Source of the DNA: an uncultured Clostridia bacterium
GTDB taxonomy: Bacteria; Bacillota; Clostridia; Christensenellales; UBA1242
Length of the DNA stretch: 64,000 nt
Direction of reading: 5' to 3'
Assembly (NCBI GenBank): GCA_947382485.1
Contig: CANCYS010000004.1
Span: 6,385 to 70,384, forward strand
Shown here: positions 1-64,000 of the stretch, piece after piece
Layout: every line of letters starts with the position of its first letter
Numbering within the stretch: the first letter of the stretch is position 1
Translations under genes and position numbers: made by a program
The notes under the pieces: model-generated
Seen by the model: the letters and a program-made list of their open reading frames with translations, nothing else
What the model was told of the DNA's origin: nothing
Databases searched by the model: none

Positions 1-1
1 A

Positions 2-385
2 GAATTTTCAAAAAGTTTTGTTGAAGAATATATGAAATATAATTCAGGTGCAGAACAAGAGTTTAAAATTTTAAGTGAAGTTTCAACAATTTTGGAAACT
101 GAATATAGCCCAAAAGCTGCTGAAACATATAAGCCTTTATATGATTTTTGTGTTAATTACAAAGATAATGTTGATCAAAGTAAAATAGATAAAGGTGTTG
201 TGGGAATTTCTGTTATCAGTGGAGTTATAAGTATTGCATCTTTATTAGAAGGTGTGGTTCTTATTCATAACCAACTTGATGATAGTTGTTTAACTTGGGC
301 AAAAACTCTTATGAATAGATATAGATATTTCATGAATGAATATAAGAAAGAAGAAAAAAAAGAAAAGAAAGGTTTGGAAAAATAA
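2..385 (+). CDS. hypothetical protein, probably 5'-truncated by the window edge (internal ATG at 32)
   Basis: Frame is open from nt 2 to TAA 383-385. No convincing RBS before ATG 32. One hydrophobic segment (VVGISVISGVISIASLLEGVVLI) and a K/E-rich tail. No family recognised. Confidence 0.4.
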   Translation, partial: EFSKSFVEEYMKYNSGAEQEFKILSEVSTILETEYSPKAAETYKPLYDFCVNYKDNVDQSKIDKGVVGISVISGVISIASLLEGVVLIHNQLDDSCLTWAKTLMNRYRYFMNEYKKEEKKEKKGLEK

Positions 386-392
386 AATAAAT

Positions 393-422
393 AAAACTCA
401 CGGATTAATCCGTGAGTTTTTT
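393..422. terminator. bidirectional rho-independent terminator between convergent genes
   Basis: Hairpin ACTCACGGAT / ATCCGTGAGT (396-417) with an A-run before and a T-run after. Overlaps the stop of the minus-strand gene. Confidence 0.8.
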
Positions 423-732
423 ACTCTGGTTTGAAAGTGCAACAAATTGGACATTCTGGATTATCACAAGTTTGAACAGTAATGCCGTTTGCTGTACAAG
501 TGCAATTGCTGTTGAAAATACATTCTGCCTCACAACCAACTGATATGTTTTTTCTCATTGGCGGTTGACCAATTTTTTCAACTTCTTCAATATGCCCAAT
601 GTTTTTTTCTTTTTCCTTAGATGGCTTATATGTTTTGCAATCTGTGTTAGATGCAAATTCAACTTCTTTGGCTGTGCAGTTGCAACCTTCGTTATACTCA
701 CAACCAACTCTTTTACATTTTAAATCAAACAT
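421..732 (-). CDS. Cys-rich protein with two DUF1540-like repeats
   Basis: 103 aa with two copies of a C-x-C...C-x-C-T-A...I-x-V type motif (GCEYNEGCNCTAKEVEF; ECIFNSNCTCTANGITV), as recalled for DUF1540 proteins of Firmicutes. Confidence 0.5.
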   Translation of the reverse strand: MFDLKCKRVGCEYNEGCNCTAKEVEFASNTDCKTYKPSKEKEKNIGHIEEVEKIGQPPMRKNISVGCEAECIFNSNCTCTANGITVQTCDNPECPICCTFKPE

Positions 733-787
733 AAATAAACTCCTTATAAATATTATTATGTGCCATGTTTGTGTTTTTTAATACAAG

Positions 788-816
788 TTGACAAATAAAT
801 GATTGAAACTTATAAT
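788..816 (+). promoter_or_regulatory. sigma-70 type promoter for rplI
   Basis: TTGACA (788-793), 17-nt spacer, TATAAT (811-816). Confidence 0.7.
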
Positions 817-839
817 TAAATAAATTAAAGGAGATAAAG

Positions 840-1283
840 ATGAAAGTTATATTAGTTAAAGATGTAAAATCACAGGGTAAAAAGGGTGATGTAATAAATG
901 TAAGTGATGGCTATGCTAACAACTTTCTGCTTAAAAATGGTTTGGCAATTCCAGCAAATCAAGCAAATGTAAATATCAACAATAAAATAAAGGCAGAAGA
1001 ACAAAGAAAAATTGATGAAGATACGGCAGCAGCAAAAGTAGTTGCTGAGAAACTCAAAGATTTAACTTTAAATTTTGACATTGAAGTTGGTGAAAATGGA
1101 AAGGCATTTGGTTCAGTTTCAAACAAAGAAATTTCAGAAAAATTGTTGACTCTTGGATATGACATTGATAAAAAGAATATTGCTTTAAATGGAAACATAA
1201 AAACAGTAGGAAACTTTGAAGTTGAAGTAAAACTATATAAAGGTGTTTCGGCAAAACTCAAAATTCAAGTCAATGCAAAATAA
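840..1283 (+). CDS. rplI: 50S ribosomal protein L9 (bL9)
   Basis: 147 aa. N-terminus [39 protein letters not shown] is typical bL9. GGAG RBS upstream. Confidence 0.9.
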
Positions 1284-1296
1284 GTCGAAAGATAAA

Positions 1297-1320
1297 ATAG
1301 GCGGAAACGCCTATTTTTTT
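1297..1320 (+). terminator. rho-independent terminator after rplI
   Basis: ATAGGCG-GAAA-CGCCTAT hairpin followed by T7. Confidence 0.85.
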
Positions 1321-1379
1321 GTGTAAAAAATTCTGTTGTAGATGGATAAAAAATATTTTATTTTTTTTGTAAAAATGTC

Positions 1380-1408
1380 TTGACACGGAGCCGTGTGTAT
1401 AGTAGAAT
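1380..1408 (+). promoter_or_regulatory. sigma-70 type promoter of the S10 operon
   Basis: TTGACA (1380-1385), 17-nt spacer, TAGAAT (1403-1408). Confidence 0.7.
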
Positions 1409-1691
1409 ATCAATGTTACGATTTTTGGGGTGGGGATATTATGCCCTTTTGGAAAAAATCCAAATTTATAATAAATAAGAAAGTGCAAAGGTTTTTATCT
1501 TTTGTAACTCTGAAAGTTATATAGTGCCCCGACTGGGTTGATGTTAGAGGTTACTTTTGTTTAGCCCAAGAAAGATAACTCTGACTGACAATAGTCTTAA
1601 CAAAGATTAAGGCGACAAAATGCTCTATTTGCCAAAACTGAGTAACACAGTGATAGAGAAATTTTGGTAAATCTATACTTGGAGGAAAACA
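1409..1691 (+). promoter_or_regulatory. long structured 5' leader of the S10 (rpsJ) operon; candidate ribosomal-protein autoregulatory leader
   Basis: About 280 nt lie between the promoter and the rpsJ ATG. Several stems are visible, e.g. CTCTAT(1625-1630)...ATAGAG(1655-1660) and CTTAA-N7-TTAAG near 1597-1613. A 27-codon uORF sits at 1441-1524. Confidence 0.4.
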
Positions 1692-2000
1692 ATGGCAGTA
1701 CAAAAAATGAGAATTAAATTAAAGGCATACGACCACAATCTTGTTGACCAAAGCGCTGCAAGAATCATTGAAACGGTTAAAAAGTCAGGAGCAAAATACT
1801 CTGGACCAATCCCTATGCCAACAGAAAAAGAAGTAGTAACAATACTTCGTGCAGTTCACAAATATAAAGATAGTCGTGAACAATTTGAAATGAGAACATA
1901 TAAAAGGTTAATTGATATTTACAATCCATCTGCTAAGACAGTTGATTCATTAATGAAAATCGAACTTCCAGCAGGCGTTGATATCAAAATTAAATTATAA
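1692..2000 (+). CDS. rpsJ: 30S ribosomal protein S10 (uS10)
   Basis: 102 aa, [15 protein letters not shown]...; GGAGG RBS; first gene of the S10 cluster. Confidence 0.95.
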
Positions 2001-2027
2001 TAGGACACAGGAGGAAGTAGAAACATT

Positions 2028-2657
2028 ATGAAAAACGCAATACTTGGCAAAAAAATCGGAATGTCACAAATCTTCACTGATACTGGTGTAGTTATTCCTG
2101 TGACTGTTGTAGAAGCAGGTCCTTGCTATGTATCACAAATAAAGACAGAAGCTGTCGATGGCTATAACGCAGTTCAACTTGCTTTCATGGATACAAAAGA
2201 AAATAGACTTAACAAACCTGCAATGGGTCACCTTAAAAAGGCGAACCTTACCGCAAAAAAATATTTAAAAGAATTCAAAATTTCTGCTGAGGGTTTAAAC
2301 CTTGGTTCAGAAATCAAATGTAACATCTTCACAGTTGGTGAAAAAGTTGATGTATCAGGAACAAGCAAAGGTCATGGTTTCTCTGGTAACATTCAAAAAT
2401 GGAATGCTCACAGAATGCCAATGACTCACGGTGCTGGACCTGTTCACAGAGCACCTGGTTCACTTGCTGCAAACTCAACACCATCAAGAGTTTTCAAAAA
2501 CCACAAGATGCCTGGTGATTGGGGTGACGAAAAAGTTACAATTCAAAATCTTGAAATTGCAAAAGTCGATGCAGATAGAAACTTAATTTTAATTAAGGGT
2601 GCTATCCCAGGAGCCAAAGGTTCTGTGGTTTCAATATGCAGTGCCGTTAAGGCTTAA
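2028..2657 (+). CDS. rplC: 50S ribosomal protein L3 (uL3)
   Basis: 209 aa, GKKIGMSQIF...SKGHGFSG motifs; conserved operon position. Confidence 0.95.
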   Translation: MKNAILGKKIGMSQIFTDTGVVIPVTVVEAGPCYVSQIKTEAVDGYNAVQLAFMDTKENRLNKPAMGHLKKANLTAKKYLKEFKISAEGLNLGSEIKCNIFTVGEKVDVSGTSKGHGFSGNIQKWNAHRMPMTHGAGPVHRAPGSLAANSTPSRVFKNHKMPGDWGDEKVTIQNLEIAKVDADRNLILIKGAIPGAKGSVVSICSAVKA

Positions 2658-2674
2658 TCTAGGGGGAAATTATT

Positions 2675-3292
2675 ATGCAGACAAAAGTTTACAATATTAA
2701 AGGTGAAGAAACTGGAAAACTCACACTTGCTGATGAAGTTTTCAAAGTTCCTTATAATGAAGCCCTTATTCATCAAGCAGTTGTTAGTTACCTTGCAAAT
2801 CAAAGACAAGGAACAAAAAGCACACTCACCAGAGCAGAAGTTGCTGGTGGTGGAAGAAAACCTTGGAGACAAAAAGGAACAGGAAGAGCAAGACAAGGCT
2901 CAATCCGTTCACCACAATGGATTCATGGTGGTGTAGTATTTGCTCCAAAGCCAAGAGATTTCGAAAAGAAAATGAATGCTCAAATGAAGAAAGGTGCATT
3001 TTTAAGTGCTCTTTCAACAATGATGGCAGAAAATGCAGTTAAAGTTGTTGAAGATCTTAACATTGAAGCAAAAACAAAAGTAGCTGTTAAAGCATTAGCA
3101 GACTTAAAACTTTCAAGAAGAATCACTGTTGTTACTGACGGCGTTAGTGACACAGCACTTAGAGCTTTCTCAAATCTTCCAGAAGTTGAAGTTACAACAG
3201 CAGCTCAACTCAACACATATGAACTTGTTGTTAGCGATTATGTGCTTATCACAAAAGATGCTATTAAGAAAATCGAGGAGGGAAATAAATAA
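2675..3292 (+). CDS. rplD: 50S ribosomal protein L4 (uL4)
   Basis: 205 aa, GGGRKPWRQKGTGRARQGS motif. Confidence 0.95.
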   Translation: MQTKVYNIKGEETGKLTLADEVFKVPYNEALIHQAVVSYLANQRQGTKSTLTRAEVAGGGRKPWRQKGTGRARQGSIRSPQWIHGGVVFAPKPRDFEKKMNAQMKKGAFLSALSTMMAENAVKVVEDLNIEAKTKVAVKALADLKLSRRITVVTDGVSDTALRAFSNLPEVEVTTAAQLNTYELVVSDYVLITKDAIKKIEEGNK

Positions 3293-3582
3293 TGGTCGCA
3301 CATGATATTATTATAGAACCTGTCCTAACAGAAAAAAGTTATGCTGACATTGCAAACAAGAAATATTATTTCAAAGTTGCAAAAAAAGCAACAAAACCTC
3401 AAATCAAACACGCAGTTGAAGAGATTTTTAAAGTTAAAGTTGAAAGTGTAAACACACTTAATGTATACGGAAAAATTAAAAGACAAGGAAGAACAGAAGG
3501 TCTTACAGGTAGTTACAAAAAGGCTATCGTTCAACTTTCAAGTGATAGTAAGTCAATTGAGTTCTTTGACAGTTTGTCTTAA
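3292..3582 (+). CDS. rplW: 50S ribosomal protein L23 (uL23)
   Basis: 96 aa, IIEPVLTEKS motif; start overlaps the rplD stop. Confidence 0.95.
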   Translation: MVAHDIIIEPVLTEKSYADIANKKYYFKVAKKATKPQIKHAVEEIFKVKVESVNTLNVYGKIKRQGRTEGLTGSYKKAIVQLSSDSKSIEFFDSLS

Positions 3583-3604
3583 TCGGTAAAGGAGAAAGAT
3601 AGTT

Positions 3605-4432
3605 ATGGCAATTAAAAAATCAAATCCTACCAGTGCTGGTCAAAGATTCAGAGCCGTTGCTTCATTTGAAGAAGTAACTGCAAAGGCTCCTGAAAAATCT
3701 CTTCTTCAAAAGAAGAAAAAAACTGGTGGACGCAACTCATATGGAAGAATCACTGTAAGACATATCGGTGGTGGAAATCGTCAAAAATATCGTTTGATTG
3801 ATTTTAGAAGAAATAAAGATGGAATTCCTGCAAAAGTTGCTAGTATTGAATATGATCCAAACAGATCAGCATATATCGCTTTACTTAACTACGCTGATGG
3901 TGAAAAGAGATATATCCTTGCTCCTGTTGGACTTGCAGTAGGCGACACTGTTGAAAGTGGTGCAAATGCAGAAATTAAAGTTGGAAACACTCTTCCACTC
4001 ACAAACATTCCTGTTGGTTCAGTTGTACACAACATTGAATTCACACCAGGAAAAGGTGGAAAGATTGCAAGAAGTGCAGGTATTTCTGCAAGATTTATGG
4101 CTCTTGAAGGTGGCTATGCTACACTCAGAATGCCATCAGGTGAAATGAGAAAAGTACCTGAAAAATGTAGAGCAACAATCGGACAAGTTGGTAACATTGA
4201 ACATGAAATCACATCTGCTGGTAAAGCTGGTGCAAAACGTCATGCTGGTGTTAGACCACACGTTCGTGGAACTGTCATGAACCCAGTTGATCACCCACAC
4301 GGTGGTGGTGAAGGTAAGGCTCCTGTTGGACACGCTGGTCCAATGACACCATGGGGCAAACCTGCTCTTGGATATAAGACTAGAAAGAAAAAGAACCGTA
4401 CAAATAAGTTTATGGTTAAACGTATTAATTAG
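3605..4432 (+). CDS. rplB: 50S ribosomal protein L2 (uL2)
   Basis: 275 aa, [17 protein letters not shown] and HPHGGGEG motifs. Confidence 0.97.
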
Positions 4433-4443
4433 GAGACAAAGAT

Positions 4444-4725
4444 ATGAGTAGATCAGTTAAAAAAGGCCCTTATGTTGAAGCAAGCCTTATGAAAAAAATT
4501 GAAGCTATGAACGCATCTAACGAAAAACATGTTATCAAAACATGGTCAAGAGCATCTACAATCGTTCCAGACATGGTTGGTCATACAATCGGTGTATATG
4601 ATGGTAGAAAGCACATTCCTGTTTATGTAACAGCAGAGATGGTTTCATGCAAACTCGGTGAATTTGCACCAACAAGAACCTACAAAGGACACGCTGGTGT
4701 AAAGTCTTTGAAGGGAGGTAAATAA
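4444..4725 (+). CDS. rpsS: 30S ribosomal protein S19 (uS19)
   Basis: 93 aa, [11 protein letters not shown]...[12 protein letters not shown]. Confidence 0.95.
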
Positions 4726-5114
4726 TGGCTACTAGACAAAGAGAAAAAGCGGAAAGAGTTGCTCAAACAGCTGATAAAAGGCCAAAAGCAATCGCTAAAA
4801 ATGTTGGAGTATCACCTTCAAAAGTAAGAATCGTTCTTAACCTCATTCGTGGTAAGGACTATGGCACAGCAGTTGCCATGCTTAAAAATATGCCAAACGT
4901 TGGTGCAAGTTATTCTGTTAAAGTACTTGAAAGTGCTGGTGCAAATGCTGAAAACAACTTAGGTATGAACAAAGCAAATTTATATGTTGCAGAAGCATAT
5001 GCTGACGGGGCTGCAACTCTTAAAAGATATAACCCAGTAAGCAAAGGTAGAGCACATTCAATCAAGAAAAGAACAAGTCATATTACAATTATTCTTGATG
5101 AGAAGAATGCGTAA
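4725..5114 (+). CDS. rplV: 50S ribosomal protein L22 (uL22)
   Basis: 129 aa, SPSKVRIVLNLIRGK motif; operon position. Confidence 0.93.
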   Translation: MATRQREKAERVAQTADKRPKAIAKNVGVSPSKVRIVLNLIRGKDYGTAVAMLKNMPNVGASYSVKVLESAGANAENNLGMNKANLYVAEAYADGAATLKRYNPVSKGRAHSIKKRTSHITIILDEKNA

Positions 5115-5131
5115 TAGGTCGAGGAGGAAAT

Positions 5132-5803
5132 ATGGGACAAAAAGTTAATCCACATGGACTTAGAGTTGGTATCAACAAGACATGGGACAGCAACTGGATT
5201 GCTGATAAAAAGCATGTTGCTGCATACATTCTTGAAGATAACAAAATCCGTGAATACATTGAAAATAATCACAAAAATTGTGGTGTTTCAAAAGTTATCA
5301 TTGAAAGAATCAATGAAAAGAAAATTTTAATTACACTCAACACCTCTCGTCCTGGTATGGTTATCGGTCAAAAAGGTGCTGGTGTTGAAGCAATGAAAAC
5401 TGCAATTTCAAAACTTGCTGGTGGAAAGGAAGTTAACATCAACGTTGTTGAAATCAAAACTCCTGACCAAGATGCACAACTTGTTGCAGAATCAATCGTT
5501 GCACAACTTGATCAAAGAGTTGTTTGCCGTCGTGCAATGAAACAAGCAATCGCAAGATGTCAAAAAGCAGGCGTTAAAGGTGTTAAAGTTATGGTTTCTG
5601 GCCGTATCAATAACGCTGAAATCGCTAGAAGTGAAACATTACACTTTGGTTCAATTCCACTTCAAACACTTAGAGCAGACATTGATTATGGTTTTGCTGA
5701 ATCATCAATCTATGGAAAACTTGGTGTTAAAGTTTGGATTTATAAAGGCGAAATTCTTGGAAAAGTAAATCTCGCAAAAAATGCTCAGGGAGGTAAAGAC
5801 TAA
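5132..5803 (+). CDS. rpsC: 30S ribosomal protein S3 (uS3)
   Basis: 223 aa, [13 protein letters not shown] start; KH domain GMVIGQKG. Confidence 0.96.
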
Positions 5804-6249
5804 TGTTGATGCCTAAAAGAGTAAAAAGAAGAAAGGTTCAAAGAGGAAGAATGACTGGTAAAGCACTTCGTGGAAACAAAGTAACTTACGGTGATTATGG
5901 TCTTCAAGCAACAGAACCATGCTGGATCACATCAAATCAACTTGAAGCAGGACGTATCGCAATTAACAGATGCTTCCAAAGAGGTGGAAAAGTTTGGATT
6001 GATGTATTTCCAGACAAACCAGTAACAAAGAAACCAGCAGACACTCGTATGGGTTCTGGTAAAGGTTCTCCTGAATACTGGGTAGCAGTTGTAAAACCAG
6101 GCAGAGTTATTTTTGAAGTTAAAGCAAATACACCTGAACTTATGATTAAAGCTCTCAAAAAAGCACAATACAAATTACCATGTGCAACAAAAATTATTGC
6201 AAGGGAAACTAGTGTTGATGCAAATTCTGCTTCAAAGGAGGCTGAATAA
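5803..6249 (+). CDS. rplP: 50S ribosomal protein L16 (uL16)
   Basis: 148 aa, [17 protein letters not shown] start. Confidence 0.96.
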
Positions 6250-6548
6250 TGAAAAATACTGAATTTAATTCACTTACAGACAAAGAACTGAATGAAAAAC
6301 TCGCAAGTTTAAAATCAGATCTTTTCAAATTAAGATTTTCTCACGCAAGTGGAAGTTTAACAAACAGTAGTGAACTTCAAGTATGTAAGAGAAATATCGC
6401 AAGAGTAAAAACTGTAATTCGTCAAAGAGAATTAGGTTTAGCTAAGGCTCCTGAAAAAACAGTTGAAAAGAAAGTTGCTGAAAATAAGTCAGCAGAAAAG
6501 AAAACAACAAAGAAATCTGCAAAAGTCGATGCAGAAGTTAAAGGTTAA
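6249..6548 (+). CDS. rpmC: 50S ribosomal protein L29 (uL29) with a K/E/A-rich C-terminal extension
   Basis: 99 aa. The uL29 core ([18 protein letters not shown]) is followed by a roughly 35-aa tail ([34 protein letters not shown]). Confidence 0.92.
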
Positions 6549-6556
6549 GGTGAACT

Positions 6557-6823
6557 ATGGCAAATGAAATCGAAAGAAATGAAAGAAAAACAAGAATTGG
6601 TGTAGTTGTTAGTAACAAAATGGAAAAAACCATTGTTGTTCTCATCAAAACAAAAAGAATACATCCAATCTATGGAAAAACACTTAATCAATCAACAAAA
6701 TTAAAGGCTGATGATCCAGAAAATCAATGTGATATTGGCGATACAGTAGAAATTGCTGAAACTCGTCCACTTAGCAAAGACAAGAGATGGAGACTCGTTC
6801 GTATTGTTGAAAAAGTTAAATAA
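6557..6823 (+). CDS. rpsQ: 30S ribosomal protein S17 (uS17)
   Basis: 88 aa, [19 protein letters not shown]...HPIYGK motif. Confidence 0.95.
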
Positions 6824-6843
6824 TGTGAGAAGGAGAAAACGAT

Positions 6844-7215
6844 ATGATACAACCACAAACCAGACTTAGAGTTGCTGACAACTCAGGTGCAAAAGAGATT
6901 ATGTGTTTCCACATCGTTGGTGGATCTGTTGTTAAAACTGCTAATATTGGTGACATTATTAAGGCTTCTGTTAAATCTGCAACACCAGGTGCAAACATCA
7001 AAAAAGGTGATGTTGTCACAGCGGTTGTTGTAAGAACAAAAAAAGGCGTTCGCAGAGATGATGGCAGTTACATCAAATTTGATGATAACGCAGCCGTAAT
7101 TATTAACAATGATGGCAACCCAAAGGGAACTCGTATTTTTGGACCTATTGCTCGTGAAATTCGTGCAAATTCTAAGTTTATGAAGATTATTTCTCTTGCA
7201 CCAGAGGTTATATAG
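6844..7215 (+). CDS. rplN: 50S ribosomal protein L14 (uL14)
   Basis: 123 aa, [18 protein letters not shown] start. Confidence 0.97.
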
Positions 7216-7228
7216 GAGGATATGGATA

Positions 7229-7753
7229 ATGAAGGTTAGTGTAAAAACAGGTGATACCGTCTTAGTCAATTCTGGAAAAGACTCTGGTAAAAAGGGTAAG
7301 GTATTAGCCGTTATTAAAGAAGAAAAAAGAGCAAGAGTTATTGTTGAAGGCGTAAATATTGTGACAAAAGCAAAGAAAGCTAGAAGTGCACAAGACAAGA
7401 GCGAATTCGTTAAAAAAGAAGCAGCTATTGATGTTTCTAATGTTAATGTAGTTTGTCCATCTTGTGGTCTTGCAGTTCGTATTGCACACAAAGTTAACGG
7501 AGACAACAAAATCAGAGTATGCTCAAAATGTGGTGCAGGTCTTGATGCTAAATACGTTAAAGACGCAAAAGCAAAAAAGACTGAAAAGCCAGTAAAAGAA
7601 GAAAAATCAGCAGACAAAACTGCAAAAGCAGAAAAACCTGCAAAAACTGAACAAAAGTCGAAAGCAAAATCAGTGGTAACTGACGAAAAAGCAACAAAAG
7701 TTGCAGTAGCAAAGAAACCACAAACATCAAGATCAGCCCAAAGAGGAGTGTAG
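7229..7753 (+). CDS. rplX: 50S ribosomal protein L24 (uL24), zinc-ribbon variant with a long K/A-rich C-terminal tail
   Basis: Start moved to ATG 7229 (MKVSVKTGDTVLV), 8 nt after the AGGAGGA RBS; the track start 7196 overlaps rplN. KOW motif GKDSGKKGKV, then CPSC...CSKC, then a roughly 70-aa tail; 174 aa in total. Confidence 0.9.
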   Translation: MKVSVKTGDTVLVNSGKDSGKKGKVLAVIKEEKRARVIVEGVNIVTKAKKARSAQDKSEFVKKEAAIDVSNVNVVCPSCGLAVRIAHKVNGDNKIRVCSKCGAGLDAKYVKDAKAKKTEKPVKEEKSADKTAKAEKPAKTEQKSKAKSVVTDEKATKVAVAKKPQTSRSAQRGV

Positions 7754-7756
7754 TTT

Positions 7757-8323
7757 ATGGCAACAAAAAAAGCAGAGTCTGGTGTTAGACTTAAAGATAA
7801 ATATGTAAATGATGTTGTTCCAGCACTTGTTAAAGAATTTGGTTACAAAAATATCAATGAAGTTCCAAAACTTGAAAAAATTGTTTTAAGCATGGGACTT
7901 GGTGATGAAAAAGATAACTCAAAGAGTTTTAACATCGCTGTTGAAGAACTTGCTGCTATTTCTGGTCAAAAGCCAATCGCAACAACTGCTAAAAAGTCTG
8001 TTGCAAACTTCAAACTTCGTCAAGGTCAAAAGATTGGTGCAAAAGTTACTCTTCGTGGAACAAGAATGTATGAGTTTTTAGATAGACTTATTGCAATCGC
8101 AATTCCAAAAATCAGAGATTTTAGAGGAATTGATGCAACAACAGGTTTTGATGGAAAAGGTAACTATTCATATGGTATTAAAGAACAATTAATTTTCCCA
8201 GAAATCATTTATGATAAAATTGAGAAAATTAGAGGTTTTGATATCAACTTTGTTACAACCGCAAAAACTGATAATGAAGCTAGGGTGCTACTTAAACTCT
8301 TAGGAATGCCTTTCAAGGCCTAG
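7757..8323 (+). CDS. rplE: 50S ribosomal protein L5 (uL5)
   Basis: 188 aa, [22 protein letters not shown]...; operon position. Confidence 0.95.
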
Positions 8324-8353
8324 CGAGTAAATGAAGGAAGCAAGGAGAAAAAA

Positions 8354-8539
8354 ATGGCAAAAAAAGCAATGATAAATAAACAACAAAGACCACAAAAATA
8401 TAAAACTCGTGAATACACAAGATGTTCAATTTGTGGTAGACCTCATTCAGTTCTCAGAAAATATGGCATTTGCCGTATCTGTTTCAGAGAACTCGCATAT
8501 AAGGGTCAAATACCTGGCGTTAAGAAGGCTAGCTGGTAA
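8354..8539 (+). CDS. rpsN: 30S ribosomal protein S14, short zinc-binding type Z (uS14)
   Basis: 61 aa, CSICGRPH...CRICFRE, ends KKASW. Confidence 0.95.
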
Positions 8540-8552
8540 GGAGGAAGAGATA

Positions 8553-8948
8553 ATGGTTAATGATTCAATTGCAGACATGCTCACTCGTATAAGAAATGCA
8601 CAAACAGCTCATCACGAATCAGTTACAGTTGAAAATTCAACAATGAAAAATTCAATTGCACAAATTTTGCTTGATGAAGGTTACATTTCTTCATTCGAAG
8701 TTGTAGAAAATGGCAAATTTAAAAATCTTGTTATTAACTTAAAATATGTAAATAAAAATCAAAAAGTAATTACTGGCTTAAAGCGTATTTCTAAACCAGG
8801 TCGTAGAATCTATGCAAGCAGTGAAGATCTTCCAAAAGTTCTTGGTGGTCTTGGAATTGTTATAGTTTCAACATCAAAAGGTGTAATGACTGATAGAGAA
8901 GCTAGAAAGCTCGGTATTGGTGGCGAAGTTCTCGCCTATGTATGGTAA
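8553..8948 (+). CDS. rpsH: 30S ribosomal protein S8 (uS8)
   Basis: Start moved to ATG 8553 ([17 protein letters not shown]) after the GGAGGAAGAG RBS; the track start 8409 lies inside rpsN. 131 aa. Confidence 0.95.
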
Positions 8949-8960
8949 GGAGGAAGAATT

Positions 8961-9524
8961 ATGAGTCGTATAGGTAAAGCTCCGATTGTTCTCCCTGATG
9001 GCGTAACTTATGAAGTTAGTGCTGAAAACTATGTAACAGTGACTGGTCCAAAAGGAAAACTTGAACAACAAATCACTGGAAACATCAGTTTAACCAACGT
9101 AGAACACGAGGGCAAAAAAGCAATCTTGCTTGTTGCAAATGACAATCAAGCAGAAACAAACGCAAAACACGGTTTATATCGTGCACTTGTTGCAAACATG
9201 GTTACAGGTGTTTCACAAGGCTTCACAAAGTCTGTAAGCATCAATGGTGTCGGTTTCAAAGTGGCAGTTCAAGGCAACAAAATTGTATTGAATATAGGTT
9301 TCTCACATCCAGTAAATGTGGAAATCCCACAAGGACTCACAGTAACATGTCCATCAGCAACAGAAATGGTTATTGCTGGTATCAGCAAAGAAAAAGTTGG
9401 TCAGTTTGCTGCTGACATAAAAGCAATCAAAAAAGTCGAACCATATCATGGATATGGCATCTACTACACAAACGAACATGTGCGCAGAAAAGAAATCAAG
9501 AAGACAACTTCTGGCAAAAAGTAG
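8961..9524 (+). CDS. rplF: 50S ribosomal protein L6 (uL6)
   Basis: 187 aa, MSRIGKAPIVLPDGV start. Confidence 0.95.
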   Translation: MSRIGKAPIVLPDGVTYEVSAENYVTVTGPKGKLEQQITGNISLTNVEHEGKKAILLVANDNQAETNAKHGLYRALVANMVTGVSQGFTKSVSINGVGFKVAVQGNKIVLNIGFSHPVNVEIPQGLTVTCPSATEMVIAGISKEKVGQFAADIKAIKKVEPYHGYGIYYTNEHVRRKEIKKTTSGKK

Positions 9525-9533
9525 GAGTAGGTT

Positions 9534-9902
9534 ATGTTTAAGAAAGTTAATAAAAATGAAATTAGAAAGAAAAAGCATGCTCGTATTAGATATACTTTAA
9601 ACGGAACTGCTGACAGACCTAGACTTAACGTTTATAGATCAACAAATGGCATCTATGCACAAATTATTGATGATAAGTTAGGTAAAACTCTTTGTAGTGC
9701 TGCAAGTAATGACAAAGCTCTTGAAAAATCACTCGCTGGAAAAACAAAAGTTGAACAAGCTTATGTTGTAGGCGAAGAAATTGGAAAAAGAGCAGTTAAA
9801 CTTGGAATCAAAAAAGTCGTATTTGATCGTAGTGGATATATTTTCACTGGTAGAGTGCAAAAACTTGCAGAAGGTGCAAGAAATGCTGGTCTTGATTTTT
9901 AG
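9534..9902 (+). CDS. rplR: 50S ribosomal protein L18 (uL18)
   Basis: 122 aa, RPRLNVYRSTNGIYAQIIDD motif. Confidence 0.95.
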   Translation: MFKKVNKNEIRKKKHARIRYTLNGTADRPRLNVYRSTNGIYAQIIDDKLGKTLCSAASNDKALEKSLAGKTKVEQAYVVGEEIGKRAVKLGIKKVVFDRSGYIFTGRVQKLAEGARNAGLDF

Positions 9903-9911
9903 GAGGATGTT

Positions 9912-10538
9912 ATGGCAGAAGAATTAGAAACAGTTGCTCAAAATGTTGAAACAGTTGAAACAGAAAATGCACAAGCACAATCTGAAACAAAAACTGAAAA
10001 AAGAGCAGATAGAAATGGTTCAAGAAGACCAAGACGTGAAAATCGTAGACCAGAAAAAGTATCTGATGGTCTTGAAAAGAGAATGGTAAACTTAAATGCC
10101 ATCTCAAAAGTTACCAAAGGTGGAAAAACCATGCGTTACGATGCCCTTATGGTAGTTGGTGACAAAAATGGTAAAGTTGGTATCGGTCTTGCAAAAGCAC
10201 TTGACGTAACAATGGCTATTGAAAAAGCTACACTTGTTGCAAAAAAACATATGATTAGTGTTAAAATGGATGGAACAACAATTCCTCATGACATAATCGG
10301 AAGATTTGGAACAACAAAAGTTATCATGATGCCATCACCAGAAGGTAAAGGTATCATCGCAGGTGGCGTTGTTCGTGACGTAGTTGAACTTGCTGGTATC
10401 AAAGATATCACAACAAAACTTTATGGTTCAAACAACCCAGTAAACTGTGTAAAGGCAACTTTTGAAGGTTTAAAAGCACTCAGAACTGCTGAGGAAATTG
10501 CAAGCCTTCGTGGAAAGAAAGTTGAAGAATTAAGATAG
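9912..10538 (+). CDS. rpsE: 30S ribosomal protein S5 (uS5) with an N-terminal charged extension
   Basis: 208 aa. The core (NLNAISKVTKGGKTMRYDALMVVGD) is preceded by roughly 55 aa rich in E/T/R/K. Confidence 0.93.
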   Translation: MAEELETVAQNVETVETENAQAQSETKTEKRADRNGSRRPRRENRRPEKVSDGLEKRMVNLNAISKVTKGGKTMRYDALMVVGDKNGKVGIGLAKALDVTMAIEKATLVAKKHMISVKMDGTTIPHDIIGRFGTTKVIMMPSPEGKGIIAGGVVRDVVELAGIKDITTKLYGSNNPVNCVKATFEGLKALRTAEEIASLRGKKVEELR

Positions 10539-10551
10539 GAGGAGAAGGAAA

Positions 10552-11007
10552 ATGGCAGAAACAACAAAAGCAAAAACAACAACAAAAACTGCTGCTGCTA
10601 AGTCTTCTTCGACTAAAACAGCAACAACAAAAACCGCTGCAAAGCCAAAGGCTGAAACTGCAACAAAAAAAGCTGCTCCAAAAGCAGAAAAAACAGTAGA
10701 AGTTAAGGCTGTTAAAGCAGAAACAGTTAAAGCAGAAGCAAAACCTGCAAAAACAACAACAGTGGCAGAAGTTAAAACTGAGGAAGTAAAACCAAAAACA
10801 ACACAAAAACCAGTTAAGAAAACTGATGGACCAATGATTAAAGTTACTTTAATCAAGAGTGGAAAAGGTAGACTTCAAAAACAAATGAGAACCTTGGAAG
10901 CACTTGGACTTGGCAAAATCAATTCATCAAACATCGTTCCAGATAACGATGCAATCAGAGGAATGATTTTTGTTGTTAAACACTTGGTTCGTGTTGAAAA
11001 AGTTTAA
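10552..11007 (+). CDS. rpmD: 50S ribosomal protein L30 (uL30) with a 94-aa A/K/T-rich N-terminal extension
   Basis: The uL30 domain is the last 57 aa (MIKVTLIKSGKGRLQKQMRTLEALGLGK...). A strong GGAGGAGAAGG RBS precedes ATG 10552; no RBS precedes the internal ATG 10834. Confidence 0.8.
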   Translation: MAETTKAKTTTKTAAAKSSSTKTATTKTAAKPKAETATKKAAPKAEKTVEVKAVKAETVKAEAKPAKTTTVAEVKTEEVKPKTTQKPVKKTDGPMIKVTLIKSGKGRLQKQMRTLEALGLGKINSSNIVPDNDAIRGMIFVVKHLVRVEKV

Positions 11008-11022
11008 TAAGGAGAAAATAAC

Positions 11023-11466
11023 ATGAAAATTCATGAATTATCACCTGCTGAGGGTTCAACCACAAAAGAAAAAAGACTTGGCCGTGGAATTGGCTCTGGT
11101 CTTGGAAAAACTTCTGGCAAAGGTCACAAAGGTCAAAATGCAAGAAGTGGTGGCGGTGTAAGGCAAGGTTTCGAAGGTGGACAAATGCCACTTATTCGTC
11201 AATTACCAAAAATTGGCTTTACAAACAACTTCAGAAAGGTTTATACTACAATTAATGTAGGTGAGTTAGAAGTTTTAGACGCTGGAACAACTGTAACAGC
11301 AGAACTTCTTAAATCTAAAAATATCATTTCCAAAATTGAACCTTATGGTTTGAAAGTACTTGGAAATGGAAATCTCACAAAAGCTTTAAATGTTCAAGCT
11401 GCAAAATTTACAGATGGTGCAGTTAAGAAAATTACCGCTGTTGGCGGAACTATTGAGGTAAAATAA
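11023..11466 (+). CDS. rplO: 50S ribosomal protein L15 (uL15)
   Basis: 147 aa, [27 protein letters not shown] motif. Confidence 0.95.
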
Positions 11467-12770
11467 TGTTTAAAACCCTTGGAAGTGCATTAAAAAATCG
11501 TGAATTACGAAAGAGTATTTTAATAACACTTGCATTGCTTTTAGTTTACAGATTGGGTTGTTATTTACCAACCCCAGGCCTTTCAAGTGCGTTGTATGCA
11601 GACCTTGTTGGAAATGATAGCACAGGAATCTTGTCACTTCTTAATGCTGTGACAGGTAGTGCGCTTTCAAACTCAGCAATATTTGCTCTTGGTGTAACAC
11701 CATACATCAACGCATCAATCATAATTCAATTATTGGCAGTGGCAATTCCACCACTTGAAAGATTGTCAAAAGAAGGCGATCAAGGCAGACAAAAAATGAA
11801 TTTAATCACAAAAATTGTAGCCTTGGTTCTTGCTCTTGCACAAGGTCTTGGAATTGTTCTTGGACTCGGTGCAAACTACATCCAACCAATATTTGGTGAA
11901 AATTTGAAATGGCTTACAGGTGCTTTGGTAATCATAACACTTATGGCAGGAACATGCTTTACTATGTGGCTTGGAGATAAAATCACTGAGCAAGGAATTG
12001 GCAATGGTTTATCTCTTATAATCTTCATTGGTATTTTAGCATCTTCTGCTCAATCTATTTTAAATGCAATTAAAAACATATCAGATAGTTTGACATATTT
12101 ATGGCAATTATTAGGCTTCCTTGCACTTGTTCTTATTATCTTCTTCCTTATCGTATTTATTGATATGTCAGAAAGAAGAATAAATGTACAATATGCAAAA
12201 CAGGTAAAGGGAAGAAAAATGTATGGTGGTCAGTCAACATACATTCCAATGAAAGTGAACGGCAGTGGGGTGCTTCCAATAATCTTTGCGTCAGCACTTA
12301 TCACACTTCCAACACTCATCATGTCACTTTGTGGCTTAACAAAAGATAGTGGTTGGTTTGCAAACTTCTGGTTCACATATCTTGGAACTGGTTCAGTTGT
12401 ATATAGCATTCTTACAGCACTACTTATATTATTCTTTGCATATTTCTATGCTCAGATTCAATTCAATCCAACAGATGTAAGTTTGAATATTCAACAGCAT
12501 GGTGGTTTCATACCAGGTATCAGACCAGGAAAACCAACAACTGATTACCTTAAAAAAGTTTCACACAGAATAACATTATTTGGAGCAATCTTCTTGGCGT
12601 TCATAGCACTTGTTCCATCAGTATTGTTCTCTGCTGTGGCAGGAACATCACAGGGACTTATTAATGCGTTCACTGCAACGGGTATGTTAATCGTCGTAAG
12701 CGTTGCAATCGAGTTCCAAAATCAACTCGAATCTCAACTTATGATGAAGAGACATAAAAACATTTTATAG
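11466..12770 (+). CDS. secY: preprotein translocase subunit SecY
   Basis: 434 aa, multi-TM; conserved position after rplO; typical SecY segments (GVTPYINASIIIQLL, GNGLSLIIF). Confidence 0.95.
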   Translation: MFKTLGSALKNRELRKSILITLALLLVYRLGCYLPTPGLSSALYADLVGNDSTGILSLLNAVTGSALSNSAIFALGVTPYINASIIIQLLAVAIPPLERLSKEGDQGRQKMNLITKIVALVLALAQGLGIVLGLGANYIQPIFGENLKWLTGALVIITLMAGTCFTMWLGDKITEQGIGNGLSLIIFIGILASSAQSILNAIKNISDSLTYLWQLLGFLALVLIIFFLIVFIDMSERRINVQYAKQVKGRKMYGGQSTYIPMKVNGSGVLPIIFASALITLPTLIMSLCGLTKDSGWFANFWFTYLGTGSVVYSILTALLILFFAYFYAQIQFNPTDVSLNIQQHGGFIPGIRPGKPTTDYLKKVSHRITLFGAIFLAFIALVPSVLFSAVAGTSQGLINAFTATGMLIVVSVAIEFQNQLESQLMMKRHKNIL

Positions 12771-12809
12771 TGCTAGATTAAAAATTAATTATATTTCAAG
12801 GAGAAAGTT

Positions 12810-13484
12810 ATGAAATTTTTAATGTTTGGTGCGCCAATGGCTGGAAAAGGAACATTGGCAGGAATGTTGTCTGAAAAATACAATCTTCCAACAATTTCAA
12901 TGGGTGATATTTTAAGAAATAGCATTGCCCAAGGAACAGACGAAGGTTTGCTTGCAAAAAGTTATATGGATAAAGGCGAAATGGTTCCAAATGAAGTAGT
13001 TTGTGCTATGATAAAAACCAGACTCGCTAAACCAGATGTAGCTAACGGATTCATTCTTGATGGTTTCCCAAGAACACCATCACAACTTGAAGTTTTTGTT
13101 AGAGAAAACATCACAGATATCGATGTTGTCGTAAGTTTAGAAGTTCCATATGAATCACTTGTTTCAAGAGTGGTTGGAAGAAGAACTTGTAAAGATTGTG
13201 GCTACATTTACAACACCAGTTGGAATTTAGGATATAAAGTTTGTCCTAAGTGTGGTGGAGAATGGAGCATCAGAAGTGATGATAACGAAGATACTTATAA
13301 AACAAGATACAATGTATACATTTCTGAAACTCTTCCAATTTTAGAATATTTTGAAAAGCAAGGAAAAGTTGTTAAAACTATTGGGGACAAAGCCCCAGAA
13401 CAAAGTTACACCAACATGATGAATGCTTTGAAAAATAGCAACATTCCAGGAATGAAAGAGTTTTTGGAAGGTGGAAACAAATAA
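12810..13484 (+). CDS. adk: adenylate kinase (zinc-lid type)
   Basis: 224 aa, P-loop GAPMAGKGT; lid CKDCG...CPKCGG. Confidence 0.93.
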   Translation: MKFLMFGAPMAGKGTLAGMLSEKYNLPTISMGDILRNSIAQGTDEGLLAKSYMDKGEMVPNEVVCAMIKTRLAKPDVANGFILDGFPRTPSQLEVFVRENITDIDVVVSLEVPYESLVSRVVGRRTCKDCGYIYNTSWNLGYKVCPKCGGEWSIRSDDNEDTYKTRYNVYISETLPILEYFEKQGKVVKTIGDKAPEQSYTNMMNALKNSNIPGMKEFLEGGNK

Positions 13485-13646
13485 TAAATAAGAAATCAAT
13501 TTAAAGGAGAGTATCTGCAAAACATTGCAGAAACTCTCAAAAAAGATTTCAAAAAATAAATCCAAATACTCACTAAATTGCAGTTCTAAAAACTAAAATT
13601 GTAGTAGAGATATTAACAAAAACAGCAAATTTGGAGGCAATTAACA

Positions 13647-13865
13647 TTGAGTAAAGATGATGTTATAGAAACAGAGGGCGTCGTTGTAGAGGCAATGCCT
13701 GGTGCAACATTCAAAGTAAAGATTGCAGGTGGACATATTGTCACCGCTTATCTTTCTGGCAAACTCTGGAAAAATTTTATTCGTGTTTATGAGGGCGACA
13801 CAGTAAAACTTGAAATCAGCCCTTACGATTTAACTCGTGGTAGAATTATTTGGAGAAGTAAATAA
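13647..13865 (+). CDS. infA: translation initiation factor IF-1
   Basis: 72 aa, TTG start 9 nt after the GGAGG RBS; (M)[23 protein letters not shown]... typical S1-like IF-1. Confidence 0.93.
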
Positions 13866-13882
13866 AAGCAGGAGAAAAGACA

Positions 13883-13999
13883 ATGAAAGTTAGACCTAGT
13901 GTAAAACCTATGTGTGATGGTTGTAAAGTTATAAAGAGAGATGGCAAAGTAAGAGTCATTTGTAGCAAAAATCCTAAACATAAACAAGTTCAGGGTTAG
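13883..13999 (+). CDS. rpmJ: 50S ribosomal protein L36 (bL36), zinc form
   Basis: Not in the ORF track (38 aa). My translation is [45 protein letters not shown] at 13871-13874. Confidence 0.9.
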
Positions 14000-14207
14000 T
14001 TTTCTCTTTGGTTTTGTTTATGGAAGATAAAATATGGAGTATCTATTAGCAGTTGCTAACCAAATTTTGTCTTTCATATACAAAACTGTTAAAAATAATC
14101 GTATCAAATGCGGCAATAGGGAAACCTATATTTGATGCGTTAAACATTCGCTATATAAGCGAAAATATATAAAATAATCAAAATCAAAATTATCTTTGGA
14201 GGATAAA
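14000..14207 (+). promoter_or_regulatory. unusually long structured rpmJ-rpsM spacer; candidate alpha-operon leader
   Basis: 10-bp stem CGTATCAAAT/ATTTGATGCG (14100-14139). 6-bp stem TTCGCT/AGCGAA (14147-14163). A degenerate copy of the rpsM RBS/start region lies at about 14005-14056. Confidence 0.35.
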
Positions 14208-14603
14208 ATGGCACGTATTAGTGGTGTAGATTTACCAAATGAAAAGAGAGTAGAAATCGGCCTTACATATATTTATGGTATTGGCAGAGTTACCTCAAAC
14301 AAAATTTTACAAACAACTGGTATCAACCCAGACATCAGAGTAAAAGATTTAAATGAAGAGCAAATCGGAAAAATCCGTGAATACATGGACAAACATTTAA
14401 CAACCGAAGGTGAACTTAGAAGAGTTGTTAACATGAACATCAAAGCTCTTGAAGAAATTAAATGTTATCGTGGAATGCGTCACAAAGCTGGACTTCCAGT
14501 TCGTGGACAAAACACAAAATCAAACGCAAGAACAAGAAAAGGCCCTAAGAAAATTGCTAGCAAATCAAAAAAGCAAATGCCAGCAACAAAGGGTAAGAAA
14601 TAG
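14208..14603 (+). CDS. rpsM: 30S ribosomal protein S13 (uS13)
   Basis: Start moved to ATG 14208 ([10 protein letters not shown]), after the GGAGG RBS at 14198-14202. 131 aa. Confidence 0.95.
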
Positions 14604-14621
14604 GATTAAGGAGAAAGATTA

Positions 14622-15026
14622 ATGGCAGAGAAAAAAGTAGCTAAGAAAACCGCAACAAGAAAACGTAAAATCACAACCAGTATTGATAAAGGTAGAGTTT
14701 ATGTTCAATCATCTTTCAACAATACTATTGTAACTGTTACTGACGCTGCGGGAAACGCACTTGCTAGTTGTTCAGCTGGTGCACTTGGATATAAAGGTAG
14801 CAAAAAGAGTACACCTTTTGCTGCTGGTCAAGCTGCTGAAAAGGCAGCAAAACTTGCAAAGGATTATGGCCTTAAATCAGTCGAAGTGTATGTTAAAGGA
14901 CCTGGAAATGGTAGAGAGTCTGCTGTAAGATCACTTGCAGCTGCTGATCTTGAAGTAACAATGATCAGAGATATTTCACCAATCCCACACAATGGTTGTC
15001 GTCCACCAAAACCAAGAAGAATTTAA
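14622..15026 (+). CDS. rpsK: 30S ribosomal protein S11 (uS11)
   Basis: 134 aa, [18 protein letters not shown]...[12 protein letters not shown]. Confidence 0.96.
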
Positions 15027-15041
15027 CCTAAGGAGAAAAAA

Positions 15042-15662
15042 ATGGCAAAATATATTAATGCAGATTGCAGATTGTGCAGAAGAGAAGGCACCAAACTTTT
15101 CCTCAAAGGTGAAAGATGTACTTCTAAAAAATGTGCAATTGAAAGAAGAGTTGGTGCTCCTGGTGTGCATCCAACAACTAGAAAGAAAGCAAGTGAATAT
15201 GCTATTCAGCTTCGTGAAAAACAAAAAGTTAAAAGAGCATATGGTTTATTAGAAAAACAATTTAGAGCAGTTTATGACAGAGCAGTTCAAATGCGTGGTA
15301 AAACTGGTGAAACAATGCTTAGCTTACTTGAAAGAAGACTTGATAATGTTGTATACAGACTTGGTCTTGGTTCAAGCAGAGCACAAGCAAGACAAATTGT
15401 TAATCACAGACATGTAACTGTAAATGGAAAGATTGTAAACATTCCATCATACACAGTTAAAGTTGGAGATGTAATTGCAGTAAAAGAAACAAGTGCAAAG
15501 AAAGCTCCATTTGAAGGTATCAAAGATTCAAGAGTTATTGTACCAAAGTGGCTTGAATTTGAACCAGCAAAACTTACAGGTAAGGTTATTGCATTACCAG
15601 CTAGAGATGACATTGATTTAACTATTCAAGAGCATCTTATCATTGAACGTTACTCTAAATAA
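15042..15662 (+). CDS. rpsD: 30S ribosomal protein S4 (uS4), Cys4 form
   Basis: 206 aa, CRLCRREG...CTSKKC; S4 domain RLDNVVYRLGL. Confidence 0.95.
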   Translation: MAKYINADCRLCRREGTKLFLKGERCTSKKCAIERRVGAPGVHPTTRKKASEYAIQLREKQKVKRAYGLLEKQFRAVYDRAVQMRGKTGETMLSLLERRLDNVVYRLGLGSSRAQARQIVNHRHVTVNGKIVNIPSYTVKVGDVIAVKETSAKKAPFEGIKDSRVIVPKWLEFEPAKLTGKVIALPARDDIDLTIQEHLIIERYSK

Positions 15663-15684
15663 AATTTAAATTGGGGGATCTAAT

Positions 15685-16638
15685 ATGTTAGAAATTGAAA
15701 AGCCAAGGATTGAATGTTTGGAAGAAAAAGGTGGCTCATATGCAAAGTTTGTTGTTGAACCACTTGAAAAAGGATTTGGAGTTACCATCGGAAACTCACT
15801 TAGAAGAATACTTCTTTCAAGCCTTCCTGGGTCAGCTGTTACTAATATTAGAATAGCTGGTGTTGACCATGAATTTATGGCACTTAAAGGTGCAAAAGAA
15901 GATGTTACTGAGGTCGTTTTAAACATGAAAGGACTTGCAGTAAAAATTGATTCTGATGACAAAAAATTCAGAAAAACTTTAAAACTTAAAGCACAAGGAC
16001 CTTGTGTTGTTACAGCAAACGACATTCAAGATGATGACGAAGTTCATGTTATCAACAAAAATATGTATATCTGCACACTTGAAGCTGATGGCGTTCTTGA
16101 TATGGACATTTTAGTTGGTCAAGGAAGAGGATATGTTCCAGCAGATAAAAACAAAGACATGAGTTTGCCAATTGGATACATCGCAATTGATAGCATGTAT
16201 ACACCAGTAAAAAGAGCAAGTTATGTTGTTGAAAACACTCGTGTTGGTCAAAACACAGACTTTGATAAACTTATCTTAGAAGTTACAACAAATGGAACAG
16301 TTTCTGCAAAAGAAGTTGTAAGTTTGTCTGGAAAACTTATGAATGAATATAACAACTTGTTCATTGAACTCGTTGAAAATATGTCAAACACATCAATTTT
16401 GGTTAGCCGTGAAGAAGACAAAGTTCATAAACTTTTGGTTATGAGCATGGAAGACATGGACTTATCAGTTCGTTCATACAACTGCTTAAAGAGAGCAGGT
16501 ATCAATACTGTTGAAGATTTGATAAAGAAAACCGAAGATGATATGTTAAAAGTTAAAAATCTTGGAAGAAAATCTCTTGATGAGGTTATTCACAAACTTG
16601 AAGGCTTAGGACTTGGTCTTAAAGCTAAGGAAGATTAA
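15685..16638 (+). CDS. rpoA: DNA-directed RNA polymerase subunit alpha
   Basis: 317 aa, GVTIGNSLRRILLSSLPG; C-terminal domain LSVRSYNCLKRAGINTVEDL. Confidence 0.96.
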   Translation: MLEIEKPRIECLEEKGGSYAKFVVEPLEKGFGVTIGNSLRRILLSSLPGSAVTNIRIAGVDHEFMALKGAKEDVTEVVLNMKGLAVKIDSDDKKFRKTLKLKAQGPCVVTANDIQDDDEVHVINKNMYICTLEADGVLDMDILVGQGRGYVPADKNKDMSLPIGYIAIDSMYTPVKRASYVVENTRVGQNTDFDKLILEVTTNGTVSAKEVVSLSGKLMNEYNNLFIELVENMSNTSILVSREEDKVHKLLVMSMEDMDLSVRSYNCLKRAGINTVEDLIKKTEDDMLKVKNLGRKSLDEVIHKLEGLGLGLKAKED

Positions 16639-16649
16639 GGAGAAGGAAT

Positions 16650-17159
16650 ATGGACACAAGAAAATTAGGAAAACCAACTGACCAACGTCTTGCAATGCTC
16701 TCAAACCTTGCAACAGACATTTTGTGGTATGGCCATATTGAAACAACTTTTGATAGAGCAAAAGCTGCTGCAAGAATGGTTGAAAAAATTCTTACTCTTG
16801 CAATCAATTCATATGAAGATGTAGTAACAAGCGAAAAAGTTACTTTGGACGGAAATGGCAAAGAAAAGAAAGTTACTGTATCAAAAGATGGCGTAAAGAA
16901 ACTTAATGCTAGAAGAAGAATTATTGCTATGGTTGAAGATAGACAAGAGCACAAAAAGAAAGGCGAAAAACAAGCTGATTTCGAAGCAAGAACACAAGGA
17001 ATTGAAATGCCACTCATTGAGAAAATTTTTGATGATCTTGCACCAAAATATGCTGAAAGAAACAAAGAAACAGGCAAACAAGGTGGTTACACAAGAGTAA
17101 TCAAAACAAACATTCGTCGTGGTGACAATGCTCAAATGGCACTTGTTGAATTGGTTTAA
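16650..17159 (+). CDS. rplQ: 50S ribosomal protein L17 (bL17) with an internal insertion of roughly 50 aa
   Basis: 169 aa. Ends GGYTRVIKTNIRRGDNAQMALVELV. A charged insertion lies between the ...ILTLA and ...LAPKYAERN segments. Confidence 0.9.
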   Translation: MDTRKLGKPTDQRLAMLSNLATDILWYGHIETTFDRAKAAARMVEKILTLAINSYEDVVTSEKVTLDGNGKEKKVTVSKDGVKKLNARRRIIAMVEDRQEHKKKGEKQADFEARTQGIEMPLIEKIFDDLAPKYAERNKETGKQGGYTRVIKTNIRRGDNAQMALVELV

Positions 17160-17173
17160 TTAAATAACAAATA

Positions 17174-17204
17174 AAAAATTCACTGAATTTTCAGTGATTT
17201 TTTT
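17174..17204 (+). terminator. rho-independent terminator after rplQ
   Basis: TCACTGA-ATTT-TCAGTGA hairpin plus a T-run. Confidence 0.85.
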
Positions 17205-17242
17205 ATTATTTTTTTTGAAATTATTCTTAATTTATGTGAATA

Positions 17243-17271
17243 TTGACAATATCAAACATTGGGTGTAAAAT
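17243..17271 (+). promoter_or_regulatory. sigma-70 type promoter
   Basis: TTGACA (17243-17248), 17-nt spacer, TAAAAT (17266-17271). Confidence 0.65.
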
Positions 17272-17291
17272 TAAAATGTTAAGAGGTTTTT

Positions 17292-17996
17292 ATGGAATTA
17301 GAAAAATCAAAAATTTTACCAATTGCAGTTTTAAGACCACATGATTCTCAAATCAATCCTATAAATTTCAGAAGTCAATATCGCTTGCATAAAGGCGACC
17401 CATATATTCCAAGAATTTATGATTATAATGCAATATTTAGAAAAATTTTTGGTAAACATCAAGGCAAAAAGAATCTGCATATTCTAAATATATATGATTA
17501 TTTTAAGTTTATTAACGCATTGGATTATTTGGAGCATGGACAAATAAATGAGATTAATATTCTTAAAGAAAATGAATGTTTTAAATCCATAGAATCAGTC
17601 GAAAGTGGTTGGAGAAAAATTATTGTAGAAGATAAAATCTCTCAAACTCCAATTAGAGAATTATATATTTCTAATAATGGTGTTGTTTTTGAACGTCAAG
17701 AATTAGTAAAAGATAAATCTGTGCCAGAAGAACTTTATTTTGCTGATATAGAATATGAAGTAGAAGATTTTGAATATATTGATTCAAAATATTATAGTGA
17801 AGAATATCAAGATTTTATGAATAATTATTATGCGACGGCGATTGCTAGGGTTGATGAAATGATTGCTGCCTTTGGAAAAGATGACTATGGTCTAGTCACA
17901 GGACAACTTCTTATTTTAAAAGATATAATCAAAGAAAAGTATGAAAAAGAAATTGCAAATCAACAAGCATTAAAAAATCAAAGCAATCCAAATTAA
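17292..17996 (+). CDS. hypothetical protein (Y/D/E-rich, no family recognised)
   Basis: 234-aa ORF with its own promoter, an AGAGG RBS and a terminator. No TM segment or signal peptide. Confidence 0.55.
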   Translation: MELEKSKILPIAVLRPHDSQINPINFRSQYRLHKGDPYIPRIYDYNAIFRKIFGKHQGKKNLHILNIYDYFKFINALDYLEHGQINEINILKENECFKSIESVESGWRKIIVEDKISQTPIRELYISNNGVVFERQELVKDKSVPEELYFADIEYEVEDFEYIDSKYYSEEYQDFMNNYYATAIARVDEMIAAFGKDDYGLVTGQLLILKDIIKEKYEKEIANQQALKNQSNPN

Positions 17997-18007
17997 AAGT
18001 TTATTAT

Positions 18008-18035
18008 AAAAACACCAAGTAATGGTGTTTTTTTT
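18008..18035 (+). terminator. rho-independent terminator
   Basis: AACACCA-AGTAA-TGGTGTT hairpin plus T8. Confidence 0.8.
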
Positions 18036-18163
18036 GCATAAAAAAAGTTAAGATAAATTTAATTTTTGAAAAATTTTAAGTTCTTCATAAATTTAATAAA
18101 TCTTAACTAATACTAGTATATGCAGTGTTATTCACTTTATACATAAAAAATTAATTTTTTTTA

Positions 18164-19840
18164 TTAAAGTAACATAACTGAAATTTGACATAGAATTATA
18201 AGCGATAAAACATCGACAATTGTTGTGATAAATGGACTAGCCACAACTGCTGGGTCAAGTTTGCATTTTTTTGCAAGTAGTGGTAAAAGTGCACCAACTA
18301 TTTTTGAAATACAAATTGTTAAAAACAAAGCAAGAGAAACGATGAAAGAGATTTTAACAGAATATCCATAGCCAAAAATTAAATTGTCAATCAGCATAAG
18401 TTTTGCAAAGCAAGCAATTCCAAGTACCAGTGCAACAACAATTGCGACACGAATTTCTTTCCATAAGACTTTGAAAGTATCTTTAAAGGAAACTTCACCT
18501 AGTGCAATAGATTGAATAATGGTTACCGATGCTTGGCTTCCTGCATTACCGCCAGAACCCATAATCATTGGAATACATGCAATTAAGAGTGGGCTCAAAT
18601 TACTTTCATATTCATTAATAACAAGTCCAGTAAACGTTGAAGTTATCAACAGAAGTAAAAGCCAAGGTATACGATTGCTAAAAATTTTAAATGTTCCAGT
18701 TTGAAAATATGGTTTATTTGTTGGTGTAATAGCCGCCATTTTGCTAATATCTTCTGATGCTTCTTCTTGAATGACATCAATAGCATCGTCGATAGTAACA
18801 ATACCATTAATACGGTTTTCGCTGTCCACAACAGGAATAGCAAGAAGGTCATATTTAGAAAGCATTTGAGATACTTCTTCTTTGTCGGTATGTGTATATG
18901 CTGCAATAAAGTTGGTTTGCATGAAATCGCCAACTTTATCTTTCGGATTATGTAAAATAATATCTTTTGCAGAAACAGTTCCAAGCAAATGTTTTTGGTC
19001 GTCGGTAACATAGCATGTATAAATAGTTTCTTTGTCAAGAGCTTGTTTACGCATTTTAGCAAGTGCTTCTTCTGCGGTCATTTTAGAGCGAAGGGTAATG
19101 CACTCAGTTGTCATAATAGTTCCAGCACTGTCTTTTGGAAAACCTAAAAGTTTGTTTATTGATTCTCTGTTTTCAGGTTTAGAAACTTTCAAAATACGAA
19201 TAACAACATTCGAAGGCATTTCTTCAATAAGGTCAATTGTGTCGTCAATAAAAAGGTCGTCAATGATAAATGATAACTCTTTGTCAGTAAAAGTTTTTAT
19301 CAAAATTTCTTGTTTGTCGCTGTCCATTTCAATAAACACTTCACTTGCAAGGTCTTTTGGAAGAATCCTAAAAAGAATTGCAACATTGTCATCATCAATG
19401 TCATTAATAATATCCGCAACATCAATAGGTTCCATTTCAGCCAAAATTGGTTTAAGAGTGCTGAACTTTTTGTTTTCAATATTTTCAATAATTTCAAGCA
19501 ACTTTTCATGTCGGTCATCTGCTTGTGCTTTAAGCATAATTTCTTTGAAAACTTCTTTGTCAAGTTCATTTTCAATATCCTTATCAAGCAGTTCTTCCAT
19601 GATTGGTTTAAATTCAATATCACTTATATTTTCAATCAAAAATGTTTGTAATTCAACAGACAAAACCATAAAAGCATCAGCAACTTTTGATGCTGGAAGT
19701 TTCGGAACAATATGCACCAAAATTGGTTTTTCAATTTTTGAAAGTGCAGAAGCAAGTTCATCAGCACCAGATGTTTTAGCCAATTCTTCAAGTTCGTCAA
19801 AACTTTCGGTGTCAAAAAGAGCCACAATCTTTTTATGCAT
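18164..19840 (-). CDS. mgtE: magnesium transporter MgtE
   Basis: Start moved to ATG at 19840 (MHKKIVALF...), after the AGGAGG RBS. N-domain, CBS pair and C-terminal TM domain (GGNAGSQASV, PFITTIVDV). Confidence 0.88.
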   Translation of the reverse strand: MHKKIVALFDTESFDELEELAKTSGADELASALSKIEKPILVHIVPKLPASKVADAFMVLSVELQTFLIENISDIEFKPIMEELLDKDIENELDKEVFKEIMLKAQADDRHEKLLEIIENIENKKFSTLKPILAEMEPIDVADIINDIDDDNVAILFRILPKDLASEVFIEMDSDKQEILIKTFTDKELSFIIDDLFIDDTIDLIEEMPSNVVIRILKVSKPENRESINKLLGFPKDSAGTIMTTECITLRSKMTAEEALAKMRKQALDKETIYTCYVTDDQKHLLGTVSAKDIILHNPKDKVGDFMQTNFIAAYTHTDKEEVSQMLSKYDLLAIPVVDSENRINGIVTIDDAIDVIQEEASEDISKMAAITPTNKPYFQTGTFKIFSNRIPWLLLLLITSTFTGLVINEYESNLSPLLIACIPMIMGSGGNAGSQASVTIIQSIALGEVSFKDTFKVLWKEIRVAIVVALVLGIACFAKLMLIDNLIFGYGYSVKISFIVSLALFLTICISKIVGALLPLLAKKCKLDPAVVASPFITTIVDVLSLIILCQISVMLL

Positions 19841-19861
19841 AACAGTTCCTCCTAAAAAAAA

Positions 19862-20035
19862 TAATCCCTCACGGGATTCACGAAAATTAACCCCGTCCAA
19901 GCTTCAACTCCGAAGGGCAATGAAATTGCATTAGGTTTTCCCTTGTTTTCGAGAAGACCTGTTAACCGACATAAAAAAGTCTCCTTTTAAATGCGGCATC
20001 AACCCGTATCCCTTTGGTAGCCTTGCCTACCGTTT
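19862..20035 (-). promoter_or_regulatory. M-box (ykoK-type) Mg2+ riboswitch with intrinsic terminator, controlling mgtE
   Basis: The minus-strand transcript reads GGTAGGCAAGGCTACC...GGGATACGGGTTGATGCCGC...GTCGGTTAACAGG...AATGCA...GGAGTTGAAGCTTGGACGGGGTTAA. This resembles the M-box consensus as I recall it. It is followed by an AATCCC-GTGA-GGGATT hairpin plus a U-run abutting the RBS. Confidence 0.8.
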
Positions 20036-20050
20036 TTAAATACACTTATA

Positions 20051-20079
20051 ATTATAATTTTGAACAAAATATATGTCAA
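20051..20079 (-). promoter_or_regulatory. sigma-70 type promoter for M-box/mgtE
   Basis: On the minus strand: TTGACA (20079-20074), 17-nt spacer, TATAAT (20056-20051). Confidence 0.75.
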
Positions 20080-20168
20080 TTAATATTTATTTAAGCATAA
20101 AAAAATGATATTTTTTGCAATACATATTATCAGTTTATGCTAAACGAAATAAAGTAAATATAAAATAT

Positions 20169-20197
20169 TTGGAATTTTAAAACTATTAGTCTATAAT
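20169..20197 (+). promoter_or_regulatory. sigma-70 type promoter for rnr
   Basis: TTGGAA (20169-20174), 17-nt spacer, TATAAT (20192-20197). Confidence 0.65.
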
Positions 20198-20218
20198 AAA
20201 TTTGTAAGGTAGGTTCAT

Positions 20219-22561
20219 ATGAATTTTATAGAAACAATATATAATAAAATACTTTTAATGAAAAGGTCAAAATTTAGTCTAGATGATGTAGCAAAATATA
20301 CAGGTTTAGAATATGGCTTTGATAAAAGAACATTATCAAAAACACTTGATACACTTGCAAAGCAAGGCAAGTTAAGCAAATTAAAATCAGGCGATTATGC
20401 ACTCAATTTAAAAGAAGAACTCATTAAATGCACACTTCTTGGAACAAGCAAAGATTATGCCTTTGCAAGACCAATTTCAGGTGAAAAAGATAGAGATATC
20501 TTCATTTCCAGTGCAAACTTAAATGATGCTTGCCATGGTGACACAGTCATGGTTGAAGTTGGTATTTCTGGAAAAGATAGAAAATATAAAATGAATCTTC
20601 CTCTTGTAGCAAAAGGAAAAAGAGAAGGCCGAGTTGTTGAAATTATAGAACGTGGTTATAAGGTTGTTGTTGGAATTTTGTCAATAACAGATAGAGGTGT
20701 GGCAACAATTCTTCCAGATGATCAAAGGTTCACAGATTCAGTTTTTGTTGCCTCAACAGACCTTATGGGAGCAACAAATAACACCAAGGTTGTTGCAGAA
20801 ATAATAGATTATCCATCAAACATCAAAATGGCAAAGGCAAGAATTATTGAAATTTTAGGTGACCCAAAAGATGCCAGAGTAACAACTCTTTCAATAATTC
20901 GTTCATATAATTTATTTGAAGAATTTCCAGAAGAAGTTGTTTTAGAAGCAAAAAAAGTTAACAAACCAATCAGTGAAGAAAATCAAAACGGAAGAAAAGA
21001 TTATCGTGACAAACTAATCATCACCATTGATGGTGACGATGCAAAAGATTTTGACGATGCAATTTCAATAGAAAAAGTTGATGAAAACTATAAACTTGGA
21101 GTATACATTGCAGATGTTTCGCATTATGTAAGGTCAGGTTCAAAACTTGATGAAGAAGCGTTCAAAAGAGGCACATCTGTATATTTTCCAGACCATGTTC
21201 TTCCAATGCTTCCAGTTGAACTTTCAAATGGCATATGTTCACTTAATCCAAACGAAGATAGGTTTGTGCTTGCGGTTGAAATGCTTGTAAACAATCAGGG
21301 CAAGGTTGAAGACTACGAAATTCATAAGGGCATAATAAAGTCTGCATATCGCATGACATACAATAAAGTAAATAAAATTTTAAATGGAGATACCAATCTT
21401 TGCTCGGAGTATAAAGACATTGTACCAATGCTTCATCAAATGGTTGAATTATCAAAAATTTTAATTAAACGTAGAGAAAATGCTGGCGAACTTGATTTTG
21501 ACATTCCAGAAGCAGAAATAGTATTAAATGATGACGGGACAGTCAAAGACATTCATCGTAAGCCAAGAGAAGATTCAGAGAGATTGATTGAACAATTCAT
21601 GGTTCTCACAAATGAAGTAGTAGCACGCCACTTTGACAATATGGACACTCCATTTGTTTATCGTGTTCATGAAATACCAGTTGCAACAAAAATGAAAAAT
21701 TTTAGAGATTTTGCAGGTAGCCTAGGATTAACATTCAAAACTGCTGGAAAAGAACCAAGTCCAAAAGATTTCCAAAAACTTCTTGTTGAAGGTAGGGGAA
21801 AAGATTATTCTTCTGCACTTTCAAAAGTTATGCTCAGAAGCATGCAAAAAGCAAGATATGAAACTGAAAATCTTGGACACTTTGGTTTGGCACTTAAAGA
21901 CTATTGTCATTTCACATCGCCAATTAGAAGATATCCCGACCTATCAATTCATAGAATAATTTCTGATGTACTTTCAGGAGAAATGACTGATAAAAAAGTA
22001 AAGTTTTATGAAGATTTCGTTGCTGAGTCAGCAGAGCGTAGTAGCACAACTGAAAGAACTGCCGAAGAAGCAGAAAGAGCAGTTGACAACCAAAAGAAAG
22101 CAGAATATATGCAAAGCAAAATAGGTGAGTGCTATGAAGGTACAGTTTCTGGCGTAACAGAAAATGGTGTTTATGTAGAACTTGAAAACACTGTCGAAGG
22201 CTTCATGTCAATTCAAAGACTTCCTGTTGGACGATATGAATATAGTGAATCAAAGTATATGCTTCAAGGCGTTGGCAGAACTTTCCGCATTGGTGATAAA
22301 ATCAATATTCGTGTTGTTGAGGTTGACATTGTCACAAAGCATATTGATTTTGAATTAGAAGATTTTCATAGGGAAATTTCCGAAGAAGATAAGTCTTATA
22401 ACTTTGCAACAAATGTTGATGAAAACTCCAAAGCAAAATCACACAAAGGTGAACGTGGTGCAAGACATGGCAGACATAGTGGTGGACATCAAAAACAAAA
22501 TGGTTTTAGTCATAAATATTCAGACCATTCTTTTAAAAAATTCAAAAAGAAACATAGATAA
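20219..22561 (+). CDS. rnr: ribonuclease R (RNase II/VacB family 3'-5' exoribonuclease)
   Basis: 780 aa. RNB domain motifs (IDGDDAKDFDDAIS, HFGLA...YCHFTSPIRRYPD), an S1 domain and a basic H/K/G-rich C-terminal tail. Confidence 0.9.
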   Translation: MNFIETIYNKILLMKRSKFSLDDVAKYTGLEYGFDKRTLSKTLDTLAKQGKLSKLKSGDYALNLKEELIKCTLLGTSKDYAFARPISGEKDRDIFISSANLNDACHGDTVMVEVGISGKDRKYKMNLPLVAKGKREGRVVEIIERGYKVVVGILSITDRGVATILPDDQRFTDSVFVASTDLMGATNNTKVVAEIIDYPSNIKMAKARIIEILGDPKDARVTTLSIIRSYNLFEEFPEEVVLEAKKVNKPISEENQNGRKDYRDKLIITIDGDDAKDFDDAISIEKVDENYKLGVYIADVSHYVRSGSKLDEEAFKRGTSVYFPDHVLPMLPVELSNGICSLNPNEDRFVLAVEMLVNNQGKVEDYEIHKGIIKSAYRMTYNKVNKILNGDTNLCSEYKDIVPMLHQMVELSKILIKRRENAGELDFDIPEAEIVLNDDGTVKDIHRKPREDSERLIEQFMVLTNEVVARHFDNMDTPFVYRVHEIPVATKMKNFRDFAGSLGLTFKTAGKEPSPKDFQKLLVEGRGKDYSSALSKVMLRSMQKARYETENLGHFGLALKDYCHFTSPIRRYPDLSIHRIISDVLSGEMTDKKVKFYEDFVAESAERSSTTERTAEEAERAVDNQKKAEYMQSKIGECYEGTVSGVTENGVYVELENTVEGFMSIQRLPVGRYEYSESKYMLQGVGRTFRIGDKINIRVVEVDIVTKHIDFELEDFHREISEEDKSYNFATNVDENSKAKSHKGERGARHGRHSGGHQKQNGFSHKYSDHSFKKFKKKHR

Positions 22562-22576
22562 TAAAATTATAAAAAT

Positions 22577-22606
22577 TAAAAAAACAGGCAACAGCCTGTT
22601 TTTTTA
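22577..22606. terminator. bidirectional rho-independent terminator
   Basis: A7-ACAGGC-AACA-GCCTGT-T7, between convergent rnr and the 216-aa gene. Confidence 0.85.
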
Positions 22607-22613
22607 TTTAATA

Positions 22614-23264
22614 TTAATTGCTTCCATCGCCAGGTTGTCCACCAGTTGGTTGTCCTTGTGGCTTAGCATTCTCATAGTCTTTAATCATTTGTGTCATCCA
22701 ATACATAATAGATGATCTCTCAGGTTTTAAGAAACTATTTCCATGTGCTTGATTGTGTTCTTTCATACAACTGAGATTTTTAATAAAATCTATTGTATTT
22801 CTATCTTTTAAATCAGAACTTTGACCAAGTGATTTTAATTTTCTGTTTAGTTCTGTGCAAACATAAGACGCAATAGTTTCGGCGTGTTTAAACATATACC
22901 TATTTAAGTTTTCTTTTGCCTCTTGATTTTTCATAATCTGTTCATATCTTTCAACTGCAATTTCAGGCATACCATTAAAAAAGAAGTCACGTCTAAGATT
23001 ATCAACACTAGAAAAGTCATAAGTAGATGGAATCAAAGGAATTTCAATATTAATAACCGAATTATCTTTTGTTACAGTTGTATTGCTATTTTTAATAAAC
23101 TGAATATTGATAATTTTAGGAATACCACTTTCGGTTACATATGATAATTCACCAACAATAAACTGTTGTAAATTTGCAGAATTATCTTTGTCATTAACTT
23201 TAGTGTTATTGACAGTTACAGTAGTCTTGTCAACTTTTCTATACTTTTTAATTTCTTCTTTCAT
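22614..23264 (-). CDS. hypothetical protein, shorter paralog of the upstream gene, with a G/Q/P-rich C-terminal tail
   Basis: 216 aa, AAGGAG RBS, 19 nt after the upstream gene's stop. No family recognised. Confidence 0.65.
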   Translation of the reverse strand: MKEEIKKYRKVDKTTVTVNNTKVNDKDNSANLQQFIVGELSYVTESGIPKIINIQFIKNSNTTVTKDNSVINIEIPLIPSTYDFSSVDNLRRDFFFNGMPEIAVERYEQIMKNQEAKENLNRYMFKHAETIASYVCTELNRKLKSLGQSSDLKDRNTIDFIKNLSCMKEHNQAHGNSFLKPERSSIMYWMTQMIKDYENAKPQGQPTGGQPGDGSN

Positions 23265-23283
23265 AATTTTATCTCCTTAACAT

Positions 23284-24417
23284 TTAAAACAAAGGTCCAT
23301 TTTGTCCGTTATTTCCACCATTATTACCATAGTTATTAGGGTCAACATCTTTGTAACTATTACCAAAAAATTCTTCCATAGTTCTTTTAATTTGTTCTTG
23401 AAGTTCCGCTTCAAGTCTTGGACTAGTTTCATATAAACATGCACCGTTTGAGTGAGGTTTGTTATTAACAATAGTCTTAGTTCTGTCAAACCTTCCAAAA
23501 CCAGTCACTGCAATAAGTGTAAGGTCAATCACTTCTTTGACATAAGAATCTTGTGAAGATTTATCTTTAAATAAAACATCAAAAGGTTTTTCTTTATCAA
23601 AGATTGATAAGTTTTCAATAATTTTTTCATATTCACTAATAAATTCATTAGCGGTATGATATGAGTGTGAAAGTGCAATCTTAATATATTTCATAAGCAT
23701 TTCTGCTTGATAAATTCCAATAGATTTTGATGAATAATTTCCAAAGTCATTGTTTAAAGCTTTTGCTCTTTGATAGTATTGTTGCGAAGCACCTCTGTTA
23801 ATAAATTCATAAACGATATTAACAATTTGTGAACTAATATCTGTGCTTTGTTCAATAAGGCTAAGAATTTCATTTGCATGTGAGTTGCAATATTTAATAC
23901 CACTTTTAAAATCAAAATAAGCTTCTTTAATTGTTTCTTCATTTTCTTTGCTGTTAAAGAAGATATATTGCAATAATCCATCTTTAAAAAATTTGATGTC
24001 ATCTTGAACTTCTTTAAGTCTGTTTTTAGGTTCTGTAAATTTCAAAACAAGTTCATCAATAATATCATAAATATGAAAAAATCTTTCATAAGCAACATCA
24101 AGAGTTCTTTCAAATTCACATCTTGGAGGAATAATAGGCAATGTAAGTCTTTTCACCAAATTATCATCTTGAATAATAATAGAATTTTTAGTTGTAGGTG
24201 TTCTATTAACATCTTTAACAAAAGCAAAATCAATTAAAACAGGAAGTCCAGTTCTTGAAGACTCACTTGCAATTTCGGTGAATATACCATCATTGCCAAA
24301 AAGTTCAGAGAAAGAATCAGAAACAGTATTATCTCTTTTTAAATATTTCTTATGGTCAACAATAACTGTATATTGTAAAACGTTGTTAACATTAGCACCA
24401 CCAGCCACCAATCTCAT
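23284..24417 (-). CDS. hypothetical protein with an N/G-rich C-terminal tail
   Basis: Start placed at ATG 24417 (MRLVAGGANV), 8 nt after GGAGG. The track's ATG 24432 overlaps that RBS and sits only about 8 nt from the predicted TSS. 377 aa; no family recognised. Confidence 0.65.
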   Translation of the reverse strand: MRLVAGGANVNNVLQYTVIVDHKKYLKRDNTVSDSFSELFGNDGIFTEIASESSRTGLPVLIDFAFVKDVNRTPTTKNSIIIQDDNLVKRLTLPIIPPRCEFERTLDVAYERFFHIYDIIDELVLKFTEPKNRLKEVQDDIKFFKDGLLQYIFFNSKENEETIKEAYFDFKSGIKYCNSHANEILSLIEQSTDISSQIVNIVYEFINRGASQQYYQRAKALNNDFGNYSSKSIGIYQAEMLMKYIKIALSHSYHTANEFISEYEKIIENLSIFDKEKPFDVLFKDKSSQDSYVKEVIDLTLIAVTGFGRFDRTKTIVNNKPHSNGACLYETSPRLEAELQEQIKRTMEEFFGNSYKDVDPNNYGNNGGNNGQNGPLF

Positions 24418-24446
24418 AGTTTTGTCCTCCATATAATTGTAATAAA

Positions 24447-24475
24447 ATTATAACTCATTTGACACAATTTGTCAA
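24447..24475 (-). promoter_or_regulatory. perfect consensus sigma-70 promoter for the two-gene unknown operon
   Basis: On the minus strand: TTGACA (24475-24470), 17-nt spacer, TATAAT (24452-24447). Confidence 0.75.
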
Positions 24476-24587
24476 TATCTGCACAAAATTAAAAAAACCG
24501 TAAAAGAGTATATATTAATTGTTTCAAAAACACAAAAAAAATATAATGTTCTTGATTTGAAAATCAAATTGTGATAAAATTATAGGC

Positions 24588-25031
24588 ATGAAAATAATAA
24601 CCGAAAACAGGGAAGCAAGACATAATTATTTTTTGGAAGATACCATTGAAGCTGGTATAGTTTTGGTTGGCAGTGAAGTAAAGTCACTTGTTTCAGGCAA
24701 AGCAAATTTAAAAGATAGTTATGCACTTGTTCGTGGCGGTGAGGTTTTTTTGATTAATTGTTTCATCTCAAACTTTGAAAAAACAGGTTCATTTGCACCA
24801 GATGAAAGACGAACAAGAAAATTACTTTTAAATAAGCAAGAAATATTAAAACTTGAAAGAAAGGTAAAAGAAAAATCATACACACTTGTTCCAACAAAAA
24901 TGTATTTTTCAAACAATAAAGTCAAAGTTGAAATTGCACTTGGAAAGGGTAAAAAACTATATGACAAAAAAGATGACAAAATGAAAGCAGACTTAAATCG
25001 TTATGCAGAAAGACTAATCAAAAATTCATAG
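24588..25031 (+). CDS. smpB: SsrA-binding protein SmpB
   Basis: 147 aa, NREARHNYFLEDTIEAGIVLVGSEVKSL typical SmpB. Confidence 0.93.
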   Translation: MKIITENREARHNYFLEDTIEAGIVLVGSEVKSLVSGKANLKDSYALVRGGEVFLINCFISNFEKTGSFAPDERRTRKLLLNKQEILKLERKVKEKSYTLVPTKMYFSNNKVKVEIALGKGKKLYDKKDDKMKADLNRYAERLIKNS

Positions 25032-25059
25032 GTTAATTTTTCATAAAATTATTATTTTT

Positions 25060-25426
25060 GGGGGTGTAAGGTTTCGACAGGTGACAAGAAATGTTATCTA
25101 TAAGCGTGTGTGTGGTCCAGACCCACATAAAAATCTGGAAAAAAATAAACGCAAATAGCGATTCTTTTGCTGCAAATGCAGCAGTTGCTGCTTAGTTATT
25201 AAGCAGACCGGCAACATTTCATCGCTCACTGGTGAAGTGTTGTTGTCAAAAAATAGTGAGATGAAACAGTTTGATGTCAGTGCCTATTGTTTCGAGATTT
25301 AACTGAATTGCTTTAAGATGTTTTGTTTGTTTCAAACTTAAAGTGAAAAACAAAATAAACTGGCACACGAAGAAGGGGTAATCTTTCGTCATTTGGAAGT
25401 GGGTTCGATACCCACCACCTCCACCA
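25060..25426 (+). ncRNA. ssrA: tmRNA (SsrA)
   Basis: 5' GGGGGTGTAAGGTTTCGACAGG; 3' T-arm GTGGGTTCGATACCCAC plus CACCTCCACCA. Tag frame 25151-25195 encodes ANSDSFAANAAVAA then stop. Lies immediately after smpB. Confidence 0.92.
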
Positions 25427-25460
25427 AACAATTAAGTTAAAATCTTTAAAGGTAAGAGAT

Positions 25461-25829
25461 ATGGATGATAAAATAACAACTGTAGAAGAGTTAAAACAAG
25501 TAGTAAAAAAATATAATGAAGAGAGAGATTGGACTCAATTTCATGACCCAAAAGAATTGGCAATCGTGCTTAGCACAGAATCTAATGAATTGTTGTCAAT
25601 TTTTAGATTTAAAAATCAAAATCAAATGCAAGAAATATTAGATTCGAATAGGCGTGAAGAAATTGAAGATGAACTAGCAGATATATTTAATGGCATACTT
25701 AGATTTGCACAATTATACAATATAAATCTTTCTGAGGTTTTTGAAAGAAAGATGGAAAAAAATCGTAAAAAATATCCAGTCGAACTTTGTAAAGGAAAAA
25801 ATAAAAAATATAATGAATATAAAAACTAA
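25461..25829 (+). CDS. all-alpha NTP pyrophosphohydrolase, MazG-like/DCTPP1 (RS21-C6)-like
   Basis: 122 aa. ERDWTQFHDPKELAIVLSTESNELLSIF and EDELADIF...KNRKKYP resemble the dCTP pyrophosphatase 1 family signature as I recall it. Confidence 0.65.
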   Translation: MDDKITTVEELKQVVKKYNEERDWTQFHDPKELAIVLSTESNELLSIFRFKNQNQMQEILDSNRREEIEDELADIFNGILRFAQLYNINLSEVFERKMEKNRKKYPVELCKGKNKKYNEYKN

Positions 25830-25842
25830 AAAAATTTGTTGA

Positions 25843-25870
25843 AAGTTTAGATGTATGGCTAAACTTTTTT
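25843..25870 (+). terminator. rho-independent terminator
   Basis: AAGTTTAG-N8-CTAAACTT hairpin plus a T-run. Confidence 0.7.
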
Positions 25871-25935
25871 GTTTTACAAAAAGTGTTTTAGTTTGCTATA
25901 CTTAAAAAGTAATAAAATATTTTAAAGGATAGTTT

Positions 25936-26316
25936 ATGAATATTTTAATCACAGGCTCAACAATGGAAGAGCAAATCCAAGACACTTATAAAATTTTATA
26001 TGATTTTTTAACAACCACATTTAACGCAAAAGTGCACACACCGCTAGACACAATAAAATTTAAAGGAACAAATGAAGAAAGAGTGAAAAGAGCATTTGAC
26101 CTTGTAGACATTGCAGATGTTATAGTTGCAGATGTGAGTTATCCATCTCATGGTCAGGGCATTGAACTTCATTACGCTTTAACCAAAAATAAAAAGATAA
26201 TTTTAATTGCAAAAGAAAATAGTAAAGTCAGTGGGGTTGTAACAGGTTTGTTTGGCACACCATTTTATTATAATTCAACTGATGATTTAATAAAATTTTT
26301 AAACAGCAAAATATAG
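25936..26316 (+). CDS. nucleoside 2-deoxyribosyltransferase-fold protein, DNPH1/Rcl-like
   Basis: 126 aa. ADVIVADVSYPSHGQGIELHYA resembles the AEVTQPSLGVGYELGRA core of the DNPH1/NDT family (from memory). Confidence 0.55.
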   Translation: MNILITGSTMEEQIQDTYKILYDFLTTTFNAKVHTPLDTIKFKGTNEERVKRAFDLVDIADVIVADVSYPSHGQGIELHYALTKNKKIILIAKENSKVSGVVTGLFGTPFYYNSTDDLIKFLNSKI

Positions 26317-26321
26317 TTTTT

Positions 26322-26350
26322 AACGCATCAAATTTTGATGTGTTATTTTT
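26322..26350 (+). terminator. rho-independent terminator
   Basis: AACGCATCAAA / TTTGATGTGTT hairpin plus a T-run. Confidence 0.7.
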
Positions 26351-26527
26351 ATAAAAATGCGAAATAAAAGTATATTTATTTTGTTTTAAATAATATGTAT
26401 GAAAAAAAGAAAATTCGCAAAAAATACAAGTGAAAAACTCAATGTTTAAACCAAATTTTTGCGAAAAATTTGTCAAAATTTGGCATAGACAAATAAAATT
26501 AAAATAAATACAAATCAATTAAAATAA

Positions 26528-26558
26528 AACACATCAAAATCAACTGATGTGTTTTTTT
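26528..26558 (+). terminator. orphan terminator-like hairpin in a 330-nt intergenic region
   Basis: AACACATCA-N8-TGATGTGTT plus T7, with no annotated gene upstream of it. Confidence 0.55.
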
Positions 26559-26648
26559 ATAAATTTTAAAAATATATATTAAAATATTTTAATTTATTTT
26601 AATTTTGATGTATAATGTCGTTGCTTTTAACTGGGGGATAAAAACATT

Positions 26649-27383
26649 ATGAAACCTAACAAAAAATCTATTGGTGAAATATTTGTTTTGTTTCTAAGCA
26701 CACTTGTCATTGTTGTTTGCTTTGTCTTTTCTGCTGAAAAAAATTATGTCTCATTCATTGCTTCACTCATAGGAATTTTCTCAGTTTTTTGTTTCAGCAC
26801 AGGTCTTTTCTATGCCCCAATCGCCAGCATAATTTATTCATTTTTTTATATTTATCTTGCATACACCCAAAAGTATTATGGTGAAATAATTGCCTTTGCT
26901 TTGATGATAATTCCAATGAGAATTGCATCAATAATAACTTGGATAAAAAGCAAAAAACAAAATGACAACAAAAACGTTCATTCCAATGTAATAAGCAAAA
27001 AAGAAATCATAATTTTGTCTTCAGTCATGGTGGCTGTAACAGTTGGAATATTTTTCATTTTAAGAGCAACTGGTGCAGCAGAAATTTGGATAGGAACATT
27101 TTCACTTGTCACAAATGTAATTGCTTCATATTTAATTTTCAGACGCAACAAATTCATGTTCGCAATTCAAATAATAAATGACCTTGCACAAATCACAATG
27201 TGGACAATTTCAGTCATTCATTTTGGAACAAGTTATCTTCCAACACTTCTTGCATTTGTTTCATATTTAATTCTTGATATCTATGGTTTAATAAATTGGC
27301 TTGTGTCAGACCATAAAAGAAAAAAACTTGAAAAAGGTGAACAAATTTCATCTAAAGAAGAACAACAAATTGTTGAACAATAA
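26649..27383 (+). CDS. PnuC-like (nicotinamide riboside/nucleoside) transporter family membrane protein
   Basis: 244 aa with about 7 TM segments. The size and motifs (...YGEIIAF...ITWIKSKK..., C-terminal DIYGLINW) are reminiscent of the PnuC family. Confidence 0.5.
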   Translation: MKPNKKSIGEIFVLFLSTLVIVVCFVFSAEKNYVSFIASLIGIFSVFCFSTGLFYAPIASIIYSFFYIYLAYTQKYYGEIIAFALMIIPMRIASIITWIKSKKQNDNKNVHSNVISKKEIIILSSVMVAVTVGIFFILRATGAAEIWIGTFSLVTNVIASYLIFRRNKFMFAIQIINDLAQITMWTISVIHFGTSYLPTLLAFVSYLILDIYGLINWLVSDHKRKKLEKGEQISSKEEQQIVEQ

Positions 27384-27390
27384 TATAATA

Positions 27391-27418
27391 AAAGGAACAC
27401 TTAAATTGTGTTCCTTTT
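27391..27418. terminator. bidirectional terminator hairpin
   Basis: AAAGGAACAC-N7-GTGTTCCTTT, between convergent genes. Confidence 0.65.
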
Positions 27419-28259
27419 AATCTTCATCATTTTTTTGTTTAAAAGTAGCAGGTTTTTCTTCCAATTCTTCTGGAATGGTTAACTTTTCTTCTTCGTCCAT
27501 AAATCCCATTTCTTTAAGTGATTGAAGTCTGCCAGAAAGTTGACACATCAAAAATTGTTGTTCAAAGAATCTTTGACCGTCAAAATCCTTCGGATTGTCA
27601 AACAATTCAAAAACCATAGTATTTATATCCTTGTCAGAATCAGCAACATAATTATCAATATATTCTTGTCTGTATTCTTCAAGTTTGTTTGATTTTTCAA
27701 ATTCTTGTGCCCAGCCATCAATGTCATCTTTAAAAAAGCCAAAGTCAGTGCTTGTGAAATGACTTATCATGTTCATCAAAAATCCAAGCCTGTACACATC
27801 AAACTTATCAGCATTCATGTTATTTGTTGCAGGGTTTAAAAACTGTGATTCAAATTGAGGACAAGGAGTTTTAGAAACTACTTTTGCATCTTCTTCTTGA
27901 TAAAAATAATCTTTGTTAAAAACTAAAAAACTGCAAGGGTCAAGCACCTTTTCTTGATTAAATTCATCTAAATATTCAATCCACACATGAAATCCAGCCC
28001 ATTTGTAAGGTGGATTAGGACTATTTTTTGCCTCCTCAATATATTGAGCGGTTGTTCCTTCCACAACCATTCCGTCAGGAACAACATGAGCAAACCATCT
28101 TGCAAGAAGTTCGCAGTTTGTTGGAGCAAACCAAGATGACCCAGCAATCAAATGTAAAGGCACACCACCCACATTAAAATTGCTGAGCAATTTCAAATGT
28201 TGGAGATATTCATAAAAAGAATAAGCATTCTCTTTTTTCAAAGTTCTTTTAACAATCAT
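27417..28259 (-). CDS. hypothetical protein with a transglutaminase/papain-like Cys-His-Asp arrangement and an acidic C-terminus
   Basis: 280 aa. C49 (PTNCELLARWF), H91 (GFHVWIEY) and D107 (VLDP) have the spacing typical of transglutaminase-like cysteine peptidase cores. Confidence 0.4.
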   Translation of the reverse strand: MIVKRTLKKENAYSFYEYLQHLKLLSNFNVGGVPLHLIAGSSWFAPTNCELLARWFAHVVPDGMVVEGTTAQYIEEAKNSPNPPYKWAGFHVWIEYLDEFNQEKVLDPCSFLVFNKDYFYQEEDAKVVSKTPCPQFESQFLNPATNNMNADKFDVYRLGFLMNMISHFTSTDFGFFKDDIDGWAQEFEKSNKLEEYRQEYIDNYVADSDKDINTMVFELFDNPKDFDGQRFFEQQFLMCQLSGRLQSLKEMGFMDEEEKLTIPEELEEKPATFKQKNDED

Positions 28260-28345
28260 AAGTTTTCCTCTTGTTAAAAAGAGTTTAAAACAAAACTTTT
28301 ATTCTGTCAATATCAAACGAAAAATTAGTATGATGTGCTCTTTGT

Positions 28346-28374
28346 TTGGTAGTTTATTAAAAGTATGTTATAAT
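28346..28374 (+). promoter_or_regulatory. sigma-70 type promoter (extended -10)
   Basis: TTGGTA, 17-nt spacer, TGtTATAAT. Confidence 0.6.
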
Positions 28375-28399
28375 TTGCGTTATTAAAAGGAAATATTAA

Positions 28400-28903
28400 A
28401 TGTATAATGAACTCACAGCAGTCGATATAAAAAAAATGAAAGAGGAAATAAAGTATAGGTCAACAAATCTCAGACCTAAACTTTCTGATGACGTAAAAGA
28501 AGCGAGAGCACTTGGTGATCTTTCAGAAAATGCAGAATATCGCAGTGCAAGAAGGGCATTTGGAAGAAACGAAAGTAGAATCAGATTTTTAGAAAAAATG
28601 ATTAGAACTGCAAAAGTAATTTCAACTGAGTCAAAGCCAGATGAAGTTGGACTTTTTGACAGAATAGAAATTTTATATGAAGATACTGGTGAAACAGAAT
28701 TTGTAATGCTTTCAACCACAACAAGACTAGACCTCGCAAACGGAGTAATCAGCAAAGAATCCCCATTTGGCAAGGCAGTGATTGGGCATAAAGTGGGTGA
28801 CAAAATATTAGTAAAAGCAAGCGAAGATTACAGTTATTTTGTCACAATCAAGTCAATAACAAAAGGTGAAGACGATGAGTCAATTCCACTTAATGGCTAT
28901 TAA
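28400..28903 (+). CDS. GreA/GreB family transcript cleavage factor (second copy in window)
   Basis: 167 aa. Coiled-coil tip GDLSENAEYRSA; C-terminal ESPFGKAVIGHKVGD. Confidence 0.8.
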   Translation: MYNELTAVDIKKMKEEIKYRSTNLRPKLSDDVKEARALGDLSENAEYRSARRAFGRNESRIRFLEKMIRTAKVISTESKPDEVGLFDRIEILYEDTGETEFVMLSTTTRLDLANGVISKESPFGKAVIGHKVGDKILVKASEDYSYFVTIKSITKGEDDESIPLNGY

Positions 28904-29066
28904 CTTTTGAATTGTGCATAATGACATAATTTTAAAAAAATTTATAAAAAATACTTGAATGATTATTATAAATTTGATAGAATACATATGGCAAATTTAA
29001 TGTTTGCCGATTATTTTTTTTAAAAGATAATAGTGAGTAAAAACTCATTTATATAAAGGAGATAAT

Positions 29067-31316
29067 ATGGAAGAAATTTTAGTAGAAGAATGGAAAGGTT
29101 TTAAAGGAGACGATTGGAAAGAAGAAATCGATGTCAGCAGTTTCATTGATAAAAACTACACTGAATACACTGGCGATGACACATTTCTTGTAGGACCAAC
29201 TGCAAAAACAAACGCAGTTTGGAAAAGATGTGAAGAACTCTTAGATCAAGAAATGAAAAATGGTGGTTGCCTTGATGTTGAAACAAACATTTTAAGTGGA
29301 ATCACTGCATATGCACCAGGCTATATTGATAAAGATAACGAAGTTATCGTTGGTCTTCAAACAGATGCTCCACTCAAAAGAATTGTAAATATGTATGGTG
29401 GAACAAAAATTGCTTTAAAAGCACTTGAATCTCATGGATACAGCCTTAATCCAGAAATTTTAAAATCATTCACAACATACAGAAAAACACATAACGATGG
29501 TGTTTTTGATGCCTACACACCAAGCATTAGACGTGCAAGAAGCAATGGTCTTTTAACAGGTCTTCCTGATGGCTATGGCAGAGGAAGAATCATCGGCGAT
29601 TATAGAAGAATTGCACTTTATGGTGTTGATAGACTTATCGAAGTTAAAAAGAAAGATTTAACTGGTGAATACATAAATGAACAATTCATTGAAGAAAACA
29701 TCAGACTTCGTGAAGAAATCAATGAGCAAATCCGTGCACTTGAAGCAATCAAAGAAATGGCACTTTCTTATGGTTATGACATTTCAAAACCTGCAAAAAA
29801 TGCAAGAGAAGCAATTCAATGGGCATATTTTGGTTACCTTGCTGGTGCAAAAGAAAATAATGGTGCTGCAACAAGCATGGGTAGAGATGCATCATTCTTT
29901 GATGTGTATATTGAAAGAGATTTGAAAAATGGTGAAATCACTGAAAATGAAGCACAAGAAATGATTGACCAATTTGTTATAAAACTCAGATTAATCAGAC
30001 ATCTTAGAACACCTGATTATGATGAACTTTTCGCAGGTGACCCAACTTGGGTAACAGAAAGCATTGCAGGTATGATTAATGAATCAAGAAGTTTAGTAAC
30101 AAAAAGTTCATTCAGATTCTTGCACACACTCATCAACTTAAAACCAAGTGCAGAACCAAACCTCACAGTTTTGTGGGCAAAAGGTCTCCCAGAAAATTTC
30201 AAAAAATTCTGTGCAAAAATTTCAATTTTAACAGACTCAATTCAATATGAAGGTGACGACACAATGCGTCCACTTTATGGCCATGACTACACAATTGCAT
30301 GTTGTGTATCTTCAATGAAAGAAGGCAAACAAATGCAATTCTTTGGTGCTAGATGCAACCTTGCAAAATCACTTTTATATGCAATTAATGGTGGTATTGA
30401 TGAACTCAGTCAAAAACTCGTAATCACTGGATTCGATAAAATTGAAGACGAAATTTTAGATTATGACAAAGTAAGAAAAGCATACAGTGAAATGCTCAAA
30501 AAGATAGCAAAAATATATGTAGACGCAAACAACATCATTCACTTCATGCACGATAAATATGCTTATGAAGCAAGCCAAATGGCACTTCATGACACAAATG
30601 TTGAAAGACTCATGGCTTTCGGCGTTGCAGGATTCTCATCTGCTGTTGACTCACTTTCAGCAATAAAATATGCAAAAGTAAAACCAATCAGAAATGAAAA
30701 TGGTGTTGCAGTAGAATTTGAAGTTGAAGGCGAATTCCCTAAATATGGAAACGATGACAATCGTGTTGACGAAATCGCAGTTGAACTTGTTAAAGAGTTC
30801 TATGAAGAACTTGCAAGCCACAGTTTGTATAGAAATGCAAAAGCAACACTTTCACTTTTGACAATCACATCAAATGTAATGTATGGTCAAAAAACAGGAA
30901 GCACTCCTGATGGAAGAAAAGCAGGTGAAGCATTTGCACCAGGTGCAAACCCAATGCACGGCAGAGATTCAAGTGGTGCACTTGCTTCTCTCAACTCAGT
31001 TGCAAAAATCCCATTTGAAAATTGTTGTCAAGACGGTGTTTCAAACACATTCTCAATTGTTCCAACAGCACTTGGAAACAATGAAGAAGAACAAGTAAAC
31101 AATCTCGTAAATATCATTGATGGCTATTTCGCACAAGGTGCACAACATTTGAATGTAAATGTATTTAACAGAGAACTTTTGATTGACGCAATGAATAATC
31201 CAGGAAAATATCCAACACTTACAATTCGTGTTTCTGGTTATGCCGTAAACTTCAACAAACTTGATCGTGCTCACCAAGAAGAAGTTATTGCAAGAACATT
31301 CCACGAAAAAAGATAA
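29067..31316 (+). CDS. pflB: formate C-acetyltransferase (pyruvate formate-lyase)
   Basis: 749 aa. Glycyl-radical motif RVSGYAVNF near the C-terminus; active-site CCVS. Confidence 0.93.
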
Positions 31317-31328
31317 TAAAGGAAAACT

Positions 31329-32033
31329 ATGTTAGGAAAAGTCACAGATATAGAAACAATGGGTTTGGTTGACGGACCAGGAATGCGTCTAGTGATTTTT
31401 CTTGCTGGTTGCAAGCTAAGATGTTTGTATTGTCACAATCCTGAAACTTGGGACGAAAATGGACACAAAAAACTCATGTCCAGTGAAGATATACTTTCAC
31501 TATATAAAAAGTATCAAAACTATTATGGTGAAACTGGTGGAGTAACATTTTCGGGTGGAGAACCACTAATTCAAAGAGATTTTTTAATTGAAACAATCAA
31601 ACTTTTAAAACAAAACAATATCCATGTTGCAATCGACACTGCTGGCGTAGCAGAAGGTTATGAGGAAATTTTAGACCTTGTTGACCTTGTAATATTAGAT
31701 ATCAAAGCAACAAGTCCAGATGACTACAAATTTATCACTGGCATGGAAATGAATAAGTTTAATGAGTTTTTAAAACTTGTACAAAGTAAAAATAAAAAAC
31801 TCTGGCTCAGACAGGTTATTGTTCCAGGCATCAATGACAAAAAAGAACAAGTGTTAAAACTCAAAGAGTTTGCAAACCAAATAAAAAATGTAGAAAGAAT
31901 AGAACTCTTACCATATCACACACTTGGCGTATCAAAGTATAAAGATTTAGGAATAGAGTATAGGCTTCCTGATGTGCTAGATATGGATAAAGAAAAGTGT
32001 AAAGAACTTGAAAAAATACTTAAAAAAGCATAG
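31329..32033 (+). CDS. pflA: pyruvate formate-lyase activating enzyme (radical SAM)
   Basis: 234 aa, CKLRCLYCHN cluster motif; adjacent to pflB. Confidence 0.92.
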   Translation: MLGKVTDIETMGLVDGPGMRLVIFLAGCKLRCLYCHNPETWDENGHKKLMSSEDILSLYKKYQNYYGETGGVTFSGGEPLIQRDFLIETIKLLKQNNIHVAIDTAGVAEGYEEILDLVDLVILDIKATSPDDYKFITGMEMNKFNEFLKLVQSKNKKLWLRQVIVPGINDKKEQVLKLKEFANQIKNVERIELLPYHTLGVSKYKDLGIEYRLPDVLDMDKEKCKELEKILKKA

Positions 32034-32050
32034 CAATATGCTTTTTTATT
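32026..32050 (+). terminator. rho-independent terminator after pflA
   Basis: AAGCATA-GCAA-TATGCTT hairpin plus a T-run; the stem overlaps the stop codon. Confidence 0.7.
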
Positions 32051-32097
32051 TTTTTTAATTTTTGTTATAATGTTTTTACATATGAAAGGAGAAGGTT

Positions 32098-32811
32098 ATG
32101 AGATTGCTTTTATGTTCAGATTTTTATAGTTGTGGAATAAAGTTTTTAAATCGTTTTTTTGAAAACTTTCAAAATAAAAAGTGTTTGTTTATTGGCTATG
32201 CCAGTGAAAACGATGAAAAGATGTATGAAAGTAGAGTAAAAGATTTAATTTCAAGTTTGGGTTTCGAAATAGTAGATTTAACACCAAACTATGATTTTAG
32301 TGATAAATTAGACATGATATATTCAAGGGGCGGAAACACCACCAAATGTTTGCATTTGCTTAAAAAATATAATCAGTTTGAAAAAGTTAGAAACCTCGTT
32401 GAAAAAGACAATGTTTTATATGTTGGTCAAAGTGCAGGAAGTGTACTTGCAGGGAGCGACACAGAGTGGACGCTTCTTTCTGAGCCATACAATTTTGATT
32501 TAAAAAAAGAATATGGCAAAGATGCTTTAAATGGATATGGTTGGGTAAATAAAATGGTATTTGTTCATTGTAGCAAATATCGTATGTTATGGGACGACGA
32601 ACAAATAAATGGAAGCAATAATTGGCGAGTGCTTAACAGAGAATTTTATGGTGATTATTTAAGAGATTTAAAAATTCATAAAAAAGGTTCATATATAACT
32701 CTCGGAAACAATCAAGTGTATTTTCAAAATAATGATAGCCCCAAAATTTTAACTTACGATTGGAGCAATGTTCCAGTTGATAAGTCATATGTCCCAGACT
32801 ATTTAAAATAA
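32098..32811 (+). CDS. peptidase S51 (dipeptidase E)-like / class I glutamine amidotransferase-like protein
   Basis: 237 aa. IYSRGGNTTKCLHLL...LYVGQSAGSVLAG matches the S51 nucleophile-elbow pattern. Confidence 0.55.
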   Translation: MRLLLCSDFYSCGIKFLNRFFENFQNKKCLFIGYASENDEKMYESRVKDLISSLGFEIVDLTPNYDFSDKLDMIYSRGGNTTKCLHLLKKYNQFEKVRNLVEKDNVLYVGQSAGSVLAGSDTEWTLLSEPYNFDLKKEYGKDALNGYGWVNKMVFVHCSKYRMLWDDEQINGSNNWRVLNREFYGDYLRDLKIHKKGSYITLGNNQVYFQNNDSPKILTYDWSNVPVDKSYVPDYLK

Positions 32812-32817
32812 AAAATA

Positions 32818-32854
32818 AAAAAACATCTTACAAAAAAATGTAAGATGTTTTTTA
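32818..32854. terminator. bidirectional rho-independent terminator
   Basis: AAACATCTTACA-A6-TGTAAGATGTTT, a 12-bp stem with A/T runs on both sides. Confidence 0.85.
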
Positions 32855-32864
32855 AATTAAAATT

Positions 32865-33461
32865 TTAAAGTAGCATATCATCAGGCAGTTGAACTTCACA
32901 ATATCCTTGTTTTGCTTCACATAGTGGACATTTGTCCCAAGCCTCTTTGCTATAACTTACATAGCCACAACTTGGACAAACCCAATAAACTTGTTTAGCC
33001 TTTTTATATAATTTGTTAGAATGAAATTGAGAGTATAATTCTTTAAATATATTAGCGTGCCTAACTTCAACATCATGAATCATTTTAAAGATGTCAGCAA
33101 TTTCATCAAAGCCTTCTTCACGAGCAACCTTCTCAAATTTCTCATAAACTTTTGCCTCATCAAGTTCATCTTGCGACAAAAGTTTCAAGTTAGTTGCAAG
33201 GTCCCACTTTTCTTTAAAAGGCAAACCTGCACACACATCAACATTATCAATTTGTGGCATTTCAGCATCTTGAAGTTTTGCATAAAGCACTCTCGCATGA
33301 TTAAATTCTTGATAAGCAATTTTATCAATAAGCGTTGCAATAGCCTCATATCCATTATATCTAAATCCATATTCGCAAAATTCGTATCTAGTTCTTGCGG
33401 CACATTCTGATGTATATGCAATCGCAAGATTTTTAAATGTTTCGCTATCTTTTAATTTCAT
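32865..33461 (-). CDS. rbr: rubrerythrin
   Basis: 198 aa. Ferritin-like diiron N-domain (E..E..H motifs) plus a C-terminal rubredoxin-like CPSCG...CPLC. Confidence 0.85.
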   Translation of the reverse strand: MKLKDSETFKNLAIAYTSECAARTRYEFCEYGFRYNGYEAIATLIDKIAYQEFNHARVLYAKLQDAEMPQIDNVDVCAGLPFKEKWDLATNLKLLSQDELDEAKVYEKFEKVAREEGFDEIADIFKMIHDVEVRHANIFKELYSQFHSNKLYKKAKQVYWVCPSCGYVSYSKEAWDKCPLCEAKQGYCEVQLPDDMLL

Positions 33462-33535
33462 AAAATCCTCCTAAATAAAATTGTTAACAATGAAAAAATT
33501 AATATTCATTTAGGTGATATAATAAATTTTAAAAT

Positions 33536-33568
33536 AAATAAAAACATCTCACAAATTCGTGAGACGTT
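33536..33568 (-). terminator. rho-independent terminator after glgA
   Basis: The minus strand reads ACGTCTCAC-GAATTT-GTGAGATGT plus a T-run. Confidence 0.7.
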
Positions 33569-33572
33569 TATT

Positions 33573-35012
33573 TTATTCATACATTTCTTCATAAAGTTCA
33601 AGATATTTTTTAGAACATTCAGCAATGTCAAAATCTTGTGACATACCGCAGGTTATATAACGGTTAATTTTTTCTTTTTCACCAAAGTTTCGAAGTGTTC
33701 TGTCCAAAAGGTCAGAAAGCGATGTTGAGTCATAACTTTTCAAAATATATCCGTTTCCATTGTTATACTTAAAGTCAGAAAAATTATCAATAAGTCCGCC
33801 AGTTTGATAAACAATAGGCATACAACCATATCTGTTTGCAATAATAGGGCAAAGACCACAAGGTTCAACACTTGATGTATTAAGCAAAAAGTCTGAACCA
33901 GCATAAATTTTTCTTGCAAGACTTGCGTTGTAGTCAAAAACCACTTTAACATTTTCAGGATACTTTTTGTTTAACCCTTCCAAAAATTCTTTATATTTTT
34001 TGTCAACTGGTCCAACCGCAACAAATTGAATACCTTTTTGAATATAAGTTTCTAAAACTTGTTCAATCAAATCAAATCCCTTGTATGATGTCATAAGACC
34101 AATAAAAGAATACATAGGAATATTCTCATCAATTGTAAGCCCAAGTTCTTCTTGAAGTTTAAGTTTATTCTCAGTTCTTTTTTCAATAGAGTTGATGTCA
34201 TAGTTAACATAAATTTCAGAATCCGTTGCTGGATTGTAAAATTCATTATCAATACCATTGGTTATGCCTGTAAGTTTGTGAGTAATTGATTGGAAAAGAC
34301 CTTGAAGACCATTTCCTTTGTCAGTATTCACAATTTCATTTCTATATGTTTCACTAACAGCAACAATTTGGTCAGCACACAAAATACCAGCTTTCATAAC
34401 GTTTGCTTTTCCAAAAAAGTCAAAAAGATATGCAAATCTATCCTCAATTCCAAGAAGTTCACTAACAACTTTAAAGTCTGTTTGACCTTGGAAAGTCAAG
34501 TTGTGAATAGTTAAAACTGTTTTAATGTGTTCATATTTTGGGTTAGCCCATTCAAACACTTTCAAAAACGTACAAACAAGAGAAGTTTGCCAGTCATTTG
34601 CGTGAATAATATCAGGGAAGAAACTAATCATAGGAAGCATATCAAGCACAGCTTTGCTGAAAAAACTATATCTTTCAACAGCATCTTCATAGCCATATAA
34701 TTTTTCTCTGCCGAAATAATGTTTGTTATCAATAAAATAATATGTAATTCCGTTTAGTTCGTATTCATAGATTCCGCAGTAGTCGTTTCTCCAAGTAAGT
34801 CCAACATTTCGCTCGGCTATAAGTTTGAAATTCTCTTTAAATTCGTCTTTAATTGAGTCATGTAGTGGCATAACAACTCTAATGTCAACTCTTTCAGAAT
34901 CGGCATAACTCTTTGGAAGGGCATAAGCCATTTCCGCCATACCACCATTAGCACAAAATGGCAAGCATTCTGTCGTAACGAATAAAATATTTAATGTAGT
35001 TTTCTCGTCCAT
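33573..35012 (-). CDS. glgA: glycogen synthase (GT5)
   Basis: 479 aa. N-terminus ILFVTTECLPFCANGGMAEMAYALP; C-terminal E-x7-E type region SVEPCGLCPIIA. Confidence 0.88.
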   Translation of the reverse strand: MDEKTTLNILFVTTECLPFCANGGMAEMAYALPKSYADSERVDIRVVMPLHDSIKDEFKENFKLIAERNVGLTWRNDYCGIYEYELNGITYYFIDNKHYFGREKLYGYEDAVERYSFFSKAVLDMLPMISFFPDIIHANDWQTSLVCTFLKVFEWANPKYEHIKTVLTIHNLTFQGQTDFKVVSELLGIEDRFAYLFDFFGKANVMKAGILCADQIVAVSETYRNEIVNTDKGNGLQGLFQSITHKLTGITNGIDNEFYNPATDSEIYVNYDINSIEKRTENKLKLQEELGLTIDENIPMYSFIGLMTSYKGFDLIEQVLETYIQKGIQFVAVGPVDKKYKEFLEGLNKKYPENVKVVFDYNASLARKIYAGSDFLLNTSSVEPCGLCPIIANRYGCMPIVYQTGGLIDNFSDFKYNNGNGYILKSYDSTSLSDLLDRTLRNFGEKEKINRYITCGMSQDFDIAECSKKYLELYEEMYE

Positions 35013-35020
35013 AAAACCTC

Positions 35021-36910
35021 TTAATTTTTCACTACCTTACGAATAATTATAGCACTGTTCGCAGGTAAGCAAATTCTAATCGCATTATTTTTACCATGTT
35101 TGTTCATGATAGAAGAATACATAAGTTCGTTGTATTCACCACTACCACCATATTCTTCATCATCAGATGACAAAATTTCTTCATAGCAGCCAGGTTCATC
35201 AACACCAAGAACATAATCTTTAATTCTGTAAGGTGAGAAATTGCAAATGCAAATCAAATAACTTCCAGATTTTGAGTATCTCTTAAATGCGTTGACACAG
35301 TTTTGATTGTCATCTTTAACAAGCCATTCAAAACCAAATTTATCAAAATCCCTTTCATACATTTCAGGAGTATCCAAATAAAAGTGGTTAAGTTCAGTAA
35401 TAAATTTACTAAGTTTTTTATTTTTCTCTGCTTTAAGTAAAACAAAGTTAATTGGAGCGTCATATGACCATTCTTTAATTTGACCAAATTCACAGCCCAT
35501 GAAAGAAAGTTTCTTTCCAGGGTGCATAAACATATAAACATAAAAAGCTCTGCAAAGGTCCATCTTGGTATTAAAGTCACCATTCATTTTGTTGATGAGT
35601 GAGTGTCTTCCGTTGCCAACTTCATCGTGGTCAACAGGCAAGATAAAGTTTTCATCAAAAGCATAATCAATAGTATGAGTCAAAATGTTGTGATGATGAG
35701 TTCTAAAATATGGGTCCATTGAAGTATATTCCCAAATATCATTAATCCAACCAACATTCCATTTAAAGTTAAAACCAAGTCCACCAACGGTAGTTGGTTT
35801 AGTAACCATAGGCCAAGAAGACACTTCCTCAGCCACCATAATGGCATTTGGAAATTCTCCAAAAATAGTACTGTTTAAATTTTTAAGAAATTGAATACCC
35901 GCATAGTTCTCATTAGTTCCTTTTGCATTAGGAACCCATTCGTCTTTGTTTCTGCAAAAGTCGAGATAAAGTATCGCAACAACTGCATCAACACGAAGTC
36001 CATCAAAATGGAATTTTCTCAAATAGAATAGGGCACTTGAAATCAAATATCCCACTACATATGGATTTTCAAAATCAAAAATACGAGTGCTCCAAGCAAG
36101 TTGGAATTTTCTGTCCCACTTAGGGCTTTCATAAAGGCTAGTACCGTCAAAGTCCATAAGTGCAAATTCATGGAAATCAAAGTGAGCAGGAACCCAGTCC
36201 AAAATAACGCCAAGTCCAGCCTCGTGACATTTGTCAACGAAATACATCAAATCCTTTGGTTTGCCATATCTGCTTGTAACGCTGTAATATCCTTGAACTT
36301 GATAACCCCAAGAAATATCTCTTGCAAATTCAGAAAGAGGCAAAAGTTCAATGTGAGTAAATCCCATTTTTTTGCAGTAAGGTATAAGCGTAGTAGCCAG
36401 TTCTCTGTAAGTATAATAACTTCCGTCGGCATGTCTCTTCCAAGAAAGTAGACATACTTCATAAATATTCATTGGAGAGTCAAGATGATTCTTATTTTCA
36501 ACACTTTCCAAATATTTTTTGTCATTCCATTTATAACCATCAATGTCATAAATATAAGAAGCAAAGTCCTTGTCATTTTCCCAGTTTTGACCATAGAAAG
36601 CATAAGGGTCAGCCTTAACAATTTCTTTGCCAAACTTGTCAATAATGATATATTTATATTTTTGTAATCTTTTTGCTTTTGGAACAAATGCTTCCCAAAT
36701 TTCCGAATCCTTAACTCGTTTAAGAGGGTTAGCCTCTCTGTCCCAATCATTAAATTCACCAACAACATAAATTTCTTCGGCATTAGGAGCAAAAACTCTA
36801 AAATATGCACCAGTTTTGCCATTTTTTGTTGCAAGGTGACTGCCAAGATACTCATAAACTTTCAAATCTTGACCTTGCTTGATTTTTGATAATCTAATGT
36901 CTGTCTTCAT
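35021..36910 (-). CDS. glgB: 1,4-alpha-glucan branching enzyme (GH13)
   Basis: 629 aa. GH13 motifs (DWVPAHF, GLRVDAV, AEEVS, HDEV). Confidence 0.9.
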   Translation of the reverse strand: MKTDIRLSKIKQGQDLKVYEYLGSHLATKNGKTGAYFRVFAPNAEEIYVVGEFNDWDREANPLKRVKDSEIWEAFVPKAKRLQKYKYIIIDKFGKEIVKADPYAFYGQNWENDKDFASYIYDIDGYKWNDKKYLESVENKNHLDSPMNIYEVCLLSWKRHADGSYYTYRELATTLIPYCKKMGFTHIELLPLSEFARDISWGYQVQGYYSVTSRYGKPKDLMYFVDKCHEAGLGVILDWVPAHFDFHEFALMDFDGTSLYESPKWDRKFQLAWSTRIFDFENPYVVGYLISSALFYLRKFHFDGLRVDAVVAILYLDFCRNKDEWVPNAKGTNENYAGIQFLKNLNSTIFGEFPNAIMVAEEVSSWPMVTKPTTVGGLGFNFKWNVGWINDIWEYTSMDPYFRTHHHNILTHTIDYAFDENFILPVDHDEVGNGRHSLINKMNGDFNTKMDLCRAFYVYMFMHPGKKLSFMGCEFGQIKEWSYDAPINFVLLKAEKNKKLSKFITELNHFYLDTPEMYERDFDKFGFEWLVKDDNQNCVNAFKRYSKSGSYLICICNFSPYRIKDYVLGVDEPGCYEEILSSDDEEYGGSGEYNELMYSSIMNKHGKNNAIRICLPANSAIIIRKVVKN

Positions 36911-36945
36911 AAATCCTCAAATAACTTATAATTTGATACTCCCAA

Positions 36946-36974
36946 AGTATAGCAAATTTAGCGTAAAATGTCAA
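36946..36974 (-). promoter_or_regulatory. sigma-70 type promoter for glgBA
   Basis: On the minus strand: TTGACA (36974-36969), 17-nt spacer, TATACT (36951-36946). Confidence 0.65.
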
Positions 36975-37038
36975 ACTCTCTGTGCATAATGTAGCAAAGT
37001 GCAAGACTTGTCTAAAATTCAAGAAATAGCCAATAAAC

Positions 37039-37067
37039 TTGTGTAAAAAATAAATTTTTGTTATAAT
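37039..37067 (+). promoter_or_regulatory. sigma-70 type promoter for xth
   Basis: TTGTGT, 17-nt spacer, TATAAT (37062-37067). Confidence 0.6.
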
Positions 37068-37102
37068 TTATTTGTTTATAAAGAAAAATATAAGGTGTAT
37101 TT

Positions 37103-37873
37103 ATGAAATTTATAAGTTGGAATGTAAATGGCATTCGTGCTTGTTTTGGAAAAGGATTTAAAGAATTTGTTTTAAGTGAAAACCCAGATGTAATGTGCGT
37201 TCAAGAAGCAAAAATGCAAGAAGGTCAGGCAAACATTGAAATCGAAGGTTATAAAACAATTTTAAATTCTGCTGAAAAAAAAGGTTATAGTGGCACAATT
37301 TGCTACACAAAAATTGACCCACAAAGCGTAACTTTTGGAATAAATGGAAAGCATATAGATGAAGGCAGAGTAATCACTTTGGAATTTGAAAATTTTTATC
37401 TTGTCAACAGTTATGTTCCAAATTCAAAAGAAGACCTTTCAAGAATAGACTATCGTGAAGAGTTTGAAGACGATGTCCGAAACTATTTGTGTGAACTAAA
37501 AAATAAAAAACCAGTAATCTACACTGGTGACATGAATGTGGCACGAAGCGAAATGGACATAAAAATTGAAAACAAAAGTGCAAAAGCAATGGAAACTCTT
37601 GAAAATAGTGCTGGATACTCAAAACAAGAGCGTGCAAAAATGGATAAACTTTTATCATCAGGATTTATTGACACGTTCAGAGAACTTAATCCAGAAACAC
37701 AAAAATATTCTTGGTGGAGTTACAAGTTTAGAGCAAGAGAACGAAACGCAGGTTGGAGAATTGATTATTTTCTTGTTTCAGAAAATATAATAAACAAAGT
37801 GAAAAGTTCAGAAATTTTAACAGAAGTTTTGGGTAGTGATCATGCACCAGTAAAATTAGTGATAGATTTATAA
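37103..37873 (+). CDS. xth: exodeoxyribonuclease III (AP endonuclease)
   Basis: 256 aa, MKFISWNVNGIRA...GDMNV...SDHAPV. Confidence 0.93.
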   Translation: MKFISWNVNGIRACFGKGFKEFVLSENPDVMCVQEAKMQEGQANIEIEGYKTILNSAEKKGYSGTICYTKIDPQSVTFGINGKHIDEGRVITLEFENFYLVNSYVPNSKEDLSRIDYREEFEDDVRNYLCELKNKKPVIYTGDMNVARSEMDIKIENKSAKAMETLENSAGYSKQERAKMDKLLSSGFIDTFRELNPETQKYSWWSYKFRARERNAGWRIDYFLVSENIINKVKSSEILTEVLGSDHAPVKLVIDL

Positions 37874-37892
37874 AATAAAAACACTTAGGTTT

Positions 37893-38486
37893 CTAAGTGT
37901 TTTCTTTTTGCTCATTTTCATTTATTAATTTTTCTTTTTCTTGCTGAGTAATAGTGTTGAGTTTTTTCTTAATTTTTCCTCCAACAAATGTTGAAACAAA
38001 TCCGCAAATATGTCCAAGAATAGAATACACCAAAATGATGCCAATCATCAAAAAGCCCTCATTCACACTTGCAATTGGATTAAGTCCCACTCCAAGCCCG
38101 CTAAATGCTAAAAATATACCTGTAAAAATACCAGTAATTGAATTAAGCCAAATTTTATCTGCTTTTTCAAAAAACATAACAGCAAAATTAACAACAAACA
38201 CGCAAATAAGACAACTAATACTAATAGTGCTCAAATTAGCATTAAATGATGATGTAATAAGGTTCATCAAAATAGCAGAAACAAATCCAATGACAACTCC
38301 AATTAATGCTCGAATTCTGTCTGTAAGTTTTGCAGAAAAGAAAATAGTCCACGACACAAATGCCACCCACATAAACGAACCACCACTCACAAACAAGCCA
38401 CCAAGAAGAGCATCAACAATATAAAGCAAACTAGCAACAACACCAATCAAAAGAGGATTAGCAAAATATTTTAAAAAGATTTTCAT
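37893..38486 (-). CDS. multi-pass membrane protein (possibly DUF1097-like)
   Basis: 197 aa with 5-6 hydrophobic helices and a charged C-terminal tail. The terminator hairpin AACACTTAG/CTAAGTGTT overlaps its stop. Confidence 0.55.
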   Translation of the reverse strand: MKIFLKYFANPLLIGVVASLLYIVDALLGGLFVSGGSFMWVAFVSWTIFFSAKLTDRIRALIGVVIGFVSAILMNLITSSFNANLSTISISCLICVFVVNFAVMFFEKADKIWLNSITGIFTGIFLAFSGLGVGLNPIASVNEGFLMIGIILVYSILGHICGFVSTFVGGKIKKKLNTITQQEKEKLINENEQKENT

Positions 38487-38643
38487 AAAAAACCAACCTA
38501 ATATTATATATATATTAAATTATATAAGTTAAGTCTTTTTTATGTCAACTACTTTTTTAAAATCATTAATATTTAATTTGGTATTGAAATTATAAAATTA
38601 ATATGCTAATATAGGTTCACAAAAGATAAAGGAGCTAAAATTC

Positions 38644-39240
38644 ATGAAAAGATATGTTCCTCATCACATCAAAGGTCGTGTTCCATCAGGCAGAAACAGT
38701 TTTGGTTATAAAGAAAGAAAAGGAAAACTTAAAAATAATGCTGGAAGCACATTTATGAGAATCCAAATTCTAAGACCAAGAGAAGAAAGTCGAAAAACAG
38801 AATTATTAAAATATGGCATAGTTTCATACAAAAAACCAAAGTATGATGAATATATGGTTGAATTTGATAATCATCAAAATTCATTTCCACATTTTCATCT
38901 TTGGAGAACAAATGGCTATTCGAAAATCAGTGACACTCGAAGCTCTGCAATCAGCCTAAGTTCAAATATCAATGATGGCATTGAATATAGTTATAGGGAA
39001 AGAGAGAAAGAAGCAAAATTAAATGACATTCAAAGTGAACAAATTCTAGATTTTATTTGTGAAAACAGATTTTTACTCTTTTGTATGTATAATGCTTTTA
39101 GACAAGGCAAGGTTAAAAGTTTCGTAGGCCTTGATGAGCATTTTGTATACAGCTTGTTCAGTAAGGCAGAAATGTCTGCAATCAAACAAAAGTATACACT
39201 TCAAATCAAGCAAACAGACATTCCAGAGTTTTCTAAATAA
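38644..39240 (+). CDS. hypothetical protein with a DUF4160-like PHFH motif
   Basis: 198 aa. YMVEFDNHQNSFPHFHLWR resembles the DUF4160 core (H-x-PPHFH). A TTGAAA-17-TAATAT promoter lies upstream. Confidence 0.5.
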   Translation: MKRYVPHHIKGRVPSGRNSFGYKERKGKLKNNAGSTFMRIQILRPREESRKTELLKYGIVSYKKPKYDEYMVEFDNHQNSFPHFHLWRTNGYSKISDTRSSAISLSSNINDGIEYSYREREKEAKLNDIQSEQILDFICENRFLLFCMYNAFRQGKVKSFVGLDEHFVYSLFSKAEMSAIKQKYTLQIKQTDIPEFSK

Positions 39241-39289
39241 TATGTAAAAAAGATTGATAAAAATAAAAAAAAGTGATAATATATAATCA

Positions 39290-39415
39290 TTCCATAAAGA
39301 GTGTGCGAGGGGCAAGCCTGTTGACCACACAGCAACCTGCAAATTTGGCAAGGTGCTAATGCTTGTATTCTATGGGCAAAGGTAAAATCATGTCCCATAG
39401 TTTATGGGATTTTTT
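39290..39415 (+). promoter_or_regulatory. SAM riboswitch (S-box / SAM-I clan) with terminator, upstream of metK
   Basis: CCATAAAGAG...GAGGGGCAAGCCTGTTGACC...GCAACC...AAGGTGCTAAT...CTATGG. Followed by a TCCCATA-GTT-TATGGGA hairpin plus a T-run, whose left arm competes with the P1 3' strand. P4 appears very short. Confidence 0.7.
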
Positions 39416-39447
39416 ATTGGGTAAAATAAGTACGAGGGATAAAATAT

Positions 39448-40533
39448 ATGAGAAAAATAATTACTAGTGAATCAGTAAACATTGGTCATCCAGACAAAAC
39501 CTGTGACACAATTGCAGACGCATTTTTAGACGAAGCATTAAGTCAAGACAAAAATGCACAAATGGCAGTTGAGTGTGCAATAAAAAATAATAAACTATTT
39601 ATTTATGGTGAATCTACCACAACTGCAAAAATTGATTATGACAAAATTGCGAAAGAAGTTTTAAAAGATATTGGATATGAAAACGATTTTGAAATAATAA
39701 AAGAAATTTCAAAGCAAAGTCCAGACATCACACAATCAGTTGTCAAAAGTGAACTCATGGCAAATGACCAAGGAATGGTATATGGCTATGCAACAAATGA
39801 AACAAAAGAATATATGCCACTTTCAATTGTCATTGCACACAAACTCATGAAAAAATATGATGAGTATAGAAGAACCACAAAAAAATATTTTGCTGATGCA
39901 AAAAGTGAAGTTTCTGTTGCATACGACAATGACCAACCAGATGAAATTGTTTCAGTGCTTGTCAGTGTTTCTCACTCAGAAAGTGTGACACACAATGAAA
40001 TTGAAAAAGATGTAATGGAAAATGTAATCACACCAGTACTTTCAGAGTATAGCGAACTTGTTACTAGTGAAATTAAGTATTATATCAACACCAGTGGCAG
40101 ATTCACAATTTGGGGAAGTTTTGGCGATAGCGGTTGTGTAGGAAGAAAAATTATTGTTGACACCTATGGCGGAATTGGTAGAGTAGGCGGAGGTTGTTTC
40201 AGTTCCAAAAATGCAACCAAGGTCGATAGAAGTGGAGCATATTATGCAAGATATATTGCAAAAAACATAGTAGCACATGGTTTTGCTGACAAATGTGAAG
40301 TGCTTGCAAGTTTTGCAATAGGTCTTCCAGAACCAATAAGCATGTACATTGAAACATTCGGAACAAACAAAGTTAAACTCAAAGATATTGAAGAATATGT
40401 AAACAAAAATTTCAATTTCAGATTAGATAATATAATCAAAGAACTTGATTTGCTCAGACCAATTTATAAAGAAACTGCATGTTTCGGACACTTTGGTAGA
40501 GAACAATTCCCTTGGGAAAAAATTAAGGATTAA
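39448..40533 (+). CDS. metK: S-adenosylmethionine synthetase
   Basis: 361 aa, SESVNIGHPDKTCDTIADAFLD...GDSG...GGGCFSSKNATKVDRSGAY. Confidence 0.88.
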   Translation: MRKIITSESVNIGHPDKTCDTIADAFLDEALSQDKNAQMAVECAIKNNKLFIYGESTTTAKIDYDKIAKEVLKDIGYENDFEIIKEISKQSPDITQSVVKSELMANDQGMVYGYATNETKEYMPLSIVIAHKLMKKYDEYRRTTKKYFADAKSEVSVAYDNDQPDEIVSVLVSVSHSESVTHNEIEKDVMENVITPVLSEYSELVTSEIKYYINTSGRFTIWGSFGDSGCVGRKIIVDTYGGIGRVGGGCFSSKNATKVDRSGAYYARYIAKNIVAHGFADKCEVLASFAIGLPEPISMYIETFGTNKVKLKDIEEYVNKNFNFRLDNIIKELDLLRPIYKETACFGHFGREQFPWEKIKD

Positions 40534-40561
40534 AAAAACGCCCTATATCAGGGTGTTTTTA
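40532..40561. terminator. bidirectional terminator
   Basis: A7-CGCCCT-ATATC-AGGGTG-T5, between convergent genes. Confidence 0.75.
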
Positions 40562-40566
40562 TATTG

Positions 40567-40881
40567 TCAAAAATCAATTTTCCAACCAAACTTGTCAAGG
40601 TCAATCGTTCCATCTTCCAAAAATTCAATGCCTTCTTGTTCCAAATAAAATCTTTGCATATTTTCTCCACCAAATGCAAAACTCCCACTCAGTCTGCCTT
40701 CTTTGTTAACAACTCTGTGACAAGGGATTTTTTCATGACAAGGATTTTTGTGGAGTGCATATCCGACCGCCCTTGAACTTCTTGGAGCATTCAAAAGTTT
40801 AGCAATTTGACCATAGGTAGCAACTTTTCCACTTGGAATTTGCATAACAATTTCATAAACTTTTTTAAAGAAACTATCCAT
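40567..40881 (-). CDS. MGMT-family protein (methylated-DNA--protein-cysteine methyltransferase DNA-binding/active-site domain only)
   Basis: 104 aa. GKVATYGQIAKLL and the active-site-like IPCHRVV. Confidence 0.7.
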   Translation of the reverse strand: MDSFFKKVYEIVMQIPSGKVATYGQIAKLLNAPRSSRAVGYALHKNPCHEKIPCHRVVNKEGRLSGSFAFGGENMQRFYLEQEGIEFLEDGTIDLDKFGWKIDF

Positions 40882-40967
40882 AAATAAAGGCTAACATATT
40901 TCAAATTTTTTTTAAAGCATATTTGACAATTTTTGCAGAATATTGTAATTTTAATAGAGGAGTAAAT

Positions 40968-41552
40968 ATGAGATTTTTCACTGCGGATACACATTTTAGT
41001 TTAAATGATTATAAAGGCGTAATAAAAAGAGATTTTCGTCCATTTAAAACAAATATGCAAATGAACAAAAAGATAATCAGCATTTGGAACAAACAGGCAG
41101 GCAAAAATGATGTAATATATCATTTGGGTGATTTTGCAAATTACAATAGTTTTGACGAAACATCATATAGCCTTTGTTTAAAATTTGTAAAGAAAATAAA
41201 AGCAAAAGTAATTTTAATTTGTGGAAACAATGAAGAACGAATTATCAAAAAAGTGTATAATGGTGATTTCGAAAAGTTTAAAAGTGCTTTAATTGAAATG
41301 GGATTTAAAGATGTTTATAAAGATAACTTGCAAATCGAAATTGATGGCAAACCTGTAAACATGGTTCATAGACCAGCAGATCATAAACAAGGCATGGAAA
41401 ATCTCTTTGGACACATACACAACTGTGTGTTTGTAAAACCATATGGTTTCAATGTCGGAGTAGACAATCACTATTTAAAGTTGTTCACTGAAAACGAAAT
41501 AATCGACATGTTTTCAAGACGCACAATATATGATGAAAATGTATATAATTAA
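40968..41552 (+). CDS. metallophosphoesterase family protein
   Basis: Start moved to ATG 40968 (MRFFTADTHFS) after the AGAGGAG RBS. Motifs DTH, HLGDF, GNNE, GHIH. 194 aa. Confidence 0.65.
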   Translation: MRFFTADTHFSLNDYKGVIKRDFRPFKTNMQMNKKIISIWNKQAGKNDVIYHLGDFANYNSFDETSYSLCLKFVKKIKAKVILICGNNEERIIKKVYNGDFEKFKSALIEMGFKDVYKDNLQIEIDGKPVNMVHRPADHKQGMENLFGHIHNCVFVKPYGFNVGVDNHYLKLFTENEIIDMFSRRTIYDENVYN

Positions 41553-41613
41553 GATTAGACGAATGTCTAGTCTTTTTATTTTATTATATTTCAAAAAAAT
41601 TAAAAATTTGCTA

Positions 41614-41642
41614 TTGACAAACCATATAAATTATGTTAAAAT
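41614..41642 (+). promoter_or_regulatory. sigma-70 type promoter (extended -10)
   Basis: TTGACA (41614-41619), 17-nt spacer, TGtTAAAAT (41634-41642). Confidence 0.65.
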
Positions 41643-41746
41643 AACCGTGTCAATAAAAATTTCACATTTTAAATGTAAAAAAACGAACATAAAGTATTAA
41701 TTTTTTACATTTTAATATTGAAATTTTTGAAGAAGGGGGAATAAAT

Positions 41747-42631
41747 ATGACAACATTACAAATTGTTTTACTTTCCATTATAGGAGTTTGCACCGCACTT
41801 TCAATAGTTTTTATGATAATGTTCATTGTTGAAATTTGCAAAACAAATAAAGATGAAGAAGAAGTTGTAGAAGTTAAAAGTGTTTTTGATGAATATAACG
41901 GAAGCGAAACCACAGAAGAAAAAGAACAACCACAATCAAACGTAACAAACATCAACATCATGCTTGCAAGTCTTGAAGATCAAACAAAAGACGAAGTAGT
42001 TGAAGAACCTGTAAAAGAAGAAGTTGTTGAAGAAGAAATCGTTGAAGAAGTTGTTGAAGAACCTGTAAGAGAGGAAGTTGAAGAACAACCAGTTGAAGTT
42101 GAAAATGAAGAATCAGAAGAAGATGAAAATTCTGATGAAGAAATTGAAGTTCCTGAAATTGTTGAAACTCCACATGAACCTTCTGTAATCATAATTGAAA
42201 ACGGTTCAGAATTCGACTATAAAACTCGTTTAGAGCAAATCACTCAAAACAGAGATAAAATTGATAAAGATTTAACAAAAATCCAAAAATCAATTTTGAA
42301 ATATGAAAGAACAAAAAGAAGAATGAACAGAAACCAAAAAATGCTCGACAGACGTGCTGGTGAACTCACAAACCTCAACCTTGTTATGTATAGCGTAACA
42401 GACATCAAAAATGTTGATGAAGAAAAGAAAGCAAAACAAGAAGAACTCACAGCACACATCGCAGAACTCAAAGCATCAATTCAAGACGCTGAGGAATTCA
42501 TTGAAAGCAACAACCAAAAGAATGAACACAATGTTAAAATGGCAAAGTTCCTTCTCAGAGAAAAGGCTAGATACAATGATGAAATTGCTCAACTTAAAGA
42601 GTTAATCAAAAAAGCCGAAGAAAATAAGTAA
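41747..42631 (+). CDS. membrane-anchored protein with an acidic E/V repeat region and a C-terminal coiled coil
   Basis: 294 aa. N-terminal TM (IVLLSIIGVCTALSIVFMIMFIV), EVVEEPVKEEVVEEE repeats, then K/E-rich heptad-like sequence. Confidence 0.6.
   Translation: MTTLQIVLLSIIGVCTALSIVFMIMFIVEICKTNKDEEEVVEVKSVFDEYNGSETTEEKEQPQSNVTNINIMLASLEDQTKDEVVEEPVKEEVVEEEIVEEVVEEPVREEVEEQPVEVENEESEEDENSDEEIEVPEIVETPHEPSVIIIENGSEFDYKTRLEQITQNRDKIDKDLTKIQKSILKYERTKRRMNRNQKMLDRRAGELTNLNLVMYSVTDIKNVDEEKKAKQEELTAHIAELKASIQDAEEFIESNNQKNEHNVKMAKFLLREKARYNDEIAQLKELIKKAEENK
41991..42160 (+). repeat. imperfect in-frame tandem repeat (GTTGAAGAA-rich) encoding the E/V-rich region
   Basis: AGTAGTTGAAGAACCTGTAAAAGAAGAAGTTG recurs as AGTTGTTGAAGAACCTGTAAGAGAGGAAGTTG about 53 nt later. 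Confidence 0.6.
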
Positions 42632-42645
42632 TAAAACTTAATTTT

Positions 42646-42674
42646 AAAACCTAAGCAAATGCTTAGGTTTTTTT
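42646..42674 (+). terminator. rho-independent terminator
   Basis: AACCTAAGC-AAAT-GCTTAGGTT plus T7. Confidence 0.85.
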
Positions 42675-42810
42675 ATGTGCAAAGTAAATAAATAAAATTT
42701 CCCTGTAAAGTTTTTTAATTTACTATTTTTTCAAGAAATGTTATTATAAGAATATATTATAATATGTTGTTATAATAATTAAAATTATTAATATTGAAAA
42801 AACTAATAGG

Positions 42811-43695
42811 GTGAAGAATATGTTTAATATTTTCAAACGCAATAAAGAAATTGAAAACGAAGGAAAGGTTCAAATCAATCGCAAGATAAAAATTGGTCTT
42901 GCACTTGGTGGTGGTGGTTCTCGTGGAATCGCCCATATTGGTGCACTCAAAGCATTTGAAGAACTTGGAATAAAGTTTGATTATATTGCAGGCACAAGTT
43001 CAGGTAGTGTTGTTGGTGCACTCTATGCTTTTGGAAAAACGCCAGAAGAAATTGAAAAAATCGCCAAAACTGTAAAAAAGAAAGACATAACTCGTGGTTC
43101 AATCCCAGTTTTAAAACCAGTAAAGGGCGAAAAACTTGAAAATGCACTCAACCAAATTTTTGGTGACATAACTGTTTTTTCTGAACTAAAAATTCCATTT
43201 TGTGCTGTTTGCACAGATTTAAGAACAGGCAGAGAAATAGACTTTGATTATGGAAATTTAGCAAAAGTGCTTTCTGCAAGTTGTGCAGTTCCAGCAGTTT
43301 TTGCACCTGTTGTATATGAAGATATGCATCTTGTAGATGGCGGACTAAGAAACAATGTTCCAGCCGATGTTGTGAGAAACATGGGTGCAAATGTAGTCTT
43401 TGCAATAGACGTAAATCATTTAAGAGGCAAAGGCACAGATTCTCTTTCAACAGTCAGCATACTTTCGCAAACCATAGGCATAATCATGCAGGCAAAAATT
43501 GATAAAGCAATGGAGTGTGCCGACATGATATTCATGCCAGCATTGGAAACATTTTCTCCATTAAACTTTGACAGCATTGATGAAATGATAAAAATCGGAT
43601 ATGACACAGTCATGGCAAATAAAACAAAAATTCAAAAAATGCTTGGTTTAAATCCAAAGAAAATAGATAACTATTTCACCAAATCAAACAAGTAA
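42811..43695 (+). CDS. patatin-like phospholipase
   Basis: GLALGGGGSRG oxyanion motif, GTSSG nucleophile, DGG aspartate motif. The start is either GTG 42811 or ATG 42820. Confidence 0.85.
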   Translation: MKNMFNIFKRNKEIENEGKVQINRKIKIGLALGGGGSRGIAHIGALKAFEELGIKFDYIAGTSSGSVVGALYAFGKTPEEIEKIAKTVKKKDITRGSIPVLKPVKGEKLENALNQIFGDITVFSELKIPFCAVCTDLRTGREIDFDYGNLAKVLSASCAVPAVFAPVVYEDMHLVDGGLRNNVPADVVRNMGANVVFAIDVNHLRGKGTDSLSTVSILSQTIGIIMQAKIDKAMECADMIFMPALETFSPLNFDSIDEMIKIGYDTVMANKTKIQKMLGLNPKKIDNYFTKSNK

Positions 43696-43727
43696 AATTG
43701 TTTGGATAAATTTCACTAAGGAAAACA

Positions 43728-45053
43728 ATGGGTAAAAGAAGAAACAAAAGAAACAAAGGAAAAATAAATCGTTCAGGACTCAAATTAAAAGTTACAGTGC
43801 TTTTAGTTTTGCTTGTCTGCCTTTTGGTTTCTTTTTTCTTTGCACCAAAAATAGAAACTGCTCTTGGATTAAACAGTCAGTTTAACAAAAATCAAACAAC
43901 GGCAGAAAAAGTTTATAATTCAAATAGTTTTGTCTCGTTTATAGATGTCGGTCAGGGAAGTTCTGCATTCATAAAACTCCCAGATGGCAAAAACATTTTG
44001 ATTGATGGTGGAAACACAGAATATGGCGATGATGTTGCAGAATTTTTAAATGACAGAGGTGTCACAACCATTGATTATATGATTGCCACACATTCAGATT
44101 CCGACCACATCGGTGGCTTAAACTATGTTCTTCAAGAATTTGAAGTTAAAAACATTTATAGACCTTTTCAAATATGTGGAACAGGCACAAGTGCAAACAA
44201 TTTTGTTCCTTATGAAGATGAAGACCTTGGCGGGTTTTACGAAAAATTCATCAAAAATGGAGATGTCGACAAAGTTTCAAGAGTCACAAGTGAAGTTTAT
44301 AAAACTTTTATAACAAAAATCTATTCAGAAACTTATTACGAAAATGGTGCTACAAAAGAAAGCACTGTTACAGTTTTTTATGATGGTCTCAAAATTGAAG
44401 ACGAAAATTATAGTCTTGAATTTTTTGCACCAATAATAAGGTCAAAAAATTATGACTTAGAAATATTTTCTTCAAAAACATCAGGCTATGCAACCATAGG
44501 TTATGGTGTAAGCAGAGCAAATGATAACTCAGCAATTTGCCTGTTGTCTTGTATGGGCTTCAAGTACCTTTTCACAGGTGATGCACCAAGTTCAGAATAT
44601 GGCAAAGATTCAGATAATTTTGAAGAACTCGACTTTGTAAAAAGTTTAACAAATTCAGAAAAAATATTGCTTTCAAATATTGATGTATATGTAGTCGGTC
44701 ATCATGGAAGCAAATATAGTTCAAGCAAAATGTTGCTATCATTAATAAATCCAAGGTTTGCAGTAATCTCTGTTGGCAAAGGCAACACCTATGGTCATCC
44801 GCATGAAGAAACAATTCAAAGAATATCCGCAACATCAAATTTGGAGCAAGATTACCTCCAAAGAACAGATAAAAGTGGCACAATAACATTTGCCAAGATT
44901 GACGGAAAACTTTTGTATGCACTTGAAGTGCAAACATCAGAAAGTGGTTTCAAAATTTCATGGTATGTGCTAGGAAGTGTAATATATGTTTTTGTTGCAG
45001 TTTTTGTATTATCAATAAGGTTTAAAAAACCTCGAAAAAATCAAAAACATTGA
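43728..45053 (+). CDS. membrane-anchored MBL-fold hydrolase, ComEC/Rec2 C-terminal-domain-like
   Basis: 441 aa. N- and C-terminal TM segments; FIDVGQGSSAFI...ILIDGG, ATHSDSDHIGGL, GHHGS. Confidence 0.7.
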   Translation: MGKRRNKRNKGKINRSGLKLKVTVLLVLLVCLLVSFFFAPKIETALGLNSQFNKNQTTAEKVYNSNSFVSFIDVGQGSSAFIKLPDGKNILIDGGNTEYGDDVAEFLNDRGVTTIDYMIATHSDSDHIGGLNYVLQEFEVKNIYRPFQICGTGTSANNFVPYEDEDLGGFYEKFIKNGDVDKVSRVTSEVYKTFITKIYSETYYENGATKESTVTVFYDGLKIEDENYSLEFFAPIIRSKNYDLEIFSSKTSGYATIGYGVSRANDNSAICLLSCMGFKYLFTGDAPSSEYGKDSDNFEELDFVKSLTNSEKILLSNIDVYVVGHHGSKYSSSKMLLSLINPRFAVISVGKGNTYGHPHEETIQRISATSNLEQDYLQRTDKSGTITFAKIDGKLLYALEVQTSESGFKISWYVLGSVIYVFVAVFVLSIRFKKPRKNQKH

Positions 45054-45104
45054 CAGTTATATCAAAAAGGTTTATTATAAATATTGAGAGAAAGTAGGTT
45101 GTTT

Positions 45105-46229
45105 ATGGAAGATATTGAAGCAAGAGAATATGTCACATTAAAGGCACTTTCTGAGAAAATCATCTCAGGAGTTTCGCCAGCGATAGCAAAAGTAACAAAG
45201 GTGATAGAAAAGTTCGTCACTGAAATTGACATGCTTGAAAAGCAACTCGAAAATTCTGTTGACATAAAAGAAATCAATAAGCTTTCAAAACAATCCCAAG
45301 AAAAAAGAGATGAACTTATCAAGTTTCTTGCAATAAAAAATAGATTAGATATGTTTGTTTCGCGAAATAAATCAAGGATAGAATATTTTAAAGAAATTTT
45401 AAAAGTTGAAGCAATTTATCAAGAAACTTTTGATAAAAAAGCATTGCAAAAACTAGAAGATAGTGAACTTGAAAACATTTCAGAACATTCATTAAATTTA
45501 AACAAAAATCAAAGCGTTCCAATGCCAAAATATGTAGCAGGAAAAATTTTGTATTTCAAAGGACAAACCTTAGATTTGTCAATCCCAGAAAATAAAGAAA
45601 TCATTTTAAGTGTAGATGCCGACTATTTAAGACAACTCATTTCAATGTTTCCAAAGTCAGTATCAACAATTTCAGCTGATGAACTTGTAAAGGTAAAGTT
45701 CAAGCAAATGCTGTTAAAAGAAATTGCGTTCTATGTTCATAGTAGGTTAAAAGATAAAGACATCAGAGAAATAAATGCAGATTTAGGTGATTTGTTAAGT
45801 TTCAGAAATGAAATAACAAACACTTTCGAAGGTTATGTTGCAGGCGTTCAAAACATGTTTAATTATATAGTTAAAAACTATGTAAAAGAAAAACTCCCTG
45901 AAAGGTTTGAAGAAATTGACAAAAAACTTAAATGTAATGAAGATTCTTCTCTCATTCCAGAGCATAGAAAGAAAATCAGTGTAGTTGTTCCAGTGATTGA
46001 AGTTGATGAAAAAATCGAGGTTGAAACTGAAATCGTTGAACCAGAGTATGAAGAAAAACAAGAAGGCACCAGAAAGTCAATGGTCAGCAAAGAACTCACC
46101 GAAATTTATGGTGGAGAAACTTCTCCAAAGAAAGAACCTGAAGAAAAAGAAGATGACGGCATGGTTGAAGGATTAAGCAAAGAAATTTTAGAACTATACG
46201 GTATTGATGTTGCTGGTGATGAGGAATAA
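45105..46229 (+). CDS. hypothetical coiled-coil protein with an acidic C-terminus
   Basis: Start taken at ATG 45105 (MEDIEAREY); the track start is TTG 45084. 374 aa. A repeated C-terminal motif (SKELTEIYGGE / SKEILELYGID). No family recognised. Confidence 0.55.
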   Translation: MEDIEAREYVTLKALSEKIISGVSPAIAKVTKVIEKFVTEIDMLEKQLENSVDIKEINKLSKQSQEKRDELIKFLAIKNRLDMFVSRNKSRIEYFKEILKVEAIYQETFDKKALQKLEDSELENISEHSLNLNKNQSVPMPKYVAGKILYFKGQTLDLSIPENKEIILSVDADYLRQLISMFPKSVSTISADELVKVKFKQMLLKEIAFYVHSRLKDKDIREINADLGDLLSFRNEITNTFEGYVAGVQNMFNYIVKNYVKEKLPERFEEIDKKLKCNEDSSLIPEHRKKISVVVPVIEVDEKIEVETEIVEPEYEEKQEGTRKSMVSKELTEIYGGETSPKKEPEEKEDDGMVEGLSKEILELYGIDVAGDEE

Positions 46230-46231
46230 AA

Positions 46232-46558
46232 ATGGAACAAGTAAAATTAGTTGAACAATTTGAAAAAGAGTATTACGCTGAGGCGTCAGAAACCAAAGTC
46301 ACGGTTGATGAACTCAAACATTTTGGGGTAAACAACAAAACTCTTTCAAGTGAAGTATATTTAATTTCCAAATTTGGAAATGAAATAGTAAAACATAATT
46401 TTGTTGATGACTTTGATGAAAATGTTGAAGGTATAGTGTCAGGTCTTGATGAAAGTGACATTATTTCCAGCAAACAGTTCACAGAAGTTTTAAATGAAAT
46501 TGAAAAATCATCGTTTGATGAAAATCTTGACACAGCGATAGGTGGAATAGAGTTGTAA
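46232..46558 (+). CDS. hypothetical acidic protein
   Basis: 108 aa. Starts 2 nt after the upstream stop; its stop overlaps the next start (TAATG). Confidence 0.5.
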   Translation: MEQVKLVEQFEKEYYAEASETKVTVDELKHFGVNNKTLSSEVYLISKFGNEIVKHNFVDDFDENVEGIVSGLDESDIISSKQFTEVLNEIEKSSFDENLDTAIGGIEL

Positions 46559-47088
46559 TGAAACAAAATTTATTGGTAGTGAGTTATGATTATGATTTGA
46601 CAAGGCAAATATCTGCAAAACTTGCAGATGAGTTTTCCATGCGAATTTTTGATCAAAGAGAACTTTTCGAGTTCGACCACATACCAAGAACATTCAGCGA
46701 CGTTGTAAAACTCAATGGAAAAGAATATGTGCAAAGAAAATATAGGTCAATTTTAAAGATGGAACTAGATTTTGATAACGCACTTTTTGTAGCCGATAGT
46801 TCGTTTGCTGAAAATTGTTTTGACCTTTTTTATAAAATAAAACTCAGCAATTTCGTTGTTTTTTTGTTTAAAGACATAAAGCAAGAAATGAAAGAAATTT
46901 CAGAAAAAAAATACAAAAACAAATTTTGTGAAGAGTTTTATAAATGTGATGAAGTCACCCTTGCAAAAAGAGAATATCTAATAAAAAATGACTGTGCCGA
47001 CATTTGCATAGATGTCAGCAATCTGTCAGAAGATGAAATTGCTGCCAAAGTAAAGTTAGAAATGATGCATTTTTACTCAGAGTATTAA
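46558..47088 (+). CDS. shikimate-kinase/P-loop-NMP-kinase-like protein lacking the Walker A motif (putative pseudokinase)
   Basis: 176 aa. LLVVSYDYDLTRQISAKLADEFSMRIFDQRELFE is collinear with the aroK N-terminus (LIGFMGSGKST.G..LA..L....D.D..IE), but GxxGxGKS is replaced by SYDYDLTR. Confidence 0.45.
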   Translation: MKQNLLVVSYDYDLTRQISAKLADEFSMRIFDQRELFEFDHIPRTFSDVVKLNGKEYVQRKYRSILKMELDFDNALFVADSSFAENCFDLFYKIKLSNFVVFLFKDIKQEMKEISEKKYKNKFCEEFYKCDEVTLAKREYLIKNDCADICIDVSNLSEDEIAAKVKLEMMHFYSEY

Positions 47089-47102
47089 TTTTCAAAAAAC
47101 AT

Positions 47103-47131
47103 TTGAGTTCATAAAAAATTCTTGTTATAAT
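47103..47131 (+). promoter_or_regulatory. sigma-70 type promoter (extended -10)
   Basis: TTGAGT (47103-47108), 17-nt spacer, TGtTATAAT (47123-47131). Confidence 0.6.
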
Positions 47132-47167
47132 ATAAGTGGTTAAAGATTTAACCAAAGGAGAATTGTT

Positions 47168-47389
47168 ATGAAACTCTATGACGCAGATTACATTATCAGA
47201 AAAAACAATGAGTATGAAGAACAGAGAATTTATAACAGTCCCGCAGAAGTCAAACTCAGAAACATGATTGCCGAAGCCACCAGACTTTGTGCCATTCAAA
47301 ATGAAAAATGTCGCTTGCAAAAAGAAAAACTTGAAGCACGAAAAAGAGAAAAGGAGATGGCAGTTGAAGCAACCAGCATGGGAATGTAA
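47168..47389 (+). CDS. hypothetical small helical protein
   Basis: 73 aa, AAAGGAG RBS, own promoter; charged coiled-coil-like C-terminal half. Confidence 0.45.
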   Translation: MKLYDADYIIRKNNEYEEQRIYNSPAEVKLRNMIAEATRLCAIQNEKCRLQKEKLEARKREKEMAVEATSMGM

Positions 47390-47441
47390 AATAAAATTCT
47401 CTTAAATACAAGGGGGATTTTTGGGCATTTTAATATAAAAC

Positions 47442-47466
47442 AAAAACACCATTTGGTGTTTTTTAT
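47442..47466. terminator. bidirectional terminator (AAACACC/GGTGTTT stem)
   Basis: AAACACC-ATTT-GGTGTTT with flanking A/T runs. Overlaps the stop of the minus gene. Confidence 0.75.
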
Positions 47467-47714
47467 TTATCATTTTTAATTAAATAACGAATAAGTTTTT
47501 TCTGTTTAATAGCAAATAATTTCTCTTGTTTTTGTTGAAACATACGAAAGGTTTTCAGTTGCACAGGATTAAGCGATTCTTCAAAAACAACTTTAACAGT
47601 TTTAGTTTGAAATTCAACTTTTTTTATGTTTTCATAGTTATCATCTGTGTTCAAAAATTCTCTGTAAGTCTTGTTTACAAAGTTTGTTCTTTCATTTGTT
47701 GTCTTAAATTTCAT
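47463..47714 (-). CDS. small hypothetical protein, module 1 (paralog of 48076-48333)
   Basis: 83 aa, AAGGAG RBS. Shares ENIKKVEF...SLNPVQLKTF...KQEKL...IRYLI with the module-2 protein. Confidence 0.6.
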   Translation of the reverse strand: MKFKTTNERTNFVNKTYREFLNTDDNYENIKKVEFQTKTVKVVFEESLNPVQLKTFRMFQQKQEKLFAIKQKKLIRYLIKNDK

Positions 47715-47741
47715 AAAAACTCCTTTGTGTATTAATTAGAT

Positions 47742-47770
47742 ATTATAATCTTACAGTTGTGAGAATGCAA
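47742..47770 (-). promoter_or_regulatory. promoter of the module-1 small gene, with an operator-like palindrome in the spacer
   Basis: On the minus strand: TTGCAT (47770-47765), 17-nt spacer, TATAAT (47747-47742). The spacer holds the imperfect 7-4-7 palindrome ATCTTAC-AGTT-GTGAGAA (47748-47765). Confidence 0.5.
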
Positions 47771-47788
47771 ATATTTATCTAACTTTTG

Positions 47789-47797
47789 TGAGATAAT
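47789..47797 (+). promoter_or_regulatory. extended -10 element (TGaGATAAT) positioned to give a leaderless XRE mRNA
   Basis: The hexamer GATAAT ends 6 nt before ATG 47804. No SD sequence lies upstream of the ATG. Confidence 0.45.
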
Positions 47798-47803
47798 TTA
47801 GTT

Positions 47804-48010
47804 ATGGAAAACAAATTTAAAGAAGTTTTTAAAAGTCTAAGGACAGAAAAGCACCTTGGTCAAGTTGAATTATCAAAAGAAATTGGAGTCAGTTCAGGAA
47901 TCATCAGCATGTGGGAAAATGGAAAAAGAGAACCAAACATGGAATCATTAATAATGATTGCAGAATATTTTGGCGTCACCATTGATTATCTTGTCGGAAG
48001 AGAAAATTAA
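47804..48010 (+). CDS. XRE-family HTH transcriptional regulator, module 1
   Basis: 68 aa. LRTEKHLGQVELSKEIGVSSGIISMWENGKREP; ends TIDYLVGREN. Confidence 0.85.
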   Translation: MENKFKEVFKSLRTEKHLGQVELSKEIGVSSGIISMWENGKREPNMESLIMIAEYFGVTIDYLVGREN

Positions 48011-48064
48011 TTTTTTTCATGGTAAAAATGCCATGAATTATAATCTTGAAAACATATAATTTTA

Positions 48065-48088
48065 GAAACACCATGCTAGGTGTTTTTA
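48065..48088. terminator. bidirectional terminator (AAACACC/GGTGTTT stem)
   Basis: AAACACC-ATGCTA-GGTGTTT plus a T-run. Overlaps the stop of the minus gene. Confidence 0.7.
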
Positions 48089-48333
48089 ATTTTATCCAAA
48101 ACAAATTCAATCAATTCTCTTTGTCTAATTTCATTCAATTTTTTTTGGTAATTACTAATTTTTTTAAACATTTCCAATTTTTCAGGTGAAAGCGAAGACA
48201 TAAGCATAATTCTAGAAATATTAATTTTGAATTCAATACTTCTCAAATTTTCAGATTTGTTCTGGTCACTATTGAACTTATCTTGAATCGAACGCACAAG
48301 TTTATTCTTTTCTTTAACTGACAAATTTTCCAT
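48076..48333 (-). CDS. small hypothetical protein, module 2 (paralog of 47463-47714)
   Basis: Start moved to ATG 48333 (MENLSVKEKN) after the AGGAGGGTG RBS; the track start 48399 would run through the promoter region. 85 aa. Confidence 0.6.
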   Translation of the reverse strand: MENLSVKEKNKLVRSIQDKFNSDQNKSENLRSIEFKINISRIMLMSSLSPEKLEMFKKISNYQKKLNEIRQRELIEFVLDKIKNT

Positions 48334-48355
48334 ACACCCTCCTAAGTTTATATTA

Positions 48356-48384
48356 ATTATATTCTTACAATAGTAAGAAAACAA
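48356..48384 (-). promoter_or_regulatory. promoter of the module-2 small gene, with a perfect palindrome in the spacer
   Basis: On the minus strand: TTGTTT (48384-48379), 17-nt spacer, TATAAT (48361-48356). The spacer holds TTCTTAC-AATA-GTAAGAA (48362-48379). Confidence 0.5.
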
Positions 48385-48402
48385 ATAAATCTCTAACATT
48401 TG

Positions 48403-48411
48403 TGAGATAAT
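48403..48411 (+). promoter_or_regulatory. extended -10 element (TGaGATAAT) positioned to give a leaderless XRE mRNA
   Basis: Same motif and the same 6-nt distance to ATG 48418 as in module 1. No SD sequence. Confidence 0.45.
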
Positions 48412-48417
48412 TTTTAT

Positions 48418-48624
48418 ATGGAAAACAAATTTAAAAATATTTTTAGAGATTTAAGAATTGAAAGAAAGATATCACAAAACAAACTTGCAGATGCCCTTAA
48501 AGTAAGCGTTGCAATCATAAGTTTCTGGGAAAATGGACTTCGTGAGCCAACTATGTATTCTTTGATAATAATTGCGGATTTCTTTGGAGTAACCATTGAT
48601 TATTTAGTTGGAAGAGAAAATTAA
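48418..48624 (+). CDS. XRE-family HTH transcriptional regulator, module 2
   Basis: 68 aa. By my count, 43 of 68 residues are identical to the module-1 regulator, including identical N- and C-termini (MENKFK..., GVTIDYLVGREN). Confidence 0.85.
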   Translation: MENKFKNIFRDLRIERKISQNKLADALKVSVAIISFWENGLREPTMYSLIIIADFFGVTIDYLVGREN

Positions 48625-48650
48625 AACACCTCAGGGTGTTTTTATTTTTA
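48623..48650 (+). terminator. rho-independent terminator
   Basis: AACACC-TCAG-GGTGTT plus a T-run. Confidence 0.75.
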
Positions 48651-48900
48651 TAGAATATCAGTTAATAAAAGTATGTGATTTATTAAATTTAAAAATAGAA
48701 GATTTTATTAATAAAGATAAATAATTTTAAAATTTATTTTTAAAAACCTGTCACACTTTGGCTCAAAACATAAAATCAAGTGTTATACTAAGTGTGAGCA
48801 CGGAGGGGTGGTTATTGCAAGAAGGAGGGTGTAAAATCGCCAACAAAAATAAAATAAATATTGATGTTATGCAATTTTTGTCAGCCAAAAAATTTCAAGT

Positions 48901-48932
48901 AAAAAATCCAAGACATATTGTCTTGGATTTTT
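48901..48932. terminator. bidirectional terminator downstream of nifJ
   Basis: A6-TCCAAGACA-TAT-TGTCTTGGA-T5, a 10-bp stem. Confidence 0.8.
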
Positions 48933-48943
48933 ATATTCTAATA

Positions 48944-51900
48944 TTATTTCTTATCAGTTTGAGATGCTTCTGAAAGTCTTTCAATAACACCTTTTGCATG
49001 TTCTTTCGCACTAGAAATAAGTTTTGTTGATTCTTCTTGGTTAACTCTTGCAAGTGTGAAATATCTAGACTGTGTACTTGTAAATTCTTCATATTCTTTG
49101 TTTGGAAGTTTTTCATCAAATGTGAGTTTACCAGTATCAGGATTATATCTGTAAATTGGCCAATAACCTGTCTCAACTGCAAGTTTTTCTTGTTGTTGTG
49201 ATTTGCTCATATCACTTCCGTGGTTAATGCAAGGGCAGTAGCAAATAACGATTGATGGGCCAACATGTTCTTTTGCTTCCTTGATTGCAGTGATAGTTGC
49301 TTGTGGATTCGCACCCATGGCAACTTGTGCAACATAAACATTTGGATATTGTCTTGCAATAGCACCAAGGTCTTTCTTTTGAGTTTTCTTACCAGATGCA
49401 GCAAACTTAGCGACAGAACCTTTTGGAGTAGCCTTTGAAGCCTGACCACCAGTGTTAGAGTAAACTTCTGTGTCAAGAACTAAAATGTTCACATCTTCAC
49501 CAGTTGCAAGCACATGGTCAAGACCACCGTAGTCAATATCATAAGCCCAACCATCACCACCAATAATCCAAACAGAGTTTTCAAATAAACTTGAAACAAG
49601 TGAATAGATTGCTTTTGTGGTTTCATCATTTTTATTGTTGTTATAAAGATTTGTAATAGTTTGTTTAATTTCAAGAGCAAGTGTTTTTTCTTTCTTTTCT
49701 TGTGAAAGCCAAGTTTCAAGTTTAGAGGTTAATGAACCATCAAAAACTTTGTTTTGCACTGCACTTTCAATAATCTTTGTTAAATGTTTTCTGTTGTTGT
49801 CAACTGCCTTTTTCATACCAAGTCCAAATTCTGCGTTGTCTTCAAACAAACTGTTTGACCAAGCAGGTCCAAAGCCGTCTTTTGACTTTGTGTAAGGGCA
49901 GGTAGGTGCAGTTCCAGAGTAAATGCTTGAACAACCTGTTGCGTTTGCAACAATCATTTCTTCGCCATAAAGTTGAGTTAAAAGTTTAATGTATGGTGTT
50001 TCACCACATCCAGCGCAAGCACCAGAAAATTCAAATAAAGGTTTTTCAAATTGGCTACCTTTAATAGTTTCTTTTTTAAAGATTGTTGGAACATTTTCAA
50101 CGTCTTTAAGTTTTTCATAAAGTTTGTCTTCTTCATCCAAAATATCTTCTGCTTTCACCATTTCAAGAGCCTTTTGAACTGCTGGACAAACATGAACGCA
50201 GTTTTCACAGCCAGTGCAATCTCTTGGAGAAATTTGAATTTTAAATGAATATCCAGGAACTCCAAGTGCAGGGATTGCACCAACAGCTTTTGCAAGTTCA
50301 CTGTCTGTTTTAACAAGGTATGGACGAATAACAGCGTGTGGGCAAACAAGAGAGCATTGGTTGCATTGAATGCAGTGTTCTTTAATCCATTTAGGAAGCA
50401 TTGTTGCAATATTTCTCTTTTCATATTTGCTTGTTCCAGTGTGAGATGAACCAGTAACTTCAAAACTTGAAACAGGAAGTTCGTTTCCAAGTTTAAGTTC
50501 AATTGGACGAATGTAATCTTTGTAATATGGGTCATCAATAGGATTAAATTCAGGCTCGCTGATTGCATCTGCCCAAGTTTTTGGATAATTCACTTCTCTA
50601 AGTTCTTTTAAAGAACTGTCGATTGCAGTGATGTTCATTTGAACAACCTTTTCACCTTTGCTTGCATAAGTTTTTGCAGCAGCAGTTTTAATGTGTGAAA
50701 TTGCTGTATCAACATCTAAAATTTTAGAAAGTGCAAAGAATGCGGTTTGCATAACAACATTAATTCTTCTGTTCAAACCAACTTGCTCAGCAACTTTTTC
50801 TGCATCAATAATGAAAAATTTAAGTTTCTTTTTAGCAATAAATCTTTTCATTGAAGCAGGAAGATTGTTGTTTAGTTCTTCATCAGTCCAAGGAGCGTTC
50901 AAAAGGAATGTACCACCATTCTTGATTGAACTAAGCATATCATATTTTGAAACATAACTTTTATTGTGGCAAGCAACAAAATCAGGGTGATTTGTTAAAT
51001 ATGGAGCATTGATAGGATTTTTAGACATTCTAAGATGGCTGATTGTAAGTCCACCAGATTTTTTGCTGTCGTAAACAAAATAACCTTGTCCGTAAAGTCC
51101 AGCATATTCGCTGATAATTTTTATGCTGTTTTTGTTAGCAGAAACTGTTCCGTCACTGCCAAGACCATAAAATCTGCATTCAACTGTGTTTTCGTCATCA
51201 AAGTCAAGTTTAAGTTTGTTTGATGGAAGGGAAGTTTTTGTAACATCGTCAACAATTCCAACAGTGAAATGATTTTTAGGTTTTTCAAGATTTGAATTTT
51301 CATAAATTGAAATAACATGTTCATGAGTAAACTCTTTGCAAGAAAGACCATATCTTCCACCAATCACACGAATACCAGTTATACCTTCTTCGTTTAAAGC
51401 TGAAATAACATCTTGTGCAAGAGGTTCATAAGTTGCACCACATTCTTTTGTTCTGTCAAGAACAGAAATAATTTTTGTAGTCTTTGGAAGTGCAGACACA
51501 AAATGTTTAACGCTAAATGGTCTGTAAAGACGAACTTTAATTGCACCAACCTTGTGTCCGTTTTGTGCCATTTTTTCAACTGCTTGTACAACAGTATCAG
51601 CACCAGAACCCATAGCCACAATAACACTAGTAGCATCAGATGCACCATAATATTCAAATAATTTGTATTTTCTACCAGTTGCTTTTGCAACATCTGCTAA
51701 AACTTTTTCAAAATATTTAGGAACAGCATCAATATATTTGTTGATTGCTTCTCTGTTTTGGAAGAAGATGTCTTCGCCTTGGCTAGTTCCTTTTTGAATT
51801 GGATTAGAAGGTGTGAATTCATTTGTTCTTTCATAAATGTTGCCTTGTGCTTCTGCAAGTGCTTTTACAGTAAAATCTTCAATAGGTGTTATTGTGTTAA

Positions 51901-52453
51901 CTTCATGAGATGTTCTAAATCCGTCAAAAAAGTGAACGAAAGGAACTCTTGAAACAGTTGTTGCAAGGTGTGATGCAAGAGCCATGTCTTGTGCTTCTTG
52001 AACACTTGAAGATGCAACCATAGCAAATCCAGTTTGTCTAACACCCATAACATCGCTGTGGTCACCAAAAATTGAAAGGGCATGAGTTGCAATTGTTCTT
52101 GCTGCAACGTGTATAACGCAAGGAAGTAGTTCACCTGCAATTTTATACATGTTAGGAATCATCAACAAAAGTCCTTGTGAAGATGTGAAAGTTGTTGCAC
52201 GAGAGCCTGCTGTGAGTGCTCCGTGAAGTGCACCTGCTGCACCACCTTCTGATTGCATTTCAGTCACTTCAACTTCGTTGCCCCAAATATTCTTTTTTCC
52301 TTTTGCACCCCATTGGTCAATATTCTCGGCCATTGGAGATGATGGTGTGATTGGGTAGATAAGTGCAAGGTCACTAAGCATATACGCCATACTAGCAGCG
52401 GCGGTATTTCCGTCAATAGTTACATGATTTTCTTGTTTCATATTTAACTCCAT
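48944..52453 (-). CDS. nifJ: pyruvate:ferredoxin (flavodoxin) oxidoreductase
   Basis: 1169 aa single-chain PFOR. Two 4Fe-4S ferredoxin motifs (CIQCNQCSLVCP, CTGCENCVHVCP) and a TPP-binding GGDGWAYDIG-like motif (GGDGWAYDIDYG). Confidence 0.93.
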   Translation of the reverse strand: MELNMKQENHVTIDGNTAAASMAYMLSDLALIYPITPSSPMAENIDQWGAKGKKNIWGNEVEVTEMQSEGGAAGALHGALTAGSRATTFTSSQGLLLMIPNMYKIAGELLPCVIHVAARTIATHALSIFGDHSDVMGVRQTGFAMVASSSVQEAQDMALASHLATTVSRVPFVHFFDGFRTSHEVNTITPIEDFTVKALAEAQGNIYERTNEFTPSNPIQKGTSQGEDIFFQNREAINKYIDAVPKYFEKVLADVAKATGRKYKLFEYYGASDATSVIVAMGSGADTVVQAVEKMAQNGHKVGAIKVRLYRPFSVKHFVSALPKTTKIISVLDRTKECGATYEPLAQDVISALNEEGITGIRVIGGRYGLSCKEFTHEHVISIYENSNLEKPKNHFTVGIVDDVTKTSLPSNKLKLDFDDENTVECRFYGLGSDGTVSANKNSIKIISEYAGLYGQGYFVYDSKKSGGLTISHLRMSKNPINAPYLTNHPDFVACHNKSYVSKYDMLSSIKNGGTFLLNAPWTDEELNNNLPASMKRFIAKKKLKFFIIDAEKVAEQVGLNRRINVVMQTAFFALSKILDVDTAISHIKTAAAKTYASKGEKVVQMNITAIDSSLKELREVNYPKTWADAISEPEFNPIDDPYYKDYIRPIELKLGNELPVSSFEVTGSSHTGTSKYEKRNIATMLPKWIKEHCIQCNQCSLVCPHAVIRPYLVKTDSELAKAVGAIPALGVPGYSFKIQISPRDCTGCENCVHVCPAVQKALEMVKAEDILDEEDKLYEKLKDVENVPTIFKKETIKGSQFEKPLFEFSGACAGCGETPYIKLLTQLYGEEMIVANATGCSSIYSGTAPTCPYTKSKDGFGPAWSNSLFEDNAEFGLGMKKAVDNNRKHLTKIIESAVQNKVFDGSLTSKLETWLSQEKKEKTLALEIKQTITNLYNNNKNDETTKAIYSLVSSLFENSVWIIGGDGWAYDIDYGGLDHVLATGEDVNILVLDTEVYSNTGGQASKATPKGSVAKFAASGKKTQKKDLGAIARQYPNVYVAQVAMGANPQATITAIKEAKEHVGPSIVICYCPCINHGSDMSKSQQQEKLAVETGYWPIYRYNPDTGKLTFDEKLPNKEYEEFTSTQSRYFTLARVNQEESTKLISSAKEHAKGVIERLSEASQTDKK

Positions 52454-52591
52454 GTTACTTTAAATTTTGTGCAAAAATAATATTTTATGCACACTAATTA
52501 AATTATAGATTTAAAAAATATTTAAGTCAAATATTAATTAAACTAAAAATTAATATTGCACGATTATAAAATAATGTGTTATTATCATTTT

Positions 52592-53332
52592 ATGGAAAGA
52601 ATAAAACTTGTTGTTCAATATAATGGAAAAGATTTCAGTGGTTGGCAACTTCAACCAGAAAAGCGAACAGTTCAAGGGGTTTTAGAAGAAAAACTCAAGT
52701 TTTTAGTTGGCGAAGAAATAAGATTGTATGCCAGCGGAAGAACAGATGCAGGTGTTTCTGCAATGGCTCAGGTTGCACATTTTGACACAGAAAAAAAAGT
52801 TAATCCAAATTCACTAAAAAATAGTTTAAATGGACTTTTGCCAAGTGATGTTGCTGTGCTTTTGGCTGAAAAAGTTGATGAAAGTTTTGATGCAAGATTT
52901 TCGGTTAAAAAGAAAACATATCAGTATAGGTTTTATGTTTCAAGACACACTTTGCCACTTTTTGTTGAAAATGCAACAAGAATCAATGACTATGCTGATG
53001 TTTCACTCATGAATGATGCTTGTAAGTATTTTATTGGAAAACATGATTTTAGTTCATTTGTTGCAAGCAAAAGTGGAAAGACAGATTTTGTAAGGACAAT
53101 TTTTGATGCAAAAATTATTACTCTTGAAAATGGATTATATGCTTTTGAGATAACAGGTGACGGCTTTTTATATAACATGGTTAGGATAATTTTTGGAACA
53201 CTTGTTCAAGTTGGATACAAAAAAATAAAACCAGAACAAGTCAAAGATATAATAGAAACAAAATGTAGGCAAAAGGCAGGAAAAACAATGCCTGCAAATG
53301 CACTAATTTTAAAATGCGTTGAATATGTTTAA
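52592..53332 (+). CDS. truA: tRNA pseudouridine(38-40) synthase
   Basis: Start moved to ATG 52592 (MERIKLVVQYNGKDFSGWQLQ). Catalytic GRTDAGVSA. 246 aa. Confidence 0.9.
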   Translation: MERIKLVVQYNGKDFSGWQLQPEKRTVQGVLEEKLKFLVGEEIRLYASGRTDAGVSAMAQVAHFDTEKKVNPNSLKNSLNGLLPSDVAVLLAEKVDESFDARFSVKKKTYQYRFYVSRHTLPLFVENATRINDYADVSLMNDACKYFIGKHDFSSFVASKSGKTDFVRTIFDAKIITLENGLYAFEITGDGFLYNMVRIIFGTLVQVGYKKIKPEQVKDIIETKCRQKAGKTMPANALILKCVEYV

Positions 53333-53461
53333 AATAACATTAAGTTTACTAAAAAATAGTAAACTTTTTATTTTGCAACCAATAGTTGCGTAAATTCCAA
53401 CTAGAATAGGTTGTTTTTGCGAAGAATGAAATTATATAATAATAGCATAAAGGAGATGTTT

Positions 53462-54109
53462 ATGGATATTAAAGTGGCAAACCGTTTGCAAGAGTTAAGA
53501 AAGAAAAACGGATATTCACAAGAAGACCTTGCAGATGAGCTTGGTGTTTCAAGACAAGCCGTTTCAAAATGGGAAAGAGGAGATGCCTCGCCAGACACAG
53601 ACAATTTAATTGCTCTTTCAAAAATTTATAATGTAACTTTGGATGAACTAATTAATGGTGAAGATGAATATAAAGTAAATGAAAATGATTATGTAAATTT
53701 TAAAAAAGAAGAAAATTCAAAAAATTTAAAGTCAGAAGATGATGACGACGATGACGATGATGATAAAAATTTGACACCAGTTCAAAAATTAACAATAACA
53801 ATCGCTAGTTGCGTTTCAGTAATCATTGCTTTGACTGCATATTTAATTCTTGGATTGTGTTTCAATTTGTGGCATCCATCATGGATAGTGTTTATGCTCA
53901 TACCTTTTGTAAGTTCTCTTGCTGATGCAATTGTAAAGAAAAATCCATCACATTTTGCATATCCAGTTTTGGTTGTAGTAATATATTTAATTGTTGGATT
54001 TCTCACAAATTTATGGCATCCATGCTGGGCAATTTTCTTAACAATACCAATTTATTACATAATAATTGATGTTTCAAAAGATGTAAAAAAAATAAAAACT
54101 AAAAAATAA
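53462..54109 (+). CDS. membrane-bound XRE-family HTH regulator (HTH + poly-Asp linker + 4-TM domain with a repeated NLWHPxW motif)
   Basis: Start moved to ATG 53462 after the AAGGAG RBS. HTH YSQEDLADELGVSRQAVSKWERG, D10 linker, then two repeats of two TM segments each. Confidence 0.75.
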   Translation: MDIKVANRLQELRKKNGYSQEDLADELGVSRQAVSKWERGDASPDTDNLIALSKIYNVTLDELINGEDEYKVNENDYVNFKKEENSKNLKSEDDDDDDDDDKNLTPVQKLTITIASCVSVIIALTAYLILGLCFNLWHPSWIVFMLIPFVSSLADAIVKKNPSHFAYPVLVVVIYLIVGFLTNLWHPCWAIFLTIPIYYIIIDVSKDVKKIKTKK

Positions 54110-54186
54110 ACCACGCAAGTGGTTTTTTTGTTGATAATATTATTAAAAATAGAAATAAAAATGTTTAAATAAATTAATATAAATTA

Positions 54187-54215
54187 TTGACAGTTACGAA
54201 AAAATGATATAAAAT
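54187..54215 (+). promoter_or_regulatory. sigma-70 type promoter for rplM-rpsI
   Basis: TTGACA (54187-54192), 17-nt spacer, TAAAAT (54210-54215). Confidence 0.7.
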
Positions 54216-54296
54216 AGACGAGCATAGGCTTGCAGACTTTTTTGTCGGCAAACGATTTTCGCAAAATATATTAAAAGGTAAAAAAAAGGTAAAAAA

Positions 54297-54737
54297 ATGA
54301 AAACATTTACACAAAAAGCAGAAACAAAATCAAACAAATGGTATATTGTTGATGCAACAAATATGCCTCTTGGTAGATTGGCTAGCCAAGTTGCCTCAGT
54401 GCTTAGAGGTAAAAACAAGCCAGAATTCACACCAAATGAACTTTGTGGTGACCATGTAATCATCATCAACACAGACAAAGTAGTGCTCACAGGAAACAAA
54501 CTTGAAGACAAATACTATCGTTATCACACAGGCTATATTGGTGGACTTAAAGAAATTCAATACAAAACACTTATGGCTGAACATTCTGATAAAGCAGTTT
54601 ATCAAGCTGTAAAGAAAATGCTTCCAAAGAATTCTCTTGGAAGACAAATGCTCACAAATTTGAGAGTATATAAAGATGACAAGCATGAGCAAACAGCTCA
54701 AAAACCAGAAGTTTTAAATCTTGAAGGTAGAAGGTAA
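54297..54737 (+). CDS. rplM: 50S ribosomal protein L13 (uL13)
   Basis: 146 aa, KWYIVDATNMPLGRLASQVASVLRGKNKPEFTP. Confidence 0.95.
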   Translation: MKTFTQKAETKSNKWYIVDATNMPLGRLASQVASVLRGKNKPEFTPNELCGDHVIIINTDKVVLTGNKLEDKYYRYHTGYIGGLKEIQYKTLMAEHSDKAVYQAVKKMLPKNSLGRQMLTNLRVYKDDKHEQTAQKPEVLNLEGRR

Positions 54738-54742
54738 TAGAT

Positions 54743-55150
54743 ATGGCAAAGAAAGTAGTTAAATCAGAAAAAATTTGGGCAACTGGTCGTAGAAAAAAGG
54801 CCATTGCAAGAGCAAGAATTGGTGCTGGCTCTGGAAAAATTTTAATCAACAAACTTCCACTTGAAGAATACTTCAAATCAGAACTTCTTCAAAATGAAGT
54901 TAAAACTGCACTCACACTTGTTGAAGCAGAAAACAAATATGATGTTGAAATCACAGTTAATGGTGGTGGACTCACAGGACAAGCAGGTGCTTGCCGTCAC
55001 GCCATTGCAAGAGCACTTGTTCTTTCAAATGAAACATTCAAAGCAACAATTAAATCAAACGGACTTCTCACTCGTGACCCAAGAATGAAAGAAAGAAAGA
55101 AATACGGTCTTAAAAAGGCTCGTAAGGCTCCACAATTTAGTAAGAGATAA
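54743..55150 (+). CDS. rpsI: 30S ribosomal protein S9 (uS9)
   Basis: 135 aa, GRRKKAIARARI...RDPRMKERKKYGLKKARKAPQFSKR. Confidence 0.95.
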   Translation: MAKKVVKSEKIWATGRRKKAIARARIGAGSGKILINKLPLEEYFKSELLQNEVKTALTLVEAENKYDVEITVNGGGLTGQAGACRHAIARALVLSNETFKATIKSNGLLTRDPRMKERKKYGLKKARKAPQFSKR

Positions 55151-55157
55151 TTTTATA

Positions 55158-55185
55158 AAGCAGAGCAATATCGCTCTGCTTTTTT
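55158..55185 (+). terminator. rho-independent terminator after rpsI
   Basis: AAGCAGAGC-N6-GCTCTGCTT plus a T-run. Confidence 0.85.
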
Positions 55186-55310
55186 CATCAGCAAAATCAT
55201 GAAACACAATATATAATTTTATTGCCAAATCACTCTATGTTTTGATAAAATTAAAATGCAGATAAATGCGATAAAATTAAAACAAATAAAACAAACTAAG
55301 GAGAAGAGAA

Positions 55311-55991
55311 ATGAAATTTTTTAATAATGGTTGGGACGAAGTTTTATCTGACGAATTTGAAAAAGAATATTTTAAAAATTTGCTCGAAAAAGTTGATGAA
55401 GAATATTCAAAGTATAATATCTTTCCACCAAGAAATAAAATTTTCTCTGCTCTAACAAATTGTGATATAAAAGATGTTAAGGTTGTAATTTTAGGGCAAG
55501 ACCCATATCACGAGAAAGGTCAAGCACATGGAATGTGTTTTTCTGTTTTGCCAGACATTGAAATTCCACCTTCACTCAAAAACATTTACAAGGAAATTGA
55601 AACAGAACTTGGAATCAAGCCACCAAATCATGGTTGCTTAATATCTTGGGCAAAACAAGGAATTTTACTTTTAAACACAACTCTCACAGTTCGTGAACAT
55701 CAGGCAAACTCACATTCAACCTATGGTTGGCAAAAATTTACTGATAGAGTAATTGAAGAAGTCAATAAACAAGAAAAACCAGTAGTTTTCATTTTATGGG
55801 GAAGAAATGCAATAAATAAAAAACCACTTATTGATGAAAATAAACATTTGGTTTTAACATCTGCTCATCCAAGTCCACTTTCAGCATACAATGGTTTTTT
55901 TGGAAACAATCATTTCAAAAAAACCAATGAGTTTTTAAAAATAACAGGCCGTGGTGAAATCAATTGGAAAATTGAAGATATCAAAAGATAA
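55311..55991 (+). CDS. ung: uracil-DNA glycosylase (family 1)
   Basis: 226 aa, GQDPYH, LLLNTTLTV, HPSPLSA motifs. Confidence 0.93.
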   Translation: MKFFNNGWDEVLSDEFEKEYFKNLLEKVDEEYSKYNIFPPRNKIFSALTNCDIKDVKVVILGQDPYHEKGQAHGMCFSVLPDIEIPPSLKNIYKEIETELGIKPPNHGCLISWAKQGILLLNTTLTVREHQANSHSTYGWQKFTDRVIEEVNKQEKPVVFILWGRNAINKKPLIDENKHLVLTSAHPSPLSAYNGFFGNNHFKKTNEFLKITGRGEINWKIEDIKR

Positions 55992-56000
55992 GGGAGGCAT

Positions 56001-57467
56001 ATGAAAAAATTTTTGAGTTTAGTTTTTTGTGTAATTTCAAGCATAATGTTTTTTATGCTTGCTTTTAATGTGAACTTAACTCAAACAAATGCTGAAAATT
56101 TGACATCATCAATATTTACAGAAAACGATATAAAAAACAAAGAAGATATTATTAGTGTAGATAAAAATATTTTTGGTGGTGCAGTTGCAACTGTTGGAAA
56201 TTCACCTTTTGATGAAGAAACCGATACATTGATGGATGGATACACAATAACTCCAAATTCAGACGCATACAATCAAGTTGATTGGTCAGTGGGTGTTTCA
56301 GGATTCACATTATCATTTAGTCAATCAGTTTATATGTGGGTATATTTGCCTTGTGACCCAGATTATAATTTATACACTCTCAAATTAACTATAACTGACA
56401 TTTCAAAAAATTTAAAACTCACTTGGGAATATGAACATAGTCAACTTGTTGATATGATATCTAAAATAGCGATTGGTGATAAAAATTATGGTTGGGTGTT
56501 GTTTGAATTAAACCCTGCAACAACTGGTGTTAGTTCAGAAGAACTTGTTGATGCAAATTTCACAAGACTTGGAATCAGTTATAATAGTGAAATCCCAGAA
56601 CTTGCTATCAAAGTAAACAACAACGCTTTGTCATTTTATCATGTGTATAAAGGTGATAGTGTAAAAAATTCATCTGGAATTATAATAAAACAAAAATATG
56701 CAATATATAAGTTTGCAGAAAGTTATCTTGGAAATAAAATTGCACATATTGGTGACACTTACAAATTTGATTTTAAGAACATTTTTGAATATATCTATAT
56801 AGGAAAGTATGACATGTATAAATATTCCATTGAAGGCTACACATGGAACATTTCACTTAAAGATAGTTATTCAAAGGTCATAGATTTAAACGCAAATCAA
56901 GAATATGTTTTTGAGCGAGTTGGCTGGTATTCAGTTAATATTACACTAAAAGAACGAAACCATATAATTTCGAATGATGAAAATCAAGGTTTAAATATTG
57001 ATAAATTTATTTTCAGTGTTTCTTCAAGTATAAAGTGTGAAGAATATTCTCTTGGTACTTTTGGAAATCCAAAATATACAATTCCAACAAATAATGAATA
57101 TATTGTAACTTTCAAATTTTATGATGGCTTTAAAATATATGGTGATTTTGAAATTTCAACTAGTGATGAAAAAGTTGCTGTAATAGATTCCTATTCATTT
57201 GATGAAGACACAAAAACCATTTATATAAAGGTAAATACTAAAAAAAGTGGAAATATACAACTTAATATTGAAGCCAATGGTTTCATGGACGATAAAAACG
57301 AATTAAGCGAATATTCAAGGTCTTGCAATTTGGTTGTTAAAGGCGAAAATGCGAGTACAAAATTATCAACCATATTTTTATGGGTAATTTTGGGCATATA
57401 TGGCGTTGCTTTGGTGGTTTTTGTCGTAATTTCTGTTGTAAAATCTAGACAAAATAGTGTAAAATAA
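56001..57467 (+). CDS. surface protein with an N-terminal signal peptide and a C-terminal TM anchor; no family recognised
   Basis: 488 aa. Signal-like MKKFLSLVFCVISSIMFFMLAFNV...TNA; C-terminal IFLWVILGIYGVALVVFVVISVV followed by KSRQ. Confidence 0.6.
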   Translation: MKKFLSLVFCVISSIMFFMLAFNVNLTQTNAENLTSSIFTENDIKNKEDIISVDKNIFGGAVATVGNSPFDEETDTLMDGYTITPNSDAYNQVDWSVGVSGFTLSFSQSVYMWVYLPCDPDYNLYTLKLTITDISKNLKLTWEYEHSQLVDMISKIAIGDKNYGWVLFELNPATTGVSSEELVDANFTRLGISYNSEIPELAIKVNNNALSFYHVYKGDSVKNSSGIIIKQKYAIYKFAESYLGNKIAHIGDTYKFDFKNIFEYIYIGKYDMYKYSIEGYTWNISLKDSYSKVIDLNANQEYVFERVGWYSVNITLKERNHIISNDENQGLNIDKFIFSVSSSIKCEEYSLGTFGNPKYTIPTNNEYIVTFKFYDGFKIYGDFEISTSDEKVAVIDSYSFDEDTKTIYIKVNTKKSGNIQLNIEANGFMDDKNELSEYSRSCNLVVKGENASTKLSTIFLWVILGIYGVALVVFVVISVVKSRQNSVK

Positions 57468-57499
57468 AAATGCAGAACGTTTAAAAAGGAGGCGAAATA

Positions 57500-58795
57500 A
57501 TGGGTTACATGCAAGATTTTAATGATAGCACAACTAACAAAAAAATCCCGTATGATGATATTCCTATTTCAAGGGAAACTCCACTTGCAAAGCGAAGAAG
57601 CAGTTCAAACTATCAAAAATCAACTTCTCCATTAAAATCAAAATTCATAATTGGTTTAGTTGTAATAATGTTTGTTATGAACATTGTGATGTGTTTTGTA
57701 ACTTTCTATTATGCAAAACATTCTGTTACAAAACAGGTAAATTATTATACTTATGGAACACCGCAAGTGAATAATATTAATGCCACTTCAATAAATCAAG
57801 CAATGTGGTCTTGTGTAAATGTCAAGGCAGGCAGTTCTGCAAACAGCACAAAAACAAGCAATGGCGGTGGAGTAATATATAAAATTGATGAAACAAACAA
57901 AGTTGCATATTTCATAACTTGCTACCATGTTATTGATGGTTACAGCTCAGTAAGTGTGCTTCTTCCAAGCCAAATCAATTATATGGAAGTTCAAGTAGTG
58001 GGCTTTTCAAGAACCTATGACCTTGCAATTTTAAAGACAAAATCTGTTACTGATTTTGAAAAATTAGATGGTTCGCTTTCAGTTGAAGTTTACAACAGCA
58101 CATATTTGTCTTATGGTGAGAGTGTTTTTGCAATCGGAAACCCTCTTTCAGCAGGAACAAGTATAACAGCTGGTGTGGTTTCAAGAATAGACATGATAAT
58201 CAACACAAGTTTAACAAATTCAATCAGAGTAATTCAAATTGATGCAACAATTAATGGTGGAAACTCAGGTGGTGGACTTTTCAATGAAAATGGAGAGTTT
58301 ATCGGAATTGTTGATGCAAAAAGATATGTTTCTGGTGATGGTTCAAGTTTAAATGATGTTGTTGAAGGCACTGCATTTGCAATTCCAAGCACTGTTGTTA
58401 CAAGTGTGGCTGACAGCATAATATATAATAGAGGACTTGCAAAAAGAATCAGTTTAGACACAACCTTTGACCACAGCATCATGGGTGGTGTTGAAAATGG
58501 TTTGGTCGTTGACCAAAATGGCAAAAATAAATATGTAAAAAAATATGTTGTTCAAGTTTATGGAACTCCAAGTGGAATTGCAAGCGGAGTTTTGAAGTTG
58601 AATGACAAAATCAAGCAAATGACATACACTGATTTGAGTGGAAAATCTCACACTGTTGAGGTTCTCAATAAATATTTCTTTGAAGATGTATGTTTCTCAA
58701 TTAAACCAGAATCAAAAATTATGTTAAAGGTTGAAAGAGGTGGCAAAATTATTGATTTAGAAATCACTGCAAGGAGTTACACTCAAATTCCTTAA
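57500..58795 (+). CDS. membrane-anchored trypsin-like serine protease (S1C/HtrA-like)
   Basis: 431 aa, N-terminal TM. Triad context TCYHVI, YDLAILK, GNSGGGLF. Confidence 0.75.
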   Translation: MGYMQDFNDSTTNKKIPYDDIPISRETPLAKRRSSSNYQKSTSPLKSKFIIGLVVIMFVMNIVMCFVTFYYAKHSVTKQVNYYTYGTPQVNNINATSINQAMWSCVNVKAGSSANSTKTSNGGGVIYKIDETNKVAYFITCYHVIDGYSSVSVLLPSQINYMEVQVVGFSRTYDLAILKTKSVTDFEKLDGSLSVEVYNSTYLSYGESVFAIGNPLSAGTSITAGVVSRIDMIINTSLTNSIRVIQIDATINGGNSGGGLFNENGEFIGIVDAKRYVSGDGSSLNDVVEGTAFAIPSTVVTSVADSIIYNRGLAKRISLDTTFDHSIMGGVENGLVVDQNGKNKYVKKYVVQVYGTPSGIASGVLKLNDKIKQMTYTDLSGKSHTVEVLNKYFFEDVCFSIKPESKIMLKVERGGKIIDLEITARSYTQIP

Positions 58796-58865
58796 AGTGC
58801 ATGAATTATTGTTGCAAAATAAAAAACAATGTGTTATCATTTTACTATATGGGGAGGTTATGAGA

Positions 58866-59093
58866 ATGACTATTGATAAAGTTAAAAAAATTATTTCAAA
58901 CCAACTTTCTATTGATTCAGAAAAAATTACAGAGAAAACAAACATCGCAGAAGATCTCGGTGCAGATTCTCTTGACTTGGTTGAGATTTTGATGGCTCTT
59001 GAAGATGAATTTGGAATTTCAATTCCAGATGAAGCAATCCCAACAATCAAAACAGTTAAAGATGTAGTTGAATTCATTGATAATAATAAATAA
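58866..59093 (+). CDS. acpP: acyl carrier protein
   Basis: Start moved to ATG 58866 (MTIDKVKKII), 8 nt after the GGGGAGG RBS. Phosphopantetheine site LGADSLDLVE. 75 aa. Confidence 0.9.
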   Translation: MTIDKVKKIISNQLSIDSEKITEKTNIAEDLGADSLDLVEILMALEDEFGISIPDEAIPTIKTVKDVVEFIDNNK

Positions 59094-59312
59094 GATATAA
59101 TATGATTAAAAAGCAAAACCACCACTTTGGTGGTTTTTTATTTATTTTTTTAGCAAGTTTAAAATATAGTGAATATTTTATATAAAATTAAATACAATAA
59201 TTTATAGCAAAAAACAAAATATATAAAAATAAAAAATTTTGTAAAACCAGTTTACAAAATAAAAATTTTAGTATAATATATGGTTGCAATAGAGAACTAG
59301 GAGAATATAATT

Positions 59313-59903
59313 ATGGGAAAAAAGTTTGTTAAGTGTCCACGCTGCGAACTAAATTATATTTTAGAAGGCGAAGATTATTGTCAGGTTTGCAAGTCGGAAA
59401 TGAAACATCATTCTGAAAGTGAAGAAGAATATTTTGATTTAGATGACATGGACATCTGTCCTGTTTGTGGTCAAAATCTTGTAAAAGAAGGCCAAGCAAT
59501 GTGCGATGAATGTAAGTCTAAAAAGAATTCTGATGGAAAATCAGGTGCAGACAAAGAAGATGTTGTAAGCAATGATTGGTCAGAAAAAGAAGATGACGAT
59601 GATAGTTTGGTTTCAACTGATGCAGACGTTGATGAAAGTGAAGATGATTATGGCACTGGTTTCAGTGAAATTGATGAAACCGATGTTGACCCATATAAAA
59701 CTGATGATGATTCAATTCTTTCAGATGATGATCCAATAGACTTTGCAAGCGATGATGAAGAAGAAACTTTTGATGAAGAAGTTGAACCTATCGAAGATGA
59801 TTTTGAAAACATTGGCAATATTGATGATATTGATGATGAAGAAGACGAGGACGATGACAATTATGACCTCGGCGACGATGATTTTTTAAGTAAAAAGAAA
59901 TAA
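59313..59903 (+). CDS. double zinc-ribbon protein with a long D/E-rich C-terminal tail
   Basis: 196 aa. CPRC...CQVC and CPVC...CDEC, then roughly 120 aa dominated by D/E/S. AGGAG RBS. Confidence 0.6.
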   Translation: MGKKFVKCPRCELNYILEGEDYCQVCKSEMKHHSESEEEYFDLDDMDICPVCGQNLVKEGQAMCDECKSKKNSDGKSGADKEDVVSNDWSEKEDDDDSLVSTDADVDESEDDYGTGFSEIDETDVDPYKTDDDSILSDDDPIDFASDDEEETFDEEVEPIEDDFENIGNIDDIDDEEDEDDDNYDLGDDDFLSKKK

Positions 59904-59946
59904 ATAAAAACAACCACATCATGTGGTTGTTTTTTTACTGCACGAA

Positions 59947-60189
59947 TTAGTTAATATTAAGCTCATTAATGACAACATCACCGCATAAAACTTCTGTATA
60001 TGAATATGATAGAGGATTTTTTCCTTCGCCAATATTAACGGTGAAAATACTTGGATAAACATTTTCAATAATTCCTTGATACTTTTCAATCTTTCTTCTT
60101 CCTTTGTTAATTTCCATTGAAATGTTAGAACCTTTAAGTCTTTCGATTTCTTCAATAACAGTTTTAACATTGTAGTTAACTTTTCTCAT
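59947..60189 (-). CDS. veg: Veg family protein
   Basis: 80 aa. GRRKIEKYQGIIENVYPSIFTV...SYSYTEVL matches the Veg pattern (GGRRK...YPS.F...SYSY..IL). Confidence 0.75.
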   Translation of the reverse strand: MRKVNYNVKTVIEEIERLKGSNISMEINKGRRKIEKYQGIIENVYPSIFTVNIGEGKNPLSYSYTEVLCGDVVINELNIN

Positions 60190-60292
60190 AACATGCCTCC
60201 AAGTTGATTTTTTCCAACATTAAAAAAAATATTCAAAAAATAGTAATATTTTCAGAATATGCCTAATAGACTATTTTTAGTGGGGGATATTT

Positions 60293-61765
60293 ATGGAAAA
60301 TTTAGTTGTAAGCACAAAGAAAAAATTTACATTAGATAAATTCTTATCTCAGGTAAAAGTTACACTTGGAAGTCCAGTTAAAAAAGTATTAAGTGTTTCA
60401 TCAAAAACAGTTGTTACTTCAAGTGAATGTATGAATGGTTTTTGTATGATTAGCGGAAAAATTAATGTTGGTGTAATTTATTTATCTGCTGAAAATGTAG
60501 TTGAACATGCAGAAAATGTTTTTGATTTTATTGAAAAACAAACAGCATCATTTGATTTAAGCGACACATATGCAGTTGACACAAACTATGTTGAAAGTAT
60601 GAATTTTTCTTCAACAGAAGTCATTTGTATGATCGCTCATCATGTTGATGTTACTGGAATTTACAAATATGAACTTTCAGATGTTTCAGGCGAAAACAAT
60701 GACCTTGTTCTTGTAAAAAAAGATTTTACAGCACTCAGGCTTGTTAGCACTTGCACAGACAATTTTGTTATTGCAGAAGAATGTGAAACAAATGTTAAAA
60801 ACATGAACATTTTGCAAACAAATGGAAGCATTATTCCAAGTGAAGTTACTTGTCTTGTTGATAAAGTTGTTATTGACGGAAAACTCAATGCAGAAATCAT
60901 TTATAGAGATGAAGAAGGCGTAAGTTCAATTAATAAAGAATTTGAATTTAAACAAGAAATTTCAGCAGACGGTGTTGTTCCTAATATGCTTATTAGTAGT
61001 TTCACTCAGGTTAGAAATGTAACCGTAACTCCTGAGGAAAATGAAGATAAAACAAATTTAGTTTTTGCTTTTGATGTTTTTGCAAAGGGTTATATTTTTG
61101 AAGAAAACACTTATGAATCAGTCACAGATATGTTTTCACTTAAAAATGAAATTCAAACAACTTATGACTATATTGAAGCAAAAAACTATGACAGCACATC
61201 AAGAGCAAGTGAAAATGTTCTTTCTTCAACAAATGTTTCAGAACTTGAAAATTTTGATGATATCATTGGTGTTGTTGAACCAAAATTTGAAGTTACAAGT
61301 TTAAATCAAGAAAGCGACAAAGTTTATGTAACAGGAAATGTTTTGGCAACTGCACTTTATAAATCTGGTGAAGAAACTCGTGAACTTCCAGTTTGCACCG
61401 AAGTTAGATTTGAAGTTGAGAAAGACAGAGCACAATTTGCAGAAAATGTTAATGGTTTTGCAAGCGTTGTTTCATATAAAGTTAAAGCAGGCAAAGAATT
61501 AGAAGCAACATTCAAACTTGAATATAGTGTTGATTTTTACACTCTTTTAAGTGAACAATATATTAAATCATTTGAAGTTAAAGGTGAAAAACCAGAACAA
61601 GTAAGTGGAATTAGAGTTTATGTGACTAGAAAAGGCGAAACATTGTTTGATGTTGCAAAAGTTTTGAATGTTCGTCCAGAAACCATCACTTCTCAAAATG
61701 ATGTTCAAGATATATTTGAACAAGGTGAAAAAATATATATTTATTCACCAATAAATTTGTTATAA
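60293..61765 (+). CDS. DUF3794 (SPOCS)-domain protein with a C-terminal LysM domain, SpoVID/SipL-like
   Basis: 490 aa. Beta-rich repeats typical of DUF3794. C-terminal LysM (IRVYVTRKGETLFDVAKVLNVRPETITSQN...GEKIYIY). Confidence 0.55.
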   Translation: MENLVVSTKKKFTLDKFLSQVKVTLGSPVKKVLSVSSKTVVTSSECMNGFCMISGKINVGVIYLSAENVVEHAENVFDFIEKQTASFDLSDTYAVDTNYVESMNFSSTEVICMIAHHVDVTGIYKYELSDVSGENNDLVLVKKDFTALRLVSTCTDNFVIAEECETNVKNMNILQTNGSIIPSEVTCLVDKVVIDGKLNAEIIYRDEEGVSSINKEFEFKQEISADGVVPNMLISSFTQVRNVTVTPEENEDKTNLVFAFDVFAKGYIFEENTYESVTDMFSLKNEIQTTYDYIEAKNYDSTSRASENVLSSTNVSELENFDDIIGVVEPKFEVTSLNQESDKVYVTGNVLATALYKSGEETRELPVCTEVRFEVEKDRAQFAENVNGFASVVSYKVKAGKELEATFKLEYSVDFYTLLSEQYIKSFEVKGEKPEQVSGIRVYVTRKGETLFDVAKVLNVRPETITSQNDVQDIFEQGEKIYIYSPINLL

Positions 61766-61828
61766 TAATGGACAAAAGTTTTCAAATGTGTTAAAATCTC
61801 AATACAAAATATTGTATGGAGGTTAAAA

Positions 61829-62833
61829 GTGAACAAAGAAAACGACAATCATATTGACCAAATGCTTTATAATTCTAAGTCATTGGGGTTGTTGAATATT
61901 AGAGAACTGCGAGATATGGGTCGAAAATTCGGCGTTCCATCTCCAACAACCTTGAAAAAAGATAAACTTATAGAATATATTTTAAAAATTGTTTATGGCG
62001 AGGTTGCAACTCCAAGCAGAAGCAATTATGGCAGACCTAGTACAAGAGACTTTGATATGCCGAAATATATTGAAAAAATAAAAAAAAATTCTGACATGAC
62101 TTCCGAACTTATTAAGGCAACACTTGATAATGATTTCGGAAGCATGACAGTTTCAAGTCCATCATCTGATTATGATGCAGAAGATGACATTGAAACAAGA
62201 GTGTTTTTTGAAGAAAATGGCAAGTTTTATTTAAGAGTTCATCAATTTGTTAGTTCAAACAATGACATCGAAATTTCAGTTAGTATCGTAAAAAGATATA
62301 ACCTTGAAAATTTAGATATAATTGAAATAATCAAAGCCGATGAGTTTTACAAAATCGTCACTATAAATGGCATTAGCATAGGTGGTAAATTTGGAAGTTT
62401 AACCATTTCTGGTAGGTCAGTTGTAAAAGGTGATAACCAGGTTTTTAATTTACGTACAAAAGAAGAAATAGAAAATTCAATAAATGAAATAGTTGAAACT
62501 GTTGAAGGTTCAAACTTGAAATTATTAATTTTTTCTAATAAAAAATATTTAGATAATGAAAATTTAAATGCAACTTATAGCTTAGATGAAGAAAACTCTA
62601 AGATTTATAAGAAGTTTATGAATTTAGTCAAAACTTGTGAAAAGTTTTGCAGTGAAAGTGAAGATGTTGTGCTTGTTATTGAAAATGCTGACGATATTCA
62701 AAAAATGATTAATTCTTTTGAAAGTTCGGTTTCAGAGAGAATAAAAAAGCACTTAAAAGAAATGTTTTCAAAATTCTTAAATCTTGAAAACATAGTAATT
62801 TCATATAAAATTGAAGAAGATTTTAATTACTAA
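61829..62833 (+). CDS. Rho-like protein: Rho N-terminal domain plus Rho RNA-binding (CSD-like) domain, without a recognisable ATPase domain
   Basis: GTG start 6 nt after GGAGG. LNIRELRDMGRKFGVPSPTTLKKDKLIEYIL is like Rho_N. FFEENGKFYLRV...NNDIEISVSIVKRYNLENLDIIEI...FYKIVTINGI is like the Rho OB domain (DGFGFLR...[19 protein letters not shown]...YFALLKVN). Confidence 0.6.
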   Translation: MNKENDNHIDQMLYNSKSLGLLNIRELRDMGRKFGVPSPTTLKKDKLIEYILKIVYGEVATPSRSNYGRPSTRDFDMPKYIEKIKKNSDMTSELIKATLDNDFGSMTVSSPSSDYDAEDDIETRVFFEENGKFYLRVHQFVSSNNDIEISVSIVKRYNLENLDIIEIIKADEFYKIVTINGISIGGKFGSLTISGRSVVKGDNQVFNLRTKEEIENSINEIVETVEGSNLKLLIFSNKKYLDNENLNATYSLDEENSKIYKKFMNLVKTCEKFCSESEDVVLVIENADDIQKMINSFESSVSERIKKHLKEMFSKFLNLENIVISYKIEEDFNY

Positions 62834-63089
62834 GACTAGCATTTTCAATAATGAATTTTTCAAAATCAATAGATTCAATAAAATCCCTAGGCAGAAAAAC
62901 TGCATTGTTAAAGTCCACATAATTTTTTATGTGGCTTTTTAATATGACAGGAGTTGGTATGTCTAGTTCATGACACATCTTTTCAATATGTTTGTAAAGT
63001 TGGTCTTCTTTAAATGAATCTATACTTTCATAGATATACGACCTTGTGATTTTACTTTCAACCATTGTTCTTGCCCAAATTCTAACCAT
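62823..63089 (-). CDS. hypothetical small protein
   Basis: 88 aa, AGGAG RBS. Its 3' end overlaps the Rho-like gene by 11 nt, convergently. Confidence 0.45.
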   Translation of the reverse strand: MVRIWARTMVESKITRSYIYESIDSFKEDQLYKHIEKMCHELDIPTPVILKSHIKNYVDFNNAVFLPRDFIESIDFEKFIIENASLSN

Positions 63090-63165
63090 ATTTTTCTCCT
63101 AGAATTTAATACTAAAATAATACCAATTTTTATAAAATTAATCAAGTGAAAGACTTCCATAGAAT

Positions 63166-63194
63166 TTGACATTTTAAAAATTTTATAATATAAT
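63166..63194 (+). promoter_or_regulatory. perfect consensus sigma-70 promoter for greA
   Basis: TTGACA (63166-63171), 17-nt spacer, TATAAT (63189-63194). Confidence 0.7.
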
Positions 63195-63239
63195 ACACTA
63201 AGTTTATTAATCTAGTTGTATTTGCTAGAAGGAGGAACT

Positions 63240-63707
63240 ATGTCTGAATTATTTATAACCTTAAAAGGAAAACAAGAAAAAGAAGAAAGATTGAGATATC
63301 TTAAAAATGAAAAGCGTCCAGAAGTGCTTGAAAAATTAAAAATCGCAAGAGACTTTGGTGACCTTAGTGAAAACAGTGAATATGATGCTGCAAAAAAAGA
63401 ACAATCAATTGTTGAAACAGAAATTGCAAGCATTGAAGAAACTCTCAGAAAAGCAACCATCATTGAAGATAAAGATGTAACAAATGACACAGTTGGTGTT
63501 GGAAATTCAGTTACAGTTGTTGATTTAGAGTTTGGTGATGAAGAAACTTATAAAATTGTTGGTGTAATTGAAAGTGACCCAGATAAAAATTATGTTTCTA
63601 ATGAGTCTCCAATGGGTGCTGGTTTAATGGGAAAAAAAGTTGGCGAAATCGCTGATGTTGTGACCCCAAATGGTGTTATTAAATTTAAAATTAAAAAAAT
63701 ATTTTAA
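63240..63707 (+). CDS. greA: transcription elongation factor GreA
   Basis: Start moved to ATG 63240 (MSELFITLKG) after the GGAGG RBS. GDLSENSEYDAAK tip; C-terminal ESPMGAGLMGKKVGE. 155 aa. Confidence 0.9.
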   Translation: MSELFITLKGKQEKEERLRYLKNEKRPEVLEKLKIARDFGDLSENSEYDAAKKEQSIVETEIASIEETLRKATIIEDKDVTNDTVGVGNSVTVVDLEFGDEETYKIVGVIESDPDKNYVSNESPMGAGLMGKKVGEIADVVTPNGVIKFKIKKIF

Positions 63708-63710
63708 AAT

Positions 63711-63737
63711 AAAAGTGTGGAAAGTCCACACTTTTTA
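63711..63737 (+). terminator. rho-independent terminator after greA
   Basis: AGTGTGGA-AAG-TCCACACT plus T5. Confidence 0.85.
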
Positions 63738-63806
63738 TATTTTTCTTACAAATTTATTGTTTGACAATGTGGGCTTATTTGCATTATTCTATAATTAGAG
63801 GTAAAT

Positions 63807-64000
63807 ATGCTTGTATATGATGATTTTATAAATAACTCAAAAGCCTTCAACATGGTTAAATTAGACGCTGAAAGAGAGCGTTTTTGTCATGCTTATATGT
63901 TTGTTCATAAAGATGAAAACTTTCTTTTAAAATTTTGTGAGAAAGTTTCAAAATTATTTATTAATTTAAATGAAAAAGACAAACAAGAAAACAACAATCT
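63807..64000 (+). CDS. 3'-truncated gene, possibly DNA polymerase III delta' (HolB)-like
   Basis: My translation is MLVYDDFINNSKAFNMVKLDAERERFCHAYMFVHKDENF... The HAYMF motif resembles the HAYLF of HolB. No P-loop follows, and the ORF runs off the window. Confidence 0.35.
   Translation, partial: MLVYDDFINNSKAFNMVKLDAERERFCHAYMFVHKDENFLLKFCEKVSKLFINLNEKDKQENNN

Follow-up and report, generated by a model that had tools for sequence, protein, structure and literature searches.

In the Gram-positive secG-rnr-smpB(-ssrA) clusters, among them that of B. subtilis (PMC3534368 Table 1), the genes for RNase R (rnr), SmpB (smpB) and tmRNA (ssrA) have the same order and orientation as in the 64,000-nucleotide stretch of DNA analysed here (the window). 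Unlike in those clusters, the space between rnr and smpB is occupied here by a convergent, separately promoted operon of two orphan proteins, termed A and B. How such a pair came to reside within a widely conserved housekeeping gene order, and what its products may do, is the question that this locus raises. The preliminary description had placed a minus-strand A-B operon, complete with its own promoter, ribosome-binding sites and terminator, between rnr and smpB-ssrA, and every one of these features was found where it had been placed:

20219 to 22561, plus strand: rnr (RNase R), convergent with B; Pfam OB_RNB, CSD2, RNB and S1 on the identical protein
22577 to 22606, either strand: bidirectional intrinsic terminator, common to the convergent rnr and A-B transcripts
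22614 to 23264, minus strand: gene B, an ORF of 216 aa
23265 to 23283, minus strand: A-B spacer of 19 nt, ATGTTAAGGAGATAAAATT, with an AAGGAG ribosome-binding site
23284 to 24417, minus strand: gene A, an ORF of 377 aa
24418 to 24446, minus strand: short 5' leader of A, read from the sequence, with a Shine-Dalgarno GGAGG at 24426-24430
24447 to 24475, minus strand: A-B operon promoter of the sigma-70/sigma-A type, TTGACA-17-TATAAT, matching the consensus at 12/12 positions
24542 to 24556, plus strand: conserved TATAATGTTCTTGAT box, putative -10 of smpB-ssrA
24588 to 25031, plus strand: smpB (Pfam SmpB), divergent from A
25060 to 25426, plus strand: ssrA (tmRNA), tag ANSDSFAANAAVAA (ARAGORN; Rfam RF00023, 151 bits)

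The operon and its setting

A mechanical ORF call for A yields 382 aa from an ATG (24432) overlapping the GGAGG ribosome-binding site; all orthologs and the database entry agree with the start at 24417 (377 aa). Because the gap between rnr and smpB measures only 16-92 nt in ten outgroup Bacillota loci, the A-B pair is read as an insertion, and the earlier proposal of an ancestrally contiguous rnr-smpB(-ssrA) cluster with an antisense insert is borne out by these gaps and by the gene orders compiled in PMC3534368 Table 1. Some species also have another gene separating rnr from smpB, as in the secG-rnr-surE-smpB order of C. botulinum (PMC3534368 Table 1). The present locus differs further from the secG-rnr-smpB clusters in that mgtE, not secG, lies upstream of rnr, and in that smpB apparently has a conserved -10 box of its own. 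This box appears to belong to a separate smpB-ssrA promoter. ATCAAGAACATTATA, the reverse complement of TATAATGTTCTTGAT, is conserved or nearly so in five of five lineages.

The expression signals of the operon are likewise maintained. A TTGAC(A/T)-17-TATAAT promoter, the leader of A (...ACAATTATATGGAGG, unique in the window) and the ribosome-binding site are conserved in five of five lineages; the A-B spacers of relatives measure 15-32 nt and carry AAGGAG or AAGAGG, with tight bicistronic spacing in four lineages. The place of the terminator is taken in every relative by an A-tract/stem/T-tract hairpin of differing stem sequence. A riboswitch or leader RNA was rejected, since Rfam searches over the region at E up to 1 gave no match other than the terminator hairpin of the window. 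We propose that a single strong, constitutive promoter of the sigma-A type drives both A and B. The high expression that had been anticipated is thus supported in part, by the conserved promoter, leader and ribosome-binding site and by the codon usage of A (CAI 0.76, the value of PFL, whereas ribosomal proteins average 0.72). The CAI of B, however, is only 0.67, and the operon lies on the strand opposite to most neighboring genes, an orientation unusual where expression is very high. Moreover, perfect consensus promoters are frequent here, with five in the 64 kb window including one that drives the riboswitch-controlled mgtE; by itself, therefore, the promoter is no proof of abundance.

The position of the pair invites the reading that A and B are accessories of ribosome rescue or RNA decay, which bind ribosomes, RNase R or SmpB-tmRNA and are kept at this site by a functional link. 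In its favor, A-B lies strictly between rnr and smpB in five lineages and has a divergent control region in common with smpB, and mutual regulation is known for RNase R and SmpB (PMC3534368). Nevertheless, common descent alone suffices to explain synteny among genomes whose neighboring proteins are 70-79% identical, the opposite orientation of the operon and its own promoter and terminator argue for independent transcription, and genes such as the C. botulinum surE also occur at this position. A likeness between the tail of RNase R and those of A and B, noticed through inverted DNA repeats in the window and considered as a case of tail mimicry, is not conserved in relatives. The RNase R encoded here has best GTDB matches of just 42-45% identity (Clostridia, Christensenella MAGs).

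Two paralogs with a common plan

That A and B might be distant paralogs had been suggested from a collinear N-terminal segment, and the similarity between them is better than chance. BLASTP aligns A54-115 with B44-97 at E = 3e-6, and in a tblastn search of the six-frame window each is the other's only significant match (E = 3e-4 to 7e-4). The hhalign comparison of A with B improves from E = 1.4e-3 to 2.4e-4 and then 1.1e-4 as orthologs are added, and when the family HMMs are run against 1473 ORFs the best match outside the family is always the other family. By these comparisons A and B are distant paralogs, and plainly so over the N-terminal domain of about 110 residues.

In A, an N-terminal alpha/beta domain (approximately residues 9-110) is followed by a long helical stretch, whose residues 241-300 form a conserved block (YIKxxLSHSYHxANE...IIKNLSIY), and by a G/N-rich tail ending in NGPLF. 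In B, the paralogous domain (approximately residues 1-100) precedes a helical bundle, in which C136 and C166 are invariant, and the tail KPQGQPTGGQPGDGSN. The two families have in common the N-domain signature G-x-P-x-x-I-x-x-x-[FI]-[VI]-K ... N ... P-[LI]-[IM]-P and an invariant lysine (A K68, B K58), with Phe two residues before it in both. Both proteins are predicted to be soluble and cytoplasmic, in agreement with the earlier reading that neither has a signal peptide or transmembrane segment: the 19-residue Kyte-Doolittle maximum is 0.48-1.53 (below 1.6 throughout) in ten family members, none of which has a hydrophobic N-terminus, and a Pfam search of A and B found no sortase or cell-wall-binding motif.

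The tails had been described as low-complexity sequence rich in G, N, Q and P; the composition holds, but the ends are more than mere low complexity, since the tails close with conserved motifs. Four A lineages retain NGP[LF], with tips that vary among GPLF, GPFYN and GPLGPN. In the closer B orthologs the terminal motif KPxGQPTGGQPGD is conserved, the tail is identical between orthologs only 51% identical overall, and the tip of B-type tails is an acidic G-D/E. A flexible linker followed by a short conserved tip is also a feature of bacterial SSB, whose tail ends ...D-D-D-[IL]-P-F, where A ends ...NGPLF. An SSB-like protein was nonetheless rejected: A and B have no OB or SSB Pfam match and no predicted OB fold, their tails lack the acidic D-D-D run, and the tips of B are of the acidic G-D/E kind.

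The pair had been judged impossible to place in any family, and searches on a broader scale have not changed this. Searches of Pfam, NCBIfam, PHROGs and PADLOC with the window proteins and all orthologs gave best scores of 12-20 bits against cut-offs of 27-185, and no family matched more than two of five scanned members in either paralog family. Sequence and profile searches of the PDB, made with profiles of A, of B and of the joint N-domain, found nothing beyond coiled-coil noise (Spc25, BAG1, designed repeats), and Foldseek gave nothing significant against the PDB and BFVD. Several further ORFs of the window lack a Pfam match as well, and orphan status is therefore not exceptional in this lineage. 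Structure models were built from shallow alignments: that of A is unusable (pLDDT 40), and the AF2 model of B (pLDDT 61, pTM 0.60) begins with a beta-alpha-beta-beta arrangement and continues in helices.

Two sets of sub-threshold structural matches bear on function. The N-domain model of B, with its beta-alpha-beta-beta(-beta-alpha)-like topology, repeatedly gave very weak Foldseek matches to the HPF/pY/S30EA hibernation factors and the IF3 C-domain (5x8r_y, 28lu_y, 5mmj_y, 5lms_X, K4F6Q6; E = 0.2-1.9), which, given that B adjoins ribosome-rescue genes, would suit a ribosome-binding accessory. All of these are weak, however (probability at most 0.16, TM-score at most 0.22); the S30EA matches proper have E = 0.2-0.7 and probability at most 0.12, no Pfam S30EA match exists, and no confident superposition was obtained. 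Membership in HPF/YfiA was accordingly rejected, the more so as A and B show no sequence or profile similarity to HPF/YfiA/pY (E at least 0.2) and differ in overall architecture, with their long bundle of helices and a tail tipped by a motif. An accessory role in rescue or decay strikes us as unlikely, and we regard as more doubtful still its elaborated form, in which A and B would be an abundant, clade-specific addition to rescue or RNA quality control, binding the ribosome or RNase R/SmpB by means of a new HPF/SHS2-like beta-alpha-beta-beta domain, and would on their arrival have rewired smpB-ssrA transcription.

The second set concerns nucleases of the PD-(D/E)XK type, to which the small alpha/beta N-terminal domain of A and B may be likened (YqaJ/lambda-exonuclease-type proteins, 3l0a). 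The models of A and of B both gave recurring weak matches of this type, which comprise the YqaJ recombinase (E = 0.012), a Myoviridae exonuclease fragment (probability 0.80, TM-score 0.45), DUF2800, UL24, tRNA splicing endonucleases and the putative exonuclease 3l0a (91 columns at 21% identity). None of these non-significant matches falls below E = 0.01 or exceeds a TM-score of 0.45, and the models are of low confidence. The PD-(D/E)XK core runs alpha-beta-beta-beta-alpha-beta, and the order predicted for A and B, beta-alpha-beta-beta, appears to be short of one core strand. The catalytic motif D...(D/E)xK, which belongs on the second and third core strands, is absent, with Phe at position -2 of the invariant Lys and no conserved acid in register in B.

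A narrow, vertically inherited family

When 1.84 billion representative proteins were searched exhaustively with HMMER, four clusters at 50% identity were recovered, and among 5.8e9 proteins there are two to three clusters at 90% identity; judged by these searches, the family does not extend beyond about five lineages of one small, low-GC, Clostridia-like clade. All loci recovered hold the A-B pair, or A alone, at this one site, with the synteny smpB / A(B) / rnr / mgtE / rplQ identical at each, and the pair was never found at other loci. The two genes keep their place but not always their pairing, for lineage L089 has A alone. B is therefore dispensable in one lineage, and two extra genes in L089, considered as the missing B, are unrelated to A and B.

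No match to A or B was found by tblastn in phage and plasmid collections, by scans of IMG/VR viral and metagenome sequences with the A profile, by a search for the conserved DNA motif of the leader, or by a scan of GTDB genomes with B peptide patterns that proved too specific. The operon has no meaningful flanking repeats. Cargo of a mobile element or prophage was rejected on the grounds of the missing repeats, of the negative phage, plasmid and IMG/VR searches and of the constant locus in all lineages. A and B evidently constitute a new orphan family, restricted to its clade and inherited vertically, with a previously undescribed N-domain.

The dN/dS ratio is 0.27 for A and for B, that of rnr being 0.09 and that of smpB 0.015; the A variants of independent assemblies are 99-100% identical and intact, and B is likewise intact in independent assemblies. 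Both are, on this measure, real genes under purifying selection. Between lineages their identity falls to 34-38%, whereas that of the neighboring proteins remains at 68-79%. Such fast evolution also fits a conflict-related role, in which the pair would be a phage-defense, abortive-infection or toxin-antitoxin-like module, perhaps built on a degenerate PD-(D/E)XK nuclease-like domain. The two-gene architecture, the strong promoter, the recurring weak nuclease-type matches and a match of one A ortholog to PADLOC AbiEii (E = 0.0027) are consistent with this. Yet that match, at 15.6 bits, is the only one among seven proteins searched against PADLOC and PHROG, and the distribution is fixed and vertical: all genomes of the clade have the pair at a single housekeeping locus, where the loss of B in one lineage is the only variation in presence and flanking mobile-element repeats are absent. 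A palindrome at the -35 (TTGACAAATTGTGTCAA), considered as an autoregulatory operator, is not conserved, the nuclease motif is missing, and high codon adaptation is atypical of defense genes. A toxin-antitoxin or Abi module was rejected as an assignment, given the fixed distribution and the lack of a recognizable toxin or antitoxin domain beyond the AbiEii match, and a role in conflict more generally is improbable.

Fast evolution could also arise from exposure, were A and B exported without a classical signal or deposited in the spore or cell envelope as coat, appendage or surface proteins. Their probable abundance and low-complexity tails would suit this, and a SipL/SPOCS-domain protein at 60293-61765 indicates that the organism probably sporulates. 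Against it stand the absent signal peptide, transmembrane segment and sortase or cell-wall-binding motifs, and a Pfam search that gave no WXG/LXG or coat family match except YwqH-like at E = 0.068. Compared with the promoter consensus types of the individual sigma factors, the A-B promoter is vegetative sigma-A, not of the sigma-E, -K, -F or -G type. We hold an exported or envelope location to be rather improbable.

A putative scaffold or adaptor

Taken as a whole, the observations are best explained, with a probability of roughly 0.3, by a clade-restricted A-B complex that serves as a scaffold or adaptor. The ancestor of a narrow, low-GC, probably spore-forming, Clostridia-like gut clade would have acquired the operon between rnr and smpB, an insertion that parted smpB-ssrA from rnr and left smpB apparently with a promoter of its own. 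A and B would derive from a duplication and retain a common plan, in which the alpha/beta N-domain of about 110 residues is followed by a helical bundle and a flexible Gly/Asn/Pro/Gln tail with a terminal motif. Contacts between their homologous N-domains and between their helical regions may join the two in an abundant heteromeric complex, whose tail tips, [ND]GP[LF] on A and acidic G-D/E on B, could dock onto partner molecules.

Indirect evidence suggests that A and B act together. Where both are present their genes always lie together, one domain is common to the two, and the proposed heteromer draws on operon linkage and on the A protein of L089, which stands without B and carries a B-like tail. 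This tail, KPPEGKQNGDGSD, resembles the B tail KPQGQPTGGQPGDGSN and not other A tails; 7 of 5000 composition-preserving shuffles reach its score, compared with 183 of 5000 for the weak likeness to a more distant B ortholog.

With a family found in about five sequence lineages, practical reach is limited. If the proteins are as abundant as promoter, ribosome-binding sites and codon usage suggest, however, an uncultured gut lineage would have as a major cytoplasmic protein a member of a family without relatives or known fold. The pair would then offer a clear-cut case of genes that are recently born or extremely diverged, fixed at one site in a widely conserved housekeeping order and duplicated into two specialized subunits. 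The family defines a new domain for family databases, and as two small soluble proteins A and B are tractable for structure determination and partner discovery. One lineage has seemingly been reduced to a single gene, which may keep the tail of the second subunit.

A two-gene operon inserted between rnr and smpB

Every element that the preliminary description had placed at 22614-24475 and on its flanks, from the operon and its spacer, ribosome-binding sites and promoter to the terminator and flanking genes, was found in the ORF, spacer, promoter, hairpin and flank data. A and B denote the genes for the 377-aa and 216-aa proteins, respectively, and their products.

Features of the A-B locus
20219..22561, +, RNase R gene (rnr), flanking
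22577..22606, both strands, 13-bp hairpin with A-tract and T-tract, reading as a terminator either way
22614..23264, −, gene B, ORF of 216 aa
19 nt, −, spacer between A and B, containing AAGGAG
23284..24417, −, gene A, ORF of 377 aa
24475..24447, −, A-B promoter TTGACA-17-TATAAT, 12/12 consensus matches
24542-24556, +, TATAATGTTCTTGAT box upstream of smpB, conserved in 5/5 lineages
24588..25031, +, SmpB gene (smpB), flanking
25060..25426, +, tmRNA, tag ANSDSFAANAAVAA

Mechanical ORF calling gives A 382 aa; the ATG chosen there overlaps GGAGG, the ribosome-binding site, and none of the orthologs starts at it.

That the operon is an antisense insertion into the rnr-smpB cluster, as had been proposed, is borne out by ten outgroup Bacillota loci retrieved using RNase R of the window as query, all of which carry smpB 3' of rnr on the same strand with a gap of 16-92 nt. 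The order tabulated for B. subtilis, S. pneumoniae, Listeria, Staphylococcus and others agrees with these loci, and there is precedent for an intervening gene in surE of C. botulinum (PMC3534368, Table 1), whereas in the present clade the two genes are kept apart by a 2-kb antisense block. Judging from its conservation, the TATAATGTTCTTGAT box is probably a dedicated smpB-ssrA promoter, which probably either arose or persisted once the insertion had severed smpB from rnr. Neither flanking repeats nor other traces of a mobile element accompany the block, whose GC content (27-29%) lies a little under the window mean (32%) and resembles that of other lineage-specific genes.

Imperfect inverted DNA repeats link the tail-coding end of rnr (22465-22503) to those of A (23297-23324) and B (22636-22659), and the RNase R tail (...GGHQKQNGF) resembles that of A (...GGNNGQNGPLF). 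This similarity is not conserved in relatives and is therefore probably a coincidence of low complexity.

The expression signals of the operon are conserved and strong: the -35 box, 17-nt spacing, -10 box, short leader and GGAGG site are kept in all five lineages that carry the family, despite strong divergence of the coding sequence. Codon adaptation (CAI), referenced to the 18 ribosomal-protein genes of the window, is 0.76 for A, level with pyruvate formate-lyase at the top of the non-ribosomal values, and 0.67 for B, against a ribosomal mean of 0.72. Perfect TTGACA-16..18-TATAAT promoters are, however, frequent in these 64 kb, with five observed and 0.18 expected from shuffles.

Perfect consensus promoters and the mgtE leader
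788, +, perfect consensus promoter
63166, +, perfect consensus promoter
38548, −, perfect consensus promoter
24475, −, perfect consensus promoter (A-B)
20079, −, perfect consensus promoter, TTGACA-17-TATAAT at 20051-20079, before the M-box/mgtE leader
19882-20041, −, M-box (Mg) riboswitch upstream of mgtE
18164-19840, −, mgtE

Since one of them precedes the M-box-controlled mgtE, a consensus promoter alone need not imply constitutive high output in this genome. Weighing the conserved signals and codon usage against the commonness of such promoters and an operon strand opposite to most neighbouring genes, we regard high expression of A as likely; the earlier expectation of high expression is partly supported, the codon usage of B counting against it. 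A palindrome, TTGACAAATTGTGTCAA (24459-24475, −), overlaps the -35 box and has no counterpart in the promoters of the orthologs.

Soluble paralogs sharing a new N-terminal domain

On sequence comparison, A and B are paralogous over their N-terminal third, and probably over their whole length, as the preliminary description had surmised. BLASTP aligns A54-115 with B44-97 (E = 3e-6), and a search through all six frames of the window gives each protein the other as its sole significant match. The profile-profile E-value falls from 1.4e-3 to 2.4e-4 as orthologs are added, reaching 1.1e-4 with a permissive alignment, and in a scan of 1473 ORFs, taken from the window and related loci, the HMM of each family places the other family directly behind its own. 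Six columns are invariant in both families in a nine-sequence joint alignment (D34, P59, K68, N86, P94 and P97 in A numbering). The permissive hhalign alignment also pairs A "KYCNS…" with B "SYVCT…" and A "IIENLSIF" with B "FIKNLSCM", which suggests, at low posterior support, that A may correspond to B plus a helical insert of ~80 residues.

Neither protein could be placed in a family, then or now. Profile libraries (Pfam, NCBIfam, PHROGs, PADLOC) gave no credible or consistent match, PDB sequence and profile searches no credible one, and Foldseek none with E < 0.01, whether for the B model (PDB and BFVD) or for the A model (PDB). Two weak Foldseek themes recur. The first, PD-(D/E)XK-type nucleases (YqaJ, DUF2800, UL24, 3l0a, tRNA splicing endonucleases), includes a phage exonuclease fragment (probability 0.80, TM 0.45); it gains no support from the sequence motif, as D…(D/E)xK is missing and Phe stands two positions ahead of the invariant Lys. 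The second, HPF/pY/S30EA and the IF3 C-domain, is not supported either, there being no S30EA profile signal. By sequence and limited structural comparison the family belongs to no known kind, and is new in that sense. We also consider it unlikely that the pair is a defence or conflict module built on a degenerate nuclease-like domain, given the missing catalytic motif, the fixed housekeeping locus and the high codon adaptation.

The B model (AF2, pLDDT 61, pTM 0.60) has an N-terminal strand-helix-strand-strand (E12-19, H28-46, E50-57, E70-77) packed on six helices and a disordered stretch over its last 40 residues; the poor A model (pLDDT 40) has the same element order followed by ~250 helical residues. 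A is most conserved in the core of its N-domain (41-100), in block 241-300 (YIKxxLSHSYHxANE…IIKNLSIY…P[FY]D) and around SNGxxLYE, and B has invariant cysteines C136 and C166. The pI of A is acidic in every lineage (5.3-6.2); that of B ranges from 5.2 to 8.4. As first described for the pair, there is no signal peptide or transmembrane segment, here in any of ten family members. Non-classical export, or a place in the spore or envelope, seems quite improbable for proteins with a vegetative-type promoter and no export signal of any sort.

Distribution and selection

The family is extremely narrow. A word-indexed search of 5.8e9 clusters found two clusters of A and three of B, a five-sequence profile search one further cluster, and an exhaustive HMMER search of 1.84e9 representatives with a two-sequence A profile (A1) four clusters in total; phage records, plasmid records and IMG/VR yielded no homologs. 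The carrying contigs form five lineages, namely the window species and the metagenomic contigs L001/L002, L090-95, L096-97 and L089. All five share the order smpB (divergent), A, B, rnr (convergent), mgtE, then rplQ-rpoA, except that L089 lacks B and has 39 nt and a terminator between A and rnr; the site is thus constant among relatives and the pairing is not.

Neighbouring genes in L089, L090 and L096 are 68-79% identical to their window counterparts, as against 34-38% for A and about 37-38% for B (L089 being without B). Between the window and L001, the lineage nearest to it, A and B each have a dN/dS of 0.27, as against 0.09 in rnr and 0.015 in smpB; thus, A and B are real genes under purifying selection, with a rate of evolution several times that of their neighbours. 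Independently assembled variants (ENA, JGI, NCBI, Logan) are intact and 98-100% identical. The operon is accordingly real, selected, vertically inherited, bicistronic and clade-restricted. An accessory role in ribosome rescue or RNA decay draws mainly on the synteny with rnr-smpB, which common descent explains equally well, and we consider such a role unlikely.

In the same comparison, the dS of B (0.31; 22614-23264 vs L001 3665-4315) lies below that of A (0.74) and ~3x below that of rnr and smpB (~0.96), which could reflect selection on mRNA or codons, or recent recombination. RNase R (20219-22561) is 42-45% identical to its best GTDB species-representative matches (Clostridia, Christensenella MAGs) and 70-86% to that of the five related metagenomic lineages, which makes the clade look either isolated or thinly covered by reference genomes.

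Tail motifs, a possible role and other orphans

The tails, originally described as disordered and of low complexity, are predicted to be flexible, yet they are constrained in sequence, with conserved terminal motifs. The B tail KPQGQPTGGQPGD is identical in orthologs of 51% overall identity, and [ND]GP[LF] is kept near the A C-terminus in four lineages. In L089, A ends in KPPEGKQNGDGSD, a tail whose score against the B tail is double that against the tails of other A proteins; its score was reached by 7/5000 shuffles against window B and by 183/5000 against a more distant B. This suggests that a deletion or fusion in L089 preserved the tip of B, which in turn suggests that the two proteins may work in one assembly.

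Our preferred reading, to which we assign a probability of about 0.3, is that A and B would associate via their homologous domains, forming an abundant complex in the cytoplasm that would serve as a scaffold or adaptor with two distinct tail tips recruiting partners; what probability the readings considered here leave falls to something else. Divergent uncultured lineages commonly carry orphan genes, and this family has a tiny range and a function that is only proposed. The pair nevertheless stands above the average hypothetical protein through a combination of features: expression signals that are both strong and conserved, codon usage of ribosomal grade in A, a duplicated architecture whose tail motifs are constrained, and a position that breaks up a gene cluster conserved in many other bacteria.

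This lineage is rich in orphan proteins: at least six further window ORFs (198-488 aa) lack a Pfam match, and the one at 41747-42631 has a CAI of 0.74. In L089, two adjacent orphan ORFs of 257 and 354 aa (7358-8131 and 8156-9220, +) lie between rnr and mgtE; they have similar N-termini, no Pfam match and no relation to A or B, and the 354-aa tail is very acidic.

Other features of the window
17292-17996, ORF without Pfam match
27417-28259, −, ORF without Pfam match
38644-39240, ORF without Pfam match
39289-39378, +, SAM (S-box) riboswitch, directly upstream of metK
39448-40533, metK, 3' of the SAM (S-box) riboswitch
41747-42631, ORF without Pfam match
45084-46229, ORF without Pfam match
56001-57467, ORF without Pfam match
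60293-61765, +, SipL/SPOCS-domain protein, highest CAI in the window (0.76)
61829-62833, +, ORF 3' of the SipL/SPOCS gene, weak Rho_N and Rho RNA-binding matches

The SipL/SPOCS-domain protein hints at sporulation in this organism.

What the first reader, a model, noticed from the sequence alone, without database searches (positions are those of the whole stretch)
47442..48650. Tandemly duplicated divergent module: small unknown protein (-) plus 68-aa XRE regulator (+)
Two consecutive copies of the same architecture occur at 47442-48088 and 48065-48650. Each runs terminator, small gene on the minus strand (83/85 aa, strong RBS), roughly 85-nt divergent control region, 68-aa XRE HTH gene on the plus strand, terminator. 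By my hand count the XRE proteins share 43/68 identical residues, differing mainly in the helix 2-3 region. The small proteins are clearly but distantly related (ENIKKVEF..SLNPVQLKTF..KQEKL..IRYLI versus ENLRSIEF..SLSPEKLEMF..YQKKL..IEFVL). All three bounding terminators use the same AAACACC/GGTGTTT stem, consistent with an old duplication of the whole unit. No phage, integrase or toxin-like genes are adjacent. It therefore does not look like a standard prophage immunity region or a recognised toxin-antitoxin family. It may be an uncharacterised repressor/small-effector switch that has diversified into two specificities.
Basis: seen in the sequence. Interest (0 to 1): 0.65.

Follow-up and report, generated by a model that had tools for sequence, protein, structure and literature searches.

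The report
Duplicated XRE repressor cassette, orphan cargo
Two neighbouring copies of a small repressor gene, each facing a tiny gene of unknown function across a shared control region, belong to a wider, undescribed family of repressor-plus-operator cassettes in uncultured low-GC bacteria. The arrangement is tidy and real but mechanistically conventional.

Summary
Two tandem units (47442-48088 and 48062-48642) each carry a terminator, a minus-strand small gene (83 or 85 aa), an 84-89 nt control region, a 68-aa XRE gene and a terminator.

New here: each control region holds two 16-bp palindromes (TCTnAC-N4-GTnAGA) 29 bp apart. O1 fills the spacer of a near-consensus promoter for the small gene. 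O2 overlaps an extended -10 placed so that the XRE mRNA should be leaderless.

The same XRE subfamily (at least 56% identity), operators and spacing recur in 19 instances on unrelated chromosomal metagenome contigs. The facing gene differs there: small membrane proteins, lipoproteins, a bPH_2 protein or other small helical proteins.

None of the close subfamily was found on phage, viral or plasmid sequence. Both window modules use the same half-sites, so cross-repression is likelier than two specificities.

The 83/85-aa proteins are near-orphans, with three clusters among 1.84 billion representatives. They are predicted as three long helices and match no family or fold.

A related contig has one module plus a third XRE gene that survives in the window only as a 3' remnant.

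Best reading: an autoregulated XRE off-switch, duplicated in place, with lineage-specific cargo of unknown activity. It is not a toxin-antitoxin system or a prophage remnant.

The parts
47442..47463 (.). Terminator T1, bidirectional hairpin AAAAACACC-ATTT-GGTGTTTTT. It ends small gene 1 and the upstream plus-strand operon.
47463..47714 (-). Small gene 1: 83 aa, pI 9.9, predicted as three long helices, AAAGGAG ribosome-binding site.
47742..47771 (-). Promoter of small gene 1: -35 TTTGCA (47771-47766), 18-nt spacer, -10 TATAAT (47747-47742).
47749..47764 (.). Operator O1 of module 1, TCTTACAGTTGTGAGA. It lies inside the spacer of the small-gene promoter.
47778..47793 (.). Operator O2 of module 1, TCTAACTTTTGTGAGA. 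It lies 29 bp from O1 and overlaps the XRE promoter.
47789..47797 (+). Extended -10 (TGaGATAAT) of the XRE1 promoter. The ATG follows 6 nt after it with no Shine-Dalgarno sequence, so a leaderless mRNA is inferred.
   Evidence: sequence; family alignment
47804..48010 (+). XRE1: 68 aa, HTH_3 domain only.
48062..48089 (.). Terminator T2. It is shared by XRE1 and small gene 2 and overlaps the last codons of small gene 2.
48076..48333 (-). Small gene 2: 85 aa, pI 9.7, predicted as three long helices, GGAGG ribosome-binding site.
48356..48384 (-). Promoter of small gene 2: -35 TTGTTT (48384-48379), 17-nt spacer, -10 TATAAT (48361-48356).
   Evidence: sequence; alignment
48363..48378 (.). Operator O1 of module 2, TCTTACAATAGTAAGA.
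48392..48407 (.). Operator O2 of module 2, TCTAACATTTGTGAGA.
48403..48411 (+). Extended -10 (TGaGATAAT) of the XRE2 promoter. The ATG follows 6 nt after it with no Shine-Dalgarno sequence.
   Evidence: sequence
48418..48624 (+). XRE2: 68 aa, HTH_3 domain only. Its recognition helix reads SVAIISF where the family consensus is SKGIISM.
48623..48642 (.). Terminator T3.
48664..48724 (+). 3' remnant (...KVCDLLNLKIEDFINKDK*) of a third XRE gene. That gene is 67 aa, of HTH_26 type, and intact in the related contig L184. About 195 bp, including its promoter and 5' two-thirds, is missing in the window.

Best explanation
Each module is a self-contained transcriptional off-switch of the Cro/CI (XRE) type.

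Proposed mechanism:
1. The 68-aa XRE protein is only a helix-turn-helix domain. As a dimer it binds two 16-bp palindromes, TCT(T/A)AC-N4-GT(A/G)AGA, set 29 bp apart.
2. O1 occupies the 17-18-nt spacer of a near-consensus sigma-A promoter that drives the facing small gene. That gene also has a strong ribosome-binding site. Bound XRE would exclude RNA polymerase and keep the small gene off.
3. O2 overlaps the extended -10 (TGaGATAAT) of the XRE gene's own promoter. The ATG sits at the expected transcription start, so the XRE mRNA is leaderless. XRE therefore also limits its own synthesis.
4. The two modules arose by duplication in place of one ancestral unit and keep the same operator half-sites. 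XRE1 and XRE2 most likely repress both small genes, giving a redundant, cross-wired pair rather than two orthogonal switches.
5. The 83/85-aa products are the cargo. They are soluble, lysine-rich, three-helix proteins restricted to this lineage. They most likely act by binding another macromolecule. Their activity is unknown, and nothing suggests a toxin.

What is shown: gene structures, operators and their enrichment, promoter geometry, conservation of XRE, operators and spacing across 19 cassette instances with unrelated cargo, absence of the close subfamily from the viral, phage and plasmid collections searched, and the orphan status and helical prediction of the small proteins.

What is inferred: that XRE binds these operators, the direction of regulation, the leaderless start, cross-repression, and what the cargo does.
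For: - Operators: 4 of 4 matches in 64 kb lie in the two control regions, against 0.02 expected.
- Specificity of the link to XRE: every 67-68-aa XRE at least 56% identical to XRE1 that directly faces a cargo gene has both operators at the same distance from its ATG (in L021 O2 is degenerate, GTTTAC). No XRE below that identity has them, nor does any of 80 viral loci. This ties the operators to this XRE subfamily.
- O1 sits between TTGACT-like and TATAAT hexamers on the cargo strand in all aligned cassettes (the scan found TTTGCA-18-TATAAT).
- O2's right half is always GTGAGA and supplies the TG of an extended -10. The O2-to-ATG gap is 10 nt in 13 of 19 cassettes, and no Shine-Dalgarno sequence is present.
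- Cargo is unrelated between cassettes: 63-85-aa helical proteins, 99-127-aa membrane proteins, zinc-ribbon membrane proteins, lipoproteins and a bPH_2 protein.
- Contexts are chromosomal: rplA-rplJ, pgk-tpi, beside spo0A, beside sigF, beside PFOR.
- Duplication in place: L184 has one module between the same flanks. L011 aligns to the right end of module 2 and the left end of module 1. Both window modules share the derived TCTAAC in O2.
- Small proteins: only 3 clusters found among 5.8 and 1.84 billion proteins. AlphaFold pLDDT is 82-83 with three helices.
Against: - No binding, transcript or expression data exist; the regulation is read entirely from sequence.
- The 29-bp centre-to-centre spacing is about 2.8 helical turns, so the two sites are out of phase for simple cooperative binding.
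- A 68-aa HTH-only repressor has no sensor domain, so what relieves repression is unexplained.
- XRE1 and XRE2 are only 63% identical. Each is closer to XREs from other loci (74-75%) than to the other copy. The duplication is therefore old, or the copies diverged quickly. XRE2's recognition helix departs from the family consensus, so partial divergence in specificity cannot be excluded.
- XREs that face small helical proteins form a sub-clade with the C-terminus ...FGVTIDYLVGRE. This could reflect a functional pairing that the 'mere cargo' view ignores.
- The operator core TACAnnTGTA is also the CopY/BlaI box core (PMC7253601, found), so a different repressor is conceivable.
Confidence: 0.55

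Rival explanations
1. Repressor/anti-repressor toggle. The small helical protein binds the XRE (or its DNA complex) and inactivates it. XRE represses its own antagonist, and each module is a bistable positive-feedback switch, working like SinR/SinI or the TP901-1 CI/MOR pair.
For: - Small, all-helical, non-HTH proteins are the partner in at least 7 cassettes: window x2, L184, L012, L018, L021, L186.
- Their XREs form a sub-clade.
- The two small-protein families align over their C-terminal two helices with weak profile similarity (P 0.0025).
- XRE1 is acidic (pI 5.3) and the small proteins are basic (pI 9.4-9.9).
Against: - Equally close XREs with the same operators face membrane proteins and lipoproteins, so XRE needs no such partner.
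- The 68-aa XRE lacks any SinR-type oligomerisation domain, and no SinI (PF08671) hit appeared at E up to 1.
- pTM of 0.43-0.52 says the fold is uncertain.
- Basic pI is common in a 32% GC genome.
- Homology between the two small families is unproven (probability 12%).
Confidence: 0.15
2. Toxin-antitoxin or abortive-infection-like pair. The small protein is a growth inhibitor held silent by the XRE and released when XRE is lost or inactivated, for example by phage infection.
For: - XRE proteins are common antitoxins; weak NCBIfam similarity to HipB, Y4mF and PezA HTH domains.
- The cargo promoter is strong and tightly operator-controlled.
- Many cargoes in sister cassettes are small membrane proteins, a frequent effector type.
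Against: - The genes are divergent, each with its own terminator, not a co-transcribed pair.
- XRE has no neutralising extension beyond the HTH.
- No toxin, Abi or PADLOC family match for any cargo.
- Some cargoes are lipoproteins.
- The locus is fixed and identical across 10 contigs. No defence genes were recognised among the neighbours examined.
Confidence: 0.08
3. Decayed prophage or mobile-element immunity region (a CI/Cro-like switch) left in the chromosome.
For: - Divergent promoters with shared operators and a leaderless repressor mRNA are classic phage-switch features.
- The closest solved relative is the P22 C2 N-terminal domain (E 3e-6).
- phrog_8 and phrog_4 repressor profiles hit the XREs.
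- The locus shows XRE gene gain and loss between relatives.
Against: - The partner is not an HTH protein.
- No phage, integrase or recombinase genes lie within 10 kb on either side.
- The cassette signature gave 0 hits in 2.9 million viral contigs.
- The best viral, phage or plasmid XRE is at most 58% identical and lacks the operators.
- Sister cassettes sit between core genes in different genomes.
Confidence: 0.07
4. The small protein is itself a nucleic-acid-binding co-regulator, a functional Cro analogue with a non-HTH fold. It acts on the shared control region or on other targets.
For: Net charge is +5 to +8.5. The best, though insignificant, Foldseek match is an HMG box. It sits opposite a repressor, as Cro does.
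Against: No DNA-binding family or fold match. The helices are long (16-32 residues), unlike compact DNA-binding motifs. No third conserved repeat in the control region is left unassigned.
Confidence: 0.08

Closest known systems
Lambdoid CI/Cro-type immunity switches (P22 C2, 434 cI/Cro, lambda cI from PRM)
   Same: An XRE/Cro-CI HTH repressor. Palindromic 16-bp operators placed in back-to-back divergent promoters. Autoregulation. A leaderless repressor mRNA, as for lambda cI from PRM (my own knowledge). The P22 C2 N-terminal domain is the best solved relative.
   Different: The repressor is HTH-only, with no C-terminal oligomerisation or cleavage domain. The facing gene is not an HTH protein. 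There are two operators rather than three. There is no phage context, and the cargo varies between cassettes.
Controller (C) proteins of restriction-modification systems (C.PvuII, C.AhdI, C.Esp1396I)
   Same: A roughly 70-80-aa HTH-only XRE protein. A pair of palindromic boxes in front of its own gene. Leaderless C mRNA and autoregulation (my own knowledge). PADLOC 'control protein' profiles hit weakly (E 1e-4).
   Different: No restriction or methylase gene is adjacent. The operators are 29 bp apart rather than abutting. One operator sits in a divergent promoter's spacer, implying repression of cargo rather than timed activation. The sequence consensus differs.
SinR/SinI (and SlrR/SlrA) of Bacillus subtilis
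   Same: An XRE repressor next to a small all-helical protein of about 60-85 aa. A possible antagonist logic.
   Different: SinR has a C-terminal helical-hook domain shared with SinI; the 68-aa XREs here have none. No PF08671 hit. The genes are divergent rather than tandem. The same XRE subfamily also pairs with membrane proteins.
Type II toxin-antitoxin systems with XRE antitoxins (HigA, HipB, PezA, MqsA)
   Same: A small XRE DNA-binding protein that autoregulates through palindromes, next to a small gene.
   Different: Not an operon. No toxin family. No neutralisation domain. The cargo is heterogeneous and includes lipoproteins.
TP901-1 CI/MOR switch
   Same: Divergent promoters, with a repressor facing a roughly 70-aa modulator that acts by binding the repressor (my own knowledge).
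   Different: MOR is itself an HTH-type fold and CI is 180 aa. That system lies in a phage. No sequence or fold similarity was found here.

Membership tests
XRE / Cro-CI HTH family (Pfam HTH_3, PF01381) | HTH_3 domain above the Pfam gathering score | tested here: met
   57.1 and 57.3 bits against a cutoff of 23 for XRE1 and XRE2.
'MENKFK-type' XRE cassette (defined here, not a published family) | A 67-68-aa XRE at least 56% identical to the subfamily, with the conserved helix 3 and turn VSKGIISMWENGLREP | tested here: met
   XRE1 is 62-74% identical to 47 database homologues. XRE2 is 63-75% identical. XRE2 departs from consensus at SVA and F.
'MENKFK-type' XRE cassette (defined here, not a published family) | Two TCTnAC-N4-GTnAGA palindromes 29 bp apart. 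O1 starts about 55 nt and O2 about 26 nt before the XRE ATG. A divergent gene lies 78-100 nt away. | tested here: met
   Both window modules and 17 further cassette instances.
Type II toxin-antitoxin system | Toxin and antitoxin co-transcribed as an operon | tested here: not met
   The genes are divergent, each with its own promoter and terminator.
Type II toxin-antitoxin system | The partner belongs to a toxin family | tested here: not met
   No Pfam, NCBIfam, PHROG or PADLOC hit for the 83/85-aa proteins.
Type II toxin-antitoxin system | Growth inhibition by the partner, neutralised by the XRE protein | not testable with these tools
   Needs expression experiments.
Phage CI/Cro immunity region | Two divergent HTH regulators competing for shared operators | tested here: not met
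   The small proteins have no HTH domain. AlphaFold predicts three long helices.
Phage CI/Cro immunity region | Located in a prophage or other mobile element | tested here: not met
   Neighbours are core or unknown genes. The cassette pattern is absent from viral contigs. No phage or plasmid XRE reaches 60% identity.
SinR/SinI-type repressor-antagonist pair | Shared helical-hook (SinI, PF08671) domain in both proteins | tested here: not met
   No PF08671 hit at E up to 1. The XRE is 68 aa, with HTH_3 matched over residues 10-63 and no C-terminal extension.
SinR/SinI-type repressor-antagonist pair | Physical interaction of the small protein with the repressor | not testable with these tools
Needs a pull-down or AlphaFold-Multimer.
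Restriction-modification controller (C) protein | Adjacent restriction endonuclease or methyltransferase genes under its control | tested here: not met
   None within the window region 41-56 kb.
Restriction-modification controller (C) protein | Paired palindromic boxes upstream of its own, leaderless, gene | tested here: inconclusive
   Two palindromes and a leaderless geometry are present. Their spacing and sequence differ from C-boxes, and there are no transcript data.

The most novel reading that the evidence does not exclude
The MENKFK-type XRE, its two operators and the divergent promoter form a portable, sensor-less tight-off cassette. A clade of uncultured low-GC Firmicutes would use it many times per genome to hold lineage-specific envelope and small-protein genes silent. 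All copies would respond to one shared signal, because they share operators. In the sub-clade that includes this window, the facing three-helix proteins would be fast-evolving anti-repressors that give the regulon a bistable, self-amplifying trigger. The tandem pair would then be a two-input version of that trigger.
Probability: 0.1. Interest if true: 0.65.

Novelty: new variant of a known kind. Interest (0 to 1): 0.35.

Why it matters
In itself this is a conventional XRE repressor-operator module, so the biological surprise is modest. Three aspects have some value:

- It defines a sharply delimited XRE subfamily whose protein, operator sequence, operator spacing and leaderless promoter geometry stay together across unrelated loci. 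This gives a ready-made operator model for predicting regulons in uncultured gut and rumen Firmicutes, and a compact repressible promoter part.
- It shows that the same switch is wired to very different, mostly unannotated, small envelope or helical proteins. That raises the question of what common signal relieves a repressor that has no sensor domain.
- It flags two near-orphan families of 55-85-aa helical proteins that consistently sit opposite one XRE sub-clade. These are candidates for small protein regulators.

If the small proteins prove to be anti-repressors, the tandem pair would be a natural two-node toggle.

Tried and rejected
Searches on the small proteins:
- Pfam, PHROGs, NCBIfam and PADLOC: nothing above noise.
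- PDB sequence profile: E 0.31 only.
- Foldseek against PDB and BFVD: no match below E 5.
- tblastn against GenBank phages: no match.

My own early idea that the C-terminal half is a ribbon-helix-helix was rejected. AlphaFold models of both paralogues are all-helical with no strand, and no RHH family hit appeared.

Collection scans:
- Two scans of genome contigs, one with the small-protein alignment and one with PFOR as anchor, found nothing. What is known: GC is 32.3%; SAM-I and M-box riboswitches are present; contigs carrying other members of the XRE subfamily carry spo0A and sigF; and one family member is labelled 'MAG: Clostridia bacterium'.
- The gapped DNA signature returned 0 hits in metagenome contigs. 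It does match loci that came from JGI samples, so that negative is unreliable. The protein-based scan replaced it.

Other tests:
- Homology between the window's small family and the 13-member family next to sister XREs: hhalign P 0.016, then 0.011, then 0.0025 as the alignment deepened, with probability at most 12%. I treat this as a lead, not a result.
- Literature searches by motif, peptide strings and keywords found no description of this family. They surfaced only the CopY 'TACAnnTGTA' box. I judge that coincidental, because the invariant outer TCT...AGA and the window's TCTAAC O2 fall outside that box.
- Rfam at a permissive threshold found nothing in 47350-49000 apart from a sub-threshold chance hit.
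- Strain polymorphism was too low to say anything about selection: 3 SNPs in 10 contigs.
Full report
**1. What is in the sequence**

- Small gene 1 (47463-47714, minus strand) encodes 83 aa behind AAAGGAG.
- XRE1 (47804-48010, plus strand) encodes 68 aa.
- Small gene 2 (48076-48333, minus strand) encodes 85 aa behind GGAGG.
- XRE2 (48418-48624, plus strand) encodes 68 aa.

The longer 107-aa reading of small gene 2 runs through its own promoter. No gene caller used it on ten related contigs.

The two XREs share 43/68 residues. The two small proteins share 32% identity over 59 residues, E 2e-10.

Three hairpin-plus-T-run terminators bound the units at 47442-63, 48062-89 and 48623-42 (five sites against 0.5 expected). 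All three use the AAACACC/GGTGTTT stem. That stem also occurs at 18010, so it is a common terminator stem in this 32% GC genome and weak evidence of ancestry by itself.

The arrangement is fixed. Ten contigs from different samples are 99.85-100% identical over 1.36 kb.

**2. The control regions**

Each 84-89-nt intergenic region carries two 16-bp palindromes of the form TCTnAC-N4-GTnAGA, 29 bp apart: 47749, 47778, 48363 and 48392. These are the only four matches in the 64-kb window, against 0.02 expected.

On the minus strand, O1 lies exactly in the spacer of a good sigma-70-type promoter.
- Module 1: TTTGCA-18-TATAAT, found by the scan.
- Module 2: TTGTTT-17-TATAAT, read.

On the plus strand, the right half of O2 (GTGAGA) supplies the TG of an extended -10, TGaGATAAT. 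The XRE ATG begins six bases after that hexamer. No Shine-Dalgarno sequence precedes it.

The geometry therefore predicts three things: XRE binding at O1 blocks the small-gene promoter; binding at O2 blocks the XRE promoter; and the XRE mRNA is leaderless. All three are inferences from sequence.

**3. The XRE and its operators are a conserved unit with variable cargo**

XRE1 has 47 database homologues of 67-72 aa at 62-74% identity. I looked up their genomic contexts and scanned metagenome contigs with the family alignment. A script then checked every XRE relative in 187 loci.

- Wherever a 67-68-aa XRE at least 56% identical to XRE1 directly faces a cargo gene, both operators are present, 29 bp apart and at the same distance from the ATG. 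L021 has a degenerate O2. There are 19 instances counting the two here, and the O2-to-ATG gap is exactly 10 nt in 13 of them.
- No XRE below that identity has the operators.
- The aligned control regions read ATTATA-n-TCTTACAnTTGTAAGA-agTCAAGtATTTT-TCTTACnnTTGTGAGA-(t/a)AAT...ATG. This is a TATAAT and a TTGACT on the cargo strand bracketing O1, and an extended -10 fused to O2 on the XRE strand.

The facing genes are unrelated to one another:
- 63-85-aa helical proteins;
- a 100-aa soluble protein;
- 99-127-aa membrane proteins;
- zinc-ribbon membrane proteins of 107-108 and 251 aa;
- lipoproteins of 130 and 270 aa;
- a 196-aa bPH_2 membrane protein;
- a 286-aa membrane and coiled-coil protein.

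Almost none has a Pfam or PADLOC match.

The cassettes sit between core genes: rplA-rplJ, pgk-tpi, next to spo0A, next to spoIIAA-AB-sigF, and here next to PFOR.

None of this subfamily was found in mobile-element collections.
- The DNA signature has no hit in 2.9 million viral contigs.
- The best viral relative is 58% identical, 116 aa long and lacks the operators.
- All GenBank phage and PLSDB plasmid relatives are below 60% identity.

**4. The small proteins**

A profile of the two paralogues found only themselves among 5.8 billion clustered proteins. It found one further cluster (P0005, E 5e-15) among 1.84 billion representatives read in full by HMMER.

They match no family in Pfam, PHROGs, NCBIfam or PADLOC. 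They match no PDB sequence and no phage record.

AlphaFold models of both paralogues are confident per residue (pLDDT 82 and 83) but not globally (pTM 0.52 and 0.43). Both show three long helices at about residues 6-21, 24-47 and 50-82. My initial ribbon-helix-helix idea is therefore rejected. Foldseek found no analogue in PDB or BFVD.

The proteins are basic, with pI 9.4-9.9. In a 32% GC genome this is weak evidence for nucleic-acid binding.

A second family of small helical proteins (55-72 aa, 13 clusters, no annotation) faces the XRE in four sister cassettes: L012, L018, L021 and L186. Its C-terminal two helices align with those of the window family at hhalign P 0.0025, probability 12%. This is suggestive, not proven.

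The XREs that face either small helical family share a C-terminus (...FGVTIDYLVGRE). This distinguishes them from the XREs that face membrane cargo (...VSIDYLVGLE). The small-helical-plus-XRE pairing may therefore be an old, co-inherited sub-lineage.

**5. History of the locus**

Contig L184, from a relative, has the same left flank (the 108-, 176- and 74-aa genes and a terminator). It then has one small gene (80 aa, the P0005 family), the standard O1/O2 region and one XRE that is 75% identical to XRE2. Next come a terminator and a third, different XRE gene (67 aa, HTH_26 type), followed by the conserved element that precedes PFOR in the window.

The window keeps only the last roughly 19 codons of that third gene, at 48664-48724. 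About 195 bp have been deleted.

L011, from a near-identical relative of L184, has yet another XRE gene (MKFETFGLNV...) inserted between the small gene and the MENKFK-type XRE. The insertion replaces the O1/O2 region.

L011 aligns to the right end of module 2 (83%) and to the left end of module 1 (77.5%).

Both window modules share a derived O2 (TCTAAC) not seen in any other cassette.

Together these points support duplication in place of one ancestral module.

The duplication is old, or the copies diverged fast. XRE1 and XRE2 are 63% identical, yet each is 74-75% identical to XREs elsewhere, and the small genes no longer align at the DNA level.

**6.

Correct:
- There are two tandem repressor/small-gene modules.
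- The system is neither a known toxin-antitoxin family nor a prophage remnant.
- The small proteins are uncharacterised.

Not supported:
- Diversification into two specificities. The four operators share half-sites with each other and with the whole subfamily. XRE2's altered recognition helix (SVAIISF against SKGIISM) leaves room for quantitative differences only.

Missed:
- The operators.
- The leaderless geometry.
- The fact that the conserved unit is XRE plus control region, with the small protein being just one of many cargoes.

**7. Mechanism and rivals**

| Reading | Confidence |
|---|---|
| Autoregulated XRE off-switch, duplicated and cross-wired, holding a lineage-specific small helical protein silent | about 0.55 |
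| Repressor/anti-repressor toggle | 0.15 |
| Silent toxin or abortive-infection effector | 0.08 |
| Non-HTH nucleic-acid-binding co-regulator | 0.08 |
| Decayed phage switch | 0.07 |

Main gaps:
- There is no sensor on a 68-aa repressor, so the inducing signal is unknown.
- The 29-bp operator spacing is out of helical phase.
- There are no experimental data.

**8. Comparison with known systems, and verdict**

It works like a lambdoid CI/Cro operator-promoter arrangement. In its HTH-only size, paired boxes and leaderless mRNA it also resembles a restriction-modification controller protein. It fails the defining context features of both, and it fails the defining features of SinR/SinI and of type II toxin-antitoxin systems (see the membership table).

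I file it as a new variant of a known kind. It is a real, well-delimited but undescribed XRE cassette family whose cargo here is a near-orphan protein family. Interest is moderate to low (0.35).

Noticed in passing
window 48664-48724 (+): 3' remnant (...KVCDLLNLKIEDFINKDK*) of a third XRE gene. The gene is 67 aa, of HTH_26 type, and intact in the relative L184 (2194-2397). About 195 bp, including its promoter and first ~47 codons, are deleted in the window. The deletion ends lie at short CAAT-like repeats.
   Followed up: yes
window ~48745-48830 (+), between module 2 and the PFOR terminator: A promoter-like TTGGCT-17-TGTTATACT followed by a GGAGG-rich segment (GTGTGAGCACGGAGGGGTGG...AAGGAGGG). 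It is conserved in L011 and L184. There is no convincing ORF and no Rfam match. It could be a small RNA or a leader.
   Followed up: partly
L007 1756-8164 (JGI 3300006145) against window 47443 leftwards: This contig is 99.6% identical to the window across PFOR's 3' end and both modules. Directly after the left terminator it continues into unrelated genes (a WG_beta_rep protein, a 693-aa pilin-like protein, Smr, PfkB). This is either a strain-level rearrangement at the terminator or a chimeric assembly.
   Followed up: partly
L011 95-582 against L184 1814-2102: Two near-identical relatives have XREs one residue apart and the same small protein. They differ by insertion of an extra XRE gene (MKFETFGLNV...) between the small gene and the MENKFK-type XRE. 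The insertion replaces the O1/O2 region and changes the small protein's N-terminus. The same extra XRE type accompanies the cassette in L018 and L021.
   Followed up: partly
window 45084-47389 (+): A four-gene operon (381, 108, 176 and 73 aa) has no Pfam, PHROG, NCBIfam or PADLOC match. The 108-, 176- and 74-aa genes (plus a truncated ORF upstream) are conserved next to the module in relative L184, and the operon is absent from the L007 variant.
   Followed up: partly
L012, L018, L021 (between rplA and rplJ); L023 (between pgk and tpi): Sister cassettes are inserted inside otherwise universally conserved gene strings: the rplKA-rplJL cluster and the pgk-tpi glycolytic pair. These positions may be tolerated insertion points for small accessory modules in this clade.
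   Followed up: no
window 53411-54109 (+): A 215-232-aa XRE protein with a hydrophobic, Trp-rich C-terminal half lies between truA and rplM. NCBIfam gives a weak sub-threshold hit to a WxxxWxxW domain. It is probably a membrane-anchored one-component regulator. Only its HTH resembles the 201-aa XRE next to the cassette in L018.
   Followed up: partly
window 25060-25426 (+), 19882-20041 (-), 39289-39378 (+): A tmRNA, an M-box (Mg) riboswitch and a SAM-I riboswitch upstream of metK. These support a Firmicutes-type host.
   Followed up: no
operators at window 47749, 48363 and family-wide: The O1 core TACAnnTGTA is identical to the CopY/BlaI/MecI 'cop box' core (PMC7253601). I judge this coincidental, because the outer TCT...AGA bases are invariant and the window's O2 sites lack TACA. 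Binding by a winged-helix repressor was not excluded.
   Followed up: partly
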